Assembly: GCA_963739985.1 (NCBI GenBank)
Contig: CAVUCE010000015.1
Location: forward strand, 6,990 to 70,989
DNA: 64,000 bases
Reading direction: 5' to 3'
Source of the DNA: an uncultured Ignavibacteriales bacterium
GTDB taxonomy: Bacteria; Bacteroidota; Ignavibacteria; Ignavibacteriales; Ignavibacteriaceae
Numbering within the stretch: position 1 is the stretch's first letter; the number at the start of each line of letters is the position of its first letter. Shown here piece by piece: positions 1 through 64,000 of this stretch. Both the position numbers and the translations under genes were made by a program. The notes below the pieces were generated by a model that was not told where the DNA came from, searched no databases, and saw nothing but the letters and a program-made list of their open reading frames with translations.

Positions 1-383
1 CTTGACGCCTGGTTAATTTCAATCTTTCTGCTATCAGAATAAATCTTATTATTTAAAGCTATTCCGGTTTTTATATTTTCTGAAATTTTATAAGCACCTG
101 ATAAGTTTAATGAATGTTCATCGCGAATACTTTTATCAGATGATCGGACTAAAGTAGAGTTATAATCTTCTAACGCGTTAAATAAAAAATTGGATGAACT
201 TAGATAGTAATGAAATTTTGAATTGAGTAAGTATGTATTTAATTGTTTATCAAATTTTGTGGAAAGTATATTCAAAGGTTTTTCTACCGGAATAAATTCC
301 AAACTGTCGCTTGATGTTTGAGCGGCCAATTTAGAAAACCAAACCATCGATAAAATAAATATTATTATGATGTGTTTATTCAA
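1..383 (-). CDS. hypothetical secreted protein, N-terminal part only (gene runs off the left edge)
   Basis: Hand translation of the minus strand from TTG at 381-383 stays open to position 1. It reads (M)NKHIIIIFILSMVWFSKLAAQ-TSSDSLEFIPVEKPLNI..., a signal-peptide-like N-terminus. It is absent from the ORF track because no stop lies in the window. Confidence 0.4.
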   Translation of the reverse strand, partial: MNKHIIIIFILSMVWFSKLAAQTSSDSLEFIPVEKPLNILSTKFDKQLNTYLLNSKFHYYLSSSNFLFNALEDYNSTLVRSSDKSIRDEHSLNLSGAYKISENIKTGIALNNKIYSDSRKIEINQAS

Positions 384-462
384 AGACAATTTCTTCCGGT
401 AAATTATATTTGATGTGAAAGATAAAGATACAATTTAGAAAAGTCACGGTTTACAAATTAAT

Positions 463-1441
463 CTACTGTTTTATCATGAATTTATAAAGCGGACTAACGC
501 TGTTCGGTTCAGCTGTATTATGGGAATAAGTTACAATCCGCCAATAATACTTTACTCCGCTCGAAAGCGACGGTCCATGATAGTTTATGTATATTGTATC
601 ATTAATAGTATTAGAAGAAAATTCATATTCCCAAATTGAACCAATAAACTGATTATCTTGCAGTACTATTTTATAATCAGCAGGTTTCCGAACGGCTAAA
701 ATTTTGAAGTCATTAAAGTAACCGGTTTCTGAATTATTACCCGGGAAAAGAAGTTTAGGAATTCCAAATATTTGATCACTTACTTCGTCACTTTCTTTGC
801 TTTTTAAATTCCCTTGATCTACGGCTTTTACTTTATAATAATATTCATGATATAAACTTAAATTAATTGTATCTGTAATATTGATAGTCTTTTGTGAAGG
901 CTAAAAAATTCGATGAATCTGCAGTAAACCCGGATAATGTATCTTTATAAATATTGTATCCCATCACATCGCTTTCCGAATTTGGCGACCAATTTAAATA
1001 AACTGAAAATTCACCTTCCCAATTCCTTGCGTTGATTTGAATAAGCCTGGGAATAGAAGGCGGATATTTGTTTAAGGGTCTTGCTGAAACCGGAAGAGTG
1101 GGAAGGCTTTCTTCATCAAAATTGTCTAAAGCGGTAATTTTGTAGAAGTACGTTGAATCATATGAAAGCGAATCATCAAAATAATAATCGTGTTTCGTAA
1201 TATAGATTTTTTGATAGTTTAATGAATCTGAACTTCTGTAAATATTATATCCTTTAAGGCTTTTCTCGGGATTATTATTCCAGGCAATCGTCACTTCTCC
1301 GTCGGAAGCATAATAAACATATAAACCCGTCGGAACAGATGGTGGAATTCCCGTTTCAGTTTGAGTAGGTTCAACCGGACGCCGGCAACCGGTTATTATG
1401 AAGATGATAACGAGCAATATGTTAAATATATTTTGCTTCAA
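463..1441 (-). pseudogene. FN3-repeat lipoprotein, apparently split by a 1-nt frameshift near 895-905
   Basis: ORF 863-1441 begins with a lipoprotein-type signal (IIFIITGC) and contains FN3-like strands (YFYKITALD). Below its stop, another minus-strand frame stays open to TAG at 463-465 and has no possible start codon. That frame reads ...QKTINITDTINLSLYHEYYYKVKAVDQGNLKSKESDEVS..., which continues the same repeat type. Confidence 0.55.
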
Positions 1442-1642
1442 TTAGTGATTTAATTCAAAGTTCAATTTTAATTCGGAACACAAATTAAAAATAGTTAGTT
1501 TAATAATTACAAAAAAGTCCAATAAAAGCTAGTTTTACAACATTTTGATGAAATTAGAAATAAAGTTAGGTGTGTTCCTTTAAATTGACAATAAATCAAT
1601 TTTTGGATAACTTTGGCAGATAAAAAATAAAGAATCGTTACA

Positions 1643-2011
1643 ATGCTTGAACAATATATACCAGTCTTTTTAGTAATATTGGTGGCTATGGGTTTTGCCG
1701 GAGCCACGGTATTCTCCTCAAAGATATTCGGACCACAGAGACCGAACGAAGAAAAACTTTCAACTTATGAAAGCGGAATGAAACCGGTCGGAACAACAAG
1801 AGAGAGAGTTTCGGTTAAGTATTATTTGGTAGCAATGTTTTTTATTATCTTCGATTTAGAAGTGATTTTCGTTTATCCTTGGGCTGTGGAATTCAGGAAA
1901 ATGTTTGCCGAAAATGGAATTTCTGTCTTTTTTTCGATGTTAGTGTTTTTGGTAGTTCTTGAATTAGGATACTTATATGCGTACAAGAAAGGTGGATTTA
2001 AATGGGATTAG
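1643..2011 (+). CDS. nuoA: NADH-quinone oxidoreductase subunit A
   Basis: 122-aa three-TM protein with YESGMKP...[13 protein letters not shown], typical of NuoA/ND3. It is first in a nuoABCDEF-order cluster. Confidence 0.9.
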
Positions 2012-2523
2012 AAGCGAAGTTAAAACAAGACGGATTTTTAACAACAACTGTAGACGCGCTTGTTTCTTGGTCTAGAAAAAATGCTGTATGGCCTATGCCT
2101 ATGGGTATTTCTTGCTGTGCGATCGAAATGATGGCTGTCGGTGGCGCTAAATACGATATTGCTCGTTTCGGATCGGAAGTAATGAGATTTACACCTCGCC
2201 AATGCGATCTAATGATTGTTGCCGGTACGGTTACTTATAAAATGTCTCATGTAGTGAAAAAGATATACGATCAAATGCCCGATCCTAAATGGGTGATTGC
2301 AATGGGTGCCTGTACATCTTCGGGTGGAATGTATAGATCATATTCTGTTGTACAAGGTATTGACCAATTTTTACCGGTGGATGTTTATCTTGCCGGATGT
2401 CCGCCGCGTCCTGATAATTTATTAAATGCTCTTCTTCAGATTCAAGATAAAATCGGAAGATCTAAGGCGAGTGATTTTCAGGATAAACCTTTACCTGAGT
2501 TAACCGTTTTACAAAATAATTGA
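2002..2523 (+). CDS. nuoB: NADH-quinone oxidoreductase subunit B
   Basis: N2 cluster cysteine motifs are present: [18 protein letters not shown] and LAGCPPRPD. The start overlaps the end of nuoA. Confidence 0.93.
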
Positions 2524-3017
2524 TGTATATGGAATTTAAAGAAACTATTCTTACAAAATTAAAAGAAAAATTTCCGGATGTAGAATTTGAATCTGTTGAA
2601 TATCGCGGAGATCTTTCTATAAAATTAAAAAAAACTCAAATTCTGAATGTTTGTAAATTCTTAAAAGAAGATGCTGATATGGCTTTTTCTTTATGCGAGG
2701 ATGTAACAGCAGTAGATTGGGCTAAGAGAACTGATAGATTCTCAGTGATTTATATAATATTTTCAATGAAGAATAAATTTCGTCTTCGTTTAAAAACCGA
2801 TGTTGATGAATCTGATATAACCGTGGATTCTGTAACATCAGTTTGGAAAAGCTCTAATTGGGCTGAGCGCGAAGTTTATGATATGTACGGAATAAAATTT
2901 AATAATCATCCTGATCCGAGAAGAATGTATATGCCTGAGGATTTTGAATATCATCCTCTTCGTAAGGATTTTCCTTTAACCGGTATTCCGGGTTCATTGC
3001 CTCTTCCAAAGAAATAA
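2523..3017 (+). CDS. nuoC: NADH-quinone oxidoreductase subunit C (30-kDa subunit)
   Basis: NWAEREVYDMYGIKFNNHPDPRRMYMPEDF matches the NuoC signature region. The ATG at 2523 overlaps the nuoB TGA. The ORF track uses TTG at 2520, and ATG at 2529 is also possible. Confidence 0.88.
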   Translation: MYMEFKETILTKLKEKFPDVEFESVEYRGDLSIKLKKTQILNVCKFLKEDADMAFSLCEDVTAVDWAKRTDRFSVIYIIFSMKNKFRLRLKTDVDESDITVDSVTSVWKSSNWAEREVYDMYGIKFNNHPDPRRMYMPEDFEYHPLRKDFPLTGIPGSLPLPKK

Positions 3018-3026
3018 AGATAAATT

Positions 3027-4280
3027 ATGCAAAGATTAACTAAAGATGATGTTCATCCAAAAATAATTGAAGCATTGCTTGGCGCTGATACCGATATAAC
3101 AATTGATGACGCGCTTGAGAATGAAATGATTTTGAATATGGGACCGCAACATCCTGCTACTCACGGGGTTTTAAGAGTGTTGTTACGTCTTGACGGTGAA
3201 ACTGTTATGGCTGCGGTTCCGGAACTTGGCTATCTTCATAGAGGATATGAAAAGATGGCTGAGAATATGTCCTACTATGAATTTATACCTCATACTGATC
3301 GGCTCGACTATCTTTCCCCGATGGCAAATAACGTAGCATGGGTTTTGGCTGTTGAAAAACTTGCCGGAATTGAAGCTCCTCCAAGAGCTCAATACATCAG
3401 AATGATGGTCGCCGAATTAGCCAGGATAGCATCTCATCTTATTGCGATGGGAGCGCTTGCAATGGATGTTGGAGCGTTAACTGTTTTTCTCTGGACTTTG
3501 AGAGAAAGAGAAAAAATTCTTGATATTTGGGATATACTTTGTGGTGCAAGATTTACGAATAGTTATACTCGTATTGGCGGTGTCGCAAATGATATTCAGC
3601 CTGAAGCCTTAGCTAAGGTAAAATGGTTTATAGAGCAATATGAAGAAAATTTGGATGAGTGTGAGAGACTTCTAAATACTAATAGAATTTTCGTTGAACG
3701 TTTGGATGGAATCGGTCAGATTTCTGCCGAAGAAGCTATCAATTTAGGAATGACCGGTCCCAGTTTAAGAGGAAGCGGAGTCGAATTTGATTTAAGAAGA
3801 ATGACTCCTTATCTCTTTTATCAGGATATGGACTTTAAAGTTGTTACTTATAATGAAGGTGATGCGCTTTCAAGATATTTTGTAAGAGTTGATGAAACCA
3901 GAGAAAGCATAAAAATAATTCGTCAAATTATAGATAAGATGCCTCAAGGAGATATACTATTAAACTCACCAAAGAAAGTACTGCCAAAGAAAACAGAAAT
4001 TTATTCAAGAATGGAAGAACTCATTCATGATTTTATGATTGTGAATTTTGGTATCAATCCTCCGGAAGGCGAAATATATCATGCTATTGAAGGTTCCAAA
4101 GGAGAGTTAGGTTTTTACATGGTAAGTAAGGGTGAAGGTCATCCTTGGAGGTGTAAAATCCGTTCACCCTCGTTTGTAAATCTTGGTTCACTTGCCAACC
4201 TGGTTAAAGGTCATATGATTTCTGACGTTGTAGCGATTATCGGTAGTATTGATCCGATTATGGGTGAAGCAGATAAATAA
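3027..4280 (+). CDS. nuoD: NADH-quinone oxidoreductase subunit D (49-kDa subunit)
   Basis: NMGPQHPATHGVLRVLL and the C-terminal IIGSIDPIMGEADK are canonical NuoD motifs. Confidence 0.93.
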   Translation: MQRLTKDDVHPKIIEALLGADTDITIDDALENEMILNMGPQHPATHGVLRVLLRLDGETVMAAVPELGYLHRGYEKMAENMSYYEFIPHTDRLDYLSPMANNVAWVLAVEKLAGIEAPPRAQYIRMMVAELARIASHLIAMGALAMDVGALTVFLWTLREREKILDIWDILCGARFTNSYTRIGGVANDIQPEALAKVKWFIEQYEENLDECERLLNTNRIFVERLDGIGQISAEEAINLGMTGPSLRGSGVEFDLRRMTPYLFYQDMDFKVVTYNEGDALSRYFVRVDETRESIKIIRQIIDKMPQGDILLNSPKKVLPKKTEIYSRMEELIHDFMIVNFGINPPEGEIYHAIEGSKGELGFYMVSKGEGHPWRCKIRSPSFVNLGSLANLVKGHMISDVVAIIGSIDPIMGEADK

Positions 4281-4313
4281 TATTACATTAAGATATAAAT
4301 AGAATCTTGTAAA

Positions 4314-4796
4314 ATGGAATTTAAATTCACAGAAGAAAATCTCAAAAAAATTGATGATGTATTAAAAAAATATCCGGTTAAAAAACCGGCTGTTATGCCT
4401 GTGCTCTATATTGCTCAAGAGCAAAACGGATACATATCAAATGAAGTAATTAATGAAGTTGCAAAGATATTGGAAATTACTGCTGAGGAAGTACTTGGTG
4501 TAGTAACTTTCTATACAATGTATTTTCAAAAACCAATGGGTAAACATCATATCCAGGTTTGTACAAATGTATCTTGTATGCTTCGCGGCGCTTATCCTAT
4601 TTGGGATAAAGTAAGAGAAAAATTGGGAATTGAAAACGGCGGAGTTACTGCGGATTCGCAATTCTCTTTAGAAGAAGTTGAATGTATGGGATCTTGCGGA
4701 ACAGCGCCTATGATTGCTGTGAATGAAGATTATTACGAAAATTTGGATGTTCAAAAAGTAGAAGAAATTTTAGAATCTTTAAAGAATAAGAATTAA
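4314..4796 (+). CDS. nuoE: NADH-quinone oxidoreductase subunit E (24-kDa, 2Fe-2S)
   Basis: Cysteine pattern VCTNVSCMLRG ... ECMGSCGTAPM, and position between nuoD and nuoF. Confidence 0.9.
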   Translation: MEFKFTEENLKKIDDVLKKYPVKKPAVMPVLYIAQEQNGYISNEVINEVAKILEITAEEVLGVVTFYTMYFQKPMGKHHIQVCTNVSCMLRGAYPIWDKVREKLGIENGGVTADSQFSLEEVECMGSCGTAPMIAVNEDYYENLDVQKVEEILESLKNKN

Positions 4797-6119
4797 ATGG
4801 AAAAAATAGTCTTACCCGATATTAAGGATTTGCATCTTTTAGAAGTTTATAAAAAAAATGACGGTTATACCGCTATTAAAAAAGCTCTTTCGCAATCTCC
4901 TGATGATATTATAGATCATGTGAAAAAATCCGGTTTAAGAGGACGTGGTGGCGCTGCGTTTTCTACAGGATTAAAATGGAGTTTTATGCCTAAAACTTCG
5001 GATAAGCCAAAATATCTATGTATAAACGGAGATGAAAGTGAACCAGGTTCTTTTAAAGACAGACAGATTTTTGAATTCAATCCGCATCAATTAATTGAAG
5101 GTATTTTGATTGCAAGTTATGCAATTCAAACTAAAACAGCTTACGTATATATCAGAGGCGAGTATCATAAATGGATAAAACTATTGCAAAAGGCATTAGA
5201 TGATGCATACGCAAATGGTCTTGTCGGCGAAAAGATGAAAGAAACTTACGGAACTGATTTTAGCTGTGATATATATATTCATAAAGGCGCCGGCGCATAT
5301 ATTTGCGGAGAAGAATCTTCATTAATGAACTCTCTTGAAGGTAAGCGCGGATATCCAAGAGTTAAGCCTCCTTTCCCGGCACAAAACGGATTGTGGGGTT
5401 GTCCTACTACAATTAATAATATCGAAACACTAACAAATGTTCCACCTATTATAAATAAAGGCTGGGAATGGTTCTCAAAAATTGGCGAACCCAAACATCC
5501 CGGAACAATATTGTATGGCGTAAGCGGACATGTGAACAAGCCGGGAATTTATGAATTACCTTCAGGAACCTTGTTGACGGATATCATTTACAATTACGCG
5601 GGTGGAGTTCCGGGTGATAAAAAAATTCTTTGTGTTATTCCGGGCGGCTCTTCAATGCCGCCACTCCGGGGAGATCAGCTTGAAGGCGTAAAAATGGATG
5701 CGGAATCTTTGAAAGCTGCAGGTTCTTCAATCGGTACTGCTGGAATCATGGTTATGGATGAAGATACCGACTTAGTAAAAGTATTAGCACGAATTGCTAA
5801 ATTTTATCATCATGAAAGCTGCGGACAATGTACTCCTTGCCGTGAAGGAACAGGTTGGTTAGAAAAAATATTGAACAGAATATTAAGAGGCGAAGGTTCT
5901 ACTCACGATCTCGATCTTTTAATTACTGTTGCAAACAACATTGAAGGAAACACAATTTGCGCTTTGGGTGAAGCAGCTGCCTGGCCTGTAAAATTTATGG
6001 TGAATAGATTTAGAGATTATTTTGAAAAGAGAGTGAGTCAAAAAGCAGATATCCATGTTATGAATAAAGTTCACTCGATGAGGCATACAGCAAATCCGAT
6101 AGCTGATATCAAAATCTAG
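4797..6119 (+). CDS. nuoF: NADH-quinone oxidoreductase subunit F (51-kDa, FMN/NADH-binding)
   Basis: GLRGRGGAAFSTGLKW (FMN site) and ESCGQCTPCREG (4Fe-4S). No nuoG-N genes follow. Confidence 0.93.
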   Translation: MEKIVLPDIKDLHLLEVYKKNDGYTAIKKALSQSPDDIIDHVKKSGLRGRGGAAFSTGLKWSFMPKTSDKPKYLCINGDESEPGSFKDRQIFEFNPHQLIEGILIASYAIQTKTAYVYIRGEYHKWIKLLQKALDDAYANGLVGEKMKETYGTDFSCDIYIHKGAGAYICGEESSLMNSLEGKRGYPRVKPPFPAQNGLWGCPTTINNIETLTNVPPIINKGWEWFSKIGEPKHPGTILYGVSGHVNKPGIYELPSGTLLTDIIYNYAGGVPGDKKILCVIPGGSSMPPLRGDQLEGVKMDAESLKAAGSSIGTAGIMVMDEDTDLVKVLARIAKFYHHESCGQCTPCREGTGWLEKILNRILRGEGSTHDLDLLITVANNIEGNTICALGEAAAWPVKFMVNRFRDYFEKRVSQKADIHVMNKVHSMRHTANPIADIKI

Positions 6120-6139
6120 TGCTACAATAATTTTTAATA

Positions 6140-7534
6140 TTATTTCCTAGTATTTAAAAATGCTAATATGTCTTTTAGTTCTTCTTTAGTTAAAGAACTT
6201 CCGAATGCAGGCATATTTCCACCACCATTTATAATTCTTATAGTCATCTGATCTGTATTTAATCTTTCAGCAACTTTTGTAAGATTCGGTCCGCGATGTC
6301 CTCCGTCTCCTGATATTGAATGACAATATAAACATCCTTTTTTATACATTAAGCTTGCTCCTGAAATTGCTGCAGGACCAACATTGCCTATAGTTTTTTC
6401 GGGAAGTGGTTTTGCGTCAAAATTTGGAGACCATGGTGATTTTACACCTTCATACCAAAAAGTTCCTATCATGGTTAAAATGAAAATTACTATTAATATA
6501 GACCATGGACGGCGCACCGGACTTCTTTCACCTTTGTTAAATATTATTGGTAAAAGAACCAGTATTAAGCCTATGATTACTGGACCAAATGCTATTACGT
6601 ATGATTCTATTGCTCGCGGCATTAATGCAAATAAAGCAAATATCCAAAGTAGATACCAATCAGGGCGAGGATTTGAATGTATATTAGCCGGATTTGGTGG
6701 CGAACCTATTTGTGGAGGGCCTATAAATACTGCGAGAGCTATAACAGCAGCAACTACTAATAATCCAAAAGCCATATCTCTCCAAGCAGCATTCGGCCAG
6801 AATGGAACTCCTTTTTTGTCAAGCATTTCGTGATACCACTGTTTGTATGTTTTCGGTTCAACAGGTTGTCCAGCTTTGGGTGGTTCGGATATTCCATTTC
6901 GAATGACTAAATAAATATGTAATCCTATTAAACCAAACAAAATTGCAGGGATCAAAAAAACGTGAATTGCAAAAAATCTACTAAGCGTTGCTCCTCCTAA
7001 AGTTCCTCCTGCAAGTATAAAGTGAGCTAACCAAGTACCAATTACAGGAACTCTACCAGCTTGTTCTGCTCCAACTATTGCTGACCAAACACCGTTGCTA
7101 TCCCAACGCAATAATTGTCCTGTAAATCCCATACCAATAGTCAAACCTAGAAGTACAACACCGGAAATCCAACTCATTTCCCGGGGATATTTGTACGCCG
7201 CAGAAATATATACGCGTATCATATGTATTCCGATCAGAATTATCATGGCAGATGCGCCGTAGTAATGTATTCCGCGCAATATTGCACCTAATGGAACCTG
7301 GTTAGTAATATAATTGAGAGAATTATATGCAGTCTCCGATGTTGGCTGGTAGAGAAGAGATAAACCAACTCCTGTAATTACTTGTAGAATAAAAATAAAT
7401 AGAGTTGCACTTCCAAAAATGTATGTCCATCTGGAATCGGGCGGAACTAGATGTTTTGCTAATGGCTTAATAAAATCGCTTATACCTGATCGATCATCAA
7501 TCCAGTACCAAATATTTTTAATTCTGTTCATCAT
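6140..7534 (-). CDS. cytochrome b (b6 + subunit IV-like) fused to a C-terminal monoheme cytochrome c domain
   Basis: 464 aa with multiple TM segments and conserved His-bearing helices (RGIHYYGASAMIILIGIHMIRVY; FAIHVFLIP). The C-terminal soluble part carries CLYCHS (CxxCH). Confidence 0.85.
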   Translation of the reverse strand: MMNRIKNIWYWIDDRSGISDFIKPLAKHLVPPDSRWTYIFGSATLFIFILQVITGVGLSLLYQPTSETAYNSLNYITNQVPLGAILRGIHYYGASAMIILIGIHMIRVYISAAYKYPREMSWISGVVLLGLTIGMGFTGQLLRWDSNGVWSAIVGAEQAGRVPVIGTWLAHFILAGGTLGGATLSRFFAIHVFLIPAILFGLIGLHIYLVIRNGISEPPKAGQPVEPKTYKQWYHEMLDKKGVPFWPNAAWRDMAFGLLVVAAVIALAVFIGPPQIGSPPNPANIHSNPRPDWYLLWIFALFALMPRAIESYVIAFGPVIIGLILVLLPIIFNKGERSPVRRPWSILIVIFILTMIGTFWYEGVKSPWSPNFDAKPLPEKTIGNVGPAAISGASLMYKKGCLYCHSISGDGGHRGPNLTKVAERLNTDQMTIRIINGGGNMPAFGSSLTKEELKDILAFLNTRK

Positions 7535-7546
7535 ATAATTCAGTTC

Positions 7547-8056
7547 TTAAATAGTTGTAATAGGAATTGGGCTAGATAAAATTTCAACTTCATTATTTCT
7601 AATTCTAACAGGGTATTTACTTAATCCATGCGGCGGCGGACCTGAAGCATAAGATCCGTCTTTATTGTAAACACCTCCGTGACAAGGACACAAGAAAAGC
7701 TCAGCATCAGCGACCCATCTGACCGGGCATCCGAGGTGAGCGCAATTTACTGAGAATGCTGTGAACTGATTTGCTGAATCTCTTCTTAACCATGAAGCAG
7801 TCTGCGAAGTAACTCCGGACCAGGGTAACGGCGAAGTATTTTTAAATTTTACAAGTACTGTGGAGCCAATTTTATAGGTGTTAACTTTTCCTACCGATCT
7901 CCAATCTTTTGAAGTTTTTCTATAAATTGGTGCAACCATGGCACCTATTATTGGAATACTAACCAATGTTCCTAATAAAGCTCCGAAAATTGATAATACT
8001 TTTATGATGAAATTCCGTCGTGTATCCTCACTATTTAAAAATTCTAACTTACTCAT
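7547..8056 (-). CDS. Rieske 2Fe-2S subunit of the cytochrome bc-type complex
   Basis: CAHLGCPV ... CPCHGGVY Rieske boxes, and an N-terminal TRRNFI twin-arginine-like signal/anchor. Confidence 0.9.
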   Translation of the reverse strand: MSKLEFLNSEDTRRNFIIKVLSIFGALLGTLVSIPIIGAMVAPIYRKTSKDWRSVGKVNTYKIGSTVLVKFKNTSPLPWSGVTSQTASWLRRDSANQFTAFSVNCAHLGCPVRWVADAELFLCPCHGGVYNKDGSYASGPPPHGLSKYPVRIRNNEVEILSSPIPITTI

Positions 8057-8282
8057 TGTTAACAGCTCCTAGCCATCCTAAAATAGATATTACAATTGCA
8101 ACTAGTCCTACTGCGGAAATAATCAGTGATGTTATGAATCCCCAGAAAAAGAATATTACACTAAATGCCATTATTATTGGCCAATAGGTAGAGTTTGGTA
8201 TTTTTTGAGGTAGAGCCGGATGCAATTCATATTCATCAGATAAACTTTTTAATTTTGATTCATTCATAACATTATTCTCCAA
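8049..8282 (-). CDS. small 2-TM membrane protein inside the oxidase/bc operon
   Basis: 77 aa with two hydrophobic helices. The stop overlaps the Rieske start (8049-8056), suggesting translational coupling. No recognisable motif. Confidence 0.5.
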   Translation of the reverse strand: MENNVMNESKLKSLSDEYELHPALPQKIPNSTYWPIIMAFSVIFFFWGFITSLIISAVGLVAIVISILGWLGAVNNE

Positions 8283-8285
8283 ATA

Positions 8286-9113
8286 CTAGGATAAATTCAA
8301 TTTTTTATTTACTAAATTTTTTCTTTTATAGATGTCTTTATCTGCTTTGCTATACCATTTAATAAGTGATATCATTACGTTGGTTAAGTAAACAAAACAT
8401 GCCGGTATCCACATTATAAGTCCACCCATTTGTTGATCTATTTCTGAAGTTATTCCCCATTTAGAATGTATTAGATTTAATACTGCTGTATTACTTCCGT
8501 AAAGAAATTGAGCATACATGTTTGCTGGGGCGAAAGTAATAAAAATGCCGAGAATTGTACACCCGACACACGCAGTAAAAAGATATAAAGAAGCTTGAAG
8601 AGCTTGAAGTTTTTTATATTTAGTTGGTGTAAAAACAGGCCAAATAAAAATCAAACCTAGAATTAGAAGTGAGATCATCTGAAACGTTTGAAGTAATTGT
8701 GATTGCTGCATCAATTTGTATAGTTTAGGTATATGCCACAACCACATTGATCCAACACCTAATAACCAGGCTGTTATAGGGTAGAAAAGTTTGTCGCCAA
8801 TTTTTCGGATGGGAGAAATATTTATAACCTTATTAAGAAATTTATTATCGGTAGAACTTAGAAGCATCGGCGGAATTATTAGGAGTATAATAATATGCTT
8901 AATCATGTGTGCACTAAATAGATACTGAGCCAAAAAAGCGAGCGGAGAAAAAGTTGCAAGAATAAATAAAAATATTCCACCGAAGTACAAATAACTTTTT
9001 TTATTTAATTTATATCCGTTAGTTGCAAAATGAAAAACGGAAAGTAATAGTGCAATTATAAATGCAGTAGTGTTAAAGTTCCAATAAGAAAAAAATAAAT
9101 TCATCGTTGTCAT
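8286..9113 (-). CDS. ctaG: cytochrome c oxidase assembly factor CtaG (caa3-type, membrane)
   Basis: Polytopic 275-aa protein with SAHMIKHIIILLIIPPMLL, the motif typical of Caa3_CtaG-family proteins. It sits directly after oxidase subunit III. Confidence 0.7.
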   Translation of the reverse strand: MTTMNLFFSYWNFNTTAFIIALLLSVFHFATNGYKLNKKSYLYFGGIFLFILATFSPLAFLAQYLFSAHMIKHIIILLIIPPMLLSSTDNKFLNKVINISPIRKIGDKLFYPITAWLLGVGSMWLWHIPKLYKLMQQSQLLQTFQMISLLILGLIFIWPVFTPTKYKKLQALQASLYLFTACVGCTILGIFITFAPANMYAQFLYGSNTAVLNLIHSKWGITSEIDQQMGGLIMWIPACFVYLTNVMISLIKWYSKADKDIYKRKNLVNKKLNLS

Positions 9114-9661
9114 AAAATTGCTCCAAGATAAACTACGCTAAAAACAACAATCCAGACTATATCAACAAAATGCCAATAAATTGTTGCTGATTCGAAAAAC
9201 GTTTTTTCAATAGTTTTAAATTTTTTGGTGTAAAAAATTATTGCTATTAGCAAAAGAATTAATAATCCAATTAAAACATGTAAGCCGTGAAAACCAGTGA
9301 GAGTATAAAAAGCTGAACCAAAAACGTTTTTACTTATTGTGATATTTAAATTAATTAGTCTTGAATATTCACTTAATTGTCCGAAAAGAAATATACCGCC
9401 TAGTAAAATTGTCGCTGTCAACCAACCTAACATAGCATTTCTATTTCCAGATTTTAACTTTTTAGATGCTATTTCAATAGTAATACTGCTAGCAATTAGC
9501 ATAATTGTAAAAATTGAAGTTTTCTGATAATCCAGATATTTCGCGGAAGCCGATAGATTACCTCCGGAGCGGCTATAAAAAACATAGGAAATTATCAAAG
9601 CTATAAAAAAGAAAGCTTCAGAACCTATGAAAAGCAGCATTAAAATTCTGTTTTTATTCAT
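9110..9661 (-). CDS. ctaE: cytochrome c oxidase subunit III
   Basis: 183 aa, 5 TM, TGFHGLHVLIGLL motif. It overlaps the neighbouring genes at both ends. Confidence 0.85.
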   Translation of the reverse strand: MNKNRILMLLFIGSEAFFFIALIISYVFYSRSGGNLSASAKYLDYQKTSIFTIMLIASSITIEIASKKLKSGNRNAMLGWLTATILLGGIFLFGQLSEYSRLINLNITISKNVFGSAFYTLTGFHGLHVLIGLLILLLIAIIFYTKKFKTIEKTFFESATIYWHFVDIVWIVVFSVVYLGAIL

Positions 9662-11333
9662 TTTTAATTTCCGTTTTTAATTCATTCTTCCAATCCGGAT
9701 TTTTTGGATGACTTAAATCCCATAATGGTCTTCTACTTCTCACAAGAGGAACATTTTCAAAATTTTTTTGTTGCGGGGGAGAAGATGTCAGCCATTCAAG
9801 AGTCCATGCCTCCCATGGATTATCTCCGGCTTCTTCGCCGTGTTTTATTGTCCTAACGATATTCCAAATCAAAACTACAAATGAAAGCCCTAAGACCATT
9901 GCACTAATGGTAGAAAATAAATTTAGTGCTCCTAAGTAGGGAAGATTTGGATAGGTAAAAACTCTGCGCGGCATACCTAGTAAACCTAAAATATGAAATA
10001 CAAAGAAGGTGCAATTGAAACCTATAAAAAATAGCCAAAATTGAATTTTACCTAATTTCTCGGATAACTTTTTACCGGATAGTTTAGGAAACCAATAATA
10101 TAACCCCGCAAGAGCTCCCGATAATGCACCGCCTACAAAAACATAATGAATATGTGCGACAACGAAATAAGTGTCCGTCAGTCTCCAATCGATTGGAACC
10201 ATCGCAAACCCAACACCGCTTAATCCTCCGATTGTAAAATCTATTAAGAATGCCAAAGCAAAAAGCATTGAGGTGGTAAACGCAATTGAGCCGCCCCACA
10301 TGGTTGCGAGCCAATTAAAGATTTTAACTCCTGTAGGAACTGCTATCAACATACTTGTTGCAGCAAAGAAAGCATTAAACGTTGTTCCTAATCCAACTGC
10401 AAACATGTGATGAGCCCATACTCCAAAAGCTAAAAGAGCAATTGCGACTGTAGAAGCAGCTACAAATTCATAACCAAAGATCGGTTTCCGTGAAAAAACC
10501 GGAATTACTTCTGATATTATTCCGAATGCCGGTAAGGCTAGAATGTAAACTTCGGGATGACCGAAGGTCCAGAAAACATGCTGCCACATAAGTGCTGAGC
10601 CGCCAGTAGCAGTTGTAAAAAAGTGTGCGTCTAATAATCGATCGATTAAGATCATTGCTAATCCTGCGTTAAGAACCGGAAAGGCTGCAAGAATTAAAAA
10701 TCCATTAACGAAAACCATCCAAACAAAAAGCGGAAGTTTGGATAGTGATAAACCTTCCGCCCGCAATGTTAACGTTGTAACTATAAAATTTAATGCAGCT
10801 CCAATTGTGCCTATTCCCATCAACAGAATACTGAGCGCCCAGTAATTAACTCCCGGAGAAGAGCTATAAAATTTTTCACTTAAAGGAGCATAATTGAACC
10901 AACCGACATTTGGTGCTCCACCGGCAAAGAAACTAAAGTAAAGCAGCAATCCGCCAAAAAGAAAAATCCAGAAACTAAATGCATTTAAGCGCGGATATGC
11001 CATTTCATTTGCACCAATCATCAAAGGAAGTAAGTATGTTGCAAACCCGATTAACAGTGGTGTTAACACTAAAAATATCATGGTTGTGCCATGCATTGTA
11101 AATATTTGGTTGTATGCTTGAGGAGAGAGCACTGTATTCTCGGGACTCATTAGTTGTATTCGCATTAACATTGCTTCTATGAATCCGACAACAAAAAATA
11201 TTAATGAAGTCCAAAGATACATTATGCCGATTAGCTTATGATCTACGGTTGAAATCCATTGCAATAATCCATCTCCGGAAAAAAGTTTTGGGATTGGTTT
11301 ATCACTTTCCGGTATGTGAAATGTAAAACTCAT
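9654..11333 (-). CDS. ctaD: cytochrome c oxidase subunit I (heme-copper oxidase)
   Basis: FWTFGHPEVYILALP, WAHHMF and HIHYVFVGG are hallmark heme/CuB ligand regions. Confidence 0.95.
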   Translation of the reverse strand: MSFTFHIPESDKPIPKLFSGDGLLQWISTVDHKLIGIMYLWTSLIFFVVGFIEAMLMRIQLMSPENTVLSPQAYNQIFTMHGTTMIFLVLTPLLIGFATYLLPLMIGANEMAYPRLNAFSFWIFLFGGLLLYFSFFAGGAPNVGWFNYAPLSEKFYSSSPGVNYWALSILLMGIGTIGAALNFIVTTLTLRAEGLSLSKLPLFVWMVFVNGFLILAAFPVLNAGLAMILIDRLLDAHFFTTATGGSALMWQHVFWTFGHPEVYILALPAFGIISEVIPVFSRKPIFGYEFVAASTVAIALLAFGVWAHHMFAVGLGTTFNAFFAATSMLIAVPTGVKIFNWLATMWGGSIAFTTSMLFALAFLIDFTIGGLSGVGFAMVPIDWRLTDTYFVVAHIHYVFVGGALSGALAGLYYWFPKLSGKKLSEKLGKIQFWLFFIGFNCTFFVFHILGLLGMPRRVFTYPNLPYLGALNLFSTISAMVLGLSFVVLIWNIVRTIKHGEEAGDNPWEAWTLEWLTSSPPQQKNFENVPLVRSRRPLWDLSHPKNPDWKNELKTEIKNE

Positions 11334-12301
11334 TTTAGCTCTTCTAAATATGTAGTTAACTCGTTAATTTGTTGAGTATTAAATCTAAAGTTTGGCATAT
11401 GTGCGCCTGGTTTTATTTTTTGAGGATCTTCTAACCATCTTTTTATATTCTCTTCATTGTTAGCTAGTCTTCCGCTTAAAATAGTTTCGCGGGATGCAAT
11501 GTGTGTTAAATCAGGTCCTACATGCGCTTCAGCAGGTGTTCCTGATATTGCATGACAATTACCGCAAGTTTCTTTCTGAAAAAAGTTATAACCAAGTAAA
11601 GCAGTAGTGCCATCTTTCGGTTTTGACGGAATCTTTTTTTGATCCTTTATCCATTGGTTAAAATCTTTTTGTGATTGTACAATTACTTTTATTCGCATCC
11701 ATGCGTGTTCGGCACCGCAATATTCGGTACATGCACCTTCATAAGTTCCGATAGAATCACATTCTATCCATGTAAGATTTTTCCTTCCCGGCACAGCGTC
11801 TATTTTCCTTCCTAAATCCGGTACCCACCAATCGTGGATAACATCTGCAGACTCAACATCCATTAATAATTTTTTACCGACCGGGATATGCAACTCGTTT
11901 GCAGTAATTACACTATCCTTTGGGTATCTCATATCCCACCACCATTGATGTGCAATTATTTTAATATCGGGTTTATTGCTTAGCCCTTTCCTAGAATTTA
12001 TTTTTTCCATCGCGTTTAATGTTAAAACGAAAAAGACTATTAAAATTATTAATGGAATAACTGTCCAGATAATTTCGAGTTTCTTGTTGCCGAATATTTG
12101 TTTTGGTTCTAAATTTTCTTTTTTTGATTTGAAACGAATTGCAGCTATTATTATTGTTCCGGTTACAAGTATAAGTATGATACCGGCTAATACTAAAAAT
12201 TTCACGAATAAGCTATTGATGTCACTTGCTTGCTGTGAATCTGAAGTAAACAACTTTGAAAAAAACTGAAGAATCGTTACTAATAATAAATTTAACATCA
12301 C
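11330..12301 (-). CDS. ctaC: cytochrome c oxidase subunit II with fused C-terminal cytochrome c (caa3-type)
   Basis: CuA site CTEYCGAEHAWM plus a C-terminal CGNCHAISG heme c motif. Confidence 0.92.
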   Translation of the reverse strand: MMLNLLLVTILQFFSKLFTSDSQQASDINSLFVKFLVLAGIILILVTGTIIIAAIRFKSKKENLEPKQIFGNKKLEIIWTVIPLIILIVFFVLTLNAMEKINSRKGLSNKPDIKIIAHQWWWDMRYPKDSVITANELHIPVGKKLLMDVESADVIHDWWVPDLGRKIDAVPGRKNLTWIECDSIGTYEGACTEYCGAEHAWMRIKVIVQSQKDFNQWIKDQKKIPSKPKDGTTALLGYNFFQKETCGNCHAISGTPAEAHVGPDLTHIASRETILSGRLANNEENIKRWLEDPQKIKPGAHMPNFRFNTQQINELTTYLEELK

Positions 12302-12591
12302 TCTGACAATTGCTTAATAATTTTTTAATGTAACAACTTTTTTAGATGACCTTTGTGATAATTTGTACTTAAAAATAAAAGTGTGATTACGCTAAAGTTA
12401 TGAGGGGGATTTATATGAAAGATTAAAATTTTCTTATAATTTTAGTGAGAAATGTCATCTAGCTTGAATCGTATTACGGATTTATAAAAAAACATAGGTT
12501 GTTAAATTTATAAAAGGAAAGACCAATCAAATAAATTGAACTGAATACTTTTTTAATTTTCTCAATTATCATTGAAAAAATTATTACATAT

Positions 12592-12838
12592 TTATAGCTT
12601 CTGCATGATATAATTTATCATGAAGTTTTTTTCCTCTTCATCATTAATATATTCATCAAAAGTCATTTTTTTATCAATTATCCTTGACGGAGTAATTTCT
12701 ATTATTCTATTTACTATTGTATGATTGAACTGATGATCGTGAGAGCTAAATAACACTACTCCCGAAAAATCAATTAAGCTATTGTTAAGTGCGGAGATTG
12801 ATACTTGATCAAGATGATTTGTCGGCTTGACTAAAAGC
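12592..12838 (-). pseudogene. C-terminal relic of an ABC-F-type ATPase gene
   Basis: Hand translation reads LLLVKPTNHLDQVSISALNNSLIDFSGVVLFSSHDHQFNHTIVNRIIEITPSRIIDKKMTFDEYI...*. This matches the Walker-B/D-loop/H-loop end of the second ABC domain (canonical LLLDEPTNHLD ... SHDR), with DE replaced by VK. No upstream coding continuation exists: a stop and a hairpin lie immediately upstream. Confidence 0.55.
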
Positions 12839-12863
12839 AGATATTAAATGATTTTTTTATTTT

Positions 12864-12891
12864 GGGACAAGATGATTCTTGTCCCTTTTTT
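12864..12891. terminator. GC-stem hairpin between the ferritin stop and the ABC-F relic
   Basis: GGGACAAG (12864-12871), loop atgatt, CTTGTCCC (12878-12885). The T-run follows only on the plus strand, whereas the adjacent ferritin gene is on the minus strand, so terminator function for ferritin is uncertain. Confidence 0.3.
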
Positions 12892-12911
12892 ATTTAAAAT
12901 ATAAAAACAAA

Positions 12912-13409
12912 TTAAGTTGTTAATGTTCTCTGACCGAAATCATTATCAAGCATCAATAAAGCACCTTTATTATCACCAATCAATTTTAATTTTTCTACAA
13001 TTTTCTGAGCATTAGCTTCTTCTTCAACTTGTTCGCTTATAAACCATTGTAAGAAATTATTTGTTGCATGATCTTTTTCCGCAAGCGTTAAATCAACTAA
13101 TTCATAAATCATTTTTGTCACATTTTTTTCATGTTTATAAGTAGCTTTGAATACATCAAGTGAATCTTTCCAATCACCGGAAGGAGCATCAATTTTTGTT
13201 AAATTGATTTTTCCGCCAACAGTTAATATATAATCGTAAATTTTCATAGCATGTGTGTATTCTTCTTGCGATTGCAATTTCATCCATGTGGCAAAGCCTG
13301 TTAAATTGATGGAATCGAAAAATGCCGACATCGCAAGATATTCATAAGACGAGAATAATTCTGCGTTAAGTTGTTTGTTCAAAGCTTGTTCTACTTTAGT
13401 GTTGATCAT
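12912..13409 (-). CDS. ferritin (non-heme, Ftn-type)
   Basis: 165 aa with ferroxidase-centre pattern ELFSSYEYLAMS ... QEEYTHAMKIYDYI ... EQVEEE. Confidence 0.85.
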   Translation of the reverse strand: MINTKVEQALNKQLNAELFSSYEYLAMSAFFDSINLTGFATWMKLQSQEEYTHAMKIYDYILTVGGKINLTKIDAPSGDWKDSLDVFKATYKHEKNVTKMIYELVDLTLAEKDHATNNFLQWFISEQVEEEANAQKIVEKLKLIGDNKGALLMLDNDFGQRTLTT

Positions 13410-13580
13410 ATTTTCTCCTTATTTTTTGAGGTCTTGTTAATATCGAAACTAAATGTAATTAAACAGTATTTATACTGCAAATAATAAATGATAATTTCGA
13501 ATTAGGTTTATATCAGGAATATTTTTACTAAATATTCTTATTTTTATGAATAATTTAATCTTAAATATAGCGGCAATAGT

Positions 13581-14471
13581 ATGCAATTTTCTGAAAAATT
13601 TTTATTAATGGAAAAATATATTCTTGAGTTACAATCAAACATATGTAATGCAATTGAGGAAATTGACGGGAAAAATTTTATTACCGATGAATGGGAACGA
13701 GAAGAGGGTGGCGGTGGAAAGTCTAGGGTTATAGAAAATGGAAATATTTTTGAAAAAGGGGGAGTGAATATTTCTTCTGTTCATGGTAAAATGTCAGAAG
13801 CGGTTTCAAAACAATTAAATACAGAGGTTCAACAATTTGGGGCATGCGGAATTTCGTTAATCTTACATCCATTTTCACCAAAAATTCCTACAATTCATTT
13901 AAATGTTAGATATTTTGAAACAGAAAACGGTAAAAACTGGTTTGGCGGCGGAATTGATCTCACGCCATATTATCCATACATAGAAGACTTTAAATATTTT
14001 CATAATACGCTAAAAAACGCTTGTGAAATAGTAATTCCGGGCTCATACAAAGATTATAAGAAGCAGTGCGATGAATATTTTACAGTACAACACAGAAATG
14101 AAATGCGTGGAATTGGCGGAATTTTCTTTGACTATCTTACTGATGAGGGTGATATTTATTTTAACTTAGTGAAATCGGTTGGTAATTCCTTCTTGAATAG
14201 CTACTTACCGATAGTTGAAAAAAGGAAAAATGAAAAATTTAGTGCCGAAGAGAAAGAATTCCAATTGATAAGACGAGGCAGATATGTAGAATTTAATCTA
14301 ATTTATGATAGAGGCACATTATTTGGGTTAAAAACCGGTGGGCGAATTGAATCTATTTTGATTTCTATGCCGCCGGAAGTAAAATTTAAGTACAATTGGA
14401 CACCTGTAAATGACACAAAATTCAGTGAAATGTGGAGCTTTTATCAACCAAGACATTGGGCTGATGAATAA
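13581..14471 (+). CDS. hemF: oxygen-dependent coproporphyrinogen III oxidase
   Basis: WEREEGGGGKSRV, NVRYFE and RRGRYVEFNLIYDRGTLFGL are classic HemF blocks. Confidence 0.9.
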   Translation: MQFSEKFLLMEKYILELQSNICNAIEEIDGKNFITDEWEREEGGGGKSRVIENGNIFEKGGVNISSVHGKMSEAVSKQLNTEVQQFGACGISLILHPFSPKIPTIHLNVRYFETENGKNWFGGGIDLTPYYPYIEDFKYFHNTLKNACEIVIPGSYKDYKKQCDEYFTVQHRNEMRGIGGIFFDYLTDEGDIYFNLVKSVGNSFLNSYLPIVEKRKNEKFSAEEKEFQLIRRGRYVEFNLIYDRGTLFGLKTGGRIESILISMPPEVKFKYNWTPVNDTKFSEMWSFYQPRHWADE

Positions 14472-14631
14472 ATCTTTAAAAGTGCTTAAATTATATACAA
14501 TTTCTCGATTTTAGGGGCATATATCAACAAAATTTGCTAATTATCACTAATTTCCTTCCTTTTTATTCGCATCATAATTCCGTATATTTGCACTTTAAAA
14601 ATGAAACTATTTAACACTAACTACCAGGTAT

Positions 14632-16815
14632 ATGATCAATCTAAAGTCATTAAACAGCGAACAAAAGAAGGCCGTTGAATATGATAATGGCCCTCATATG
14701 ATAGTTGCCGGCGCAGGTTCCGGTAAAACAAGAGTGCTTACTTACAAGATTGCATATCTTATTGAGCAGGGATACGAACCTGACAGTTTATTGGCACTTA
14801 CTTTTACCAACAAAGCCGCCAGCGAAATGAAGGAACGAATCAGAGAGTTAATCGGGACAAAAGCTGATTCTTTATGGATGGGCACTTTCCATTCAATTTT
14901 TGCAAGAATTCTTAGAATTGAAGCGAAAAACTTAGGCTATGAAAGCAATTTTTCAATTTATGATGCTGAGGATTCACTTTCACTTGTTTCTAATATCATT
15001 TCAAACTTTAACATCAATTTAGAAAACATAACTGCTAATTCAGTTAAACATAAAATCAGTTATTTGAAGAATAATATGATTTTTCCTGCAGAGTATAAAA
15101 AGAAACATGTTGATTCTTTAGTTGATGAAAAGGTCGCAGAAATATTTGAAGAATATGAAAAGCGATTAAAAGAAAATAATGCGATGGATTTTGAAGATAT
15201 TCTTTTAAAACCAATCGAACTATTTAATGAAAATCAGAAAATTCATCAAAAATATAAAAAGAAATTTGCCTATTTACTTGTAGATGAATTTCAAGATACT
15301 AACATTGCTCAGTATGAACTTTTAAAATTGTTAGTTTCAAAAGACGGTAAAATTTGTGTAGTTGGCGATGATGCACAAAGTATCTACAGTTGGCGCGGTG
15401 CTAATGTTGCTAACATGTTGGATTTTGAAAAGGATTTCCCAAAACATAAAATATTTAAACTTGAGCAGAATTATCGTTCAACTAAAAATATTTTAGGCGC
15501 GGCGGATTCAGTAATTAAAAATAACAAAAGTCAATTACTCAAAACTTTATGGACGGAGAACAATGACGGTGAGTTATTAACACTTGTTAAATGTGCTGAT
15601 GAAAAAGACGAAGCGTTTCAAATTGCTAAATTCATAAAGCAAGAAATAACTAAAAAGAAGTTATCGCATAAAGATTTTGCCATACTTTATAGGACTAATG
15701 CTCAATCACGCGCACTCGAAGATATTTTTAGAAGAGAAAAAATTCCTTATCGTATTATAGGCGGTATCGAGTTTTATAAGAGAAAAGAAGTTAAAGATAT
15801 TGTTGCCTATTTAAGAGTGTTATCAAATGAGAATGATGAAGAAAGTTTGTTAAGAATAATGAATTTTCCTCAACGCGGAATTGGCAGCACTACAATTAAA
15901 AGAATGATTTCTTTTGCTAGGAAGCATGAAATTTCTTTGTTCGAAACCATGACAAGGGTTTTTGAGGTAATTGACATAAAAGAGAGAATACAGAAAAACG
16001 TTAAAGGATTTAAGGTTTTTCTTGATAAGTATATTGATCTCAAAGATAAATTATCTGTCGGTGAACTTTCCAGGGCTATGGTTGATGAATTAGGCATTTT
16101 AAGAATGTTTAAGGAAGAAAATACGCCGGAATCTAAAGGGCGCTGGGAAAATATTAACGAATTGCTTTCAGCATTAAGCGAATTTTCAAATTCTAATAAA
16201 GATGCTAAGCTGGAACAATATCTTGAGGACGTTTCGCTTATTGCCGATATAGATAACTATGAAGAAGAGCAAAATGTTGTAACATTTCTGACTGTGCATA
16301 GTTCTAAGGGACTAGAATTTCCGGTTATTTTCATTTCCGGTTGTGAAGAAGATATTTTCCCTCTTTCAACTAAATTTAGTTCTGATGCGTCTCTTGAAGA
16401 GGAGAGAAGACTTTTTTATGTTGCTGTTACAAGGGCACAAAAGAAAGTTTATATTTCACATGCTCGTTCTAGGTATCGTTTTGGCGAAGTTGCTTATCAG
16501 AGCCGATCAAGATTTATTGATGAAATGGATTCTTCTTTATATTCCGAGTTAAACGGCGGAATCGGTAGAAAATCTTCTTCACGAAAATCCAAAAAAGAAA
16601 TGTACTATGAGTACTTTGAAAATGTAGATTATGAGGATTTTGATCAGACAAATAAAGCAATAAGACCCGGCAGCAGAGTTATGCACGAAAAATTCGGACT
16701 TGGAAAAGTTACTCAGGTTACCGGTGCCGGGGATATGCAAAAAGCAACTGTTGCCTTTGAAGGAAATAATGTAAAACAACTGATGCTGAAATTTGCAAAA
16801 CTAAAAGTTCTCTGA
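14632..16815 (+). CDS. ATP-dependent DNA helicase, UvrD/PcrA/Rep family
   Basis: Helicase motifs AGAGSGKT (I), LLVDEFQDTN (II), QNYRS and VHSSKGLEFPVIF, plus a C-terminal GSRVMHEKFGLGKV tail. Confidence 0.92.
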   Translation: MINLKSLNSEQKKAVEYDNGPHMIVAGAGSGKTRVLTYKIAYLIEQGYEPDSLLALTFTNKAASEMKERIRELIGTKADSLWMGTFHSIFARILRIEAKNLGYESNFSIYDAEDSLSLVSNIISNFNINLENITANSVKHKISYLKNNMIFPAEYKKKHVDSLVDEKVAEIFEEYEKRLKENNAMDFEDILLKPIELFNENQKIHQKYKKKFAYLLVDEFQDTNIAQYELLKLLVSKDGKICVVGDDAQSIYSWRGANVANMLDFEKDFPKHKIFKLEQNYRSTKNILGAADSVIKNNKSQLLKTLWTENNDGELLTLVKCADEKDEAFQIAKFIKQEITKKKLSHKDFAILYRTNAQSRALEDIFRREKIPYRIIGGIEFYKRKEVKDIVAYLRVLSNENDEESLLRIMNFPQRGIGSTTIKRMISFARKHEISLFETMTRVFEVIDIKERIQKNVKGFKVFLDKYIDLKDKLSVGELSRAMVDELGILRMFKEENTPESKGRWENINELLSALSEFSNSNKDAKLEQYLEDVSLIADIDNYEEEQNVVTFLTVHSSKGLEFPVIFISGCEEDIFPLSTKFSSDASLEEERRLFYVAVTRAQKKVYISHARSRYRFGEVAYQSRSRFIDEMDSSLYSELNGGIGRKSSSRKSKKEMYYEYFENVDYEDFDQTNKAIRPGSRVMHEKFGLGKVTQVTGAGDMQKATVAFEGNNVKQLMLKFAKLKVL

Positions 16816-16875
16816 TAGCTGATGTAAAATTACAGATTCTAATTTCTTAAGTCTTAAAAACGGAAATAGTTAAAG

Positions 16876-18756
16876 ATGAAATTCTTGTTACCGTTACTAA
16901 TATTAGTTTTCCTTTCATCTTTAACGTATTCACAAGAATTAAGAGGAACCTGGCTTTCAAGAAATCAATTAGTTTCTAAAGAATTAATAGCCGTTGAGAT
17001 GGATAGTCTGGCGGCTAATAATTTTAATGTAGTTTATGTTGATGCCTGGAGTAGGGGATATCCACTCTGGCAAAGTAAAACCTTCCTTAAAGAAACCGGT
17101 TACTCCACTGATCCCATTTACAAAAATCGTGATATTTTAGCTGAGACAATCGCGGAAGCACATCGTGTAGGAATTGAAGTTGAAGCATGGTTTGAATATG
17201 GTTTTGTAGGTGGTTGGTCAGGCAATCAACCTGCGGGCTCAATGGGGCCGATCTTCAAAAATCATTCTAATTGGGTAGAACAAAATGTTTGGGGAAATAC
17301 GCAGGATAGTATATCCTCAGGTGTATTTTATTGGATGAGCCACACTCGACCGGATGTTCAAAATTTCCTTATTTCTTTAATGACTGAACTGGCAAGGAAC
17401 TATGATTTAGACGGAATCGAATTGGATAGAATTCGACTTGCCGGGCTTGAATGGGGATATGACAGTTATACGGATAGTCTTTATAAAAGTGAACATAACG
17501 GAATTGCTCCTCCGAAAAATTATTCTGATGCTAGTTGGTTAAGATGGAGGGCAGATAAAATAAATCAATTTATTGCTAGATCATACGATAGCGTAAAAAG
17601 CATAAATCCTAACCTGAATATTTCCAATGCTCCCAGTCTGTATAGTTCTAACAGTTATACTGCTTACAATGATTTGGCTCAGGATTGGGTAACTTGGGTT
17701 AATTCCGGAACAGTTGACAATGTTCAAATTCAGTCCTATGTAAGTTCATCATCAACTTTCGGTTCAATTATGAACTATGCCGCTAAATTAATTAGCGATA
17801 AAAATAAAGCATTTCCTTGTTTTGCCGTAAGCCCGAATGGAGTTAAAATATCTAATTCAGAGTTAGTTAATTTTATAAAAACTACTAGGGCAAATGGTTT
17901 TAAGGGCAATTCTATTTGGTATTATCCGGATTTAATTCCGATTTTTCCATTTCTAAAATCTACTGTTTATTCAACGAAAACTTATCCGCCTTATTCCAAA
18001 CAAGATTGGCGAGACTATCATTCAATTTCACTCTTGTCAGATTCAGCTAATATTATTAAAAAAGGGAATTGGCTTCAAAGTTCAATATACGGATTTAACG
18101 GACCTTCATATTATTGTACATCAAGTGATTCTGCATCTTTAGAATATTATCCAAGTATTCATAAAAGCGGATTTTACGAAGTTTATGTTTATAATATAAT
18201 CTCATCAAACAGAACTGATTCTGCAAAATATACTTTGATCGATTCATTAGGAAATGAGAAAAATTACTTTGTAAGCCAATCTAATATTAATAACAAAGGT
18301 TGGTTCAAATTGGATGATATCTATTTGGGGAAGGGAAAAAACCTTGCTGTTAAATTAGATAATAATAACTTACAAGCAGGCAAGTTATTGAGTGCAGATG
18401 CTGTGATGATAATTCTTAACAGAAGATTATCACCGGATACTAAAATTACTGATATAAATTCTAGAATTGAATCTCATAATAAAATGAGTTATGATTTTAA
18501 TCTTAAAAGTTATCCTAATCCATTTAATAATCAATTTCAGATAACTTTTACTGTCGATGATATGAGTCGGTATAGCCTAAATATTTTCAACATACTCGGA
18601 CAGAGAGTTTATCATCTAAATGGTGAACCAAAACATTTAGGTGAAAATCAGATGCATCTTAATTTTGATACTACTAATTTACCGACAGGCGTATATTTTG
18701 TAAATTTATCTCAAGGAAACAAACAAGAATCAATAAAAATAGTGTTAACAAAATGA
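16876..18756 (+). CDS. secreted glycoside-hydrolase-like (GHL10/YngK-like) protein with a T9SS C-terminal sorting domain
   Basis: Signal peptide, then RGTWLS ... DAWSRGYPLW ... EAWFEYGF blocks resembling the GHL10 TIM-barrel family. The C-terminus YPNPFNNQFQITF...IKIVLTK resembles a Por/T9SS tail. Confidence 0.55.
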   Translation: MKFLLPLLILVFLSSLTYSQELRGTWLSRNQLVSKELIAVEMDSLAANNFNVVYVDAWSRGYPLWQSKTFLKETGYSTDPIYKNRDILAETIAEAHRVGIEVEAWFEYGFVGGWSGNQPAGSMGPIFKNHSNWVEQNVWGNTQDSISSGVFYWMSHTRPDVQNFLISLMTELARNYDLDGIELDRIRLAGLEWGYDSYTDSLYKSEHNGIAPPKNYSDASWLRWRADKINQFIARSYDSVKSINPNLNISNAPSLYSSNSYTAYNDLAQDWVTWVNSGTVDNVQIQSYVSSSSTFGSIMNYAAKLISDKNKAFPCFAVSPNGVKISNSELVNFIKTTRANGFKGNSIWYYPDLIPIFPFLKSTVYSTKTYPPYSKQDWRDYHSISLLSDSANIIKKGNWLQSSIYGFNGPSYYCTSSDSASLEYYPSIHKSGFYEVYVYNIISSNRTDSAKYTLIDSLGNEKNYFVSQSNINNKGWFKLDDIYLGKGKNLAVKLDNNNLQAGKLLSADAVMIILNRRLSPDTKITDINSRIESHNKMSYDFNLKSYPNPFNNQFQITFTVDDMSRYSLNIFNILGQRVYHLNGEPKHLGENQMHLNFDTTNLPTGVYFVNLSQGNKQESIKIVLTK

Positions 18757-18804
18757 TACTATAAACCTCTAAATAAACTTAATTCAAAGTAAGGAGTTGA
18801 TCAG

Positions 18805-20193
18805 ATGTCCATTGCTCCAAAGAGACTCGCAGTATTAGTCGGCGGCGGACCGGCACCCGGCATAAATAGCGTTATTGGTGCTACAACTATTAGAGCTGCC
18901 CTGGAAGGCGTAGAAGTTATCGGAATTAAAGACGGCTTTAAATGGATAATGGAAGGGGATATATCTCATATCAAAGAACTTACTATAGATGGTGTGAGCC
19001 GTATTCACTTCAGAGGCGGTTCCTATATAGGAATTGCACGTAATAATCCTACCAAAGATAAAAAGCATCTTGAAAATACTGTTACTTCTCTGCTGAGATT
19101 AAATGTAGATAAGCTAATAACTATCGGTGGTGATGACACAGCCTTCAGTGCTCTAAAGGTTGAAGAAATGGCAGCCGGCAGAATTAAAGTTGTTCATGTT
19201 CCTAAAACGATTGATAACGATCTCGATCTTCCTCATGGAATCCCAACATTTGGATTTCAAACAGCAAGACATATCGGTGTTGAAGTAGTAAAAAACTTAA
19301 TGGTTGACGCTCAAACAACTTCGCGCTGGTATTTTGTTGTTTCTATGGGAAGAAAAGCAGGACATCTAGCTCTGGGAATTGGGAAAGCTACCGGTGCAAC
19401 TTTAACTCTTATCCCGGAAGAATTTCCTGAAGGGGAAATTAAATTTTCGCACGTGGTTGATATCTTAGTTGGTGCAATTATAAAAAGATTGAGTTACGGA
19501 AGAAAAGATGGAGTCGCAATTTTAGCCGAAGGCCTTGTAGAAAGATTGGGCAAAAATGAGCTAGAGTCGCTGGTAAATATAGAAAGAGATGCACACGATA
19601 ATATTAGAATAGCTGAAATAAATTTTGGCGAGATCTTGAAATATAAAGTTCAAGAAAGACTAAGAGAGTATGGTATAAAAACCACAATAGTTGCAAAAAA
19701 TATTGGTTACGAATTGCGTTGTGCCGATCCAATTCCATTTGATATGGAGTATACTCGTGATCTGGGATTTGCTGCTGCACAATTCATTTTAACCGGCGGT
19801 AATTCTGCAATGGTTTCTATACAAAACGGTCATTTTGTACCTATGTATTTTAAAGATATTATTGATCCGGCTACAAAGAAAACAAGAGTACGTTTGGTTA
19901 ATCCTTCTTCCGAATCATTTTATATTGCCCGAAGATACATGTTAAGATTAAATCAAGCTGACTTTGAAGATCCTCATGAACTTGCTAAATATGCTGCTAC
20001 ATGTGGGATATCATTAGATGAATTTAGAAGCCAGTTTTACTATTTGATTGAGAATGATTTGCTCTATAAGAATATTCAGGAAGGTGTTTTTCAATTAGCT
20101 GCTAATGAAACAAATGAAGCACACAATCCTTCTAAGAAAGATAATCGTAAGGATAAGAAAAAAGTAAATAACGGAGATATACTTCAAAGTTAA
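18805..20193 (+). CDS. pfp: 6-phosphofructokinase, probably pyrophosphate-dependent
   Basis: GGGPAPGINSVI, IGGDDT (Asp where ATP-dependent enzymes have Gly), PKTIDNDL and MGRKAGHLA. Confidence 0.8.
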   Translation: MSIAPKRLAVLVGGGPAPGINSVIGATTIRAALEGVEVIGIKDGFKWIMEGDISHIKELTIDGVSRIHFRGGSYIGIARNNPTKDKKHLENTVTSLLRLNVDKLITIGGDDTAFSALKVEEMAAGRIKVVHVPKTIDNDLDLPHGIPTFGFQTARHIGVEVVKNLMVDAQTTSRWYFVVSMGRKAGHLALGIGKATGATLTLIPEEFPEGEIKFSHVVDILVGAIIKRLSYGRKDGVAILAEGLVERLGKNELESLVNIERDAHDNIRIAEINFGEILKYKVQERLREYGIKTTIVAKNIGYELRCADPIPFDMEYTRDLGFAAAQFILTGGNSAMVSIQNGHFVPMYFKDIIDPATKKTRVRLVNPSSESFYIARRYMLRLNQADFEDPHELAKYAATCGISLDEFRSQFYYLIENDLLYKNIQEGVFQLAANETNEAHNPSKKDNRKDKKKVNNGDILQS

Positions 20194-20200
20194 AAAATAA

Positions 20201-20246
20201 GAACGCTGATTTTTATGAAAATAGATATCCATAAGAATCAGCGTTC
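20201..20246. terminator. bidirectional terminator-like hairpin between convergent pfp and the NSS operon
   Basis: gaacgctgatttttatg (20201-20217) pairs with cataagaatcagcgttc (20230-20246). This gives 17 bp with one mismatch and a 12-nt loop. Confidence 0.5.
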
Positions 20247-20259
20247 ACCTAAATTTATT

Positions 20260-20367
20260 TTATGTACCTTTCTTTTCCGATTTGAATACTTTATAAAAAC
20301 AGAAAACAGTTAGCACAATTATTATTCCCCAAGCCAACGATAAGAAAATTATTCCGGATGTATCCAT
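20260..20367 (-). CDS. 35-aa single-TM peptide, candidate MetS-like small subunit of the NSS transporter
   Basis: Not in the ORF track because it is too short. ATG at 20365-20367 is preceded by GAGG. It translates to MDTSGIIFLSLAWGIIIVLTVFCFYKVFKSEKKGT*, starts 33 nt after the transporter stop on the same strand, and is followed by the hairpin at 20201-20246. Confidence 0.5.
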   Translation of the reverse strand: MDTSGIIFLSLAWGIIIVLTVFCFYKVFKSEKKGT

Positions 20368-20400
20368 ATTTTACCTCAGTATTTTAAATCTTAAAAATTA

Positions 20401-21969
20401 TTATTCATTGTTAAATCTTTCATCAGCGGGATGATTGCCCCAGGCTTTTTTAACTAAGAATATCAAAGAGACAAATAAAAGTACCATCAAAGCTCTCGCG
20501 CCCCAAATGTAGGGAATGGATTCCGCCGAAGCATTTTTCAAAACTAAAATTGGTATTGCATCGTTGAAAAACCACCATAGCATTACAATGAATAGTACAA
20601 ACGGTGTAATGTATTTCATTATGTAGTAGAAAATTTTTGGAATCTGAAAATCTCCGCCTTCATTCATTTCTTTCCATGCTTTATCCGCACCGAATACCCA
20701 CATAAATAAAACAGTTTCAACAAGAGCAAAAACTACAAGGCCAAACGTACCTGCCCAGTAATCCATTTCATCTAAGAAACCAAATTTTAAGAAGAAGATT
20801 ACAAACTGAACAGCTATTAAAACAACAAGGGCCAAACTAAGTACAGCTTTCTTTCTACTCATACCAAATTCGTCTTCAAGAAAGGCAACTACAGGCTGTC
20901 CCATTGCAACAGATGAAGTTATACCGGCGAAGAATAAAAGTAAAAACCAGAGAAAACCGAATATTTGTCCTAATGGAATTTTTTGAAAAATTAACGGCAT
21001 TGAGACAAAACCTAAATCAAAAGCGCCGCCTTTTGCAAATTCTTGTGTTTGATGTAACCCAAAAAATGCAACAGCCACTGGTATAGCGATTGAGGCACCG
21101 AGGACAACTTCGGCAAACTCATTTGTTGCGGCAGTTGTTAATCCCGATAATGCAATATCGTCTTTAGGTTTTAAATAACTTGCGTAGGCATGAATTGTTC
21201 CCATTCCAACAGACAAAGTAAAGAATATCTGCCCTGCCGCAGCAAGCCAAATTTTAGGATCACCGAGTTTAGTGAAATCGGGATTCCAAATAAACGCAAA
21301 TCCATTCCATACTGAATTATCAGGCATTGCTGGATTTGGAGTTCCTAAAGTCATAATTCTTACTGCCAAAATAGCTGCGAATACCAATAAAAGAGGCATT
21401 GCTATTTTAGCTAGTTTTTCAATTCCGGCAGAGATGCCTTTGAATAAAATCCAAAAGTTAAGTGCAAAAGTAACAATCATTAATAAATATGCGGGAAGTA
21501 CGGAAGAAAAATGTGCACTAGGCATTCTTCCCTGGTAGCTATATAGAAAAGTTTTCATAGCTTGAAAACTAGTCTCATCAAAGTATAGTTTAGTTAATGA
21601 AAAGAAACTGAATCCTAATGTCCAAGATTCTATATAAGTGTAGTAAATTAGAATAACCAGAGAAATAAAAAGTCCCAAAGCTCCAAAATATTTAGCTAAT
21701 TTATTTTTCCAAATAACATCAAACATCCCGGGGGTACTTCCATGTCGGAATCTACCGCCGTGTCTTCCAATACCCCATTCAATCCACATAAGTGGAATTC
21801 CTAAAATTATAAAGAAAATGAAATATGGAATCATGAACGCGCCGCCGCCGTTTTGAGCAGCCTGTACAGGAAATCTTAAAAAATTTCCAAGACCAACAGC
21901 GTTACCGGCAACAGCAAGTATTAAGCCGATTTTACTTCCCCATTGTTCTCGTTCTCCATTTTGTGGCAT
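20401..21969 (-). CDS. sodium-dependent transporter, neurotransmitter:sodium symporter (NSS/SNF) family
   Basis: 522 aa, about 12 TM, with the N-terminal signature AGNAVGLGNFLRFP. Confidence 0.9.
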   Translation of the reverse strand: MPQNGEREQWGSKIGLILAVAGNAVGLGNFLRFPVQAAQNGGGAFMIPYFIFFIILGIPLMWIEWGIGRHGGRFRHGSTPGMFDVIWKNKLAKYFGALGLFISLVILIYYTYIESWTLGFSFFSLTKLYFDETSFQAMKTFLYSYQGRMPSAHFSSVLPAYLLMIVTFALNFWILFKGISAGIEKLAKIAMPLLLVFAAILAVRIMTLGTPNPAMPDNSVWNGFAFIWNPDFTKLGDPKIWLAAAGQIFFTLSVGMGTIHAYASYLKPKDDIALSGLTTAATNEFAEVVLGASIAIPVAVAFFGLHQTQEFAKGGAFDLGFVSMPLIFQKIPLGQIFGFLWFLLLFFAGITSSVAMGQPVVAFLEDEFGMSRKKAVLSLALVVLIAVQFVIFFLKFGFLDEMDYWAGTFGLVVFALVETVLFMWVFGADKAWKEMNEGGDFQIPKIFYYIMKYITPFVLFIVMLWWFFNDAIPILVLKNASAESIPYIWGARALMVLLFVSLIFLVKKAWGNHPADERFNNE

Positions 21970-22806
21970 TACATCTCCGGTTATTGATTAAGAATTTGAA
22001 TAAACTTTGCTTGATCAATTCTAAAATTTAAAATTTTAATATTATAACTTTATGTTTTAATATCAACAATCAATTTTGAAAATATGAATAAAATATGGAG
22101 TTTTTTCTATTTTAGATAAGAAATTTAGCAAAAATGCCAAAACACTGATTAACATATCAAAAAATATTTGCAAAATGTGTGATTTAACTTTGAATTATAC
22201 AAAATTCTTTTTTCGCTAAAAATTAAATTGTTTTATCTAAAATTTCGACTGTTCCGAAGTATTTCATAAGACTATTCGATTATAGAATATTGGGAATCTA
22301 TATAATTATTTAACGGATTAACAAACTTATTATTTCTGAAAAGCTGTGGTAGACAGCTCACAAAATTTGTAATAATTTAAATTGCATTTTGTGTGTATAA
22401 TATTTAGATTAATCGCCCATAGTAATAATTGCGAGATGTGTATTATATTAAATTGATCAATAACCGCTTATCGATGATTTTCGCCACTAATCGATTGGTT
22501 GTGCATAATGTAGAATTATTGTTATTTTATCAAAATTAATTAATAAATTTATTTTACCTAAAGGCTTAAAATTATTTCCATTGCAGGTTTTTCAATAAAC
22601 TTATTTTAGTCCTTACAAGAATTATATTCAATTACAAAAACTATTTTTTATTCAAAAAACAATAATTAACTGTTGTTTTGCTATTCATTTCTACTTTTGC
22701 GGTTATTAATAATTATATAAATCAATAATTGATAATTTCCTTATTGTCTAATTATTTTACGCCATAATGCTTTTACTATTTCAAAAATCAAAGTGAGGGA
22801 AACACT

Positions 22807-24210
22807 ATGAAATTAAGAATACAATTCTTGAATACGGCACTTTTTATGCTTTTGGTAATTCTTCTACTCTCCTCAAGTACTTTTGCTCAAACACATATCT
22901 CAGTGCCAGCTGACTATTCTTCAATTCAAGATGCTATTAACAATGCTAGTTCCGGAGATACAATTTTTGTCTCTAACGGAATCTATTCTTCCGGGGGGAT
23001 TACAATTAAAGTTGACAAACCATTATTTATAGTAGGGGAGAGTGAAGATAGTACAAAAATTGATGTTAGTACAAACGGCGCATCTTGGGGAATTCAAATT
23101 GCATCATCAAATGTTATTTTTAGCAATTTTACAATTATTCCTACATCAGCATCAGGGGGCGGATATCCGATTCATGTTGCTGATGAGCCAGTTAGTGAAA
23201 TTACAAATATAAATCTAAACCATATTTCAATATCAGGCTCTTACAGAACCGGGGTCGATTTTCACGGGGTATCGGGTGGTAATGTCTCATACATTACTTC
23301 AAAAAACGCAACACATGGAAATGGCGTACAATTTTCGGGTTGTAAAAACATTAATGTTAGTAATATTGTAACAAGTGGAAATGCTTGGGGTGGAATTGCA
23401 ATTTATGTGTCCGGTCCGTCATTACTGAACAGAGGTTCTGATAATATAAATATAGACGGTAGTTCATGTAATATTTCAGAATCAATTAAAATTTATTCAC
23501 AAGAAGAACACGGTTTGCCGATAACAAATGTTAATATTACTGGTTTTGATTATGCAGTCAGGAACTCATCTACTTCTGAATTAGCCGGATATATCTGGTA
23601 TCAGGTAAATAAAATTGATGCCTTAACTTTTGCAGCGGCTTTGTCCGCACCGGAATCTTCTACAGTTATAATGGTTGGAAATGCTCATAATTACTATGTC
23701 GGCAACGGTATGAGTATTCAAACTGCAATTGATTCATCTTCAAATGGCGATACGGTGTATGTTGATGCAGGAAATTATGTCGAAAATTTAACTGCTGATA
23801 AAAACATAACCATTATTTCTTCTGATACTGAACACTCTATTCTCACAGGTTCCATTTCGATTGCATCTGACGGAGTAATGATTGACGGTTTAACAATAGA
23901 AAATCCTTCTGGTAAAAATGGAATTACATCACAAGATTATAGTGATCTAACAATTAAAAATAATATTATACAAAATATCGGCACATCGGATGCATCAAGC
24001 TCAGGTACAAATTACGGCATAGCTGTTATCAGTTCATCTGATTCTGTTGATAACATTACAATTAATAATAATATTATTAAAAATATTGCTGGCGGAAATC
24101 ATAATTCAGCGGATGCAATCGCGATTGGCTGGAGTAACGGAACAAAAAATATTTCACATCTTTTAATTACGGATAACAATATCTTCAACATAACAAGCAG
24201 TATTAATTGA
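22807..24210 (+). CDS. surface protein fragment 1: signal peptide plus right-handed parallel beta-helix repeats
   Basis: Signal peptide LLSSSTFAQ, then repeated N/G/I-rich roughly 22-aa turns (GNGVQFSGCKNINVSNIVTSGNAWGGIAIYV; ITIKNNIIQNIG). It ends at a TGA created by one extra T at about 24207-24208. Confidence 0.7.
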   Translation: MKLRIQFLNTALFMLLVILLLSSSTFAQTHISVPADYSSIQDAINNASSGDTIFVSNGIYSSGGITIKVDKPLFIVGESEDSTKIDVSTNGASWGIQIASSNVIFSNFTIIPTSASGGGYPIHVADEPVSEITNINLNHISISGSYRTGVDFHGVSGGNVSYITSKNATHGNGVQFSGCKNINVSNIVTSGNAWGGIAIYVSGPSLLNRGSDNINIDGSSCNISESIKIYSQEEHGLPITNVNITGFDYAVRNSSTSELAGYIWYQVNKIDALTFAAALSAPESSTVIMVGNAHNYYVGNGMSIQTAIDSSSNGDTVYVDAGNYVENLTADKNITIISSDTEHSILTGSISIASDGVMIDGLTIENPSGKNGITSQDYSDLTIKNNIIQNIGTSDASSSGTNYGIAVISSSDSVDNITINNNIIKNIAGGNHNSADAIAIGWSNGTKNISHLLITDNNIFNITSSIN

Positions 24211-24754
24211 TTTTTCAAGCGGTGGAAGAGGCGCTTACGGAATATTATTAAATCATACAACTAATCCGTCAGGTGGTAAAATTATTTCTCCTGTAATTAC
24301 TGGAAATTCTATTACTGATTTGGAAGGCCTTTGGGCACATGGAATTGGTTTAGAGGGAAACACTCCGAATGCTGATATAGAAAATAATACCATCAACAAT
24401 TTAACTGATCACAAAACTCCATCAGATGCAGTTGCAATCAATATTGAAGATAATGTGGATGCAGCTAGTTTATTCATCCAAACTAACTCATTTACAAGTG
24501 TAAATGTTGGGATTAGAAATGTTACCGAAAGTCACGTGGTCGCCCAACTGAATTGGTGGGGAAGTGTTGAACCGGGATTTGATACATTGGTTATAGGAGA
24601 TGTTGATTATGATCCTTGGATTGGAAAAGGAGAGCCAACTCCGGTAATTAGCATTCCGAGTAATAATTCAACAGTTTTTTCCAGTGTACCAACAATTTTT
24701 TGGTATTACCCTTTTCCGGATACAGGCGGTGTAAGCTATGACGTTTTAAATTAG
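24209..24754 (+). CDS. surface protein fragment 2 (continuation in the +1 frame)
   Basis: The frame from 24209 reads DFSSGGRGAYGILLNHTTNPSGGKIISPVITGNSITDLEGLWAHGIGLEGNTP..., which continues the beta-helix. It ends inside an Ig-like module (VPTIFWYYPF..VSYDVLN*). Confidence 0.6.
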   Translation, partial: DFSSGGRGAYGILLNHTTNPSGGKIISPVITGNSITDLEGLWAHGIGLEGNTPNADIENNTINNLTDHKTPSDAVAINIEDNVDAASLFIQTNSFTSVNVGIRNVTESHVVAQLNWWGSVEPGFDTLVIGDVDYDPWIGKGEPTPVISIPSNNSTVFSSVPTIFWYYPFPDTGGVSYDVLN

Positions 24755-24945
24755 AAAATCATCTATTTCTACTTAAGCTTGTTCCTATCATGTTTTTATT
24801 AAGATTTCTGATATAAAAGTAATCTCAGCTCAATTCTTTTGAAACATGAAAAAACAGCAGGGTAACTATTATTTTATGTAAGCATTTGATTGATATGCTT
24901 CATATTTCAAATGAAAAACGATTTAATTGATATAGTCATAGAATT

Positions 24946-25754
<809 letters not shown>

Positions 25755-25758
<4 letters not shown>

Positions 25759-26705
25759 TGCCGGACTTTCTGGAGTTTTCTTTTCCCTTAGCATCATGGT
25801 CTAATGGTGGTACTACTATGTATTCATTAACTCCGTCTTTCAGTTGGTATTTATCCGGACTTGCTTCGGGAAGTATCACTTACAATCTTGAGATTAAACC
25901 TATAGGGACTCCTTTTGACGGAACAACAGGAATACTCACAGGAATAACTTCTACATTTTATACTTTAACAAGTTCGCTTACCGCAGGTACAGCATATCAT
26001 TGGAGAGTTCAGTTAGTGAGTTCAACTTCCGGAACCTCAGCTTGGTCTGATGAAGATGTTAACGGCGGAGCCACATTTAGTACTTATGCAACTCCAAGTA
26101 TTTTAACCGTTCCACTAGCCGGAAGTCCAATAAATGGTGTAAGTATTTCATCCAAATCCGCAACTCTTAGCTGGTATTTGCCAACGGCTCCAAAAAAAGT
26201 GCAAAGTTATAGAATTGAAGTATCAAAAAATCCGAATATGACCAATCCGATACTTCAATTAGAGGATGTAACTGATTTGCATAAAGCAATTAGTTCACTT
26301 GACGCAGGGACATATTTCTGGAGAGTTCAAGCCAAAACGAGTGATGGTAAATACTCAAAATATTCTGCGGTTGCATCTTTTAAAATCAGTTCCGTTACCG
26401 CAGTTAATGAAGAGAGTTTGATACCTAAAGAATTTAAAGTATCTCAAAATTATCCTAATCCATTTAATCCAAGTACGGTTATTAAATATGGTTTACCAAA
26501 TTCAGCATTTGTTTCTATAAAGATTTACAATATGCTTGGACAAGAGGTTAAAACATTAATTAGTTCTGAAAAGAATGCCGGGACTTATAGAGTGCAATGG
26601 AATGGAGATGATAATTTTGGAAGAAAAGTATCCAGCGGTGCATATATTTATCGTGTGGTTGCGGGAAATAATATTAGTACGAAAAAAATGATCTTATTAA
26701 AATAA
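25755..26705 (+). CDS. surface protein fragment 4: Ig/FN3-like modules plus a T9SS C-terminal sorting domain
   Basis: Modules with TPSFSWYLSG / SATLSWYLP ... YHWRVQ / YFWRVQA. The C-terminus SQNYPNPFNPSTVIKYGLP...AGTYRVQWNG...GAYIYRVVAGNNISTKKMILLK is a typical Por secretion tail. Confidence 0.75.
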
Positions 26706-26733
26706 TCTACAAAATTTGTGAATAGTTAATATA

Positions 26734-26772
26734 AACCTCTGAGCTGATTTTAAAGCTTGGAGGTTTTTTTAT
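26734..26772 (+). terminator. rho-independent terminator after the surface-protein gene
   Basis: aaacctctgagct...agcttggaggtt forms an imperfect stem followed by tttttttattttt. Confidence 0.6.
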
Positions 26773-27193
26773 TTTTAATTCATACTAATTCATTGCATAT
26801 TAATTACCTGCCTTATATATTCGTGATCAAAATGGCGATTACATAGCGGATATTTATAACTCAAAAAAAATCATTTAGTGAAAATATATTATCGATTAAT
26901 CGATCTAGCTTTGTGAAGATATTATAATTAGTCGTGTATATTTTAAAGTTTTAAACGTACTTTTAAGTATATATTAGCTGTCTTAGAATGAAAATGAATT
27001 GCTTTACATAATCTCAATATGATACTTTCTCGTCGATTTTTCATGTATTTCCTTTGTAAAGCCATAGATTTTATTGATTTTTTGAGTGGTATAATTATTG
27101 ACACTTTGAATCGCGGAATTACAAAATGCTCAATTAACTTAATAAACAGCTTTATTATTTGATACTTGAAATAAATACTCAACGGAAATATTA

Positions 27194-28657
27194 ATGCAAA
27201 ACGAAAAAAAACAATTAAATCAACCTATCATCTTATTAGCGCTTACAATAATATTTTTAATCGCCCTTTCATTTTTACCTTCGAACATGAAAATATTTGG
27301 TTATACAATAAAACCTGTTGATTTATTTATGGATATAAAACCGGATTCATTATTGAGCAGCAATTATAATATTCAACCAAATAATCATTCCATTCAAAAA
27401 TATTATGATGCAAGTTCACTTGATAAATCAAACGATTTAGGTGTAAACAAAGATGCATTATTAGCCAGCGTTAATTTTAATCTTCTGAGTAAAATTTTTA
27501 ATAACTCTTCCGCAGCAAAAAATAACAAATCAATTGATGCATCGACTTTAGAAAATTATATCGAGGAAAGAATTTCCGGTAATACCGATCAAATGAAGTA
27601 TTTTTATGATGCTGTTAGAAATGCGGGAAATAAAAAAATTAGAATTGCGCATTTTGGTGATTCTGAAATTGAAGGTGATCTTATAACCGCTGAGTTAAGA
27701 AAAAAATTGCAAAGCAAATATGGTGGCGAGGGAGTCGGATATTTGTCTATTACATCTCAAGATATAACATTTAGAACCACAACAAAACAAAGTTTTTCTG
27801 ATAACTGGAAAACTTATTCAGTATTAGATGGCGGCGGTGATAAGGTTTCTCCTGGAATAAGCGGTTATGTTGCTGTTCCACAAGGAGTGAGCTGGGTGAA
27901 ATATCAAGCAACCGGTTTTAACAATACTTCCAGATATTTTACAACCGTTAGAGTTTTTTACAGTAATTCTGATGGGTCATCAATCAAATATTCCTTTGAT
28001 GGTTCAAAAGAACAAACTGCATCTCTTTTACCCGGAAAATCTGTTCAAGAACTGATTTTGAAAGCTCCTGGTAAAGCAAATTCAATTAAAATTACCACAA
28101 CCAAAGCAAATCAAGCAAATTTTTATGGCGTTAGCCTTGAAGGCGGCGATGGAGTTTATGCTGACAATTTTCCATGGAGGGGAAATACAGGAGTTGGTTT
28201 TAGAGATATTGATAAGTCTGTTATGAAGGATTTTAATAAATATCTTAATTATAAATTATTGGTTTTAAGTTTTGGCGGAAATATGGTAGGTAATAATTCT
28301 ACCGATTTTTCCTGGTATGAAAATCAAATGGTTAAAATTATAAATAATCTAAAACAAGAATTTCCGCAGACAAGCATTTTGTTGGTTTCAGTTGGTGATA
28401 AAAGTATCAAACGGGGAAGTCGCTTTATTACTGATCCAACTATTTCCGCATTGTTAGATGTTCAGAAGAGTATTGTACAAAAAACCGGTATAGCTTTTTG
28501 GAATTTATTTAATTCGATGGGTGGCAAGAATTCGATGGGAACATGGGTGGATGCAAACCCACCATTAGCATTTAAAGATTACACACATTACACACTTCCT
28601 GGTGCTGATAAAATCGGTGACATGTTAAGTGAAGCTTTAATTAATGAAATTAGATAA
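27194..28657 (+). CDS. membrane-anchored SGNH/GDSL-fold protein (DltD / AlgX-AlgJ-like acyl-transfer component)
   Basis: N-terminal TM segment. SGNH block I IRIAHFGDSEIEGD. It is a paralog of 43862-45124 and lies first in an operon with the carrier protein and the MBOAT. Confidence 0.65.
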   Translation: MQNEKKQLNQPIILLALTIIFLIALSFLPSNMKIFGYTIKPVDLFMDIKPDSLLSSNYNIQPNNHSIQKYYDASSLDKSNDLGVNKDALLASVNFNLLSKIFNNSSAAKNNKSIDASTLENYIEERISGNTDQMKYFYDAVRNAGNKKIRIAHFGDSEIEGDLITAELRKKLQSKYGGEGVGYLSITSQDITFRTTTKQSFSDNWKTYSVLDGGGDKVSPGISGYVAVPQGVSWVKYQATGFNNTSRYFTTVRVFYSNSDGSSIKYSFDGSKEQTASLLPGKSVQELILKAPGKANSIKITTTKANQANFYGVSLEGGDGVYADNFPWRGNTGVGFRDIDKSVMKDFNKYLNYKLLVLSFGGNMVGNNSTDFSWYENQMVKIINNLKQEFPQTSILLVSVGDKSIKRGSRFITDPTISALLDVQKSIVQKTGIAFWNLFNSMGGKNSMGTWVDANPPLAFKDYTHYTLPGADKIGDMLSEALINEIR

Positions 28658-28684
28658 TTACTATAATTTAAGGAGACTTTCAGT

Positions 28685-28921
28685 ATGATTTCGGATAAAT
28701 TAAAATCGGTTATTCTAAAGGAATTGGAAATCGAAAATTTTGACTTCCAGGATGCTACTACTGCCGATCAAGTTCCAAACTGGGACTCATTAACCCACCT
28801 AAATGTAATTCTGGCGATTGAAAAAGAATATCAATTAAAATTTAAAGGTCTCGAAATTTTAAAGATTAAAAATATTGGGGAATTACAACAGTTAATTGAT
28901 AAAAAACTCTCTACTAACTAA
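28685..28921 (+). CDS. acyl/aminoacyl carrier protein (DltC-like)
   Basis: 78 aa with phosphopantetheine-attachment context VPNWDSLTHLNVILAIEKEY (DSL serine). Confidence 0.8.
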   Translation: MISDKLKSVILKELEIENFDFQDATTADQVPNWDSLTHLNVILAIEKEYQLKFKGLEILKIKNIGELQQLIDKKLSTN

Positions 28922-28941
28922 ACTGAAACAGGAATTCCCGA

Positions 28942-30441
28942 ATGTTTTACTGGATTGATACCCAAAGATTGCTGGATTTGTTTGTTTACCAAAAGCATGA
29001 TCCGGTGGTTTTTACTACTAGCTACTTCCTATTCTTTTTTTTCATTGTATTAGTAGTTTATAGATTATTTGCTTCTAAGAAAAATTTAAGAATTTATTCA
29101 CTTATAATATTTTCGTTATTCTTTTACTATAAAGCTACCGGTTATTATTTCTTTATTTTGTTTTTTACAACCTTATTAAACTTTTATATCGGAAATTGGA
29201 TTGGTGGTACAGAGTCCCAATCAAAACGAAAATGGTTGCTCATAATTTCCATTGTCGTAAACATAGCAGTATTATTTTACTTTAAGTATACCAATTTCTT
29301 TATAGGTATATTAAATGATATTAGTGTCGGACAGTTAAATCCGTTAGATATTTTTGTCCCGGTAGGCATATCTTTTTATACATTCAAAGCTATGTCCTAT
29401 GTATTGGATATCTATTTTGAAACTATGGAGCCTGTAAAAAGTTTAAGAGATTTCACATTATTCGTATCTTTTTTCCCAAACATACTTGCCGGACCAATTG
29501 ATAGAGCTTCAGAATTTCTTCCACAGATAGAACAAGAGTACAAGGTTACCAAACGTGATGTAAGTATGGCTGTCTTTTTAATTATTGTTGGTTTATTCAA
29601 AAAAACTGTGATCGCTGATTATATTGGATTAAACTTTGTTGACAGAATTTTTGACAGCCCTTTGCGATACACCGGAGTTGAAAATTTGATGGCGGCTTAT
29701 GGTTACGCTCTACAACTTTGGTGTGATTTTTCCGGTTATACAGATATGGCTTTAGGCGTTGGACTTTTGCTTGGATTTAAATTAAGAGAGAACTTTAATT
29801 ATCCCTATAAAGCAACCAGTATTGCCGATTTTTGGCGGCGCTGGCATATGTCTCTTTCTACATGGTTATTAGACTATTTGTTCAAACCTCTGCAAATGAA
29901 ATTTAGAAATCTAAGAAATTTTGGAAACGCTTTAGCTCTTTTTATAACATTCACTGTTATTGGTATTTGGCATGGTGCTAATTGGACTTTCATTCTTTTC
30001 GGTGTTATTCATGGTACATATTTAGCCACGTCAATTTTCACCAAAAAATTAAGGAAGAAATTTTGTGATAAAACAGGTTTAACAAATACCAAATTTTTAA
30101 AAGTATTTCAAATATTTTTCACTTTCCAACTTGTAGTATTAGCAGATATTTTCTTTAGAGCAGCAAGTGTTGGAACTGCTCTAGATATGTTTAAGCAGAT
30201 TTTTACATTCTTCCATTCTGAAGTTTTCATACAGTTTGTTAAGGGATATACCGAGATTTTTGGGTTAGTAATTTTAGGATATGTATTACACTATTTGCCG
30301 GAGTCGGTGGCTAAAAAAACACAAGAGTTGCTATTCAAAACACCGGTTGTAGTTTTAGCGGTTCTTTTAACCCTAATGATTTGGTTAACGATACAATTCA
30401 AATTTGCTGACTTACAACCATTTCTATATTTTCAGTTTTAA
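28942..30441 (+). CDS. MBOAT-family membrane O-acyltransferase (DltB/AlgI-like)
   Basis: 499 aa, polytopic, with FWRRWHMSLSTWLLDYLF and the conserved His region IGIWHGANW. Confidence 0.88.
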   Translation: MFYWIDTQRLLDLFVYQKHDPVVFTTSYFLFFFFIVLVVYRLFASKKNLRIYSLIIFSLFFYYKATGYYFFILFFTTLLNFYIGNWIGGTESQSKRKWLLIISIVVNIAVLFYFKYTNFFIGILNDISVGQLNPLDIFVPVGISFYTFKAMSYVLDIYFETMEPVKSLRDFTLFVSFFPNILAGPIDRASEFLPQIEQEYKVTKRDVSMAVFLIIVGLFKKTVIADYIGLNFVDRIFDSPLRYTGVENLMAAYGYALQLWCDFSGYTDMALGVGLLLGFKLRENFNYPYKATSIADFWRRWHMSLSTWLLDYLFKPLQMKFRNLRNFGNALALFITFTVIGIWHGANWTFILFGVIHGTYLATSIFTKKLRKKFCDKTGLTNTKFLKVFQIFFTFQLVVLADIFFRAASVGTALDMFKQIFTFFHSEVFIQFVKGYTEIFGLVILGYVLHYLPESVAKKTQELLFKTPVVVLAVLLTLMIWLTIQFKFADLQPFLYFQF

Positions 30442-30445
30442 TAAA

Positions 30446-30469
30446 AAATGCCGGTATAAGCCGGCATTT
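30446..30469. terminator. bidirectional terminator hairpin between convergent operons
   Basis: aaatgccgg / tataag / ccggcattt is a perfect 9-bp stem. An A-run lies upstream and aatttttaa downstream. Confidence 0.65.
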
Positions 30470-30496
30470 AATTTTTAATTTAAATCTTCACTTTAG

Positions 30497-31444
30497 TTAA
30501 TCTAAAATATCGCCTTCGCGCACTCCTAACGTTTTTGCGATTTCATTTATTTCAATACCTTCCATTTCTTCAGTCATAACATCTTCAATATTTAAGATTG
30601 CATCCGCACAAGCAATTTGAAATGTTTCATCATCAATTTTCATGATCTTACCGACTGTAGAATGATCATCATTTGGACCAACATAAGAGACCATGTTAAC
30701 AACTACTTCACCATTCCCGGTTTTCAGTTTAGGGTAAACAAAAGTATTTTCAAATGGAATAAAATTTAATCCTCTTACCATTTGATCAATTTTTTCATAA
30801 TTCCATGAAAAAGAGAGAATACCATTATTTTCCGGATAATCTTTTAATGAGTAGTAAGAAGACATTCCGGATTGAGGTTGTCTTTTATAATTATCATGTA
30901 ATATATTTTCGAATGTTTCTTTAAATAAAGCTAAGCCCTCCATTATTGAAAGACTCATTAACCTTCCGGCCGTTGTATCTTCATCAATAGGAAATTTTCT
31001 TTGAGCTATTACATCGCCTGTATCAATTCCTAAGTCAATAAAGTGCCATGTAACACCATGCTCTTTTTCACCATTAATAATTACCCACGACGGGATATTG
31101 ACGCCGCCGTACAGAGGCAGCGGAGCATTATGAAAATTTATAGTGCCGGTTTTAGGAATTGCAATAAGATCATCTTTAATAATTCTATAATTATTTATGC
31201 TGAACATTATATCGGGTTTATGCCTTTTTACAAACTCAACTGCTTCCGGTGAATTTATCTTTGTTATACCTTTTACGTTAATTCCCGCGTCTTCAAATGT
31301 CTTCATTATCGAATCAGAAGGATTATCTTTCTTCGGATCATATATAAAAAAAGCGATTTTTGCGTCTTCATATTTCTGCATATACTTGATGCAATCGACG
31401 GCCATTTTACCGTTGCCTATTACACCAAAAATTTTTTCTGCCAT
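30497..31444 (-). CDS. formyltransferase-like protein (Fmt/ArnA-N-like fold)
   Basis: 315 aa. INFHNAPLPLYGG matches the NxH...(S)LLPxxRG catalytic loop and IDTGDVI matches the catalytic Asp region. There is a C-terminal extra domain, as in Fmt. It starts 10 nt after the adenylating-enzyme gene. Confidence 0.7.
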   Translation of the reverse strand: MAEKIFGVIGNGKMAVDCIKYMQKYEDAKIAFFIYDPKKDNPSDSIMKTFEDAGINVKGITKINSPEAVEFVKRHKPDIMFSINNYRIIKDDLIAIPKTGTINFHNAPLPLYGGVNIPSWVIINGEKEHGVTWHFIDLGIDTGDVIAQRKFPIDEDTTAGRLMSLSIMEGLALFKETFENILHDNYKRQPQSGMSSYYSLKDYPENNGILSFSWNYEKIDQMVRGLNFIPFENTFVYPKLKTGNGEVVVNMVSYVGPNDDHSTVGKIMKIDDETFQIACADAILNIEDVMTEEMEGIEINEIAKTLGVREGDILD

Positions 31445-31453
31445 TTTTTGCCT

Positions 31454-32956
31454 TTAGTTATTTATTTGATTTGCCAAAGCTTTTCGATCAACTTTTCCGT
31501 TAACATTAAGTGGAAAAGTTGAAACAGAAAGAATCTTAGACGGAATCATATAATTAGGAAGTTTTGTCTTCAAGTAGCTCTCAATGTCATTCGATTTTCC
31601 ATCGAAATTTTCAACAAAAAGATAAATCTGATTATTACCGATTTTATTTTTATGAGCAACTGCAGCTACATTACTCAGTTGAGTGAACTCTCGAGTGTGA
31701 TGTTCGATTTCACTTAATTCCACTCTAAATCCTTGAATTTTAACTTGGTGATCAACTCTTCCACAATACATAAAATCATTATCCTCATCCAGGTAAGCAA
31801 GGTCTCCGGTTCTATATAATGTTGTCTCTTTCCCGTTCACTTCTTTTACAAAGAATGCTTGTTTATTCTTTTCAGGATTTTTCCAATAACCGGGAGTAAG
31901 CTGTGCACCGTAAAGACAAAGTTCGCCTCTATCACCTTTCGGTAAAATATCGCCGTTTTCGTTTACTACAACGGCTCCCATATTTTCCATCGGTTTCCCT
32001 ATTGCAACTATGCTGTTGAAATTTTTATTCTTCGCTTTGTCTCTGCTCAAATCATATGTTAAGCAAAATATGGTTGCTTCCGTAGGACCGTAAACATTTT
32101 GAACAAGAGCATTCGGTACGCATTCCATCCATTCATGAACTATATCTTCGTATAACGCTTCACCGCAGAACATAGAATAGCGCATTCTAGGCAACTTAAT
32201 CTCTTCAAAATAGGGGCGTAAATAAGCCATAATAGAAGGAACCATAAGCGCTATAGTCAATTCTTGTTCTTCTAATAAACTATAAACATAAGTATATTTT
32301 ATCCCTCCGGGAGGAACTGTATAAACGCAAGCGCCTTTGCATAAAGGAGCAATGTAGGACATTAATGATAAATCAAATGTCATGTCAAACATTTGCAAGC
32401 ATCTATCATTTTCATTTATTTCATAACCAAGTTTATAGAAAGCATCAATAAAAGAAATTAAATTTTTTCTAGTAAGTGGAACTCCTTTAGGAACACCGGT
32501 ACTGCCTGATGTAAAAAGTATATAAGCAATTTCATTTTCATCTATTTTCGGATCGTTCAGATTTATTTCAGCTTTTTGTAATGATGTTGTATCAATAAAT
32601 CTTACTTGATTTTTATCAACAGCTTCTTTAATCTCTTTTGAATCTTTGCTGTCTAAAATCATATTGATTCCGGATTGCTCAATAACAGCTAAATTTCTAT
32701 CAATCGGATTTTCAGGATTAATTGGTACGAATCCAAGTCCAGCGTATAGTATTCCAAATACAGTAGAATATGTTTCAATATCATCATTTGTAATAAAGCC
32801 TATTAATTTTTGTTCTTCTTCATTATTCTTTTCTAAATAATCTCTAATATTGGAAACTATTTGAGCTAATTCTGTATAACTATAATATTTTCCATCAATA
32901 AAAAAAGCATTTTTCTCTGGGAATTTCTGGACTGAATCCTGAATTTGATCGAGCAT
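31454..32956 (-). CDS. stand-alone amino-acid-adenylating enzyme (DltA / NRPS A-domain-like)
   Basis: Adenylation core motifs are present: ILFTSGSTGVPKGV, FDLSL (with Asp), YGPTE, YRTGDLA, GRVDHQVKIQGFRVELSEIE and NGKVDRKAL. Confidence 0.85.
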   Translation of the reverse strand: MLDQIQDSVQKFPEKNAFFIDGKYYSYTELAQIVSNIRDYLEKNNEEEQKLIGFITNDDIETYSTVFGILYAGLGFVPINPENPIDRNLAVIEQSGINMILDSKDSKEIKEAVDKNQVRFIDTTSLQKAEINLNDPKIDENEIAYILFTSGSTGVPKGVPLTRKNLISFIDAFYKLGYEINENDRCLQMFDMTFDLSLMSYIAPLCKGACVYTVPPGGIKYTYVYSLLEEQELTIALMVPSIMAYLRPYFEEIKLPRMRYSMFCGEALYEDIVHEWMECVPNALVQNVYGPTEATIFCLTYDLSRDKAKNKNFNSIVAIGKPMENMGAVVVNENGDILPKGDRGELCLYGAQLTPGYWKNPEKNKQAFFVKEVNGKETTLYRTGDLAYLDEDNDFMYCGRVDHQVKIQGFRVELSEIEHHTREFTQLSNVAAVAHKNKIGNNQIYLFVENFDGKSNDIESYLKTKLPNYMIPSKILSVSTFPLNVNGKVDRKALANQINN

Positions 32957-33186
32957 TCCTATCTCCTAATTTTTTGTTTTTAGGTATGAAATAAATTTAT
33001 GATATTCTCTGCCATATCCGCAAAGCATAGAAAATTAAGCCAAATATAACAAATAATATTCAAAAAATAATAAATGAAACTGCTTAATTATTGAGTAAAT
33101 GTGAGATTACATAATTAAAAAAATTAAGTGTTTATTATTAACTCGAAAAATTTATATTTTAAATTCATTAAATTTCGGAGTATGTA

Positions 33187-34365
33187 ATGAAGAAAGTTTT
33201 TTTCTTAGTTCCTTTATTCTTTTTCGGTACAATTTTCCCACAAAGAGAAATAAGTATGAATCAAATACAAGATATAGTGAATAATTATAAAATTGAGTAT
33301 GCGCCGGATAAACGAACTGCGCTTTTTAATATTGAGGTTGAAGGCAACGAAGGTAACTGGATATTAAATGGAGAAACTAATCTAAAAAATGCAGAAGAGA
33401 AATTAATTGAAGAGTTAAAAGCTAAAAATATTAAGTTTCAGAATAATATTGATGTTTTACCTTCTAAAAGTCTAGGTGATAAAGTTTATGCAATCATTGA
33501 TGTTTCTTCCTCGAGTATGAGGACACATCCCAAACATGCTGCTGAAATGGCTACACAGGCTTTATTGGGTTGTTATGTTGAGGTTTTTAAAAAATCAGAA
33601 AGCTGGTATTTAGTTCAAACTCCGGACAAATATATTTCCTGGGTAGAGGGTTCCAATATTACCAGGATGAATGAATCCGAGGCTGCTGCATGGCAGAACG
33701 CTGATAAGGTAATTTATACTAATGATTACGGATTTTCATTTGATGCACCGGAAGAAGATGCAAATCACGTATCAGATTTGGTAGTCGGTAACTTGCTTAA
33801 AAAATTAGGTACCGAAAATAATTTTGTCAAAGTTGGCTATCCTGATGGAAGAATAGCTTATATTCCAGAAACCTCATGCCAGGATTATGGTAAATGGTTG
33901 AAAGATCGTAAATTAAATTCAGATAATATTATAAAAGCGGCAAAACAATTTATGGGTATTCCATATCTATGGGGTGGTACTTCAGCAAAAGCTTTAGATT
34001 GCAGCGGATTTACTAGAACGGTTTTTTTCTTAAATGGTGTTTATTTACCTCGTGATGCTTCACAACAAGTTCATGTAGGGAATCCTGTTGATACAAAAAA
34101 TGGTTTTGATAAATTGGAGCCCGGAGATTTGCTATTCTTTGGTACAAAGGCAACCGATTCTACTAAAGAAAAAGTTACTCATGTGGGAATATACATTGGA
34201 AACGACGAATTCATACATGAATCAGGCAAAGTTCAAATTAATAGCTTTAATAAAAATGCAGAGAATTTTAGTTCTTACAGATTGCATCAATTTCTTAGAG
34301 CGAAGAGAGTTTTGAACTCAGTAGGAAAAAATGGTGTTGTATCATTAGAAAATGTCAAATACTAA
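33187..34365 (+). CDS. NlpC/P60 cysteine peptidase with N-terminal SH3-like domains (YkfC-like)
   Basis: Signal peptide, catalytic LDCSGFTRTVF and THVGIYIGNDEFIHES. Confidence 0.8.
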   Translation: MKKVFFLVPLFFFGTIFPQREISMNQIQDIVNNYKIEYAPDKRTALFNIEVEGNEGNWILNGETNLKNAEEKLIEELKAKNIKFQNNIDVLPSKSLGDKVYAIIDVSSSSMRTHPKHAAEMATQALLGCYVEVFKKSESWYLVQTPDKYISWVEGSNITRMNESEAAAWQNADKVIYTNDYGFSFDAPEEDANHVSDLVVGNLLKKLGTENNFVKVGYPDGRIAYIPETSCQDYGKWLKDRKLNSDNIIKAAKQFMGIPYLWGGTSAKALDCSGFTRTVFFLNGVYLPRDASQQVHVGNPVDTKNGFDKLEPGDLLFFGTKATDSTKEKVTHVGIYIGNDEFIHESGKVQINSFNKNAENFSSYRLHQFLRAKRVLNSVGKNGVVSLENVKY

Positions 34366-34493
34366 AAATATATATTAGGGGTTTATAAAAGGTACGTTGT
34401 TAAAATGATATAATTTTTGGGATGCGGCTTTATAAAAATGTAGCATCCCGATTCAAATCTTTTTTAGAATAAATTAACTGGATCAATCTTAAA

Positions 34494-35519
34494 ATGAGCG
34501 GAAAACTAAAATTATCTTATAAACCATACACGTTAGAGTTGAAACACGTTTTTACTGTAGCAACTAATTCAAGATCAACAACACCAATTGTTTTAACTGA
34601 AATAGAATATGACGGAGTTGTTGGATATGGAGAGGCGTCGATGCCTCCTTATCTGGGAGAATCACACGAGACAGTGTTAAAGTTTTTATCCAAAGTTGAT
34701 CTATCCAAATACGATAATGTTTTCGAACTGGATAATATATTATCGGATATTGATAAAATTGAACCCGGAAATAATGCTGCAAAAGCATCATTGGACATTG
34801 CTTTACATGATCTCATCGGTAAGTTGATGGGGCAGTCGTGGTATAACATCTGGGGAATTGATAAAGCAAAAACACCTTATACTTCATTTACAATTGGAAT
34901 TGACACAGCTGAAGTTGTAAAGAAAAAAGTTAAAGAAGCGGATGAATTCAAAGTTTTAAAAGTTAAACTCGGTCGAGAAAACGATAAAGAAATGATAGAA
35001 ACCATCCGTGCAGCAACTGACCGTCCTTTGTCAGTAGATGCTAACCAAGGCTGGAAGGATAAGCATTTAGCTTTGGATATGATACATTGGTTGAATGAGA
35101 AGAATGTTTTATTTATAGAACAACCGATGCCCAAAGAACAAGTAGATGATATGGCGTGGTTAACTGAAAATAGTCCACTGCCTACAATTGCAGATGAGGC
35201 AGTTAGAAGATTAGCCGATGTGCCTTCTGCAAAAGGAGTTTACACCGGAATTAACATAAAATTGATGAAATGTACCGGAATGCGGGAAGCTCATAAAATG
35301 ATAATTTTAGCTCGCGGATTAGGAATGAAGGTTATGTTAGGATGTATGACGGAAACCTCGTGTGCAATTTCAGCAGCTGCACAATTATCACCCTGGGTTG
35401 ATTGGGCTGATCTTGACGGCGCTTTATTGATAAGTAACGATGTTTATGAAGGAACAAAAATTGTAAATGGAAAAGTGGAGTTGAGCGATTTACCTGGTAT
35501 TGGAATTAAGAAATTGTGA
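34494..35519 (+). CDS. dipeptide epimerase (L-Ala-D/L-Glu epimerase-like, enolase superfamily)
   Basis: KVLKVKLG, SVDANQGW, LFIEQP and IADEA metal/acid-base positions. It is paired with the NlpC/P60 gene, as in the B. subtilis ykfB/ykfC pair. Confidence 0.8.
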   Translation: MSGKLKLSYKPYTLELKHVFTVATNSRSTTPIVLTEIEYDGVVGYGEASMPPYLGESHETVLKFLSKVDLSKYDNVFELDNILSDIDKIEPGNNAAKASLDIALHDLIGKLMGQSWYNIWGIDKAKTPYTSFTIGIDTAEVVKKKVKEADEFKVLKVKLGRENDKEMIETIRAATDRPLSVDANQGWKDKHLALDMIHWLNEKNVLFIEQPMPKEQVDDMAWLTENSPLPTIADEAVRRLADVPSAKGVYTGINIKLMKCTGMREAHKMIILARGLGMKVMLGCMTETSCAISAAAQLSPWVDWADLDGALLISNDVYEGTKIVNGKVELSDLPGIGIKKL

Positions 35520-35696
35520 AACCAAATTTAATTAAAAGCAACTAACACAAGAAATTAAATTGTAATTTTTAAAAGAAATTATAAGTTTGTAATATAAATT
35601 TTTTAGGACCTGGCAAATTTTTCAAATTGATAGATACTATAACTGATTTTATTATTGAAAATTTAATTATTAAATTAAATTAGACAAACGAGAAAG

Positions 35697-36338
35697 TTGA
35701 AGGTTAAGGATATGGCGAAAAATTTTGTATCTAATGATGATGTTACAGTAAGAATGTTTAAAAGTCCTTATATGGAAGCCCTATCAAAAGTACATCCTTC
35801 GGTTCCGGTAATTATATATGTACCGGTAATTAGTTATTTTATTTACAGAGCTATTGCGATTTTTGATCTTACTTTTTCTAATATTTTATTATTTATTCTG
35901 ATTGGTATAGTTGTTTGGACTTTTACCGAATATACTCTTCATCGTTTTATATTTCATTACAAGCCAAAATCGAATTTTGGCCGGAAGATACATTTTATCT
36001 TTCACGGAGTTCACCACGATTATCCAAATGACTCAAGAAGATTGGTGATGCCGCCGTCGGTTAGTATTCCACTAGCGACGCTGTTTTATTTCTTATTTTT
36101 AGAAATTATTGGCGTTAGATTCGTAGCACCTTTTTTTGTCGGATTTTTAACCGGATATCTGTTTTATGATCTGACACATTACGCTGTACATCATTTCCAA
36201 ATTCATAGTAAATTTTGGCTCACTTTGAAGAAACATCATATGAGACATCACTATCAAGATGAAAGTAAGGGGTTTGGAGTTAGCTCGCCGATCTGGGATG
36301 ATATAATTGGTACTAATTTTTCTAAAACCAATAAGTGA
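35697..36338 (+). CDS. fatty acid hydroxylase / sterol desaturase-family membrane di-iron enzyme
   Basis: Histidine boxes HRFIFH, HGVHHDYP and HHMRHHY. The TTG start comes from the track; ATG at 35712 is an alternative. Confidence 0.75.
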   Translation: MKVKDMAKNFVSNDDVTVRMFKSPYMEALSKVHPSVPVIIYVPVISYFIYRAIAIFDLTFSNILLFILIGIVVWTFTEYTLHRFIFHYKPKSNFGRKIHFIFHGVHHDYPNDSRRLVMPPSVSIPLATLFYFLFLEIIGVRFVAPFFVGFLTGYLFYDLTHYAVHHFQIHSKFWLTLKKHHMRHHYQDESKGFGVSSPIWDDIIGTNFSKTNK

Positions 36339-36757
36339 AAATCCAAATGGAAAATTCAGGGGACGGTAAAATAATATCAAATTCAAAGAAGAAGATATTA
36401 GTTATAGAAGATAATATTGAATCACAATTGATCTTTAAAATTTATTTGCGTGAAGATTATGATGTCGAAATAGTAGATACCGGAGAAAAAGGACTTGATA
36501 AGCTACAAAATTGTGACTATGATCTGTTAGTTTTAGATGTTCACTTACCAGGCAAATATGATGGTATGAAAGTTTTAATGGAACTTAAAAAATTAGAAAA
36601 TAAAAACAGTAAAATACCGACGGTTGTAGTTACAGCTTATGCAATTCAAGGATATAAAGAAAATTTTCTGTCTCACGGCGTACATTCATTTTTAACAAAA
36701 CCCATTGATAAGAACACGCTTTTAGCGGAAATACAAAAATCATTAATACTAAACTAG
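36335..36757 (+). CDS. single-domain response regulator (CheY-like receiver)
   Basis: ILVIEDN ... DLLVLDVHLPG ... VVVTA ... FLTKP give the receiver Asp and Lys positions. The GTG start overlaps the upstream stop; ATG at 36347 is an alternative. Confidence 0.85.
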   Translation: MKIQMENSGDGKIISNSKKKILVIEDNIESQLIFKIYLREDYDVEIVDTGEKGLDKLQNCDYDLLVLDVHLPGKYDGMKVLMELKKLENKNSKIPTVVVTAYAIQGYKENFLSHGVHSFLTKPIDKNTLLAEIQKSLILN

Positions 36758-36825
36758 ATAAATGCAAAACGATTCGCGTTTAATTTTATCTCGCCATCTA
36801 AACAATTACAATTCAAATTTGATTA

Positions 36826-38475
36826 ATGCATAAATTGAAATTCTTATTAATAATCTCTCTCGCACTTCTATCATTCAGTTGCTCAGCGCAGATAACACAT
36901 CCTGTATATATTCGTGCTAACCAGGTTGGATATCTACCAAACGATTTTAAAACCGCGGTTGCATTCTCAAAATATCCTGTAGAGGAAAATCAGTTTAATA
37001 TCCTTAATAAAAAAGACGGGGAAGAAGTATATTCCGGAAAATTAGAAATTAGTAATGAAAATTATGGGGACTTCAAATATTGCTATACTCTGAACTTTTC
37101 TAGGCTTAATAAAAATGGTAATTATGAAATAGAAATTGGAAAACAAAAATCTTTTGCCTTTTCAATTGGGAATAAAATATTTGACAATATCGCCGATTCA
37201 TTATTATTGTTCTTCAAAGTTCAGAGATGCGGACCTACTAATCCATTAATGCATAAACCATGTCACTTATCTGATGTTTCAAGATTAGTTGGTGATCCAA
37301 ATTATCATGGTGCCGTTGATGTAACCGGAGGATGGCACGATGCAGGTGACTATATCAAGTTTCTTTCAACTACCGCTTATGCAACATACATGATGATATT
37401 TTCTTACGAATTTGATCCTGTTAAATATGGTTTTGATGATAATCATGATGGTGTCCCTGATCTTTTAGCTGAAGCAAAAATAGGACTTGATTGGTTGTTG
37501 CGATGTAACTATTCCAAATACAAATTGATTACTCAAGTTCAAAATTTGAGAGATCATGATGTGGGTTGGAGAATGCCATCTGCAGATACTTTACGTTATG
37601 ATAGGCCAGGCTACGTTAGTATGGGTAAAAATCAAATCGGAATTTTTACCGCCGTTATGGCTATTGCTTCTAGAGTTTGGGCCGATAAATTTCAAAAGTA
37701 TGATTTCTCGCAGAAATGTCTTCAAGCTGCTGAAAATATTTATTCTATTAGAAATGATGTTCCTAATATCGATAGCACTAAATCCGGATTTTATCAGGAT
37801 AATGCTTTCTGGGGAAAAATGGCATTAGGCGCAGTTGAACTTTATACAACTACTAAAAAACATGAATATTTTATCGATGCTAAAACTTACGCAGATAGCG
37901 CCGGTTCTGATTATTGGTGGAGTTGGGGAAATATAAATTCACTTGCAGATTATAAAATTGCAAAATATGAACCGAGATTCGCCGATTACATTTTAAATAA
38001 TCTTAAAGTTTTTAATGCTAAAAAGGATTCTTCTGTTTTTAGAGAAGGGATGCCTTATGTTTGGGGAACGACAAATTCTTTGCTTGGTATATCATTGCAA
38101 GCGATATTATACAAAACTTTAACCGGTAGTCATAGGTTTGATTCGCTTGAAGTTTATGAAAGAGATTATGTACTAGGAAGAAATCCCTGGGGCTTGTCTT
38201 TTATATATAATATTGGAACTATGTTTCCAAAACATTTGCATAACCAAATTGCTTATTTTCATAATGGATATTTACCCGGTGGTTTATCTGCCGGTGCAGC
38301 ACCTGAAAATATACTTAAGGAGTTTGATATTAAACGATCAAATAATAAGTACACTATGTTTAATACGGATTCCATAAAATATTATGATGATAGAAACGAT
38401 TATATAACAAATGAACCGACGATAACCGGAAATGCTACTGCAATTTTTGTATACGGTTATTTTAGTAATAGATAG
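36826..38475 (+). CDS. secreted glycoside hydrolase family 9 enzyme with an N-terminal Ig-like domain
   Basis: Signal peptide, then the GH9 signature DVTGGWHDAGDYIKF, and C-terminal YYDDRNDYITNEPTI. Confidence 0.85.
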   Translation: MHKLKFLLIISLALLSFSCSAQITHPVYIRANQVGYLPNDFKTAVAFSKYPVEENQFNILNKKDGEEVYSGKLEISNENYGDFKYCYTLNFSRLNKNGNYEIEIGKQKSFAFSIGNKIFDNIADSLLLFFKVQRCGPTNPLMHKPCHLSDVSRLVGDPNYHGAVDVTGGWHDAGDYIKFLSTTAYATYMMIFSYEFDPVKYGFDDNHDGVPDLLAEAKIGLDWLLRCNYSKYKLITQVQNLRDHDVGWRMPSADTLRYDRPGYVSMGKNQIGIFTAVMAIASRVWADKFQKYDFSQKCLQAAENIYSIRNDVPNIDSTKSGFYQDNAFWGKMALGAVELYTTTKKHEYFIDAKTYADSAGSDYWWSWGNINSLADYKIAKYEPRFADYILNNLKVFNAKKDSSVFREGMPYVWGTTNSLLGISLQAILYKTLTGSHRFDSLEVYERDYVLGRNPWGLSFIYNIGTMFPKHLHNQIAYFHNGYLPGGLSAGAAPENILKEFDIKRSNNKYTMFNTDSIKYYDDRNDYITNEPTITGNATAIFVYGYFSNR

Positions 38476-38768
38476 TTATTTCATATTTCTGTGCTACTTT
38501 CCTGAACTTTATTCTGTTAATGTCATTTTTCTGATGAACTCCAGATAATCAAAAAATATTTTTTACAAAAACTCATTATATATCTCGTTTATTATAGTTT
38601 TATTATAGTCTCATCTCAGAACTAAGTTTTATTTGTACACCAGTTTTTAAATGTTGCATTTTAATACAGCAAATTTCTAATGTCTCTATTTAAATCACAA
38701 TATTTAACTAAATATATAAAAATGGTTTAATTATAAGCACTTAAGGTGTCGGCATAATATTTGGAATT

Positions 38769-39536
38769 TTGTATGGAAAAATGAATGGAGCAACGTTGAA
38801 GAAGATAAAATTATTGAATTCAGGTTTGCCAATGATAGATAAAGCTTGGGGAGGATTTTATCGGGCAGCAACATATTTAATGATCGGACAAAGAAAATCC
38901 GGTCGAACATCTTTAGCATTACAGTTTGCAAAAGAATGTGTTAAACAAAAAGAAGTTTGTCTTTACATAACAAATATTCGTCCTAAAGAATTATTAATTC
39001 ACGCCTCTTCGATAGATTTTGATCTTCAAGAAGCAATGAATAAAAACGAAGTTATCGTTGTAAAAGTTGTTCCACCTACAGGAACTGAAATTTCAACAAA
39101 CCCAGATCAATTTTTAGCAGAATATTTAAAAGATATTATTACAGTTGTAGATGAATATCAGCCAACCAAAATTGTATTTGATGAATTAACTCCTTTTATC
39201 GAGTTTGAAAATCCCGACTACTTACATGATGTTTTTGCCCAGACAATTGAAGAAATTGAAGATATGGGAATCACTAACTTTTTCGTCTTAAGCGATCCGG
39301 CTACCGAACCAGCAGTTGAATTAATTGAATCATTAGTCAGTGCATCAACAGGTGTAATTTATTTGAAGAAAGATGATGAAGGAACCAGTGGAGAGATAAC
39401 TATTACTCCCAATGTTGGTCATCCCGAGGGTAAGTTTAAAGCAAAATACAAAATTGAACCTTATATAGGAATGACATTTGATGAGAACAAAGTTCCGGAA
39501 TCACCGAGCAAAAATACTTCTATTAAAGAGTTATAA
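38769..39536 (+). CDS. KaiC/RecA-like P-loop-fold protein with degenerate Walker A (GQRKSGRT)
   Basis: LPMIDKAWGGFYRAATYLMIGQRKSGRTSLALQF... aligns by eye to the KaiC/RadA pattern G.D...GG...G...L..G..G.GKT...LQF, but has Arg in place of the P-loop Lys. A Walker-B-like KIVFDELTPF is present. It is a paralog of the N-terminal half of 39586-40842. Confidence 0.65.
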   Translation: MYGKMNGATLKKIKLLNSGLPMIDKAWGGFYRAATYLMIGQRKSGRTSLALQFAKECVKQKEVCLYITNIRPKELLIHASSIDFDLQEAMNKNEVIVVKVVPPTGTEISTNPDQFLAEYLKDIITVVDEYQPTKIVFDELTPFIEFENPDYLHDVFAQTIEEIEDMGITNFFVLSDPATEPAVELIESLVSASTGVIYLKKDDEGTSGEITITPNVGHPEGKFKAKYKIEPYIGMTFDENKVPESPSKNTSIKEL

Positions 39537-39585
39537 AATTTTAAGTATATGATCAAATATTATTTAATAATAGATAAGTTATAAG

Positions 39586-40842
39586 ATGCGACAAAAGATA
39601 CAAATCAGCCGTTCTGGAATAATGCTAGTAGATAAAGCATGGGGAGGATTTTACCGTGGAGGCACCTATTTACTAATCGGTCCTCGAAAATCCGGTAGAA
39701 CTTTACTTAGCCTTCAGTACGCGATGGAAAGCGCACGCCAAAAGGAAGTCTGCTTATACTTTACGAGTATGCGTCCAAAGGACTTGATGATCCAAGCAGC
39801 CTCAATAGACTTTGATCTTCAGCATTATATGAACCAAAACTTGATCATAGTAGTAAGAGTGGCGCCACCATCAGACTTATACGAGGTAGGCAACCCGGAT
39901 GAGTTTTTGGTAGAGTATCTTAACGACATAGTCACAGTAGTAGACCAGTACCAGCCAAATAAAATAGTATTTGACGAGTTAACGCCATTTATCGGTTTCA
40001 GTAACGTAGATCTTTTAGAGGAAGTCTACTCCAGAACAGCCGAAACGATAGAGGATATAGGTATAACAAGTTTATTTACGGTAGGAGATCCGGCCACACC
40101 GGCAGCCAGTCATATAGTAGACGCATTGGCCAATCACTCCACCGGCATCATATACCTAAAGAAGTCGGAAGAAGACGAGTTGACTGAAATGGGCAGAACG
40201 CAAGGCGGGAAGATGATCATAACGCCAAACATCGGCCATACAGAAGGAAAGTTCAGCTCAAATTATTATATAGAGCCGTACCGCGGCATCACTGTAGATT
40301 ACGGAAATGAAGAAAGTAATAGTTACGGAGAATCTTCCGGTAGCGTCACACAGTCCCGCAAGTATAAATCGCTAGCAGAGATAGATTTGCCGAACGAGCA
40401 AGTATCTTTCTCTAACATATATACCATGAACGATTTCAATTTAATCTTAAATAACCAGATAGCCTTGTATAAGAGTACCGGTCAGATATTTACAATAATC
40501 TCATTCCGATTGGATTTTACGGCAGAGAAGTTGGGATTATTGACTATCAGCCAGTTACAGAACGCAGTTCGTTTATCCACGGATAAGAAGGATAAGATCT
40601 GCATAATCAACGATAAGGTTATAGTTTTAGTAACGAAGGATGACCCCAAGGGTATCAACTTCTTTATAGGTAAGATAAAGAGCAATCTTCCGAACAGCGA
40701 ACCGGGTTACTTGAGCCGTGTTCTTCAGTATATTTCTGTTTACGCAGTAAAGGTAGATGATCGAGTTCAGAGTGCAGAAGACATATTGGGTCAGTTATTA
40801 TCGGAAGATATCCCGGAAAAAAACAAATTAGGATTTCACTAG
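39586..40842 (+). CDS. KaiC/RecA-like (degenerate P-loop GPRKSGRT) fused to a degenerate GGDEF-like C-terminal domain, copy 1
   Basis: The N-terminal half resembles 38769-39536. The C-terminal roughly 130 aa (MNDFNLILNNQIALYKSTGQIFTIISFRLDF...RLSTDKKDKICIINDKVIVLV...FIGKIK) follows the GGDEF-domain secondary-structure and hydrophobic pattern, with INDK where GGDEF would sit. Confidence 0.6.
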   Translation: MRQKIQISRSGIMLVDKAWGGFYRGGTYLLIGPRKSGRTLLSLQYAMESARQKEVCLYFTSMRPKDLMIQAASIDFDLQHYMNQNLIIVVRVAPPSDLYEVGNPDEFLVEYLNDIVTVVDQYQPNKIVFDELTPFIGFSNVDLLEEVYSRTAETIEDIGITSLFTVGDPATPAASHIVDALANHSTGIIYLKKSEEDELTEMGRTQGGKMIITPNIGHTEGKFSSNYYIEPYRGITVDYGNEESNSYGESSGSVTQSRKYKSLAEIDLPNEQVSFSNIYTMNDFNLILNNQIALYKSTGQIFTIISFRLDFTAEKLGLLTISQLQNAVRLSTDKKDKICIINDKVIVLVTKDDPKGINFFIGKIKSNLPNSEPGYLSRVLQYISVYAVKVDDRVQSAEDILGQLLSEDIPEKNKLGFH

Positions 40843-41651
40843 AAGAAAGCTGCAATGAAACAAGTAATACTATCATCACTGCTACTTATACTAATTCTAG
40901 GGGGAATAGGACAGCGTGTTTACGGCCAGATAAATCCGGAAGCGATGAGAAATGAAGCCGAGCAAGAGATGAAGTTCGGCAGATACGGGGAGTCAATAGA
41001 TTTGTTGAACCGCTATATTTCAGCCCGTCCACAGAAGGCAGATGGTTATAATTTACGGGGAATCTGTTATGAGAAGCGAGAGCAGTTTGAGTTGTCTGTA
41101 TATGATTATCGATCGGCTCGAAAACTTGATCCAAGTAACAAAGAAATCCGGAAGAATTTAGAGAGAGCGACAAGTACTTGGTATAAGTTGCTATATAATA
41201 ATATAGAGGGATATAAGAGGGAAATAGCGATAAACCCAAATAAGGCAGAGAATTATTTAGAGATAGGTAAAGCATATAAGAATTTAGGCAAGTGGGAAGT
41301 AGCCGAGCAATGGTATGATCAGTATTTGGCGAGGGAACATGCATCACCGGATGAGATAATAAGGTATACGGAGATACTGGCGAAGAATAATCATATAGCC
41401 AAGGGTTGGCCGATACTGAAGAAGTATACAGATGAATATCCGGAAGACCAGCGGTTGTGGTCACGTTACGGATATTTTTCAATGTGGTTGGGAAAGAATA
41501 AGATAGCGATAAAGGCATTTGAGAATGCCTTGGCATTGAAGCCATATTTTAAGGAAGCACAAGACGGATTAGATCAAGCCAAGGGTAAGGGATATATTTA
41601 TACTGTTAACGATACTGCTTCAAGATATAATTATGGGATGCCTGTTCCGGC
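39586..41651 (+). repeat. direct repeat copy 1 (2,066 bp)
   Basis: Offset 5,735 nt to copy 2. The encoded 418-aa proteins are identical except R9/H9 (g39611 vs a45346). The intergenic 12 nt and the first 265 codons of the next gene are identical. Antisense ORF translations are also identical, which implies near-100% nucleotide identity. Confidence 0.9.
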
Positions 41652-43758
41652 AAAATACAAACAGTATGCTATTGATAAATATTATTCAATATTAAAAAAG
41701 CGCCCTGATGATAATGAAATTAGATTCAAATTAGTAAAGGAATTAGTAAAAGCGGAAAGATATTCAGAAGCCAATGATGAATTACAAACTTTAATTCAAG
41801 ATACAAGTAAAACTGAATATCAAGACTATTACACTAATTTTAAATCTCTCAGGGATAGTGTCTTTGAGAAGAGAATAACCGACTATGCAGCCAAGTTTAA
41901 AGCAGATCCACATAATAAAGAAGTAGCAATAAAACTTGCTGATGCTTATGGCCATACATATGATTTTGACAGTTCAATGGAAGTATTGTCAGAATATCTT
42001 AAAGGAATTCCTGAAAATAAAGAATTAGATGTAAGATTTTTATATGCTAAATACGCATCATGGAATTACGAATGGAACGAAGCTAGGGTGACTCTTGATA
42101 ACTTATTAAAATATGATCCTAATAATTTAGATTATCAATTACTCAGTGCCCAAATAACTGCCTGGAATGTAACTGAATCTAAACAAGAAGAAATTGATAA
42201 TGCCAGTAGATATATAAAAAATGTTCTTGCAAAAGATCCTAATAATATGCTTGCTTTGATTGCTGAAGTATATCTAAAATCCGGACAGGGTGACATGGTC
42301 TCAGCCAAAAAAGTTGTGGATCAGTTAAAAACTTTATATCCTGAAAAGAAAGAAATAACAGCTATTCAAAATTATTATAATACGCGACTTCTTGTTGCTA
42401 AAGAAAAAGAAATACTTAATATGCGAGGAAAAGCCGGTAAACTATATCTGGCCGGCAATTGTAATGATGCTTTGAAAATTTATGACGATATTTTCGAAAG
42501 GGAAAAAAATCCAAGCAGAGACCTGATTCTTGAATACGCTTCGGTTAGTTCATGTGCAAAAGCGTATACTCAAGCAATAGATTTATACAATCAGGCATTA
42601 AATTTAAGCTATGATAGTGAAACTGCTAGTTTACTTGCTCTAAATTATTTATGGTCCGGTGATACAACTAAATGCTTAATTATGTTACAAGATTTGCAAG
42701 AAAAAAATCCATCAGATTTTCGTACTAATTATTATTTAGGTGATATTTACGAACGAACTAAACAACCTGAAAAAGCTATAGCAATATATGATAGACTCTT
42801 GTCTGATTCTTTAAGAAGCAATTTAGATTCAACACAAATTGCAACATTAGAAACTAGATTAGGTTATCTTAACACCGGATTCGGAGGAGGCTTTGGAAGG
42901 TTTCCTGCATACGTTGCACTTTCACCGATGGCATCTTATTATGCAGATAACCAAGATTTTAGATTATCAGATATTGGTGGGCGGTTAGAGGTAGGAATTA
43001 CCAGTTTCTTAACAATAGGTGCTTCATATTCCCGAACCGGATTAACTAATAAATATTATACAAGATATTTAAGCTCTAACAAGTGGCTTGCATATTTAAG
43101 ATTGGTTAAAGGATTAACAGCTTCAGTCGGCTTCGGAACAATTCATACCGTTGGCTATTCTCCAAAAAACATCGCTGATGCTTCATTGAAGTACCAGGGT
43201 GTTGAAGATAGATTGACTACTTCATTATCTTATGAAACAACAGACGGAAGACTAGCTTTATATTCACCTTATATATTAGATAAAGATTACAGAGTAAACA
43301 TTGTTAGATTTAATATTGATTATTTATTCAGATCAGGTTTTAAGGTATTAGCTAATTATCAACACCTTTCAATAAGCGATAATAATAGCGGAGATAATCT
43401 CCAATTCAGATTAGGTAAATCGCTATACAAAGATTTGTTTATCGGATATGAATATTTGTATTCCAATTTTTCGTTCATGTCTTCATACTATTACTCCCCG
43501 GCAAGTTTTAGTGCACATAGCATTTGGTTTGATTGGAGGCCGTTAAACGAAGACAATATAAAATTAGATTTTGGCGGAAAGTTCGGTTATGTTCCGCAGA
43601 GCGATTACTTGCTTAGAGAAGGATTTGGGCAAATAACCTATAAACCACTTCCTATATTAAATATTGTAGCGAGAATTTCAGCAGCAAGTTCTTATCGATA
43701 TGATGGAAGTTATAACTATTTATCTGGTTTAATTTCGGCATATATCAGCTTGTTTTAA
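40855..43758 (+). CDS. outer-membrane polysaccharide export protein A: TPR region plus C-terminal beta-barrel (PgaA/BcsC/PelB-like)
   Basis: Signal peptide, about 600 aa of TPR-like repeats (ADGYNLRGICYEKREQFELSVYDYRSARKLDPSN...). The C-terminal roughly 300 aa shows an alternating hydrophobic beta-strand pattern ending ...SAYISLF, an OMP-type terminal Phe. Confidence 0.65.
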   Translation: MKQVILSSLLLILILGGIGQRVYGQINPEAMRNEAEQEMKFGRYGESIDLLNRYISARPQKADGYNLRGICYEKREQFELSVYDYRSARKLDPSNKEIRKNLERATSTWYKLLYNNIEGYKREIAINPNKAENYLEIGKAYKNLGKWEVAEQWYDQYLAREHASPDEIIRYTEILAKNNHIAKGWPILKKYTDEYPEDQRLWSRYGYFSMWLGKNKIAIKAFENALALKPYFKEAQDGLDQAKGKGYIYTVNDTASRYNYGMPVPAKYKQYAIDKYYSILKKRPDDNEIRFKLVKELVKAERYSEANDELQTLIQDTSKTEYQDYYTNFKSLRDSVFEKRITDYAAKFKADPHNKEVAIKLADAYGHTYDFDSSMEVLSEYLKGIPENKELDVRFLYAKYASWNYEWNEARVTLDNLLKYDPNNLDYQLLSAQITAWNVTESKQEEIDNASRYIKNVLAKDPNNMLALIAEVYLKSGQGDMVSAKKVVDQLKTLYPEKKEITAIQNYYNTRLLVAKEKEILNMRGKAGKLYLAGNCNDALKIYDDIFEREKNPSRDLILEYASVSSCAKAYTQAIDLYNQALNLSYDSETASLLALNYLWSGDTTKCLIMLQDLQEKNPSDFRTNYYLGDIYERTKQPEKAIAIYDRLLSDSLRSNLDSTQIATLETRLGYLNTGFGGGFGRFPAYVALSPMASYYADNQDFRLSDIGGRLEVGITSFLTIGASYSRTGLTNKYYTRYLSSNKWLAYLRLVKGLTASVGFGTIHTVGYSPKNIADASLKYQGVEDRLTTSLSYETTDGRLALYSPYILDKDYRVNIVRFNIDYLFRSGFKVLANYQHLSISDNNSGDNLQFRLGKSLYKDLFIGYEYLYSNFSFMSSYYYSPASFSAHSIWFDWRPLNEDNIKLDFGGKFGYVPQSDYLLREGFGQITYKPLPILNIVARISAASSYRYDGSYNYLSGLISAYISLF

Positions 43759-43861
43759 TAAAATATCTTCTGATAACTAATGCTCATAGTTTGTCGGAAA
43801 TTAAATCAAGCATTAAATTTTAACATATTAAATAAATGATTCTATATTCAGGAGGCAAATA

Positions 43862-45124
43862 ATGGTTCGTATTTCGAATATTCGGATGTTATTAACGATT
43901 TTAATATTTTTTTGTTTAGCACTTCCTTCTAGCCTAATTAAAGCAAAAGATAATAACAATTCATCTGAAAAATTGAATAATAATTCCGCAGCATATTACA
44001 GTGGGTACGGAAAGAAAGTCCCAATAACCGGTAACGTATCAGAATTAAAAAACTTTTTTGACGCATTAAGTACCACAAAACAAGATAAAATTAGAATAGC
44101 ACATTACGGAGATTCAGTAATATGGGGAGATATTATTACTGATGATTTGAGACAAGATTTTCAAGATAAATTCGGCGGCCACGGTGCAGGTATCCAATCT
44201 GTTTGTTCCGACGATATAAAAGTTAAAGAAACTACAAAACACACTTTCTCTGATAATTGGAAATGGAATTCTCTCTTTACCTCAAACATTGAAAATTTTC
44301 CAATCGGAATTGCGGCTACCTCGGCAACTCCAAAAGGGAATAGCGCATGGATTAAGTACGAAGCTACAAATTTTAGAGAATCTTCAAACTCATTTAAAAT
44401 TGCAAAATTATTTTACAATAACGTAAATGCTGGTGCAAGTATTAAATATTCATTTAACAATGGTCCCGAACAAACAGCTAAACTGAAAGCCGGCAAGAAT
44501 CTTCAAGAATTTGAGATGAACTCATCCGGCAGCGCAAGATCATTAAAAATTACGTTTGAAAATTGCCAGGGTGGTTACTTTTATGCCGTAAGCTTAGAAG
44601 ATGGCAATGGAGTTTATGTTGACAACTTTCCGTTGAGAGGTAACTCGGGAGCTTCATTATTAGATTTTAATGAAGATTTAATGAAAGACTTTAACAAAAA
44701 ATTGAACTATAAACTAATTATTCTAAACTATGGTTTAAATATTGCTTCGGCTGAACAAACTAACTATGAATGGTACAAGCACAAAATGATCCGAGTAGTT
44801 AAATCTTTTCAAAAGAATTTTCCTGATGCTAGTATTTTATTCATGGGAGTTGGAGATAGAAGCATAAAAAAGGGGTCAAGATTTGTTTCTGATCCGGCAG
44901 TTGAAAGATTAATATCGGTACAAAAAGAAATTGCTGAAAAAACGAACGTTGCATTTTGGAATTTATTTGAGGCAATGGGCGGTAAAAATTCGATGACTGA
45001 CTGGGTACAAGCTCGTCCGGCTTTAGGTTATGTTGATTATTCACATTATACTCCTGAAGGCGGAAAATTAGTTGCCGATCTTTTAACTGAAGCATTGATG
45101 GATGCTTATAAAAATTCGCATTAA
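43862..45124 (+). CDS. secreted SGNH/GDSL-fold protein, paralog of 27194-28657
   Basis: IRIAHYGDSVIWGDIITDDLRQDFQDKFGGHGAGI compares with IRIAHFGDSEIEGDLITAELRKKLQSKYGGEGVGY. Similarity continues to the C-terminus (VAFWNLFEAMGGKNSMTDWV vs IAFWNLFNSMGGKNSMGTWV). Confidence 0.65.
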   Translation: MVRISNIRMLLTILIFFCLALPSSLIKAKDNNNSSEKLNNNSAAYYSGYGKKVPITGNVSELKNFFDALSTTKQDKIRIAHYGDSVIWGDIITDDLRQDFQDKFGGHGAGIQSVCSDDIKVKETTKHTFSDNWKWNSLFTSNIENFPIGIAATSATPKGNSAWIKYEATNFRESSNSFKIAKLFYNNVNAGASIKYSFNNGPEQTAKLKAGKNLQEFEMNSSGSARSLKITFENCQGGYFYAVSLEDGNGVYVDNFPLRGNSGASLLDFNEDLMKDFNKKLNYKLIILNYGLNIASAEQTNYEWYKHKMIRVVKSFQKNFPDASILFMGVGDRSIKKGSRFVSDPAVERLISVQKEIAEKTNVAFWNLFEAMGGKNSMTDWVQARPALGYVDYSHYTPEGGKLVADLLTEALMDAYKNSH

Positions 45125-45151
45125 TTTAACCCAAAGTATTATTTTAGCTTA

Positions 45152-45181
45152 AGTGTCTCTGAATAGAGGCACTTTTTTTTG
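45152..45181 (+). terminator. rho-independent terminator after the SGNH paralog
   Basis: agtgtctct / gaat / agaggcact gives a 9-bp stem with one G-U pair, followed by eight T. Confidence 0.75.
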
Positions 45182-45320
45182 AGATTATTGTGAATTATTT
45201 TGATACATATTATGTTCAAAATCTCATTATAAGTATAATTTTTGGACTTATCTTGTTAGAAAGTCATCATTTTTAACGGCACAAAAATTGAAAATTATAC
45301 AAAAAAACAGTTAGGTAATT

Positions 45321-46577
45321 ATGCGACAAAAGATACAAATCAGCCATTCTGGAATAATGCTAGTAGATAAAGCATGGGGAGGATTTTACCGTGGAGGCAC
45401 CTATTTACTAATCGGTCCTCGAAAATCCGGTAGAACTTTACTTAGCCTTCAGTACGCGATGGAAAGCGCACGCCAAAAGGAAGTCTGCTTATACTTTACG
45501 AGTATGCGTCCAAAGGACTTGATGATCCAAGCAGCCTCAATAGACTTTGATCTTCAGCATTATATGAACCAAAACTTGATCATAGTAGTAAGAGTGGCGC
45601 CACCATCAGACTTATACGAGGTAGGCAACCCGGATGAGTTTTTGGTAGAGTATCTTAACGACATAGTCACAGTAGTAGACCAGTACCAGCCAAATAAAAT
45701 AGTATTTGACGAGTTAACGCCATTTATCGGTTTCAGTAACGTAGATCTTTTAGAGGAAGTCTACTCCAGAACAGCCGAAACGATAGAGGATATAGGTATA
45801 ACAAGTTTATTTACGGTAGGAGATCCGGCCACACCGGCAGCCAGTCATATAGTAGACGCATTGGCCAATCACTCCACCGGCATCATATACCTAAAGAAGT
45901 CGGAAGAAGACGAGTTGACTGAAATGGGCAGAACGCAAGGCGGGAAGATGATCATAACGCCAAACATCGGCCATACAGAAGGAAAGTTCAGCTCAAATTA
46001 TTATATAGAGCCGTACCGCGGCATCACTGTAGATTACGGAAATGAAGAAAGTAATAGTTACGGAGAATCTTCCGGTAGCGTCACACAGTCCCGCAAGTAT
46101 AAATCGCTAGCAGAGATAGATTTGCCGAACGAGCAAGTATCTTTCTCTAACATATATACCATGAACGATTTCAATTTAATCTTAAATAACCAGATAGCCT
46201 TGTATAAGAGTACCGGTCAGATATTTACAATAATCTCATTCCGATTGGATTTTACGGCAGAGAAGTTGGGATTATTGACTATCAGCCAGTTACAGAACGC
46301 AGTTCGTTTATCCACGGATAAGAAGGATAAGATCTGCATAATCAACGATAAGGTTATAGTTTTAGTAACGAAGGATGACCCCAAGGGTATCAACTTCTTT
46401 ATAGGTAAGATAAAGAGCAATCTTCCGAACAGCGAACCGGGTTACTTGAGCCGTGTTCTTCAGTATATTTCTGTTTACGCAGTAAAGGTAGATGATCGAG
46501 TTCAGAGTGCAGAAGACATATTGGGTCAGTTATTATCGGAAGATATCCCGGAAAAAAACAAATTAGGATTTCACTAG
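45321..46577 (+). CDS. KaiC/RecA-like plus degenerate GGDEF-like protein, copy 2
   Basis: 418 aa, identical to 39586-40842 except H9 for R9. Confidence 0.6.
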   Translation: MRQKIQISHSGIMLVDKAWGGFYRGGTYLLIGPRKSGRTLLSLQYAMESARQKEVCLYFTSMRPKDLMIQAASIDFDLQHYMNQNLIIVVRVAPPSDLYEVGNPDEFLVEYLNDIVTVVDQYQPNKIVFDELTPFIGFSNVDLLEEVYSRTAETIEDIGITSLFTVGDPATPAASHIVDALANHSTGIIYLKKSEEDELTEMGRTQGGKMIITPNIGHTEGKFSSNYYIEPYRGITVDYGNEESNSYGESSGSVTQSRKYKSLAEIDLPNEQVSFSNIYTMNDFNLILNNQIALYKSTGQIFTIISFRLDFTAEKLGLLTISQLQNAVRLSTDKKDKICIINDKVIVLVTKDDPKGINFFIGKIKSNLPNSEPGYLSRVLQYISVYAVKVDDRVQSAEDILGQLLSEDIPEKNKLGFH

Positions 46578-47386
46578 AAGAAAGCTGCAATGAAACAAGT
46601 AATACTATCATCACTGCTACTTATACTAATTCTAGGGGGAATAGGACAGCGTGTTTACGGCCAGATAAATCCGGAAGCGATGAGAAATGAAGCCGAGCAA
46701 GAGATGAAGTTCGGCAGATACGGGGAGTCAATAGATTTGTTGAACCGCTATATTTCAGCCCGTCCACAGAAGGCAGATGGTTATAATTTACGGGGAATCT
46801 GTTATGAGAAGCGAGAGCAGTTTGAGTTGTCTGTATATGATTATCGATCGGCTCGAAAACTTGATCCAAGTAACAAAGAAATCCGGAAGAATTTAGAGAG
46901 AGCGACAAGTACTTGGTATAAGTTGCTATATAATAATATAGAGGGATATAAGAGGGAAATAGCGATAAACCCAAATAAGGCAGAGAATTATTTAGAGATA
47001 GGTAAAGCATATAAGAATTTAGGCAAGTGGGAAGTAGCCGAGCAATGGTATGATCAGTATTTGGCGAGGGAACATGCATCACCGGATGAGATAATAAGGT
47101 ATACGGAGATACTGGCGAAGAATAATCATATAGCCAAGGGTTGGCCGATACTGAAGAAGTATACAGATGAATATCCGGAAGACCAGCGGTTGTGGTCACG
47201 TTACGGATATTTTTCAATGTGGTTGGGAAAGAATAAGATAGCGATAAAGGCATTTGAGAATGCCTTGGCATTGAAGCCATATTTTAAGGAAGCACAAGAC
47301 GGATTAGATCAAGCCAAGGGTAAGGGATATATTTATACTGTTAACGATACTGCTTCAAGATATAATTATGGGATGCCTGTTCCGGC
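45321..47386 (+). repeat. direct repeat copy 2 (2,066 bp)
   Basis: See copy 1. Identity begins at the ATG and ends after ...cctgttccggc. The two sequences then diverge (caaaataca vs tcctgctta) but both stay in frame. Confidence 0.9.
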
Positions 47387-49463
47387 TCCTGCTTATTCAT
47401 ATCCTATTGATAAGTTTTATCATAAGTTAAAATCTAATCCGGATGATACCGATACACGATTAAAGCTAGTTAAAGCTTTATATAAAGCGAATAGATTAGA
47501 AGAGGCATATCAACAAGTACAAATTTTATCTAAAACTCCGGTCGATTCAACACTGGCATTTCAGGAATTAAAAGATCAGATATTATCATACCGCGAGAAA
47601 TATTATGCGCAAAAAATTGAAGAATATAAAACCAAGCTAAAAGATAATCCGCATGATAAGAAAGCTGTTCTCATGTTAGGTACATATTATGCCAATCTTA
47701 GGGATTACGATAAAGCGACTGAATTGTATAACGACTATCTAAGTTTTGATCCCGGTGATAAAGAAATTATTTATAGAAGTGCACAAGTTGCTGCCTGGAA
47801 TCATGATTTTTCTACGGCTATTGATAAGATGGATGAACTTTTAAAAATGCAGCCTAATAATTTAAAGTATCAAATGTTTAGAGGACAATTGGCAGTTTGG
47901 ACAAGTCGAGATTTAGATTTAGGTGAAAAATATTTAACAAATGTGGAAAAAAGTGATTCGAGTAATTTAAACCTTTTAGTTTCACTTGGATCATTATACT
48001 TGCAGAAACAAAATTTTGATCTTTCGCAAAGTTACATTAAAAGAGCAAAAGCAATCGATCCTAATGAACCTAATCTTAACAAATTAGAATCTGATTATGT
48101 ATTCCAGCAATTAAGGGCACAGCAAGAAAAATTATTTAAGATTCTTGAAGAAGGCCGCAAATTAGCTATGGACGGTGATTGTGAAGCTGCATTGCCTAAG
48201 TACGAAGAATACATGTCGAAAGCTGAACCTAATCGTTTAATAAGAAAAGAATATGCAGACGCAAATGCTTGCGCACATAATTATGCTAAGGCAATAAGTA
48301 TTTATGATGATCTTTTAGGAAATCAGTATGATTATGACATTGACTTACAAAGAGCTAAAGTTTACTACTATATGGGAGATTCAACAAAGGCTCTTTCAGC
48401 CTTTCAGAAACTTGCGGAAGATAACCCTGGTGAGTATGATGTTAATTTGTATTTAGGTGATTCATATACCAAAATGCATGAGTATTCAAAAGCTCGAAGT
48501 GTATATGATAACATTTTAGAAAACAATGATGATAGCTTACGAACTGCTGTCGTGGAGCAAAGGTTATCGTGGTTGCCTGTTACAGGCTTTGCCGGAATAA
48601 TAGATTCTTTCCCCAGTTATGTGTTACTTACTCCAAGTGCAACTTTTTATGGAGATAATTTAGGATTCAGATATAACACACAAGGATTACGAGCCGATTT
48701 AGGAATAGCTCAATTTTTATCAATTGGAGCTGAAGGTAGCAGAGGAACGTTAGCCTCGGATAATTTGAGAGAAAATTTCACTCAATTTAAGTGGAATATT
48801 GGTTTTAGATTTACTCCGGAAATTACTGCCGGTATCGGATTTGGAACTGAGAATTTTGGATTAGCAAATGATCAAAAGAATATAGCTGATGGATATTTCA
48901 AATACGATGTTCCAAAGCATTATGGGGTAAAAGTTAATTTCTCTATGATGGATGCTTCTCAAATCCTTTATTCTCCATTCCTCGTTGGAGTTAGAATGGA
49001 TGCTAAGGCTGTGAATTTTGGAGGTTATTACAGATTCAAAGCCGGGTTTAATTTCTCCGCAAAGTATACATATATCGATGTTTCCGACGGTAATAAAGGT
49101 GGAAATCTTGAGTTGCGTGTTGGAAAATATTTTATGCCGAATTTTTTGTTTGGGTATGAATTTTATAACTCAAATTTTGATTTCAATTCTTATCTCTACT
49201 TTTCACCGCAAAATTATTCATCGCATAGTTTGTTTGCGGATTGGAATATAATTGGAAACGAAAAATTGCAACTAGATGCCGGAGGTAAGATCGGTTTGAT
49301 CACAAATAGTAGCTATATTTTACGTCAAGGTTTTATCTCAGCAACTTATAAAGTTATTAAAAGCTTATCAGTTCAAGCATATTTAGCAGCTGGAAGTAGC
49401 GTACAAGATCAGTCGGGATATAATTCTTTGGCATTTACACTTGCGGCTTACTGGACTCTTTGA
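46590..49463 (+). CDS. outer-membrane polysaccharide export protein B: TPR region plus C-terminal beta-barrel, paralog of 40855-43758
   Basis: The first 265 aa are identical to protein A. The remaining roughly 690 aa are colinear but only about one-third identical by eye, with the same TPR-then-barrel layout. Confidence 0.65.
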   Translation: MKQVILSSLLLILILGGIGQRVYGQINPEAMRNEAEQEMKFGRYGESIDLLNRYISARPQKADGYNLRGICYEKREQFELSVYDYRSARKLDPSNKEIRKNLERATSTWYKLLYNNIEGYKREIAINPNKAENYLEIGKAYKNLGKWEVAEQWYDQYLAREHASPDEIIRYTEILAKNNHIAKGWPILKKYTDEYPEDQRLWSRYGYFSMWLGKNKIAIKAFENALALKPYFKEAQDGLDQAKGKGYIYTVNDTASRYNYGMPVPAPAYSYPIDKFYHKLKSNPDDTDTRLKLVKALYKANRLEEAYQQVQILSKTPVDSTLAFQELKDQILSYREKYYAQKIEEYKTKLKDNPHDKKAVLMLGTYYANLRDYDKATELYNDYLSFDPGDKEIIYRSAQVAAWNHDFSTAIDKMDELLKMQPNNLKYQMFRGQLAVWTSRDLDLGEKYLTNVEKSDSSNLNLLVSLGSLYLQKQNFDLSQSYIKRAKAIDPNEPNLNKLESDYVFQQLRAQQEKLFKILEEGRKLAMDGDCEAALPKYEEYMSKAEPNRLIRKEYADANACAHNYAKAISIYDDLLGNQYDYDIDLQRAKVYYYMGDSTKALSAFQKLAEDNPGEYDVNLYLGDSYTKMHEYSKARSVYDNILENNDDSLRTAVVEQRLSWLPVTGFAGIIDSFPSYVLLTPSATFYGDNLGFRYNTQGLRADLGIAQFLSIGAEGSRGTLASDNLRENFTQFKWNIGFRFTPEITAGIGFGTENFGLANDQKNIADGYFKYDVPKHYGVKVNFSMMDASQILYSPFLVGVRMDAKAVNFGGYYRFKAGFNFSAKYTYIDVSDGNKGGNLELRVGKYFMPNFLFGYEFYNSNFDFNSYLYFSPQNYSSHSLFADWNIIGNEKLQLDAGGKIGLITNSSYILRQGFISATYKVIKSLSVQAYLAAGSSVQDQSGYNSLAFTLAAYWTL

Positions 49464-49480
49464 TAATTACAAAAATTTAA

Positions 49481-49501
49481 GTACCGGATATTTGCCGGTA
49501 C
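49481..49501 (+). terminator. terminator-like hairpin after porin B
   Basis: gtaccgg / atatttg / ccggtac is a perfect 7-bp stem. The downstream region is only moderately T-rich. Confidence 0.4.
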
Positions 49502-49783
49502 AATTATTTCATCTCTCAAAATACAAAACAAATTGGAAAATTTTTAATGTATGAATTTTCCAAATTTATGTTCGGATTCTAATATTCGGTTAAATTTTAT
49601 TATCAACACATAAGTCTGCATATATAAAATAATTTATTGTAACGATTTGATACAAAAGTCAAAGTGCAATCTTACTCTGTGACAAATATTTATATAAAAA
49701 GTGCGAAATTGAGCTTGAATAGCAATATTTTGATGGCACCATAATTGAGAAATTCATTAAAAAACAACTAAATAAAGATTACG

Positions 49784-51187
49784 ATGGAATTAAATCAAAA
49801 AGTTAAAAAAGCAACAATCATTCTTGATAATATTCAGGATGACCCAAAAGAAGAATTGAGTGAAAAGAAATACCTAAGAAGAATTTTAATAACAGGTGCT
49901 ATTTCATTACTTTTACTTTTAGTCATCATATACACATTGCCTTTAACAGTCCTTTCTATAAAGTCTCTATTAGAGTATGCAACCATTGTTGCACTTGTGA
50001 TCTTTCTCTTTGTATTATTGTTTAGATACTTCGCAATTTTGGTGCTCGCTTATCTTTACATTAACCAATACACGTATAAAAAAGTAGAAGGTTTTTTCCC
50101 GTTTGTATCCATTATTGTACCGGTTTATAATGAAGAAAAGGTTATTCATGATTCTATTGATTCATTGTTACAACTTAACTACTCCAATTACGAAATTATA
50201 ATTGTTAATGATGGCTCAACCGATGGTACAAAGGAAGCTGCTTCAACATTAGTCGGTTATCATAAGGGCAAAAACGACGATAACATAAAAGTTTCACTAA
50301 TCAATAAACCAAACGGCGGTAAATCAAAAGCTCTGAATGCAGGAATCAGATATTCGAAAGCAGAGATAGTTCTTTGCATGGATGGTGACTCCCAGTTATC
50401 TCCGGATTCTTTAAGATTAGCTGTAAGACATTTTACTAATCCGGAAATTGGCGCTGTTGCTGGTAACGTGAAAGTTTTGAATCGTGGTAATTTATTTACA
50501 GATCTTCAGGCACTTGAATATATTGAAGGTTTGAATATGGCAAGAAGTGCTCAAAGTTATATTAGACTAGTAAACATTATTCCGGGACCTATCGGATTAT
50601 TTAGAAAAAAAGCTATTGAAGAGGCAGGATTTTATTCTAGCGACACATTTGCTGAAGACGCTGATTTAACTCTTAAAGTTTTAGCAAACGGCTGGAAAAT
50701 ATATTACGAACCAAATTCAATTTCGTTTACAGAAGCCCCGGCAAAATTACAACAGTTGTTAAAACAAAGATACAGATGGACACGCGGTATTTTGCAGTCA
50801 ATTAGAAAACATAAAAAATTAATGTTGAACCCAACTGTAAACTTTGGCGATACCTTTATTTTATGGACTATGGTTTATGAAGCTTTAATTTGGCCTACAA
50901 TGAATATTGCAGCTAACTTGTTCTTTATAATTGCTGCTTTGGCATTCGGATTTTCATCTTTGATTTTCTTCTGGTGGGCTGGCTTAGCGCTTTTGGATTT
51001 TGTAACAGCATTGTATTGCGTTGCTGTTGAAAAGGAAGAATTTAGATTAGTCGGATATTCAATCATTTATAGAATGTTTTTCATTCTCATCATAGATATT
51101 TGTAAAGCCATGTCAACCATTGAAGAATTTCTTGGTATTAGAATGACATGGGGAAAACTTGAAAGAGTTGGATCGGCAAAAGCATAA
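49784..51187 (+). CDS. processive family-2 glycosyltransferase (PgaC/IcaA/NodC-type polysaccharide synthase)
   Basis: N- and C-terminal TM helices flank a GT-A domain with SIIVPVYNEE, NDGSTDGT, NGGKSKALN, MDGDSQL, EDADLT and the processivity motif QRYRWTRG. Confidence 0.85.
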   Translation: MELNQKVKKATIILDNIQDDPKEELSEKKYLRRILITGAISLLLLLVIIYTLPLTVLSIKSLLEYATIVALVIFLFVLLFRYFAILVLAYLYINQYTYKKVEGFFPFVSIIVPVYNEEKVIHDSIDSLLQLNYSNYEIIIVNDGSTDGTKEAASTLVGYHKGKNDDNIKVSLINKPNGGKSKALNAGIRYSKAEIVLCMDGDSQLSPDSLRLAVRHFTNPEIGAVAGNVKVLNRGNLFTDLQALEYIEGLNMARSAQSYIRLVNIIPGPIGLFRKKAIEEAGFYSSDTFAEDADLTLKVLANGWKIYYEPNSISFTEAPAKLQQLLKQRYRWTRGILQSIRKHKKLMLNPTVNFGDTFILWTMVYEALIWPTMNIAANLFFIIAALAFGFSSLIFFWWAGLALLDFVTALYCVAVEKEEFRLVGYSIIYRMFFILIIDICKAMSTIEEFLGIRMTWGKLERVGSAKA

Positions 51188-51222
51188 CTTTTAATTATAA
51201 TAAATAAATTCGAGAGGCTCGC

Positions 51223-51732
51223 ATGGAACTTATTCCTATTCTATCAACAATCATTCTCGTTGCTACAATAAGCACCTTCTTGTTGGCGATCGGAGCATAC
51301 ATCCTCTATAAAGTTAGAGAAAGAAGAGGACAAGTAGTCACAGCTCCGGAACCAAGTTCAGTGAAGGCAGAGCTTATAACTCCGGCAACAGCACCAGAAC
51401 AAGGTCGCCCTGCTCCAACAGAGCAGCCAATTGTGGTACAACAACCAATGCGTCAGCCTGCATATGCGCAAGCTGGTCAGTCGGTTGATCAAAATGTTAG
51501 ACCAAGTTACACTGTCAAAGAAAAAACTTACTACGAACCTGCTTATGCTCAAACTGGAAGAAAATCTAGAACTACTCAACCGCAAAGAGGTTATCAAGGA
51601 CCCAGCTATGCATCGCAAGGACAGGAAAATAGTAAGGAGACCGGTAGAGAAGCTCGTTTTCTACAATATACAACTGAAGGCTATGTATCAGCAAAAGAAG
51701 ATAAAAACGCAGGAGCATTAAAGTGGCGGTAA
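51223..51732 (+). CDS. single-TM protein with a Pro/Gln/Ala-rich low-complexity tail (occupies the PgaD-like position)
   Basis: N-terminal helix ILSTIILVATISTFLLAIGAYILY followed by RERR, then a disordered-looking tail. A GAGAGG lies upstream of the ATG. The stop overlaps the next gene by 10 nt. Confidence 0.5.
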   Translation: MELIPILSTIILVATISTFLLAIGAYILYKVRERRGQVVTAPEPSSVKAELITPATAPEQGRPAPTEQPIVVQQPMRQPAYAQAGQSVDQNVRPSYTVKEKTYYEPAYAQTGRKSRTTQPQRGYQGPSYASQGQENSKETGREARFLQYTTEGYVSAKEDKNAGALKWR

Positions 51733-53621
51733 AATCGAACAAAGGAAGGGGAATAAATCAACCATTAATTATTATTAGTGGATTACTCTTCCTTTTGGGA
51801 GCGGCCCTTATATACGTTTACATTTTGAGAGGTGTTTACGGAAGATTTAGTGCTAGTGAACTTCTTCCAAAATCAAGTGTAATTGAAAATGTTGTTAATG
51901 GCAGTAAACCTACAATAGCTATTCTTTATTCTAAATATACTGAGAATATGTTACCTGAAGGAAGTACTTGGCTAAGTGATAACATCAATACATGGAAAAA
52001 ATTCTTAAATGCAGGCGGATATAAATATGATGTAATTTCTGATCAAACTATAGAACGCGGTAAACATTTCAAATATAAGTTGATTGTTTTACCGGGCGAT
52101 AAATCTTTAAGTGATAAAGAAATAGTTCAGCTAAAAGAATACATTAATAAAGGCGGAAGTGTTTTCTCTACCAGTGGTATTGCTTCCTATTCAGATAATG
52201 GTAAATGGAGAGGCTGGGATTTCTTGTCTGAGGTCTTTGGTTTGAAATTCAGCAAAGAAATAGATAGAAACGAAGTTACAAAGATTCATACTTTAAGAGG
52301 TGATTTACCGATTACCGCAAATATTCCGACCGGTTTCCCTTTAAAAGTTGCTACCTGGGATCGCCCCATGTCTGTTGAAGTTCTAGATCCTAGAACAACA
52401 CAGGCAAGTTTCTGGTACAATTATCGTTTACAAGACGGACTTTCCAGAGATCAAATTAAAAAGAGTGCCGGAATTGTTTACGGTACTTATGGATATGGAA
52501 GATTCGTTTGGATGGGGTTCGAAATAAATTCAGTTATAGGTGTTCAAGAAGATTATGTTTATTTCGATCGACTTTTCAACAACTGTATTCATTGGTTAAA
52601 TTACGAACCAACAGCTTATGTTAAAGATTGGCCTTCCGGTTATGATGCGGCTGCTATTATTACTCCGGTAATTGGCGACGATCCTAATGAAATAAATAAT
52701 TTGTTAGATGTCCTTCGTAAAGAAAAGGTTAAGGCAAGTTTCTATGTAAAACCGAGTGAAGCCGAAGCCAATAAAAGTTTGATTAAATCTGTTAGTAAAT
52801 ATGGAAATGTAGGTGCCTTGGTTGATATTGGATATTTAAATTCTATTAACGATACAGTTAATACTTTAAATGATTATGACACACAGTTGCAAAAACTCAA
52901 AGATGCTCAATCATCTATTCAATCAATTACCAATAAGCCGGTTAAAGGATTTATGCCTTACTACGGATTGTATGATCAAAATACAATTAAAGCTTTAATC
53001 AATTCCGGTTATAAATATGTCCTTACCGATTCTTTAACCGATAGATCTGTTCCAAGAACTATTGTGCGAGGTGATAGTGTATTAACATCGATTACCAAAA
53101 CTGCTAGAGATGATTATGAGGTTATCAGAGATTTTGGACTAACTAATCCTAATTTTCAGTATTATACTTATCAAGAGGATGTTGATCGTGTACTTTTTGA
53201 AGGCGGATTGTATGTAATGAAAATGCATACTGCTTACCAGTGTAAACCGGATAATATCGGAGTTGTTAAAAATACAATTGATGATCTTAAAAAGAAAAAT
53301 TTCTGGATTACTACGCCTGAAGAAGTTACCAAATGGTGGACTCACAGAAATTATGTTGAAGTTCGTGTGAGAAAAAGAGGAGAAACAAGAATTGCGTTAA
53401 CAGTATCAAACCCTGGTACTGAAGTAGCCAGTAACTTAGTGATAATGGTTAATCTTAATGAACCGGCTAAAAATATTTCTTTGAGTACTGAAATTATCGG
53501 TACTAAAATTGCAAAAATTCAATACGATAAAAGCAGTCATATTATTTATGTTTATATAAATGATTTACAGCCGGGACAATCAAGAGCTTATTATCTTGAT
53601 TATGATAAACCGAACGCTTAG
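51723..53621 (+). CDS. membrane-anchored two-domain protein with a C-terminal polysaccharide-deacetylase (CE4/NodB)-like region
   Basis: GTG start, TM anchor and an N-terminal alpha/beta-looking domain. The later region has VIGDDP, KASFYV, FMPYYG and YVMKMH, resembling CE4 motifs 1, 3 and 5. No HxxxH pair was seen where CE4 motif 2 is expected. Confidence 0.5.
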   Translation: MAVKSNKGRGINQPLIIISGLLFLLGAALIYVYILRGVYGRFSASELLPKSSVIENVVNGSKPTIAILYSKYTENMLPEGSTWLSDNINTWKKFLNAGGYKYDVISDQTIERGKHFKYKLIVLPGDKSLSDKEIVQLKEYINKGGSVFSTSGIASYSDNGKWRGWDFLSEVFGLKFSKEIDRNEVTKIHTLRGDLPITANIPTGFPLKVATWDRPMSVEVLDPRTTQASFWYNYRLQDGLSRDQIKKSAGIVYGTYGYGRFVWMGFEINSVIGVQEDYVYFDRLFNNCIHWLNYEPTAYVKDWPSGYDAAAIITPVIGDDPNEINNLLDVLRKEKVKASFYVKPSEAEANKSLIKSVSKYGNVGALVDIGYLNSINDTVNTLNDYDTQLQKLKDAQSSIQSITNKPVKGFMPYYGLYDQNTIKALINSGYKYVLTDSLTDRSVPRTIVRGDSVLTSITKTARDDYEVIRDFGLTNPNFQYYTYQEDVDRVLFEGGLYVMKMHTAYQCKPDNIGVVKNTIDDLKKKNFWITTPEEVTKWWTHRNYVEVRVRKRGETRIALTVSNPGTEVASNLVIMVNLNEPAKNISLSTEIIGTKIAKIQYDKSSHIIYVYINDLQPGQSRAYYLDYDKPNA

Positions 53622-53639
53622 TTAAAAGATATTATAGAA

Positions 53640-53672
53640 TGAGTAGGTCTCTTTGAGGGAAGGACCTACTCA
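53640..53672 (+). terminator. terminator-like hairpin after the CE4-like gene
   Basis: tgagtaggtc (53640-53649) pairs with gacctactca (53663-53672), giving a 10-bp stem and 13-nt loop. The T-run (gctttttg) lies 8 nt downstream. Confidence 0.5.
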
Positions 53673-53731
53673 GTTAAGCTTTTTGCAGCTATAGGGTGAC
53701 AAATTAAATAGAGGAATTATTAGAGTGCAAT

Positions 53732-54991
53732 ATGAATTCTAAGTTATTAAAATATTTTTCAATCGTGGCTTTTGTTGGTTTTCTAATTTCCGGATGTTCA
53801 GATTTTTTAACCAATACAAGCAATACAGGGGCAACCGGCAACGGTAAAATTAAAATAACTATTCAAAGTCCGTTATCTAATGATTCAGTTGGGTATGGGA
53901 GTACAAAAGTAAACTATACTATAGTCCAGGATTTGGGAGTTAATTTTTTAGAGCTTTATGTTGATGGTAAAATAAATAAGTATATCGCTTTTGATGCATC
54001 CGGAGCAGTTCCAACCATAAATCTTAATATAGATTCATCAAAAATAGGTTCCAAATTTAGTTATTTTGTTATTTATTATGATAAAGACGGTTACTCCGTT
54101 AGAAGTGATACTATGACTAACCTGGTTGTGGTTGAACCCAAATTGCCTCCTTATGCTCCATATAATTTAATTTTAAGCAGACTTACAAAAACCTCTGTAA
54201 ATATAGCTTGGAAAGATTCTTCAAAAGGTGTAACTGGATTTGAAATTTGGAGGAAGATCGGATCAAGTGGTAATTTTGCAAGATATTTAAGCTCAGGTCC
54301 AAAAACATTTAATATTAACGATACAAATTTGAATCCTGATTCAACTTATTATTATAAAATTAGATCTATAAATAAATACGGAGAATCAGATTTCAGTGAA
54401 GTTAAAAGTACAACCGGTTCATCAAACTCTAATGTAGATGCACCATACAATGTAAAAGCAATAGCTACAGGTACAAACGTAGTAAAGCTAACATGGAGCG
54501 CAAACAATACTAACGTGAATTTTTTTAGAGTTGAAAGAAAATATTCTTTTTCAGACTACTCCAGTGTCGGAATTGTAGATGCAAATACTTTTAATTATAC
54601 AGATAGTTTGAACGGTTTAACTGCAGGCGGAGAATATTATTACAGAATAAAAGCATACTCCGGTTCAGATTCAGCAGCGTCTAGTGAAGTTTATGTAAAA
54701 ACACTATCTTACGTTCTTTCCAAACCAAATATTACTTCAATTACTTCAACCGAAAAAGGAATGGTGAAAATAGATTGGGTAATTAATGATTATAGAACGG
54801 CTAATATTGTTATTGAAAGAAAACTTGGAGTTGGCGGAAGTTTCACTCAAGTTGTAAATTTAGATAGTAATATAAGAACCTATTCTGATTCTAGTTTAGT
54901 CTCAGGAGCTACTTATTATTATCGGATGAAAAGAGACGACGGAAGTATTAGTTCGGAATATTCTTCTGAATCAGGTGTAGTTGTTAAGTAA
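53732..54991 (+). CDS. lipoprotein with three or more fibronectin type III domains
   Basis: Lipobox FLISGCS, then repeated FN3 patterns (APYNLILSRLTKTSVNIAWKD...YYYKIRSINKYGESDFS; APYNVKAIATGTNVVKLTWS...YYYRIKAYSG). Confidence 0.75.
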   Translation: MNSKLLKYFSIVAFVGFLISGCSDFLTNTSNTGATGNGKIKITIQSPLSNDSVGYGSTKVNYTIVQDLGVNFLELYVDGKINKYIAFDASGAVPTINLNIDSSKIGSKFSYFVIYYDKDGYSVRSDTMTNLVVVEPKLPPYAPYNLILSRLTKTSVNIAWKDSSKGVTGFEIWRKIGSSGNFARYLSSGPKTFNINDTNLNPDSTYYYKIRSINKYGESDFSEVKSTTGSSNSNVDAPYNVKAIATGTNVVKLTWSANNTNVNFFRVERKYSFSDYSSVGIVDANTFNYTDSLNGLTAGGEYYYRIKAYSGSDSAASSEVYVKTLSYVLSKPNITSITSTEKGMVKIDWVINDYRTANIVIERKLGVGGSFTQVVNLDSNIRTYSDSSLVSGATYYYRMKRDDGSISSEYSSESGVVVK

Positions 54992-55098
54992 AATTTCTAC
55001 TAAAGTAAGATTTTAAAAACTTTTGTTTATAAATTTATGATTCGAAATAATAAATAATTTTTAGGAAAACAATCGGTATTAGTTTTTAAATAACAAAA

Positions 55099-58000
55099 GT
55101 GAATAGCTTGCAAGCAGAAAATAATATAAATATAAATCTCTTTTCGGCACTTAACCGGAATATAAAAGACCCATTCATTGTACTAGACCATAGCGGGAAT
55201 ATTTTATCCCTGAATGAACAAGCTGAATCTCTTTTTAATCTTTCCGGAAATAGATCCAATTTTTATAAACTTTTTGACTCTCAAACTTCGGATAAGATAA
55301 AGAAACTTATTGAACAGATAATTTCAGAAACTAATTTTATATCCGAAAATATTATTCTAAGTCTAAAGTCGGGAACAGAAATTAATTCTGAGATAACCTT
55401 AAGCTGTTATCAAGAAGAAAATGAATTATTTGTTTTTTGCTCGATAAAAAAAATCCAGTCTAAACTTGAACCAGCCGGAACTACCGAAGTAAAAGTTGTT
55501 ACTCAAGAATTAGCAAAAATTATACGCAATAAAAGCGTACTTAGTATAATTGAAGATATAAAATCCCTTTATCCTTTTACTTTTATCGGAAAAGAAAAAG
55601 TACTTAAAGGAGCTAATAAACTGGAAGAACTTTTTTGGATTAAGGATTCTAAAGGAATATACGTTTTAATTAACAAAGCGTTATCAAAAGGATTAGGTTT
55701 ACGCACTACTCTTGTTGAGGGAAAATCAGCAAGTTCATTTATTCCTGCATATTTAGTAGGATTTTATGAAGCAATTGAGACTTATATTCGTGATTCCGTA
55801 AATGTAATTATGATTGAAGGAATTCCTATTAAAGGAATTTCTGCGTATGAAAATTACCAAACAATTGAAATACCTTTAGTTGATTCTGATAATAACCTAA
55901 TTGCAACAATTGGTATAGCTCAGAAAAAAATAAGTAAAAATGATACAGAATGGAATGAAATACTTTTCGGTTCAAAATTGGATATGCTTGTAAATTGGCC
56001 GGAAAAGGTAGCTATTCTTGATAAGGACGGGAATTTTAAGCATGGAAGTAAAGATTTTTGTAAATTATTTTCACTTGAAATTAAGAACTTAAGAGAAAAT
56101 AATTTTCGGAATTCATTACCGGAAAATCTAATACAAAAGGTTAATGAATTTCTTGAATCATCTGTTCTTGAAGAAAAATTTGAAATAAATTCTTCCGCGG
56201 AATTAGAGATAAATTCTAAAGAATTCCTGGAAGTTTTTTTAAACAAAATATACGATAAAGAAAACGACTTAGTTGGTTTTTCTGTTGTAATAAAAGAAAA
56301 ACAAAATTTTGATGATGTTGAAAACTTTATAAACAGCCGAGGAAGAATGTTTGAAATTTTAATCCAAAATAATCCGGAACCTATTTTTATATACGATACA
56401 GAAAATTTAAGGTTCCTAGAAGTTAATGATTCAGCTTTGTCTCTTTACGGTTATAGAAAAGATGAATTTTTACAAATGGATTTAACCGACTTATACACAC
56501 CGGAAGATATTCAAACTTTACTTGATTCTTCTTCCTCAACAAAAGAAGGTACTTTTTCGGGACCATTCAGACATAAAAAGAAAGACGGTTCATCTGTTTT
56601 TGTAGAAATCAGTAAAATTACTTTTACTTTTCAAGATCGTGAAGCACATTTTAATATTATAAAAGATGTTTCCGCTAATCTTGATCTCGAGAAGAAACTA
56701 CAGCTATTCAAATCGGCTTTTAACAATACTGATGATGTTATTTTTATTACTGATAATACCGGAATCATTAAATTTGTAAATCAAGCAGCACTAAAGAAAC
56801 TTGATAAATCAAAAAATGATTTGGAAAATATTTCTTTTACATCTTTGGTTAAAGATGAGGAACGCGGCTCTATTAATTCATCAATTTTTAAATCTCACTT
56901 AAAGGATGAGGTTACAATTTTTACCGAACTTAAATCAGGTAAGGATGAATTTATAAATGTAGAATTGAATGCTACTCCTATTCTAGATTATAATGAAGAA
57001 ATAGATTCTTATACAATATTGTGTAAGATTCAAGTTGAGCCCGTTGAGCCGAAAGAGATTATAAAGGAAGTAATAAAAGAAGTAGTTGTTGAAAAGGAAG
57101 TCCCTTCTAAAACACCGGTTACCAATGCAGACAATTCAGCCTTTTTATCCAGTATGTTCCATGAAATTTTAACTCCTATAAATGTGATTCTAGGATTTGT
57201 TGAAGAGCTAACAGATGGAATTTCGGATAAAAACAAAGATCAAAAAGAAGCTGCTGATATTATAAATCAGAATAGAGAGCGTTTGCTTTCTACCATGAAT
57301 TCGGTTTTAGAGTATTCAAATATTCAACAAAATAAAATTGATCTTAACGTAGAAACAGTAGCAATTACACAGGTAATAGATCAGCTTCAGCAAGATATTA
57401 GTGATATTGTTGGCTCTAGAAATATTGAATTTGGTTATGGTAAAATTTCGTCTTCTCTCAGCTTTGAAACTGATAGGAATAAATTTCAAAGTTTAATATC
57501 ACAACTTTTTAGAATTGTAACTCATATTTCCAGGGAAAAAAAGATTTACTTCTCAGCTTATCAACTTAATGATGACTCATTTATTATTGCGATAAAAGAT
57601 AATTATAACTCTATCTCACGTTGGCTGATGGAAAACCTTATCGGATTATTTACCAAAGGGGAAGCAGGATTATCAAAAGATTTTGGAATACCTAAACTAA
57701 CGGTACAACTCGCCACTGCTTTGTTAAAAATTCTAAAAGGAAATGTAGATACTATTCAAAATGATAATGAAAAAGTTGAATGCGGATTTATTTTCCCAAT
57801 TAATATAAATGAGTATGCAGATTTTAATTCGCTTCGTTCATCAGAATTTGAATCAGACACACAAGAAGATATAGAGGAAAACATATCGGAGGAAGTGTTT
57901 GAGGAATCGGTTCAAAATGTAACAGAAGATGAACTTGATTCGGAAGAGCAAATTGATCATGAGGAAGAACCGGATTATTCATTCCCGGACTTTTCTGATG

Positions 58001-58575
58001 AAGATGAAGAAGTCAGCAGTTCTAACTCTGATGATTTTGAATATATAGAATCAAAATTAAATCACGAAATTCAGATTCCTGAAGAAAATGACGATAATTC
58101 CATTGAAGAAGATCAGGAAATAAACGAAGAACCCGTTGCTGATGATAAAGAGACAGAGATTCCTTACTATTCTCCGAAAAATATCAATCGCCTAGATTTG
58201 TCAAATCTTAATTGTCTTTATATAGAAGATCAAGTTGATTCTCAGATTCTCTTTAAAGTTCAAATGAAGGAACTAAAAGAGATTAAATTTGCAGTAAGTT
58301 TTGAAGAAGCTTTACCGCTTCTAGATACCGAACATTTTGATTTTATTGTTATGGACATAAATTTACAAGGTGAGTATAATGGTTTGGATGCGCTAAAGAT
58401 TGTTCATAAAATGCCTGAGTATCAAAATATTCCTATCATTGCGGTTACGGCTTATGTTTTACCGGGTGACAAGGAAAAATTCATTGCAGTCGGGTTTAAT
58501 GATTTTATTTCAAAGCCAATTTTTAAAGAAAAAATGGTTGATTCACTAGAAAAAATTTTCCTACCTCAAATCTAA
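55099..58575 (+). CDS. multi-PAS hybrid sensor kinase-like protein with an acidic linker and C-terminal receiver
   Basis: GTG start and several PAS-like segments. H-box SMFHEILTPINVILGF is present, followed by a region lacking clear N/G1/G2 ATP-lid boxes. Next comes about 110 aa of Asp/Glu-rich linker, then a receiver (LYIEDQ ... FIVMDINLQG ... IIAVTAY ... FISKP). Confidence 0.7.
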   Translation: MNSLQAENNININLFSALNRNIKDPFIVLDHSGNILSLNEQAESLFNLSGNRSNFYKLFDSQTSDKIKKLIEQIISETNFISENIILSLKSGTEINSEITLSCYQEENELFVFCSIKKIQSKLEPAGTTEVKVVTQELAKIIRNKSVLSIIEDIKSLYPFTFIGKEKVLKGANKLEELFWIKDSKGIYVLINKALSKGLGLRTTLVEGKSASSFIPAYLVGFYEAIETYIRDSVNVIMIEGIPIKGISAYENYQTIEIPLVDSDNNLIATIGIAQKKISKNDTEWNEILFGSKLDMLVNWPEKVAILDKDGNFKHGSKDFCKLFSLEIKNLRENNFRNSLPENLIQKVNEFLESSVLEEKFEINSSAELEINSKEFLEVFLNKIYDKENDLVGFSVVIKEKQNFDDVENFINSRGRMFEILIQNNPEPIFIYDTENLRFLEVNDSALSLYGYRKDEFLQMDLTDLYTPEDIQTLLDSSSSTKEGTFSGPFRHKKKDGSSVFVEISKITFTFQDREAHFNIIKDVSANLDLEKKLQLFKSAFNNTDDVIFITDNTGIIKFVNQAALKKLDKSKNDLENISFTSLVKDEERGSINSSIFKSHLKDEVTIFTELKSGKDEFINVELNATPILDYNEEIDSYTILCKIQVEPVEPKEIIKEVIKEVVVEKEVPSKTPVTNADNSAFLSSMFHEILTPINVILGFVEELTDGISDKNKDQKEAADIINQNRERLLSTMNSVLEYSNIQQNKIDLNVETVAITQVIDQLQQDISDIVGSRNIEFGYGKISSSLSFETDRNKFQSLISQLFRIVTHISREKKIYFSAYQLNDDSFIIAIKDNYNSISRWLMENLIGLFTKGEAGLSKDFGIPKLTVQLATALLKILKGNVDTIQNDNEKVECGFIFPININEYADFNSLRSSEFESDTQEDIEENISEEVFEESVQNVTEDELDSEEQIDHEEEPDYSFPDFSDEDEEVSSSNSDDFEYIESKLNHEIQIPEENDDNSIEEDQEINEEPVADDKETEIPYYSPKNINRLDLSNLNCLYIEDQVDSQILFKVQMKELKEIKFAVSFEEALPLLDTEHFDFIVMDINLQGEYNGLDALKIVHKMPEYQNIPIIAVTAYVLPGDKEKFIAVGFNDFISKPIFKEKMVDSLEKIFLPQI

Positions 58576-58596
58576 TCTATTAAAGAATTTCGTTTT

Positions 58597-58636
58597 AAGG
58601 CTTTATGACATTGATTATAAAGCCTTTTCTTTTTCC
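58597..58636 (+). terminator. rho-independent terminator after the hybrid kinase gene
   Basis: aaggctttat / gacattgatt / ataaagcctt is a perfect 10-bp stem followed by ttctttttcc. Confidence 0.75.
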
Positions 58637-58648
58637 TAAATTTCGATA

Positions 58649-58694
58649 TTGACAAACTATCTAATGAATATTAAATTACCATACAAATGTATGG
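58649..58694 (+). promoter_or_regulatory. sigma70-like promoter with an overlapping 16-bp palindrome (candidate LexA operator)
   Basis: TTGACA (58649-58654), 17 nt, TAAATT (58672-58677), immediately followed by CCATACA-AA-TGTATGG (58679-58694). This lies about 115 nt upstream of the lexA ATG. Confidence 0.4.
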
Positions 58695-58809
58695 CCATTT
58701 ATATAGCCGTCAAATTGTAAAAGATATTTTTAAACGGATTTAGTTTTCATTTTTAGGATAATTGAATATCAAATAAGTAAAAATGTAACTGACAAACCGA
58801 AGGTGTGCC

Positions 58810-59433
58810 ATGTCTAAAGAATTGACCGAAACACAAAAAGCAATACTGGAATTTCTAATTGAGCAAAAAACCATTAAGGGAATGCCTCCAACATTAGCTG
58901 AGATTGCAAGATATTTTGGCTATAAAAATAGAGCTACAGTACAACAGCACTTAGCAGCTATTGAAAAGAAAGGTTATATCAAACGTAATCCTAAACTTTC
59001 ACGCGGAATTGAACTTACACTTGAAGAGAAATTTTTTATTCCCCGACCGATTTTAGGAGAAGTTGCTGCTGGAAATCCTTTAATAATTTATCCGGATGCA
59101 ATTGATACGATTGAATTACCCACAATTGCCAGAATGCCGAAAGATTCTTTTTTGCTCAGAGTAAAAGGCAACAGTTTAAAGGATGCTTATATTTTTAGCG
59201 GGGATATAGTAATTGTTAACCCTAACATTGATCCTAAAAATGGACAAATTGTGGTTGCTGTTTTAGAAGATGCTGCCGTTGTTAAAAGGTTTTATAAGAA
59301 GAAAAACGAAGTTGAACTGCATTCTGAAAACCCTGAGTTTAAGCCAATTATTATCAAACGTGATTATCAAAAATTCAAGGTTATCGGTGTGGTTGTTGGA
59401 ATGTATAGAAGTATGGAAAAGCGAGCAGTTTAG
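58810..59433 (+). CDS. lexA: LexA repressor (S24 self-cleaving)
   Basis: N-terminal wHTH (PPTLAEIARYFGYKNRATVQQHLAAIEKKGYI), cleavage site VAAG, and Ser/Lys dyad contexts KGNSL and AVVKRF. Confidence 0.92.
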   Translation: MSKELTETQKAILEFLIEQKTIKGMPPTLAEIARYFGYKNRATVQQHLAAIEKKGYIKRNPKLSRGIELTLEEKFFIPRPILGEVAAGNPLIIYPDAIDTIELPTIARMPKDSFLLRVKGNSLKDAYIFSGDIVIVNPNIDPKNGQIVVAVLEDAAVVKRFYKKKNEVELHSENPEFKPIIIKRDYQKFKVIGVVVGMYRSMEKRAV

Positions 59434-59454
59434 TCCAAATGATTCTAAAACTTA

Positions 59455-59721
59455 TTATTCGTAATGTGTCCACATCCTTATTACTTTTACAGTTCTTATT
59501 TCGTCTATAATTTGATAAACAATTCTGTGCTGAATATTTATTCTCCGGGAATATGCCCCTGATAAATCTCCCACTAATTTTTCATATGGCGGAGGTTTTC
59601 TATAAGGATCATTTTCAAGAGTTTTCAATATGCGTTGCGCTTTTTCCTTTAAACCTGCGGATTTCAGCTTTTTAGCATCTCGCTGTGCTTGTTTAGTATA
59701 GACTACTTTCCATTTTACCAT
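59455..59721 (-). CDS. yoeB: YoeB/Txe-family toxin (mRNA interferase)
   Basis: 88 aa. ...LSGAYSRRINIQHRIVYQIIDE..VKVIRMWTHYE matches the YoeB pattern. It overlaps the antitoxin gene by 7 nt. Confidence 0.88.
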   Translation of the reverse strand: MVKWKVVYTKQAQRDAKKLKSAGLKEKAQRILKTLENDPYRKPPPYEKLVGDLSGAYSRRINIQHRIVYQIIDEIRTVKVIRMWTHYE

Positions 59722-59957
59722 ACAAGTTTATCTGAACATTTGTCAACCGGTGTTTTCAATCCTTTTAATATAGATTCCCTCATATTAGGGATTGAAGCTA
59801 AATAAAGAGTTTCCTGGATGGCTTTCCAATCTTCTTCGGATAGTAAAACTGCATTGTTTCTCTTTCCGGATATATAAATAGGTTCACTGGATTCGGAAGC
59901 CTCATCAATTAATTTATATAAATTGCTTCTTGCTTTTGTGGCAGTTATACTTTTCAT
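59715..59957 (-). CDS. yefM: YefM/Phd/Axe-family antitoxin
   Basis: 80 aa. MKSITATKARSNLYKLIDEASESSEPIYISGKRNNAVLLSEEDWKAIQETLYL is the typical YefM N-terminal fold sequence. Confidence 0.88.
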   Translation of the reverse strand: MKSITATKARSNLYKLIDEASESSEPIYISGKRNNAVLLSEEDWKAIQETLYLASIPNMRESILKGLKTPVDKCSDKLVW

Positions 59958-59980
59958 TTTGTTTCTCTTTTTATGTAAAC

Positions 59981-60001
59981 GTACGTAATTATGTACGTAA
60001 T
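59981..60001 (-). promoter_or_regulatory. candidate yefM-yoeB operator: two GTACGTAAT repeats
   Basis: gtacgtaat (59981-59989) and gtacgtaat (59993-60001) lie 24-44 nt upstream of the antitoxin start. Each contains the palindromic GTAC/TACGTA core. Confidence 0.45.
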
Positions 60002-60028
60002 ATCAAGATGAAAAAATATATTAATAAC

Positions 60029-60160
60029 TCATGTTACGCAAATATATGTTTTGGTCATATTGAATCCCGCTTGAGCCGGATGAAATATCTCTTAAATTTG
60101 CAAAAATCACTACTTTGAGATTCTTCATTTAATTCAGAATGACCTTTTTGCGTAACATGA
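60029..60160. repeat. long imperfect inverted repeat / extended stem-loop (about 130 nt)
   Basis: tcatgttacgcaaa (60029-60042) is the perfect complement of tttgcgtaacatga (60147-60160). Inner pairings are ggtcat/atgacc (60053-58 / 60139-44), ttgaat/attcag, and atgaaatatctc/gagattcttcat (60080-91 / 60117-28). Confidence 0.6.
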
Positions 60161-60262
60161 ATTAATAAATAAAGAGTAAAAAATGTAATGTTTCCGAATC
60201 AATTACAATTTTCACTAAAATTCTTATCTTTACGCTCAATTTCAAATTAAAATAGGTTATAA

Positions 60263-62113
60263 ATGCTAAAAGCAAGATACAATGATTTTTTATTAAGGGG
60301 ATTCGTATGTTTTATTTTGGTTAGCACATTATTTCTTTCATCTTCTTCGGCACAAGTTCTGCCTAAATATAATTTGGATGATGTTGTTGTTACAGCCGGA
60401 AGAACTCCGATTAGCTTTTCAAATTTGACCAGGAGCGTAACTGTAATTACTGAAAAAGAAATTAAAGAAGCGCCTGTAAATAGCGTACAAGGATTGCTCC
60501 AGTTTGCGCTTGGTGTTGATCTAAAACAGCGCGGAGTTGACGGCGTTCAGGGCGATGTTAGTATAAGAGGGGGAACTGCCCAGGAAACGTTAATTTTAAT
60601 CGACGGGATTAAAGTTAATGATCCTCAAACGGCTCATCATAATTTAAATATCCCGGTTGCATTAAATGATGTTAAAAGAATTGAAATTCTTAAAGGGCAG
60701 GGATCAAGTATATACGGACCGAATGCTTTCAGCGGTGTAATAAATATTATTACAAAAAAAGGATTTGAAAAATCTTTATCGCTTCAAACGGTTGGCGGAC
60801 AAAATGGTTATTACGAAGGAAGTTTATACGGCGCTATTCCAATCGGAGTTGTGAGCAATCATATTTCTTTTTCTAAGAAAAAATCCGATGGATATAGGCA
60901 CAATACAAATTTTGATATTTTAGACTTTTCCTATAATTCTTCAATAAAAGCGGGAAGCGGAAATGTAAATTTATTCTTTGGATATAACGATAAAAAATAC
61001 GGAGCAAACGGATTTTATACAACTGCTTTCCCAAATCAATGGGAACACACAACAACTAAGTTTGCAAACGTAACTGCAGAATTTGGAAACAGTAAATTTT
61101 CAATCTCGCCTAAAATTTACTGGCGCAGAAATGATGATAATTATCTCCTTGATTACGAGAATCCTTCATTTTACCAAAATATTCATCAAACAAATATTTA
61201 CGGAGCAGAAATACAATCATCTGTTGTAACCGATTGGGGAACAACTTCATTTGGCGGTGAATATATTACCGACAAAATTCAAAGTACAAATTTGGGAGAT
61301 CATTCTAGAGAGAGAAAAGGAATATTTGTTGAACAAAATTTTTTTCCCGCTAAAGATTTTATAGTTGTAGCCGGCGCTTTTGCTTATAACTATTCAACAA
61401 TTGGTTGGCGTTATTGGCCAAGCCTAGATTTAGGATATCATCTAACTAATAACTTAAGAGTTTTCGGATCAGTTGGCAAAGCGTTTAGGATTCCAACTTA
61501 TACAGAATTATATTATTCATCTCCGGCAAGTGTTGGAAATCCAAATTTGCAGCACGAAGAAACCACTAATTTTGAAATTGGATTAAACTTTAATAAATCT
61601 GCTTATGATGTTAAGCTAAGTTTATTCAGAAAAGAAGGAAAAAATTTAATCGATTGGGTAAGTTCAACGGGAACAGCTCCCTGGTATGCTAAGAATATTT
61701 CGTCCCTAAATACAAACGGTATTGAATTTAGTTTGAGTACGAATCCTACTAGATTAATAAAAAATTTCCCGATCACAAAACTTAATATTGATTATACTTA
61801 TCTGAATTCCGATAAACAAGCCGACAATTTTGTTTCTCAGTATTTATTGGAATATTGCAGAAACCAGCTAATTATAAGCTTGATGAATAATTGGTGGGTT
61901 GGAATTACACAAAACTGGTCGTTGAGATATGAAAACAGAGTTAATTTTGAAGATCAGATTTTAATGGATACTCAAATTCAAAAACGCTTTAGCGGATTTA
62001 CAGTTTTTGTTAAGGCTACAAATCTTTTCAACGAAACATATCATGAAATTAGCGGAGTCCCTTTGCCAGGAAGATGGATATTTGCCGGAGCCAAATACGA
62101 TTTAAACATGTAA
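60263..62113 (+). CDS. TonB-dependent outer-membrane receptor
   Basis: Signal peptide, TonB-box/plug (DDVVVTAGR ... SIRGGTAQETLILIDGIKVNDP ... IEILKGQGSSIYGPNAFSGVINIITK), then about 450 aa of beta-barrel. Confidence 0.9.
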   Translation: MLKARYNDFLLRGFVCFILVSTLFLSSSSAQVLPKYNLDDVVVTAGRTPISFSNLTRSVTVITEKEIKEAPVNSVQGLLQFALGVDLKQRGVDGVQGDVSIRGGTAQETLILIDGIKVNDPQTAHHNLNIPVALNDVKRIEILKGQGSSIYGPNAFSGVINIITKKGFEKSLSLQTVGGQNGYYEGSLYGAIPIGVVSNHISFSKKKSDGYRHNTNFDILDFSYNSSIKAGSGNVNLFFGYNDKKYGANGFYTTAFPNQWEHTTTKFANVTAEFGNSKFSISPKIYWRRNDDNYLLDYENPSFYQNIHQTNIYGAEIQSSVVTDWGTTSFGGEYITDKIQSTNLGDHSRERKGIFVEQNFFPAKDFIVVAGAFAYNYSTIGWRYWPSLDLGYHLTNNLRVFGSVGKAFRIPTYTELYYSSPASVGNPNLQHEETTNFEIGLNFNKSAYDVKLSLFRKEGKNLIDWVSSTGTAPWYAKNISSLNTNGIEFSLSTNPTRLIKNFPITKLNIDYTYLNSDKQADNFVSQYLLEYCRNQLIISLMNNWWVGITQNWSLRYENRVNFEDQILMDTQIQKRFSGFTVFVKATNLFNETYHEISGVPLPGRWIFAGAKYDLNM

Positions 62114-62261
62114 TCAAAACTTATCTTTTCTGTGAAATGAAATTGGGAAAGAGATAGAATTTGTGTCTATCTCTTTCTTAATTCTCTCAATATTAAAATC
62201 CTAAAATAATGTCAATTCATTGTAACTTTCAGCATTCTCATTTGTCTTTTTAGATGAATAA

Positions 62262-62765
62262 ATGAAAATAATTAATCTGCATAAAAAAGAAGAAAATATT
62301 TCGCTTCCCGATTTATATGAAAAATATTCTGAGGATATTTTTAAATATTCACTGAGTATTTTAAAAGATTACGAAGAAGCAAAAGATGCAGTTCAGGAAG
62401 TTTTTGTAAAATATGCAGAGAGTATAAATTCTTTTAAGGGCGATTGCAGTATAAAATCATGGCTCTTAATAATTACAAGGAACTATTGTTTCAATAAATT
62501 ACGAAGTAAATCATTTAATAATGAAAGAATTGAAGAAGATATTTTTTACGGAGTTTCTATCCCAAATTTTGATGAACAAATATCTCTTGAAGAAGCCCTT
62601 AAAAAATTGTCGCCTGAACATAATGAACTAATTTATTTGAAAGAATACGAAGGCTATTCATATAAAGAAATTGCTGAAATTACAGAATTAACTATCGAAA
62701 ATGTTAAAATAAAATTGTTTCGAGCCAGACAAGAATTGAGAAAAATATTAAAAGATGAGAACTAA
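62262..62765 (+). CDS. ECF-type RNA polymerase sigma factor
   Basis: 167 aa. Region 2 (AKDAVQEVFVKY ... WLLIITRNYCFNKLR) and region 4 (YSYKEIAEITELTIENVKIKLFRARQELR). Confidence 0.88.
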   Translation: MKIINLHKKEENISLPDLYEKYSEDIFKYSLSILKDYEEAKDAVQEVFVKYAESINSFKGDCSIKSWLLIITRNYCFNKLRSKSFNNERIEEDIFYGVSIPNFDEQISLEEALKKLSPEHNELIYLKEYEGYSYKEIAEITELTIENVKIKLFRARQELRKILKDEN

Positions 62766-62767
62766 TT

Positions 62768-63397
62768 ATGAAGCATTATGAATTTGAAATAAGCCAATTT
62801 GTAGATAATGAGCTTAACGTTGCTGAGCAAAAAAAATTATTCCTACATTTATCAGAATGTGAAACTTGCAGGGAGACTTTATCAGATTATATGGGAATGA
62901 AAAAAGATGCAAAATTATTTTATAACGAGATCAAATTTACCGCAGCTAATCCTACTAAATTTTTAATAGAATCTGATAAGAAAAGAAACAACTATAAAGC
63001 ACTATTTTATATTGCAGCCGCAGCATCTATAATTTTATGTTTTGCATTAATTTCACAGCTAAATAGTAAAAACAATTTTAAGGAAAGCTTGAATGCAGTA
63101 CAGGCTAAATATGCGCTTCTTCATCAAAACTATGACGATCTAAATAACTCTTTAATAGCTAAAGAGAAAGAGTTCAAAATAGCGGAAGATAAAAATACAC
63201 ATGACATGAATTACGCAGTCTCATCTAATAAAAATTTACAAATAAAATCTTTTGCTGTTAAAAATAAAACTGAAGGTAAAAAACAAAATATAAGATCAGA
63301 TAATAGAGTTGTTCACTCGGCTACAGCGTTTAATAATATTTCAATTGTAAAAGTAACTAAAAATGATTTTCTAACTCCACAAATAGCGGGTAATTAA
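62768..63397 (+). CDS. anti-sigma factor (zf-HC2 type, single TM)
   Basis: It starts 2 nt after the sigma gene. N-terminal HLSECETCRETL zinc-finger motif and a central TM segment ALFYIAAAASIILCFALI. Confidence 0.75.
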   Translation: MKHYEFEISQFVDNELNVAEQKKLFLHLSECETCRETLSDYMGMKKDAKLFYNEIKFTAANPTKFLIESDKKRNNYKALFYIAAAASIILCFALISQLNSKNNFKESLNAVQAKYALLHQNYDDLNNSLIAKEKEFKIAEDKNTHDMNYAVSSNKNLQIKSFAVKNKTEGKKQNIRSDNRVVHSATAFNNISIVKVTKNDFLTPQIAGN

Positions 63398-63398
63398 A

Positions 63399-64000
63399 TT
63401 GAAATTTAAGCTTTCTATAATTTTTGTCCTTGCTCTTTTGATTAAATGCAGTTACGGGCAAACAGATAATTACAACCTGGATTTTAAAGCAAAAATAAAA
63501 TCCAACGACGGAGTTAATAAGCTTATTTTGTTTAACCGCGGCGAATTAAATTCTGTTATTCAAGGTTATGTCTTATTAACACGCGGTTATCATAACATTG
63601 AAGGAAGAATTAAAAAAGGCGGATTTAATTTTCTTGATCATAAAATATTTGAAGTTGGTATAGAAAGTTTACGCAAAAATTGGGTAAAAAATAATTTCCC
63701 GATAAATGATGTTATAGCTATTTCAAACGGAGTTAATGTCGATAAAGTTTATTCATTTGAAATAACGCCTATGATTTTAAATTATAAAAGCGATTCTTTG
63801 AGCTTCTATATAAAAGGTGTCTTCTATAATCTTACTAAAGGAAGCGGAAAACAAGATGAGTATAAATTGAATTATGATGTGGATTTCAGTTATAAGTTAT
63901 ATAAGATTCCTTTTGATAAAGACTTTACATTAGACTTTTTCAGCGATCATTTTAAAAACTATAAATGTACAATTAGATTTTCTAAAATAAATGAAGCTGA
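63399..64000 (+). CDS. hypothetical secreted protein, N-terminal part (runs off the right edge)
   Basis: TTG at 63399, 1 nt after the anti-sigma stop. It reads (M)KFKLSIIFVLALLIKCSYGQTDNYNLDF... (signal peptide) and stays open to the window end. It is not in the ORF track because there is no stop. Confidence 0.45.
   Translation, partial: MKFKLSIIFVLALLIKCSYGQTDNYNLDFKAKIKSNDGVNKLILFNRGELNSVIQGYVLLTRGYHNIEGRIKKGGFNFLDHKIFEVGIESLRKNWVKNNFPINDVIAISNGVNVDKVYSFEITPMILNYKSDSLSFYIKGVFYNLTKGSGKQDEYKLNYDVDFSYKLYKIPFDKDFTLDFFSDHFKNYKCTIRFSKINEA

Follow-up and report, generated by a model that had tools for sequence, protein, structure and literature searches.

A predicted pseudo-enzyme with KaiC-type and degenerate GGDEF-fold domains leads a synthase-dependent exopolysaccharide operon in Ignavibacteria

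Introduction

Why should the gene for a KaiC-type protein stand at the head of an operon for exopolysaccharide (EPS) secretion, and what might its product do there? Second messengers reach synthase-dependent secretion systems through PilZ domains on BcsA and Alg44, through the PgaC-PgaD interface and through the degenerate GGDEF receptors PelD and BcsE. We know of few such routes, and all those known to us were worked out in Proteobacteria. The family examined here is locked to an operon of Pga/Bcs-like type whose synthase carries no recognisable receptor domain. Its representative lies in a 64,000-nucleotide stretch of DNA from an uncultured Ignavibacteriales bacterium, the whole of which we call the window. 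A preliminary description of this DNA had likened the protein to the cellulose regulator BcsE, as a fusion of a degenerate P-loop domain with a segment following the GGDEF pattern. We refer to it as the KaiC-GGDEF protein, both of its domains being degenerate.

Results

The gene and its second copy

The KaiC-GGDEF gene occupies positions 39586-40842 and, like every feature given below as a range, lies on the + strand. It is a real open reading frame running from ATG to TAG and encoding 418 aa, and a sequence search recovered 1216 homologues of its product. The protein has a pI of 5.1 and its maximum Kyte-Doolittle value over 19 residues is 1.1, so that it has no hydrophobic segment and is therefore predicted to be soluble and cytoplasmic. 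A KaiC-type domain of the RecA superfamily (aa 1-240; 39586-40305) is joined to a degenerate GGDEF-fold domain (aa 276-405; 40411-40800, assigned from an AF2 model and Foldseek) by a disordered linker of ~35 residues (aa 241-275; 40306-40410), with no REC-like domain between them. The linker has a pLDDT below 50 in the AlphaFold model and is variable in length and unconserved in the alignment.

A second copy of the gene (45321-46577), with 417 of 418 residues identical to the first, likewise lies directly 5′ of a TPR-porin gene. The preliminary description had such a protein leading every export module and, as far as position goes, both copies do precede a porin gene. However, both sit within a 2,066-bp near-identical repeat, which may reflect either gene conversion or an artefact of assembly, and the two copies are not independent. 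A consensus promoter scan returned 75 sites against 82 expected. Lastly, a 420-aa GDSL-like protein (43862) and a 419-aa fn3 protein (53732) were considered as paralogues and are not paralogous.

The operon and its conservation

The surrounding cluster brings together a GT2 synthase, a TPR/beta-barrel porin, a CE4 deacetylase and a GH9 hydrolase, the hallmarks of synthase-dependent EPS secretion. At its 5′ side lie a stand-alone receiver (REC) domain with an intact phospho-acceptor set (36335-36757; Pfam, with the D-D-T-K motifs seen in the translation) and a GH9 glycoside hydrolase with CelD_N (36826-38475; Pfam), whose place in the operon is BcsZ-like. The first export porin (967 aa; 40855-43758; Pfam/NCBIfam, with a weak PgaA match) combines TPR and beta-barrel regions, has a signal peptide and starts 13 nt after the KaiC-GGDEF gene. 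The second TPR and beta-barrel porin (957 aa; 46590-49463) is identical to the first over its first 266 aa and diverged over the rest. A processive GT2 synthase of PgaC/IcaA-like type (49784-51187; Pfam; TIGR03937 at E 1e-58, below the cut-off of that model) has hyaluronan and cellulose synthases as its PDB matches. There follow a small protein whose single transmembrane helix is N-terminal and whose tail is of low complexity (51223-51732; read from the translation), its position conserved in related loci, and a 632-aa protein with a CE4 polysaccharide-deacetylase domain (51723-53621; Pfam PF01522). A PAS-HisKA-REC hybrid sensor kinase (55099-58575; Pfam) closes the cluster, and the operon also holds O-acylation genes. 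The small single-pass protein is a possible BcsF- or PgaD-like anchor. Pfam and NCBIfam models of the BcsB, BcsG, BcsQ and BcsR families found no member in the cluster. We note that the operon is flanked by the receiver domain and the hybrid kinase, either of which could instead provide its regulatory input.

Relatives of the KaiC-GGDEF protein are carried by at least 281 species-level genomes. The best 80 come nearly all from Ignavibacteria-type MAGs; where the source is named, it is a metagenome of groundwater, sediment or a reactor. Neighbours were counted over those related loci for which the relevant flank was available (denominators 58-68). A porin lies directly downstream in 68/68 loci, with a GT2 in 54/62, a CE4 in 53/61 and a hybrid kinase in 49/58. 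Upstream, the GH9 hydrolase is found in 46/68 loci and the receiver domain in 33/68, the latter sometimes immediately adjoining the KaiC-GGDEF gene. The usual order is KaiC-GGDEF, porin, PgaC-like GT2, small membrane protein, CE4 deacetylase and hybrid kinase, and it is maintained at 38% identity. The single locus without EPS genes is one where the conserved motif of the protein has decayed. The gene invariably leads the set of porin and synthase genes and is conserved across Ignavibacteria; the tie to an EPS system that had been proposed for it is now that of a fixed leading component of a synthase-dependent operon. A further suggestion, contact with the TPR region of the porin, is topologically unlikely because the porin has a signal peptide and the KaiC-GGDEF protein is cytoplasmic.

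The N-terminal KaiC-type domain

Residues 10-205 match the Pfam KaiC family (PF06745) with an E value of 1.2e-20 and 74.4 bits against a cut-off of 26.6. Moreover, a model of the domain matches KaiC CI/CII in Foldseek (E 5e-15), and a profile search of the PDB finds KaiC at E 1e-21; its PDB and NCBIfam matches include 2zts, 2w0m, 4yds and ArlH. The P-loop was rightly described as degenerate, since the Walker A variant GPRKSGRT (aa 32-39; 39679-39702) has an Arg at the position of the P-loop Lys. Of the 133 family members, 119 have Arg and the remaining 14 Lys at this position (38). The site of the KaiC catalytic glutamates, 'TFEE', corresponds in the profile alignment to FTSMRPKD (39760-39783), with TFEE aligned to T-SM, and no member (0/133) has a Glu at 61-62. 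Where KaiC has its K-x-R-G-x-x-H arginine-finger region, the protein has ITPNIGHTEG (40219-40248); here KxRGxxH is aligned to TPNIGH, and P214, N215, G217 and H218 are near-invariant among the 133 members. The Walker B motif IVFDELT (39964-39984) is retained, with D130 in 132/133 and E131 in 130/133 members.

A short paralogue of 255 aa (38769-39536), consisting of a KaiC-type domain only and 57% identical to the N-terminal domain, shares these degenerate motifs. Such a short, KaiC-only paralogue is present in 21/80 related loci. Neither the 133 members nor the short paralogues have the catalytic glutamates or an arginine-finger motif of KxRG type. Taken together, the N-terminal domain has the KaiC fold and keeps the P-loop scaffold and Walker B, and its motifs predict that it is catalytically inactive.

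These data bear on the reading of the protein as an active KaiC-like ATPase or autokinase, that is, a motor or timer that would energise or gate export and carry the C-terminal domain as a passive appendage. The strong membership of the KaiC family (by PF06745, Foldseek and PDB profile), the retained Asp-Glu of Walker B and a canonical GK[ST] Walker A, which is kept in 14/133 long-form members and in several short paralogues, would all suit such an enzyme. Nevertheless, the catalytic glutamate pair is missing throughout the family, short paralogues included, TPN stands in place of the KxRG arginine-finger motif and the Walker A Lys has become Arg in 119/133 members. High conservation of the C-terminal domain also speaks against a passive appendage, and a cytoplasmic motor is not a known need of synthase-dependent systems; we know of none required by Bcs, Pga, Pel or Alg. 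We consider an active ATPase very unlikely.

A repair or recombination ATPase of RAD55/RadA type, or a circadian KaiC, unrelated to polysaccharide export, is what the source annotations 'RAD55 family ATPase' and 'circadian clock protein KaiC' would imply. However, these names derive solely from the generic KaiC/RAD55 domain. A true clock KaiC is a CI-CII tandem, which we did not find: there is a single, degenerate domain, and its scores with the NCBIfam KaiC models, 28-50 bits, fall short of their cut-offs (408-546). In addition, synteny with porin and synthase genes is invariant, and Pfam analysis found no kaiA, kaiB or repair genes in the operon. This reading is effectively refuted by the context.

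The C-terminal domain and its fold

The AF2 model of the C-terminal domain has a pLDDT of 82 and a pTM of 0.74. When it was compared with the PDB by Foldseek, the best 50 matches were all GGDEF domains (E 3.3e-5 to 4e-3), with TM-scores of 0.45-0.61 and rmsd values of 4-5 Å; no other palm or ferredoxin-like family occurred among these 50. The domain is thus predicted to have a GGDEF-type fold, and the GGDEF pattern noted earlier in this segment is borne out at the level of the model. The preliminary description had named a lack of structural similarity to GGDEF folds, together with a lack of nucleotide binding, as the outcome that would tell against it. The Foldseek check returned GGDEF folds instead, and the structural objection falls because every one of the 50 best PDB matches is a GGDEF domain.

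Sequence comparison gives a fainter picture. The KaiC-GGDEF protein has no Pfam match to PF00990 at E≤1 or at E≤10, and one of 26 family members reaches the Pfam GGDEF family (E 0.012). Alignment of the domain with seven canonical GGDEF domains by hhalign gives E 0.058, runs colinearly through 126 columns and puts the beta-hairpin at the same position as the AF2 model. A profile search of the PDB with the domain found no significant match to a PDB chain, returning spurious AP-2 beta matches alone (E>0.04). An exhaustive phmmer search against 1.8 billion representatives gave 50 clusters. Those inspected carry the KaiC N-terminal domain, except for one FloA fusion; among the others are a 1389-aa protein and, for the most part, short fragments. 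A profile search with a diverse alignment of the domain gave 36 matches, all fragments of its own family and none with PF00990, and a small home-made GGDEF HMM, run on the ORFs of all six frames of related loci (1.58 Mb), had no match. The probable GGDEF homology rests on predicted structure, and the sequence-level tests are negative or marginal.

It could be argued from this that the resemblance is spurious, and that an unrelated alpha/beta domain has come out palm-like in the predictor by chance. In favour of this, neither PF00990 nor any PDB chain is matched significantly by sequence, the hhalign E value is 0.058, and the TM-scores are moderate, with the rmsd at 4-5 Å. Yet an accident should not draw its 50 best PDB matches from GGDEF domains with no other palm or ferredoxin-like family among them, nor give a 126-column colinear alignment in which the hairpin falls precisely at its place in the model, and one family member does approach the Pfam GGDEF family at E 0.012. 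We hold a chance resemblance to be extremely unlikely.

Catalytic and I-site positions

In the AlphaFold models a beta-hairpin is formed by residues 337-341 and 344-349, with N342-D343 as its turn. The hhalign register against the seven canonical GGDEFs aligns GGEEF with N342-D-K-V-I346 and RxxD with D333-K-K-D336. NDKVI (aa 342-346; 40609-40623) therefore takes the place of GG[DE]EF at the beta2-beta3 hairpin, by both model and register. The preliminary description had INDK replacing GGDEF; INDK (aa 341-344) is indeed at this hairpin, but one residue out of register. Positions 342-344, the former active-site hairpin, are variable across 133 members. In the same alignment, which is statistically weak but agrees with the model on the hairpin, the metal-binding Asp (PleD D327) is aligned to R308 and PleD D344 to a Leu. 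A 7-residue deletion, seen in that weak alignment, takes out the FKxINDxF substrate loop; the PleD residues of reference for metal and guanine/phosphate binding are D327, N335 and D344. From its sequence the domain has no catalytic determinant of GGDEF and is predicted to be catalytically dead.

The spatial position of the GGDEF I-site is taken, in the hhalign register, by the loop RLSTDKKDKIC (40570-40602). The I-site RxxD that lies five residues before the signature is absent in register; DKKD stands there, with the Asp kept and an Asp at the Arg position. R329 is four residues farther upstream than the I-site Arg position, and RLSTD (aa 329-333) is an RxxxD. Thus RLSTD had been correctly placed near the I-site, since it lies just upstream with a one-residue overlap, but it is not the in-register RxxD. 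Alone, the RLSTD and INDK motifs have no statistical meaning; it is the fold-level match that lifts the observation above chance.

Conservation is concentrated elsewhere than at the hairpin. Within the domain, the I-site-equivalent loop and helix alpha3 rank with the most conserved segments across the 133 members, where R329 is found in 127, D333 in 119, K335 in 126, D336 in 128, K337 in all 133 and C339 in 129. K337 is invariant even in members 25-50% identical, whereas R329 and D333 are not kept in the most distant family members. In alpha3, GKIKSNLP (40669-40692) aligns K363 with the I-site R390 of PleD; this position is K or R in 127/133 members, and N367 is found in 129/133. With D333 at the Arg position of RxxD, recognition of c-di-GMP would need to be non-canonical.

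Regulatory input

No PilZ or other recognisable receptor domain was found on the GT2 synthase with Pfam and NCBIfam. Pfam analysis of nearly all ORFs of at least 120 aa in the 64-kb window gave no diguanylate cyclase, phosphodiesterase or PilZ domain, and none was seen in the sampled loci. Rfam searches of the window and four loci gave no c-di-GMP riboswitch, a tRNA being the single match. These negatives concern the surroundings of the gene and tell us little about the genome at large.

This scarcity would suit a protein that needs no second messenger at all and works as an adaptor in a phosphorelay. The degenerate GGDEF domain, the KaiC-type domain or both would then dock the receiver (36335-36757) or the hybrid kinase (55099-58575), giving the synthase a two-component input through a 'split' pair of REC and degenerate GGDEF, with the I-site-like loop as a protein-protein interface. 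KaiC proteins classically signal via histidine kinases, as in the SasA/CikA-KaiC system. An upstream REC with an intact acceptor set in 33/68 loci, sometimes directly adjoining, the hybrid kinase downstream in 49/58 loci and the absence of a canonical RxxD from the C-terminal domain all fit this arrangement, and the pairing of REC with GGDEF is the norm in PleD and WspR, both seen among the Foldseek matches, and in BcsE (PMC7439463). On the other hand, the REC is missing in about half of the loci with an upstream flank available, the kinase and the REC might just as well control transcription or something else, and c-di-GMP is the ligand in the known EPS systems that have degenerate GGDEF subunits. 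We regard a phosphorelay adaptor as unlikely.

Discussion

We propose that the KaiC-GGDEF protein is a pseudo-enzyme regulator or scaffold of synthase-dependent EPS secretion, analogous to BcsE and PelD, in which the degenerate GGDEF domain serves as a sensing or adaptor module; we put the probability of this reading at roughly 0.55. The protein would be a cytoplasmic pseudo-enzyme subunit of a secretion system resembling Pga and Bcs. By analogy, its N-terminal domain may bind ATP without turnover and drive oligomerisation, as a ring or head to tail, and the short KaiC-only paralogue may join it in hetero-oligomers. The same domain may dock the protein at the inner-membrane synthase, possibly via the single-pass small protein. 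The degenerate GGDEF domain would act as the sensing or adaptor part, its conserved surface of R329-x3-D333-[KR]-K-D-K337-x-C339 together with K363 and K365 of alpha3 binding a ligand or a partner protein. As a ligand, c-di-GMP or a nucleotide akin to it would be likeliest, and a re-wired I-site would hold it. Binding at this surface may then switch polymer synthesis or export on post-translationally, in the manner of PelD and BcsE. For the KaiC-GGDEF protein, c-di-GMP binding is plausible.

A more specific and more doubtful hypothesis is that the family represents a third, independently evolved lineage of pseudo-diguanylate-cyclase receptors gating synthase-dependent secretion, after PelD and BcsE. 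Its re-wired I-site (R-x3-D-[KR]-K-D-K with the lysines of alpha3) would bind c-di-GMP or another nucleotide messenger, and a pseudo-KaiC ring, perhaps hetero-oligomeric with the short paralogue, would be the platform for assembly under the synthase. If so, it would provide the first account of how an EPS machine is regulated in Ignavibacteria. Should the protein be a receptor or scaffold in the broader sense, it would show convergent reuse of the two dead folds of BcsE, a RecA/KaiC-type ATPase and a GGDEF domain, would extend the sequence definition of the I-site and would offer a handle on control of the biofilm matrix in a lineage rich in uncultured members. The public names 'circadian clock protein KaiC' and 'RAD55 family ATPase' are a widespread annotation that this finding corrects.

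Our literature search found no description of this family; the topic of KaiC, GGDEF and EPS led to BcsE papers or irrelevant items alone. Likewise, the search found nothing relevant on c-di-GMP or GGDEF in Ignavibacteria, or on KaiC-like proteins with TPR and glycosyltransferase genes. A paper on operon classification (PMC7112194) makes no mention of KaiC, Ignavibacteria, Chlorobi or Bacteroidetes.

Comparison with known systems

As a gene set, the operon resembles PgaABCD, with which it shares a TPR and beta-barrel porin, a PgaC/IcaA-like GT2, a CE4 deacetylase and, following the synthase, a small membrane protein. However, its matches are all below the equivalog cut-offs, and it adds a GH9 hydrolase, the KaiC-GGDEF protein and genes for O-acylation. 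The Pga system has c-di-GMP bound directly by PgaC-PgaD, and we know of no separate cytosolic c-di-GMP receptor there.

Single-domain KaiC-like proteins such as archaeal ArlH/FlaH, PH0186 and SSO2452 have, as here, one KaiC-type RecA domain of ~230 aa, and ArlH forms a ring or scaffold beneath a membrane machine, binding nucleotide but hydrolysing it poorly. These proteins keep the Walker A lysine and are not known to carry a GGDEF-fold domain or to occur in an EPS operon, whereas in the KaiC-GGDEF family both the catalytic glutamates and the arginine-finger motif KxRG are gone. The canonical GGDEF diguanylate cyclases PleD, WspR, DgcZ and DosC are the best structural matches of the C-terminal domain, agreeing with it in the order of secondary structure and the position of the hairpin; unlike them, it has no GG[DE]EF, metal-binding Asp, FKxIND loop, in-register RxxD or PF00990 match.

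PelD, the degenerate GGDEF receptor of the Pel system (PMC7439463), is likewise a regulatory subunit of an EPS machine with a TPR/beta-barrel porin, and it matches the model of the C-terminal domain (4dmz; E 4e-3; TM 0.53). Yet PelD is membrane-anchored, pairs a GAF domain with its degenerate GGDEF and has a canonical RxxD, whereas the KaiC-GGDEF protein is predicted to be soluble and has no GAF domain, no transmembrane segment and no in-register RxxD.

BcsE consists of a catalytically incompetent RecA/KaiC-like N-terminal domain, a degenerate REC and a degenerate GGDEF that binds c-di-GMP, and is recruited by the small membrane protein BcsF (PMC7439463, PMC8892547). Membership of the BcsE family itself was rejected: neither the KaiC-GGDEF protein nor 26 relatives have a Pfam match to PF10995, a PDB profile search with the family gave no BcsE chain, and hhalign of the family profile against E. 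coli BcsE gave a probability of 0.3% and an alignment out of register. The C-terminal domain, moreover, is structurally nearer to canonical GGDEFs, which rank above PelD (rank 50) in Foldseek, with BcsE outside the best 50. The KaiC-GGDEF protein has a 35-residue disordered linker in place of the degenerate REC, and its N-terminal domain is a clear Pfam KaiC, whereas that of BcsE is recognised by fold recognition alone. The I-site position reads DKKD here and RxGD in BcsE. The synthase is PgaC-like and without PilZ, BcsQ, BcsR and BcsG are missing, and the host belongs to Ignavibacteria rather than Proteobacteria. An architecture assembled independently of BcsE, as the preliminary description had it, is the better reading in view of the missing REC, the missing similarity to PF10995 or BcsE and the closeness to canonical GGDEFs. 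The BcsE-like plan that it also proposed holds, in that inactivated RecA/KaiC-like and degenerate GGDEF modules are both present (PMC7439463, PMC8892547). In each case the protein is of the cytosolic, leader-gene regulator type in a synthase-dependent EPS cluster, with a dead RecA/KaiC-like N-terminal domain and a GGDEF-fold C-terminal domain, and the cluster also encodes a small membrane protein of the single-pass kind, which in E. coli is BcsF, the anchor of BcsE. We therefore see the KaiC-GGDEF protein as a counterpart of BcsE, because it unites two inactivated domains with the lead position in a polysaccharide-secretion operon.

A degenerate KaiC-type domain

The gene at 39586-40842 (+) is an ATG-to-TAG ORF of 418 codons, here called KaiC-GGDEF for its two degenerate domains. 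The motifs attributed to its product in the preliminary description were confirmed in the translation (RLSTD, aa 329-333; INDK, 341-344), where the degenerate P-loop reads GPRKSGRT (32-39). The product is predicted to be soluble and cytoplasmic because it lacks a hydrophobic segment and has a computed pI of 5.1. An identical protein, from a 725-kb contig, is already in the database. In total 1216 database proteins match, and their named sources are Ignavibacteriaceae or Ignavibacteriales MAGs. They are called 'circadian clock protein KaiC' or 'RAD55 family ATPase', with PF06745 as the sole precomputed Pfam domain.

Residues 10-205 match Pfam KaiC (E 1.2e-20). Moreover, the full-length AlphaFold model (pLDDT 77, disorder at aa 241-275) matches KaiC CI/CII and archaeal KaiC-like proteins in a structure search (E about 5e-15), and the family profile finds KaiC chains in the PDB with E down to 1e-21. 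Profile alignment shows the Walker A Lys replaced by Arg (GtpGtGKT in KaiC, GarksGrt here) and the catalytic Glu pair missing (tfEEsPdD versus ft-smrPkd), whilst TPNIGH stands in place of the KxRGxxH arginine-finger segment. Of 133 full-length family members, 119 carry Arg and 14 Lys at position 38, none has Glu at the catalytic site and at least 130 retain the Walker B Asp-Glu. With all three elements lost, 'degenerate P-loop' was right and even understated. From established KaiC/RecA enzymology, this domain probably still binds nucleotide, and efficient hydrolysis is very unlikely.

A GGDEF-type fold with an altered I-site face

By sequence, the C-terminal domain (aa ~276-405) is an orphan. 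It has no Pfam family at E<=10, only 1/26 relatives matches Pfam GGDEF (E 0.012), and profile searches found no match among PDB sequences and reached no PF00990 protein. An exhaustive phmmer search of 1.8 billion representatives returned only 50 clusters; those inspected have a KaiC N-domain, except one FloA fusion, and the remainder are one 1389-aa protein and, for the most part, short fragments. In the fusion (P0142, L091 8001-9254) the C-terminal domain is joined to a flotillin-like FloA domain that is truncated (Pfam E 2e-80), and a full-length FloA gene follows. It lies outside the EPS context on one contig only, and could have come from a rearrangement or from chimeric assembly.

Structure is more telling. 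For a template-free AlphaFold model of aa 256-418 (pLDDT 82, pTM 0.74), the 50 best PDB matches are all GGDEF domains (TM-score <=0.61), led by 6d9m (E 3.3e-5) and followed by 3ign, 5llx, WspR, PleD, DosC, DgcZ-type proteins, FimX and LapD; PelD comes 50th. Thus the GGDEF-type fold proposed from the sequence is clear in the predicted structure.

The family was compared by hhalign with a reference alignment of PleD (sequence checked against the PDB), a Geobacter GGDEF domain and five E. coli MG1655 cyclases. The match is weak (E 0.058) yet colinear across 126 columns, and it places the beta2-beta3 hairpin where the model does. In this weakly scored register GGEEF corresponds to N342-D-K-V-I346, metal-binding D327 to R308 and D344 to Leu, and the FKxINDxF substrate loop is lost in a 7-residue deletion. 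The I-site R359-x-x-D362 falls on D333-K-K-D336 and R390 on K363, with no in-register RxxD. Judged by these residues, the domain cannot be a cyclase. Among 133 members the former active-site hairpin varies (position 342 is S, N, D, E or K), whereas the loop at the I-site position is near-invariant (R329 in 127, D333 in 119, K335 in 126, D336 in 128, K337 in 133, C339 in 129). Also conserved are K/R363, K365 and N367 of alpha3 and the alpha1 helix DFxLILNNQIALxKSTGQ. Members of 25-50% identity keep [KR][KR][DE]K[ILMV]C but not R329 and D333. This contrast between loop and hairpin, together with retention of the motif in distant members, indicates that selection acts on the I-site-equivalent face, whose chemistry is lysine-rich rather than Arg/Asp.

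A fixed leader gene of an EPS operon

The KaiC-GGDEF protein is a two-domain pseudo-enzyme encoded by the fixed leader gene of a synthase-dependent, Pga/Bcs-like EPS operon. Sampling one genome per GTDB species, we detected a relative in 281 genomes; nearly all of the best 80 of 281 are MAGs labelled Ignavibacteria or 'Bacteroidetes'. Typical Ignavibacteria operons in MAGs labelled Acidobacteriota, Bacillota and Syntrophomonadaceae (L081, L086, L088) probably reflect mis-binning of the contigs or wrong labels on the bins, not true occurrence outside Ignavibacteria. Among those of the best 80 loci whose flanks were long enough, a porin lies directly downstream in 68/68, with GT2 in 54/62, CE4 in 53/61 and the kinase in 49/58; GH9 or REC is upstream in 63/68. 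Gene order is kept in a 4.6-Mb Ignavibacteriales chromosome and other contigs, even around a homologue of only 38% identity.

The most divergent member (P0169, L008 10001-11221; 27% identical) has the same flanking genes (FA hydroxylase, PAS kinase/LexA); GH9, porin, GT2 and CE4 are missing and the conserved KKDKIC has become PEIKVS. The motif decay looks to have followed EPS gene loss, as expected if KaiC-GGDEF function depends on the EPS machine.

In the window the whole set lies on the plus strand. REC (36335) is followed by GH9 (36826), a short KaiC-only paralogue (38769-39536), KaiC-GGDEF, a TPR/beta-barrel porin (40855, 13 nt past the stop codon), a GDSL-like gene (43862), a second KaiC-GGDEF (45321), a second porin (46590), a PgaC-like GT2 (49784), a single-pass small protein (51223), a CE4 deacetylase protein (51723), an fn3 protein (53732) and lastly a PAS-HisKA-REC kinase (55099-58575). 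The GT2 lacks a PilZ domain, and its closest solved structures are hyaluronan and cellulose synthases. The kinase (1158 aa) also carries an N-terminal 'Diguanyl_cycl_sensor' domain; it has no HATPase_c match at E<=1e-4 and may contain a divergent ATP-binding domain. Terminator-like hairpins, which are consensus matches only (13 found, 10 expected), lie past the GDSL-like gene (45151-45174, 10-bp stem then T7) and the second porin (49481-49501, 7-bp stem). They would split the cluster into short KaiC to GDSL, the second KaiC-GGDEF with its porin, and GT2 onward.

Upstream, 27194-32956 holds genes of the polymer O-acylation type. A GDSL-like gene (27194) and MBOAT (28942) are joined there by two minus-strand genes, for a formyltransferase (30497) and an AMP-binding enzyme (31454). 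Genes of the MBOAT, GDSL and AMP-binding kinds likewise accompany the operon in L006, L007 and L009, suggesting that the exported polysaccharide is acylated. Por_Secre_tail domains, which serve C-terminal sorting in type IX secretion, are present in two proteins (16876-18756 and 25755-26705), one GHL10 glycoside-hydrolase-like and one fn3/Ig, as would fit a host from the Bacteroidota/Ignavibacteria.

The two modules share a 2,066-bp direct repeat (39586-41651 / 45321-47386) with a single difference at 39611 (Arg9 to His). The repeat starts exactly at the KaiC-GGDEF ATG and extends 266 codons into the porin gene; past its end the porins are strongly diverged (52% identity overall). Recent gene conversion would account for it, and so would an assembly artefact. 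In L039 the second module opens with a short KaiC-only gene instead. Two antisense ORFs of 219 aa in the porin genes (minus strand, 40886-41545 and 46621-47280) match each other exactly simply because the repeat contains them, and their low-complexity translations suggest that they are not genes.

A separate short paralogue adjoins the long form in 21/80 loci (L027, L029, L030, L039, L040, L043-L045, L047-L048, L050, L052-L055, L057-L060, L063-L064), mostly immediately upstream. Several keep the canonical GK[ST] Walker A that most long forms lack, but the catalytic glutamates are absent from all of them. Short and long forms may therefore pair as hetero-oligomers.

Possible input and comparison with known systems

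We propose that oligomerisation and ATP binding make the KaiC domain a switch or scaffold, and that the GGDEF domain may sense a ligand or partner through its conserved I-site-like face and so exert post-translational control of the synthase. Of the interpretation in the preliminary description, the structural part stands (GGDEF fold, dead KaiC domain). Input by c-di-GMP or another nucleotide is a reasonable proposal, weakened by the non-canonical I-site. We found no cyclase, phosphodiesterase, PilZ domain or riboswitch in the window or sampled loci, and no mention of c-di-GMP production by these organisms in the literature searched. In the main competing explanation the flanking phosphorelay, and not a nucleotide, supplies the input: the upstream REC has an intact acceptor set and the hybrid kinase flanks the operon.

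No description of a KaiC-GGDEF protein or its operon was found in the literature searched. The BcsE N-terminal domain is described as a catalytically incompetent RecA-like module, whose model was overlaid on KaiC; it forms oligomers and binds BcsF, a small membrane protein, and the degenerate REC-GGDEF tandem of BcsE binds c-di-GMP by an RxGD I-site (PMC7439463; PMC8892547). The analogy is apt, since both proteins combine the same two dead folds (KaiC/RecA-like and GGDEF) and serve the same sort of EPS machine. Membership of the BcsE family was rejected: there is no PF10995 match, and hhalign against E. coli BcsE gives a probability of 0.3%. Furthermore, the REC domain is missing, the synthase differs, BcsQ, BcsR and BcsG are absent from the operon and the phyletic ranges do not overlap. 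Helix alpha1 is lost in BcsE and PelD (PMC7439463), whereas our domain keeps it and ranks with canonical cyclases. Therefore independent assembly, as first proposed, has the better support. A very deep shared origin with BcsE is conceivable. We rate the KaiC-GGDEF protein as belonging with the degenerate GGDEF regulatory subunits of synthase-dependent EPS systems.

What the first reader, a model, noticed from the sequence alone, without database searches (positions are those of the whole stretch)
39586..47386. 2,066-bp near-identical direct repeat that starts at a start codon and ends in frame inside two diverged genes
Copies 39586-41651 and 45321-47386 (offset 5,735) differ at one position I could find (g39611 / a45346). 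Identity begins within about 2 nt of the ATG of the RecA*-GGDEF* gene. It stops abruptly after codon 265 of the porin genes, beyond which the two genes are only about one-third identical in protein sequence.

The block is compositionally distinct. Hand counts give 52/120 G+C at 39601-39720, versus 19/60 just past the boundary at 41701-41760. Its ATA/GTA-rich codon choice leaves long open antisense frames.

This pattern fits recent gene conversion, or insertion of a foreign cassette into both paralogous modules, rather than a simple tandem duplication. No IS or integrase is nearby.
Basis: seen in the sequence. Interest (0 to 1): 0.7.

Follow-up and report, generated by a model that had tools for sequence, protein, structure and literature searches.

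The report
Shared identical head of two export modules
Two neighbouring, anciently diverged polysaccharide-export gene pairs in an uncultured soil bacterium (Ignavibacteriaceae) share a 2,066-bp front end that has been made identical by very recent copying, and this block uses a codon dialect foreign to its host. It is a clean natural example of gene conversion, probably spreading an imported allele, but not a new kind of system.

Summary
Window 39586-41651 and 45321-47386 are identical except G/A at 39611. The block starts at the A of an ATG and ends inside codon 266 of two TPR-plus-predicted-barrel export genes, whose remainders are 33% identical.

It is not an assembly artefact. K-mer contigs from two public sequencing runs break exactly at both repeat ends, and the contigs from one run reconstruct the tandem order.

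The locus is a conserved Ignavibacteria Pga-like polysaccharide operon. Of about 125 related loci, nearly all have one module. Only one other (L036) has two, and there the heads are 74% identical. The 100% identity here is therefore derived homogenisation.

The block is compositionally alien at synonymous sites only. GC3 is 0.40-0.46, against 0.25±0.03 in 42 other window genes. Lys AAG is 0.80 (host 0.19) and Ile ATT is 0.07 (host 0.56). No relative matches this codon usage. The alien core (about 39715-41589) lies inside the identity block.

Best reading: an imported head allele copied between tandem paralogous modules by gene conversion. The donor is unknown and the codon pattern remains unexplained.

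This is a known kind of process, and interest is moderate.

The parts
39586..41651 (+). Repeat copy 1 ('head' H1). It holds the whole 418-aa KaiC*-GGDEF* gene, a 12-nt spacer, and the first 265 codons plus 2 nt of the TPR export gene PorA.
   Evidence: Logan contig L148 joins GH9-KaiC0-spacer to H positions 1-30.
45321..47386 (+). Repeat copy 2 ('head' H2). It has the same content as copy 1, fused to the PorB tail.
   Evidence: Logan contig L003 (2,066 bp) is identical to this copy.
39611..39611 (+). The only difference between the copies (G in copy 1, A in copy 2; Arg9/His9). It is polymorphic between read sets.
   Evidence: In run ERR11523667, contig L148 carries A at this position of copy 1. 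In run ERR11594398, contig L090 reaches H position 56, as expected if the copies differ there.
39715..41589 (+). Core with alien codon usage inside copy 1. The equivalent stretch in copy 2 is 45450-47324.
   Evidence: The maximum-scoring codon-usage log-likelihood-ratio segment is 39715-41589. The GC3 change-point estimate is 39711-41541, with 2-LL support 39642-39723 for the start and 41529-41610 for the end.
39586..40842 (+). KaiX1. It has a KaiC/RAD55-like domain with a Walker A Lys-to-Arg change (GPRKSGRT), a disordered linker, and a degenerate GGDEF-fold domain.
   Evidence: Pfam PF06745. AlphaFold and Foldseek. Walker A motif.
45321..46577 (+). KaiX2, identical to KaiX1 except residue 9.
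40855..43758 (+). PorA (967 aa): signal peptide, TPR region and a predicted C-terminal barrel. It is the A-type tail, which is linked to an SGNH gene in relatives.
46590..49463 (+). PorB (957 aa). It is the B-type tail, followed directly by GT2 as in most relatives.
41652..45320 (+). Unique 3,669-bp spacer between the repeats: PorA tail, SGNH gene and a 196-nt intergenic region.
   Evidence: Logan contig L089 equals window 41622-45350, that is, this spacer plus 30-nt overlaps into H on both sides.
43862..45124 (+). SGNH/GDSL-like protein (420 aa), present only in module A.
   Evidence: Pfam PF13472, below the curated cut-off. Syntenic in A-type relatives.
45151..45182 (+). Terminator-like hairpin (10-bp stem) followed by T8, lying between SGNH and H2.
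38769..39536 (+). KaiC0, a short KaiC-only paralogue. It is 57% identical in protein to the KaiX N-terminal domain and has host-like codon usage. The public gene call starts at 38832.
36826..38475 (+). GH9 glycoside hydrolase, the conserved first gene of the locus.
49784..51187 (+). GT2 synthase (PgaC/IcaA-like, below the curated cut-off).
51223..51732 (+). 169-aa protein with no family match, in the position that PgaD occupies in Pga operons.
51723..53621 (+). Polysaccharide deacetylase-domain protein (632 aa).
40886..41545 (-). 219-aa antisense ORF, duplicated at 46621-47280. I judge it a by-product of the block's avoidance of NTT/NCT codons.
   Evidence: The antisense frame of sense positions 2-3-1 has 3.8 stops/kb here, against 27-32 in the tails. 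KaiX shows the same codon bias without an open antisense frame. No Pfam hit. The frame is not conserved in relatives.

Best explanation
The window carries a conserved Ignavibacteria synthase-dependent exopolysaccharide locus. Its gene order is: GH9 hydrolase, KaiC-type genes, TPR-plus-barrel export protein, optional SGNH enzyme, GT2 synthase, small protein, deacetylase.

This genome has two export modules in tandem. Module A is head - A tail - SGNH. Module B is head - B tail. The tails are ancient alternatives found singly in other genomes.

The 'head' is an evolutionarily separable unit. It consists of a pseudo-ATPase/pseudo-GGDEF gene plus the signal peptide and first TPR block of the export protein. 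It is strongly conserved across the family, and in some relatives its TPR part is a separate gene.

In this lineage the two heads have been made identical by very recent non-reciprocal homologous recombination (gene conversion). The tract is bounded 5' by the start of homology (the ATG). It is bounded 3' by the point where family-wide conservation collapses.

The allele now present in both heads has a core of about 1.85 kb whose synonymous codon usage is foreign to the host. This core was most likely imported by recombination from an unsampled relative and then copied to the second module.

Shown:
- the identity and its exact limits;
- the reality of both copies in the reads;
- the ancient divergence of the tails;
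- the 74% 'unconverted' state in L036;
- the synonymous-site anomaly and its nesting inside the repeat.

Inferred:
- the direction and order of events;
- the horizontal origin of the core;
- the functions of the proteins.

A predicted consequence is that RecA-type recombination between the 2-kb direct repeats would delete the A tail, SGNH and one head as a 5,735-bp circle. That would leave the single B-type locus seen in most relatives.
For: Identity and limits.

Both copies are real:
- In run ERR11523667, L148 (…KaiC0-IG-H[1-30]), L003 (H exactly, 2,066 bp) and L089 (H[last 30]-A tail-SGNH-IG-H[1-30]) break at both repeat ends with k-1 overlaps.
- In run ERR11594398, L090 crosses the SGNH-to-H2 junction, and L092 starts 30 nt before the end of H and runs into the B tail and GT2.
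- The tandem order is the same in the window and in ENA contig_25455, which differ at 12 of 21,256 sites.

Family context:
- I examined 80 GTDB loci and 54 metagenome loci. Nearly all have a single module.
- A-type tails go with SGNH, and B-type tails are followed by GT2.
- L036 has the same A-SGNH-B order, with heads 74% identical in protein and 73.7% in DNA, and tails 37% identical.

Modularity of the head:
- Family pairwise identity is 0.55-0.75 over Por aa 31-255 and falls to about 0.25-0.5 beyond aa 260-300.
- In L011, L023 and L065 the head is a separate gene of about 320 aa, and the tail gene has its own signal peptide.

Alien composition:
- GC3 is 0.458 (KaiX) and 0.404 (PorN) against 0.250 ± 0.031 in other window genes, with GC1 and GC2 normal.
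- KaiX GC3 minus neighbouring genes is +0.223 here, against -0.015 ± 0.028 (maximum +0.043) in 71 relatives.
- Codon fractions are given.

Nesting of the core inside the repeat.

Polymorphism of the single copy-specific site between read sets.
Against: - No donor was found. The closest KaiX and head proteins among 5.8 billion sequences are 71-73% identical. None of about 125 related loci has a comparable codon usage.
- The protein distance of the block's KaiX to relatives is exactly what the host's own GT2 distance predicts. There is therefore no phylogenetic sign of transfer. A host-internal cause of the codon shift is not excluded.
- The 5' limit falls exactly at the ATG, with no detectable upstream homology. 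This is awkward for a classical conversion tract, which needs homology on both sides. It may point to a duplicative or illegitimate junction instead.
- The 5' 'shoulder' of host-like codons is statistically weak, because the core itself is heterogeneous.
- Recombination between heads that were about 74% identical would be rare.
- Read depth and spanning long reads could not be examined.
Confidence: 0.6

Rival explanations
1. Duplicative origin rather than conversion. The ancestor had one module (KaiC0 - head - B tail - GT2, as in L024). A 5,735-bp segment (A tail - SGNH - spacer - head, or equivalently head - A tail - SGNH - spacer) was then added. This could have happened by Campbell-type integration of a circle sharing the head, or by unequal or illegitimate recombination between A-type and B-type alleles of two conspecific strains. 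On this view the two heads were identical from the moment the tandem arose.
For: - The 5' limit of identity is exactly at the ATG, with no upstream homology. That looks more like a junction than the end of a conversion tract.
- The repeat-spacer-repeat geometry is what single-crossover integration produces.
- A-type and B-type single-module loci both exist in the family.
- The closest B tail (L024, 58%) sits in a KaiC0-KaiX-PorB locus.
- The region upstream of KaiC0 is the one homologous to the region directly upstream of KaiX in single-module relatives.
Against: - L036 shows the same A-SGNH-B order with diverged heads. The tandem is therefore probably old.
- The model needs a donor carrying an identical head.
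- A junction exactly at a start codon would be a coincidence.
- The A tail and SGNH have host-like codon usage while the head core does not. The segment would therefore itself have to be a mosaic.
Confidence: 0.22
2. The block is native, and its odd codon usage is produced in place. One possible cause is long-term concerted evolution with biased repair (GC-biased gene conversion). Another is selection on synonymous sites, for example codon-dependent translational control, avoidance of T-ending NYT codons, or an antisense product. The identity would then be the current state of continuous homogenisation.
For: - The protein divergence of the block from relatives is as expected for a vertically inherited gene.
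- The anomaly is confined to synonymous sites and to the region that is being homogenised.
- No donor exists in very large databases.
- The copy-specific SNP is polymorphic between samples, which is compatible with ongoing conversion.
Against: - Much of the shift is from A/T to A/T or is strand-asymmetric. ATT goes to ATA and GTT to GTA. T3 falls from 0.43 to 0.25 while A3 is unchanged. GC-biased conversion does not predict this.
- The other double-module genome shows no such shift.
- The bias is equally strong in KaiX, where no antisense frame is open.
- The last 20 codons of the repeat are host-like although they are also homogenised.
Confidence: 0.13
3. Assembly or polishing artefact. On this view one real copy was written twice, or two strain alleles (A-type and B-type) were stitched into a false tandem.
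For: - The source is a metagenome assembly. The ERZ250394xx series with contig_N names matches the Nanopore/Flye/Medaka Microflora Danica data.
- Read depth was not available.
Against: - A false tandem would lack the junction from the SGNH spacer to the start of H. That junction is present in k-mer contigs of two runs (L089, L090).
- KaiC0-spacer to H (L148) and H to the B tail (L092) are also present.
- The breaks fall exactly at the repeat ends, as expected for a true two-copy node.
- Polishing cannot make sequences that are about 74% identical become identical.
Confidence: 0.03

Closest known systems
Segmental gene conversion or concerted evolution between bacterial paralogues (for example tufA/tufB in enterobacteria, or opa and pilE/pilS in Neisseria). 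This comparison is from my general knowledge and was not tested against those loci.
   Same: A stretch of near-identity with sharp limits lies inside paralogues that are otherwise old. The tract covers the conserved part of the genes. No mobile-element machinery is involved.
   Different: - The tract spans a whole gene plus the 5' third of the next gene.
- It lies in tandem direct orientation only 3.7 kb apart.
- The homogenised allele has a codon usage foreign to the genome.
Pga system for poly-beta-1,6-GlcNAc (PgaA TPR-porin, PgaB deacetylase, PgaC GT2, PgaD), together with the related Bcs and Pel synthase-dependent systems.
   Same: - The locus has a GT2 synthase whose best match is PgaC/IcaA, a polysaccharide deacetylase domain protein and a TPR protein with a long C-terminal extension.
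- It also has a small protein after the synthase and a glycoside hydrolase.
- A degenerate GGDEF-fold protein recalls PelD and BcsE.
   Different: - All matches are below the curated family cut-offs.
- The GGDEF-like domain is fused to a KaiC-like pseudo-ATPase.
- The hydrolase is GH9.
- There are two export modules.
- The barrel and c-di-GMP binding were not tested.
Homologous (xenologous) allele replacement by recombination with DNA from a related lineage.
   Same: The anomaly is confined to synonymous sites. The core has sharp edges inside conserved coding sequence. The reading frame and protein family are kept intact.
   Different: No donor has been identified. Protein distances to relatives show no displacement. 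The codon usage matches none of about 125 related loci.

Membership tests
Gene conversion between paralogues | A tract of (near-)identity flanked on at least one side by homologous but strongly diverged sequence in the same genes. | tested here: met
   2,065/2,066 bases are identical. After the boundary, ungapped nt identity is 56-66% for about 150 nt (45% protein identity over aa 266-318), and the tails overall are 33% identical in protein.
Gene conversion between paralogues | The paralogues are older than the identity, because the same paralogous pair is diverged in another genome. | tested here: met
   L036 has the same A-SGNH-B order, with heads 74% and tails 37% identical. Caveat: it is the only comparator, and its second module has a short KaiC gene instead of KaiX.
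Gene conversion between paralogues | Homology on both sides of the tract, as needed for a conversion intermediate. | tested here: inconclusive
   Met at the 3' side. At the 5' side identity starts at the ATG and the upstream spacers are unrelated.
Horizontally acquired segment | Composition or codon usage that deviates from the host. | tested here: met
   GC3 lies 5 to 7 SD above the other window genes. AAG is 0.80 against 0.19, and ATT is 0.07 against 0.56.
Horizontally acquired segment | An identifiable donor lineage or phylogenetic incongruence. | tested here: not met
   The best non-self hits are 71-73% identical. KaiX distances fit the host's GT2 distances. No relative shares the codon usage. 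There is no plasmid or phage match.
Mobile element, IS or integron cassette | A transposase, integrase or recombinase, together with terminal inverted repeats or attachment sites. | tested here: not met
   No such Pfam domain was found in any ORF of at least 150 aa in the window. No inverted repeats of at least 40 nt occur in 36000-52000.
Pga-type poly-N-acetylglucosamine system | A PgaC/IcaA-family GT2 synthase. | tested here: inconclusive
   The best NCBIfam hit is TIGR03937, at 198.9 bits against a cut-off of 422.3.
Pga-type poly-N-acetylglucosamine system | A PgaA-type export protein, that is, periplasmic TPR plus an outer-membrane beta-barrel. | tested here: inconclusive
   The TPR region is shown. 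PgaA models match only the TPR part and score far below cut-off. The barrel was not modelled.
Pga-type poly-N-acetylglucosamine system | A PgaB-type de-N-acetylase. | tested here: inconclusive
   A Polysacc_deac_1 domain is present at aa 323-433 (39.4 bits) in a 632-aa protein. No PgaB equivalog hit was found.
GGDEF domain (diguanylate cyclase or degenerate c-di-GMP receptor) | GGDEF fold. | tested here: met
   The model of aa 268-418 has pLDDT 82. All 50 top PDB hits are GGDEF domains, with TM 0.56-0.64 and E down to 4.7e-5 for the best-ranked ones; PelD is at rank 45.
GGDEF domain (diguanylate cyclase or degenerate c-di-GMP receptor) | A GG[DE]EF active-site motif, or an RxxD I-site that binds c-di-GMP. 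| tested here: not met
   There is no Pfam or PDB sequence match. The hairpin reads ...CIINDKV.... By my own reading of the sequence, no RxxD lies at the usual distance. Binding cannot be tested here.
KaiC/RAD55/RecA-like ATPase | RecA-like fold with a Walker A motif GxxxxGK[ST]. | tested here: inconclusive
   The fold and Pfam PF06745 are met. Walker A reads GPRKSGRT, with Arg replacing the catalytic Lys, and this Arg is nearly invariant in the family.

The most novel reading that the evidence does not exclude
The identical, recoded head may be more than a frozen accident. It could be a maintained device with two parts:
- Frequent recombination between the 2-kb direct repeats would reversibly excise and re-integrate a 5.7-kb circle (head + A tail + SGNH). 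This would switch the cell between two export and modification states of its exopolysaccharide.
- The peculiar synonymous recoding (AAG, GAG, ACG, ATA enriched; NYT codons avoided), unmatched in any relative, would be selected. It might serve codon-dependent translational control of the regulator and head, rather than being inherited from a donor.
Probability: 0.08. Interest if true: 0.65.

Novelty: new member of a known kind. Interest (0 to 1): 0.4.

Why it matters
This is an unusually clean natural record of how modular envelope machinery evolves. A conserved 'adapter' head is kept identical on two anciently different outer-membrane export tails. The homogenised allele also carries a compositional tag, which lets import and intragenomic copying be told apart at about 100-nt resolution.

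The case also offers an explanation for why most relatives have a single B-type module. Recombination between the heads would delete the A module.

For annotation, it flags an undescribed and widespread Ignavibacteria exopolysaccharide locus with a KaiC-like/GGDEF-like fusion protein. More than 1,200 homologues of that protein were found.

The process itself, gene conversion plus allele import, is well known.

Tried and rejected
- Antisense gene as the cause of the codon bias: rejected. The open antisense frame is the one sensitive to NTT/NCT codons. However, KaiX has the same bias with 16-19 antisense stops/kb. The ORF has no Pfam hit, and the frame is not conserved in relatives.
- Simple GC-biased gene conversion: disfavoured. 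ATT-to-ATA and GTT-to-GTA shifts occur, and T is depleted but A is not.
- A GC-richer relative as donor: rejected as tested. Relatives with 41-44% GC in the same clade (L010, L013, L021) have AAG of about 0.4 and ATT of about 0.4, far from the block. The best codon-usage fit of 70 loci is -1.148 LL per codon, against -0.974 for the block's own usage.
- A donor on a plasmid or phage: no DNA match.
- Mobile elements: none found.
- Structured RNA in the region: no Rfam hit above gathering score in 36000-52000.
- The spacer upstream of copy 2 (45125-45320) has no detectable homologue in the window or in any relative locus. It does not reveal the ancestral arrangement.
- A literature search on GC-biased conversion in bacterial paralogues returned nothing directly applicable.
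- The supplementary accession tables of the Microflora Danica paper were not available, so I could not tie the run accessions to samples.

Full report
**1. The observation**

A base-by-base comparison at an offset of 5,735 nt shows that window 39586-41651 and 45321-47386 are identical at 2,065 of 2,066 positions. The only difference is G39611 versus A45346.

Identity begins at the A of the ATG of a 418-aa gene. The upstream bases are AAG|ATG in copy 1 and ATT|ATG in copy 2. The preceding 37 nt match at only about 46%, which I judge to be about chance level in AT-rich DNA (my estimate, not computed).

Identity ends after the second base of codon 266 of the following gene of about 960 aa. Past the boundary the two proteins are 45% identical over aa 266-318, 28% over aa 319-660 and 36% over aa 661-967, or 32.9% overall.

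**2. Are both copies real?**

The window corresponds to a 725-kb contig. The version in ENA (ERZ25039549, contig_25455) differs from the window at 12 of 21,256 aligned sites and has the same tandem arrangement.

A sister accession (ERZ25039483, contig_11192) is the same contig as a GTDB MAG named MFD01721.bin.1.37. These assemblies therefore belong to the Nanopore/Flye/Medaka Microflora Danica series (PMC12313526). This link is an inference from naming. The accession tables were not available.

Evidence from independent k-mer assemblies comes from Logan contigs built from the raw runs.

In run ERR11523667:
- L148 equals window 36132-39615 (GH9, KaiC0, spacer, then the first 30 nt of the repeat).
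- L003 is exactly the 2,066-bp repeat.
- L089 equals window 41622-45350. That is the last 30 nt of the repeat, the PorA tail, SGNH, the spacer, and the first 30 nt of the repeat.

In a second run, ERR11594398:
- L090 crosses the junction from the SGNH spacer into the repeat by 56 nt.
- L092 starts 30 nt before the repeat's end and continues through the PorB tail into GT2 and beyond.

Thirty-nucleotide overlaps are what a k=31 graph gives for a node with two predecessors and two successors. The repeat limits are therefore real branch points in the reads of two runs, and the nodes recovered from one run are consistent with the tandem order.

A free 5.7-kb circle plus a single-module chromosome would give the same graph. 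Only the long-read assemblies argue for integration.

Read depth could not be examined.

**3. The single difference between the copies**

The window and the ENA contig have G in copy 1 and A in copy 2. In run ERR11523667, the contig entering copy 1 carries A. The repeat node there starts at position 1, which requires both copies to share A.

In run ERR11594398, the contig entering copy 2 runs to position 56. This is as expected if the copies differ at position 26.

The only copy-specific site is therefore polymorphic among populations. The ENA version has one further private variant, at position 279 of copy 2. Divergence between the copies (0-2 sites) is no greater than divergence between populations (about 0.06%).

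**4. What the genes are**

*The 418-aa protein ('KaiX').* It has a KaiC/RAD55-type domain (Pfam PF06745, E 1e-20; Foldseek top hits all KaiC). Its Walker A motif reads GPRKSGRT, with Arg in place of the catalytic Lys, and this Arg is nearly invariant in the family. A disordered linker follows.

The C-terminal domain has no sequence-level match. Its model (pLDDT 82) finds only GGDEF domains among the 50 best PDB hits (TM 0.56-0.64), with PelD at rank 45. There is no GGDEF motif.

*The ~960-aa proteins.* They have a signal peptide and many TPR repeats. PgaA models match only the TPR part, far below cut-off. The C-terminal barrel is inferred, not tested.

*The neighbouring genes.* These are a GH9 hydrolase, a short KaiC-only paralogue (KaiC0, 57% identical to the KaiX N-terminal domain), and an SGNH/GDSL-like protein. 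Then come a GT2 synthase (best match PgaC/IcaA, 199 bits against a cut-off of 422), a 169-aa protein without matches, a deacetylase-domain protein, an FN3 protein and a PAS histidine kinase.

The locus works like a Pga/Bcs/Pel-type synthase-dependent exopolysaccharide system. It does not pass any curated membership threshold.

**5. Family context**

KaiX has more than 1,200 homologues, nearly all from Ignavibacteria. I examined 80 loci from GTDB genomes and 54 from JGI metagenomes.

The order FA-hydroxylase, response regulator, GH9, (short KaiC), KaiX, Por, (SGNH), GT2, small protein, deacetylase, FN3 is conserved. Nearly all loci have one KaiX-Por module.

There are two tail types. A-type tails are followed by SGNH (L004, L046, L058, L084, L086, L144). 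B-type tails are followed directly by GT2 (most loci). The window's PorA tail finds A-type loci as best hits (38-41%). Its PorB tail finds B-type loci (up to 58% in L024).

Only one other genome, L036 (MFD05705.bin.4.417), has both modules, in the same A-SGNH-B order. There the two heads are 74% identical in protein and 73.7% in DNA over 1,026 nt. The tails are 37% identical. That is the expected unconverted state, so the 100% identity in the window is derived.

**6. The head is a separable unit**

Across 56 relatives, pairwise identity along Por is 0.55-0.75 for aa 31-255. It falls to about 0.25-0.5 beyond aa 260-300. The repeat therefore ends where family-wide conservation collapses.

In L011, L023 and L065 the head is a separate gene of about 320 aa. 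The tail gene there has its own start codon and signal peptide.

The repeat thus comprises KaiX plus most of an evolutionarily autonomous TPR 'head'.

**7. Composition**

The block has 41.0% G+C and is the richest 2,066-bp stretch of the window (mean 33.4%, SD 2.6).

The shift is entirely at third codon positions. GC3 is 0.458 in KaiX and 0.404 in the Por head, against 0.250 ± 0.031 (maximum 0.326) in 42 other window genes. GC1 and GC2 are normal.

In 71 relatives, KaiX GC3 minus that of neighbouring genes is -0.015 ± 0.028 (maximum +0.043). Here it is +0.223. This is therefore not a property of the gene family.

The codon pattern is specific (block versus host):

| Codon | Block | Host |
|---|---|---|
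| Lys AAG | 0.80 | 0.19 |
| Glu GAG | 0.51 | 0.18 |
| Thr ACG | 0.33 | 0.07 |
| Ile ATT / ATA / ATC | 0.07 / 0.64 / 0.30 | 0.56 / 0.31 / 0.13 |
| Ala GCT | 0.05 | 0.38 |
| Pro CCT | 0.08 | 0.36 |

T-ending NAT and NGT codons are not avoided. T3 falls from 0.43 to 0.25 while A3 is unchanged.

No other gene in the window resembles this. No locus among 70 relatives explains it. The best fit is -1.148 log-likelihood per codon, against -0.974 for the block's own usage and -1.244 for the host. Only 1 of 735 long ORFs in relatives combines AAG above 0.6 with ATT below 0.2. None of the 54 metagenome loci does.

The protein distance of the block's KaiX to relatives is 66-72% identity where GT2 is 81-84% identical. 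That is what the family relation predicts (69.8 ± 3.1).

The closest KaiX and head proteins in a 5.8-billion-protein collection are 71-73% identical. There is no DNA match among plasmids or phages. The block is alien in dialect but has no identifiable donor. This remains unexplained.

**8. The alien core is nested in the repeat**

A two-change-point likelihood on third positions places the GC3-rich segment at 39711-41541. The 2-log-likelihood support is 39642-39723 for the start and 41529-41610 for the end. Both repeat ends lie outside these intervals.

A codon-usage log-likelihood ratio gives 39715-41589. The last 20 codons of the repeat use host-type codons (ATT, ACT, GTT, GCT, AGA, CCT), with a summed ratio of about -10.

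The 5' shoulder is weaker, and the core itself is heterogeneous.

Import of the core and homogenisation of the heads therefore appear to be separate events. The identity tract is slightly larger than the imported core.

**9. The antisense ORF**

The 219-aa antisense ORF lies in the frame made of sense positions 2-3-1. That is the frame in which NTT, NCT or NTC codons followed by A create stops.

The Por head has 3.8 such stops per kb, against 27-32 in the tails. KaiX shows the same codon avoidance with 16-19 antisense stops per kb and no open frame.

The ORF has no Pfam match. Relatives do not keep this frame open.

**10. Mechanism and alternatives**

*Favoured explanation (0.6).* Two anciently diverged export modules lay in tandem. 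A head allele with foreign codon usage entered one of them by recombination within conserved coding sequence. Gene conversion then copied the head to the other module.

The conversion tract was limited 5' by the start of homology and 3' by the conservation drop. If the heads were already being kept similar by conversion, the identical shoulders would have made the second step easy.

*First rival (0.22).* The second head arose together with the tandem, by Campbell-type or unequal recombination between A-type and B-type alleles sharing a head. The limit exactly at the ATG favours this. L036 and the mosaic composition argue against it.

*Second rival (0.13).* The block is native and its recoding arose in place, by biased repair or synonymous selection. 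Its normal protein distances and the absence of a donor favour this. The A/T-to-A/T and strand-asymmetric changes, and the host-like homogenised shoulder, argue against it.

*Artefact (0.03).* This is contradicted by the junction-bearing k-mer contigs.

**11. Consequences (inferred)**

A terminator-like hairpin with a T8 run follows SGNH (45151-45182), and another follows PorB. The two modules are therefore probably separate transcription units.

Both modules encode the same KaiX and the same signal peptide plus first TPR block, attached to different tails. A 2-kb perfect direct repeat only 3.7 kb apart should recombine readily. That would delete the A tail, SGNH and one head, and leave the B-type single module that dominates among relatives.

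Whether this happens at a useful frequency cannot be told from these data.

**12. Verdict**

The process, segmental gene conversion between tandem paralogues probably spreading an imported allele, is well known. I therefore file this as a new member of a known kind.

Two aspects are uncommon. The first is the resolution with which import and copying can be separated. The second is a codon usage that no relative shares.

Interest is moderate (0.4).

Noticed in passing
L011:11237-14202, L023:10704-13684, L065:10027-12995: In these relatives the TPR export gene is split into two genes. One is a head gene of about 320 aa. The other is a tail gene of about 686 aa with its own start codon and signal peptide, overlapping the head's stop. 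This is a gene fission at roughly the position where the window's repeat ends.
   Followed up: partly
window 39586-40842 and the family alignment A2: The KaiC-like domain has Walker A GPRKSGRT, with Arg in place of the canonical Lys. This Arg is nearly invariant across 31 family members, which suggests a non-canonical or inactive ATPase. KaiC0 has the same change (GQRKSGRT).
   Followed up: partly
L007:10001-12855: One relative (MFD01721.bin.1.37) has two full-length KaiX genes in tandem, 64% identical, before a single export gene. Several others (L027, L037, L041 and related loci) have one or two short KaiC-only paralogues upstream. KaiC-type genes are thus repeatedly duplicated at this locus.
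   Followed up: no
L004:5206-6377: In relative GCA_044507695.1, an IS element (rve integrase plus HTH_Tnp_1) and several unrelated small genes lie between GH9 and KaiX. This shows that the junction upstream of KaiX tolerates insertions.
   Followed up: no
window 51723-53621 versus L002:16403-18302: The deacetylase gene is intact (632 aa) in the window and in Logan contig L092. In the ENA version of the same contig it is split into 142-aa and 465-aa calls by a 1-nt indel, probably a residual Nanopore consensus error.
   Followed up: partly
window 45175-45182 versus L091: The T-run of the terminator-like hairpin after SGNH differs in length by one T in run ERR11718636.
   Followed up: no
L044:16977-18476: This is the only ORF among 735 in relatives with AAG above 0.6 and ATT below 0.2. 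It lies in a locus whose overall G+C (49%) is far above that of its KaiX gene (40%), so that contig may itself be a mosaic or carry a foreign insert.
   Followed up: no
window 27194-30441: An MBOAT acyltransferase (28942-30441), preceded by a 487-aa protein without Pfam match, lies about 9 kb upstream of the polysaccharide locus. Together with the SGNH protein of module A, this could form a polysaccharide O-acetylation pathway of the AlgI/AlgJ/AlgX type. This is a speculative link.
   Followed up: no
window 38476-38768: The spacer between GH9 and KaiC0 is homologous (70-80% over 46-126 nt in most matches) to the spacer directly upstream of KaiX in single-module relatives. It is therefore probably the conserved promoter or leader of the operon.
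   Followed up: partly
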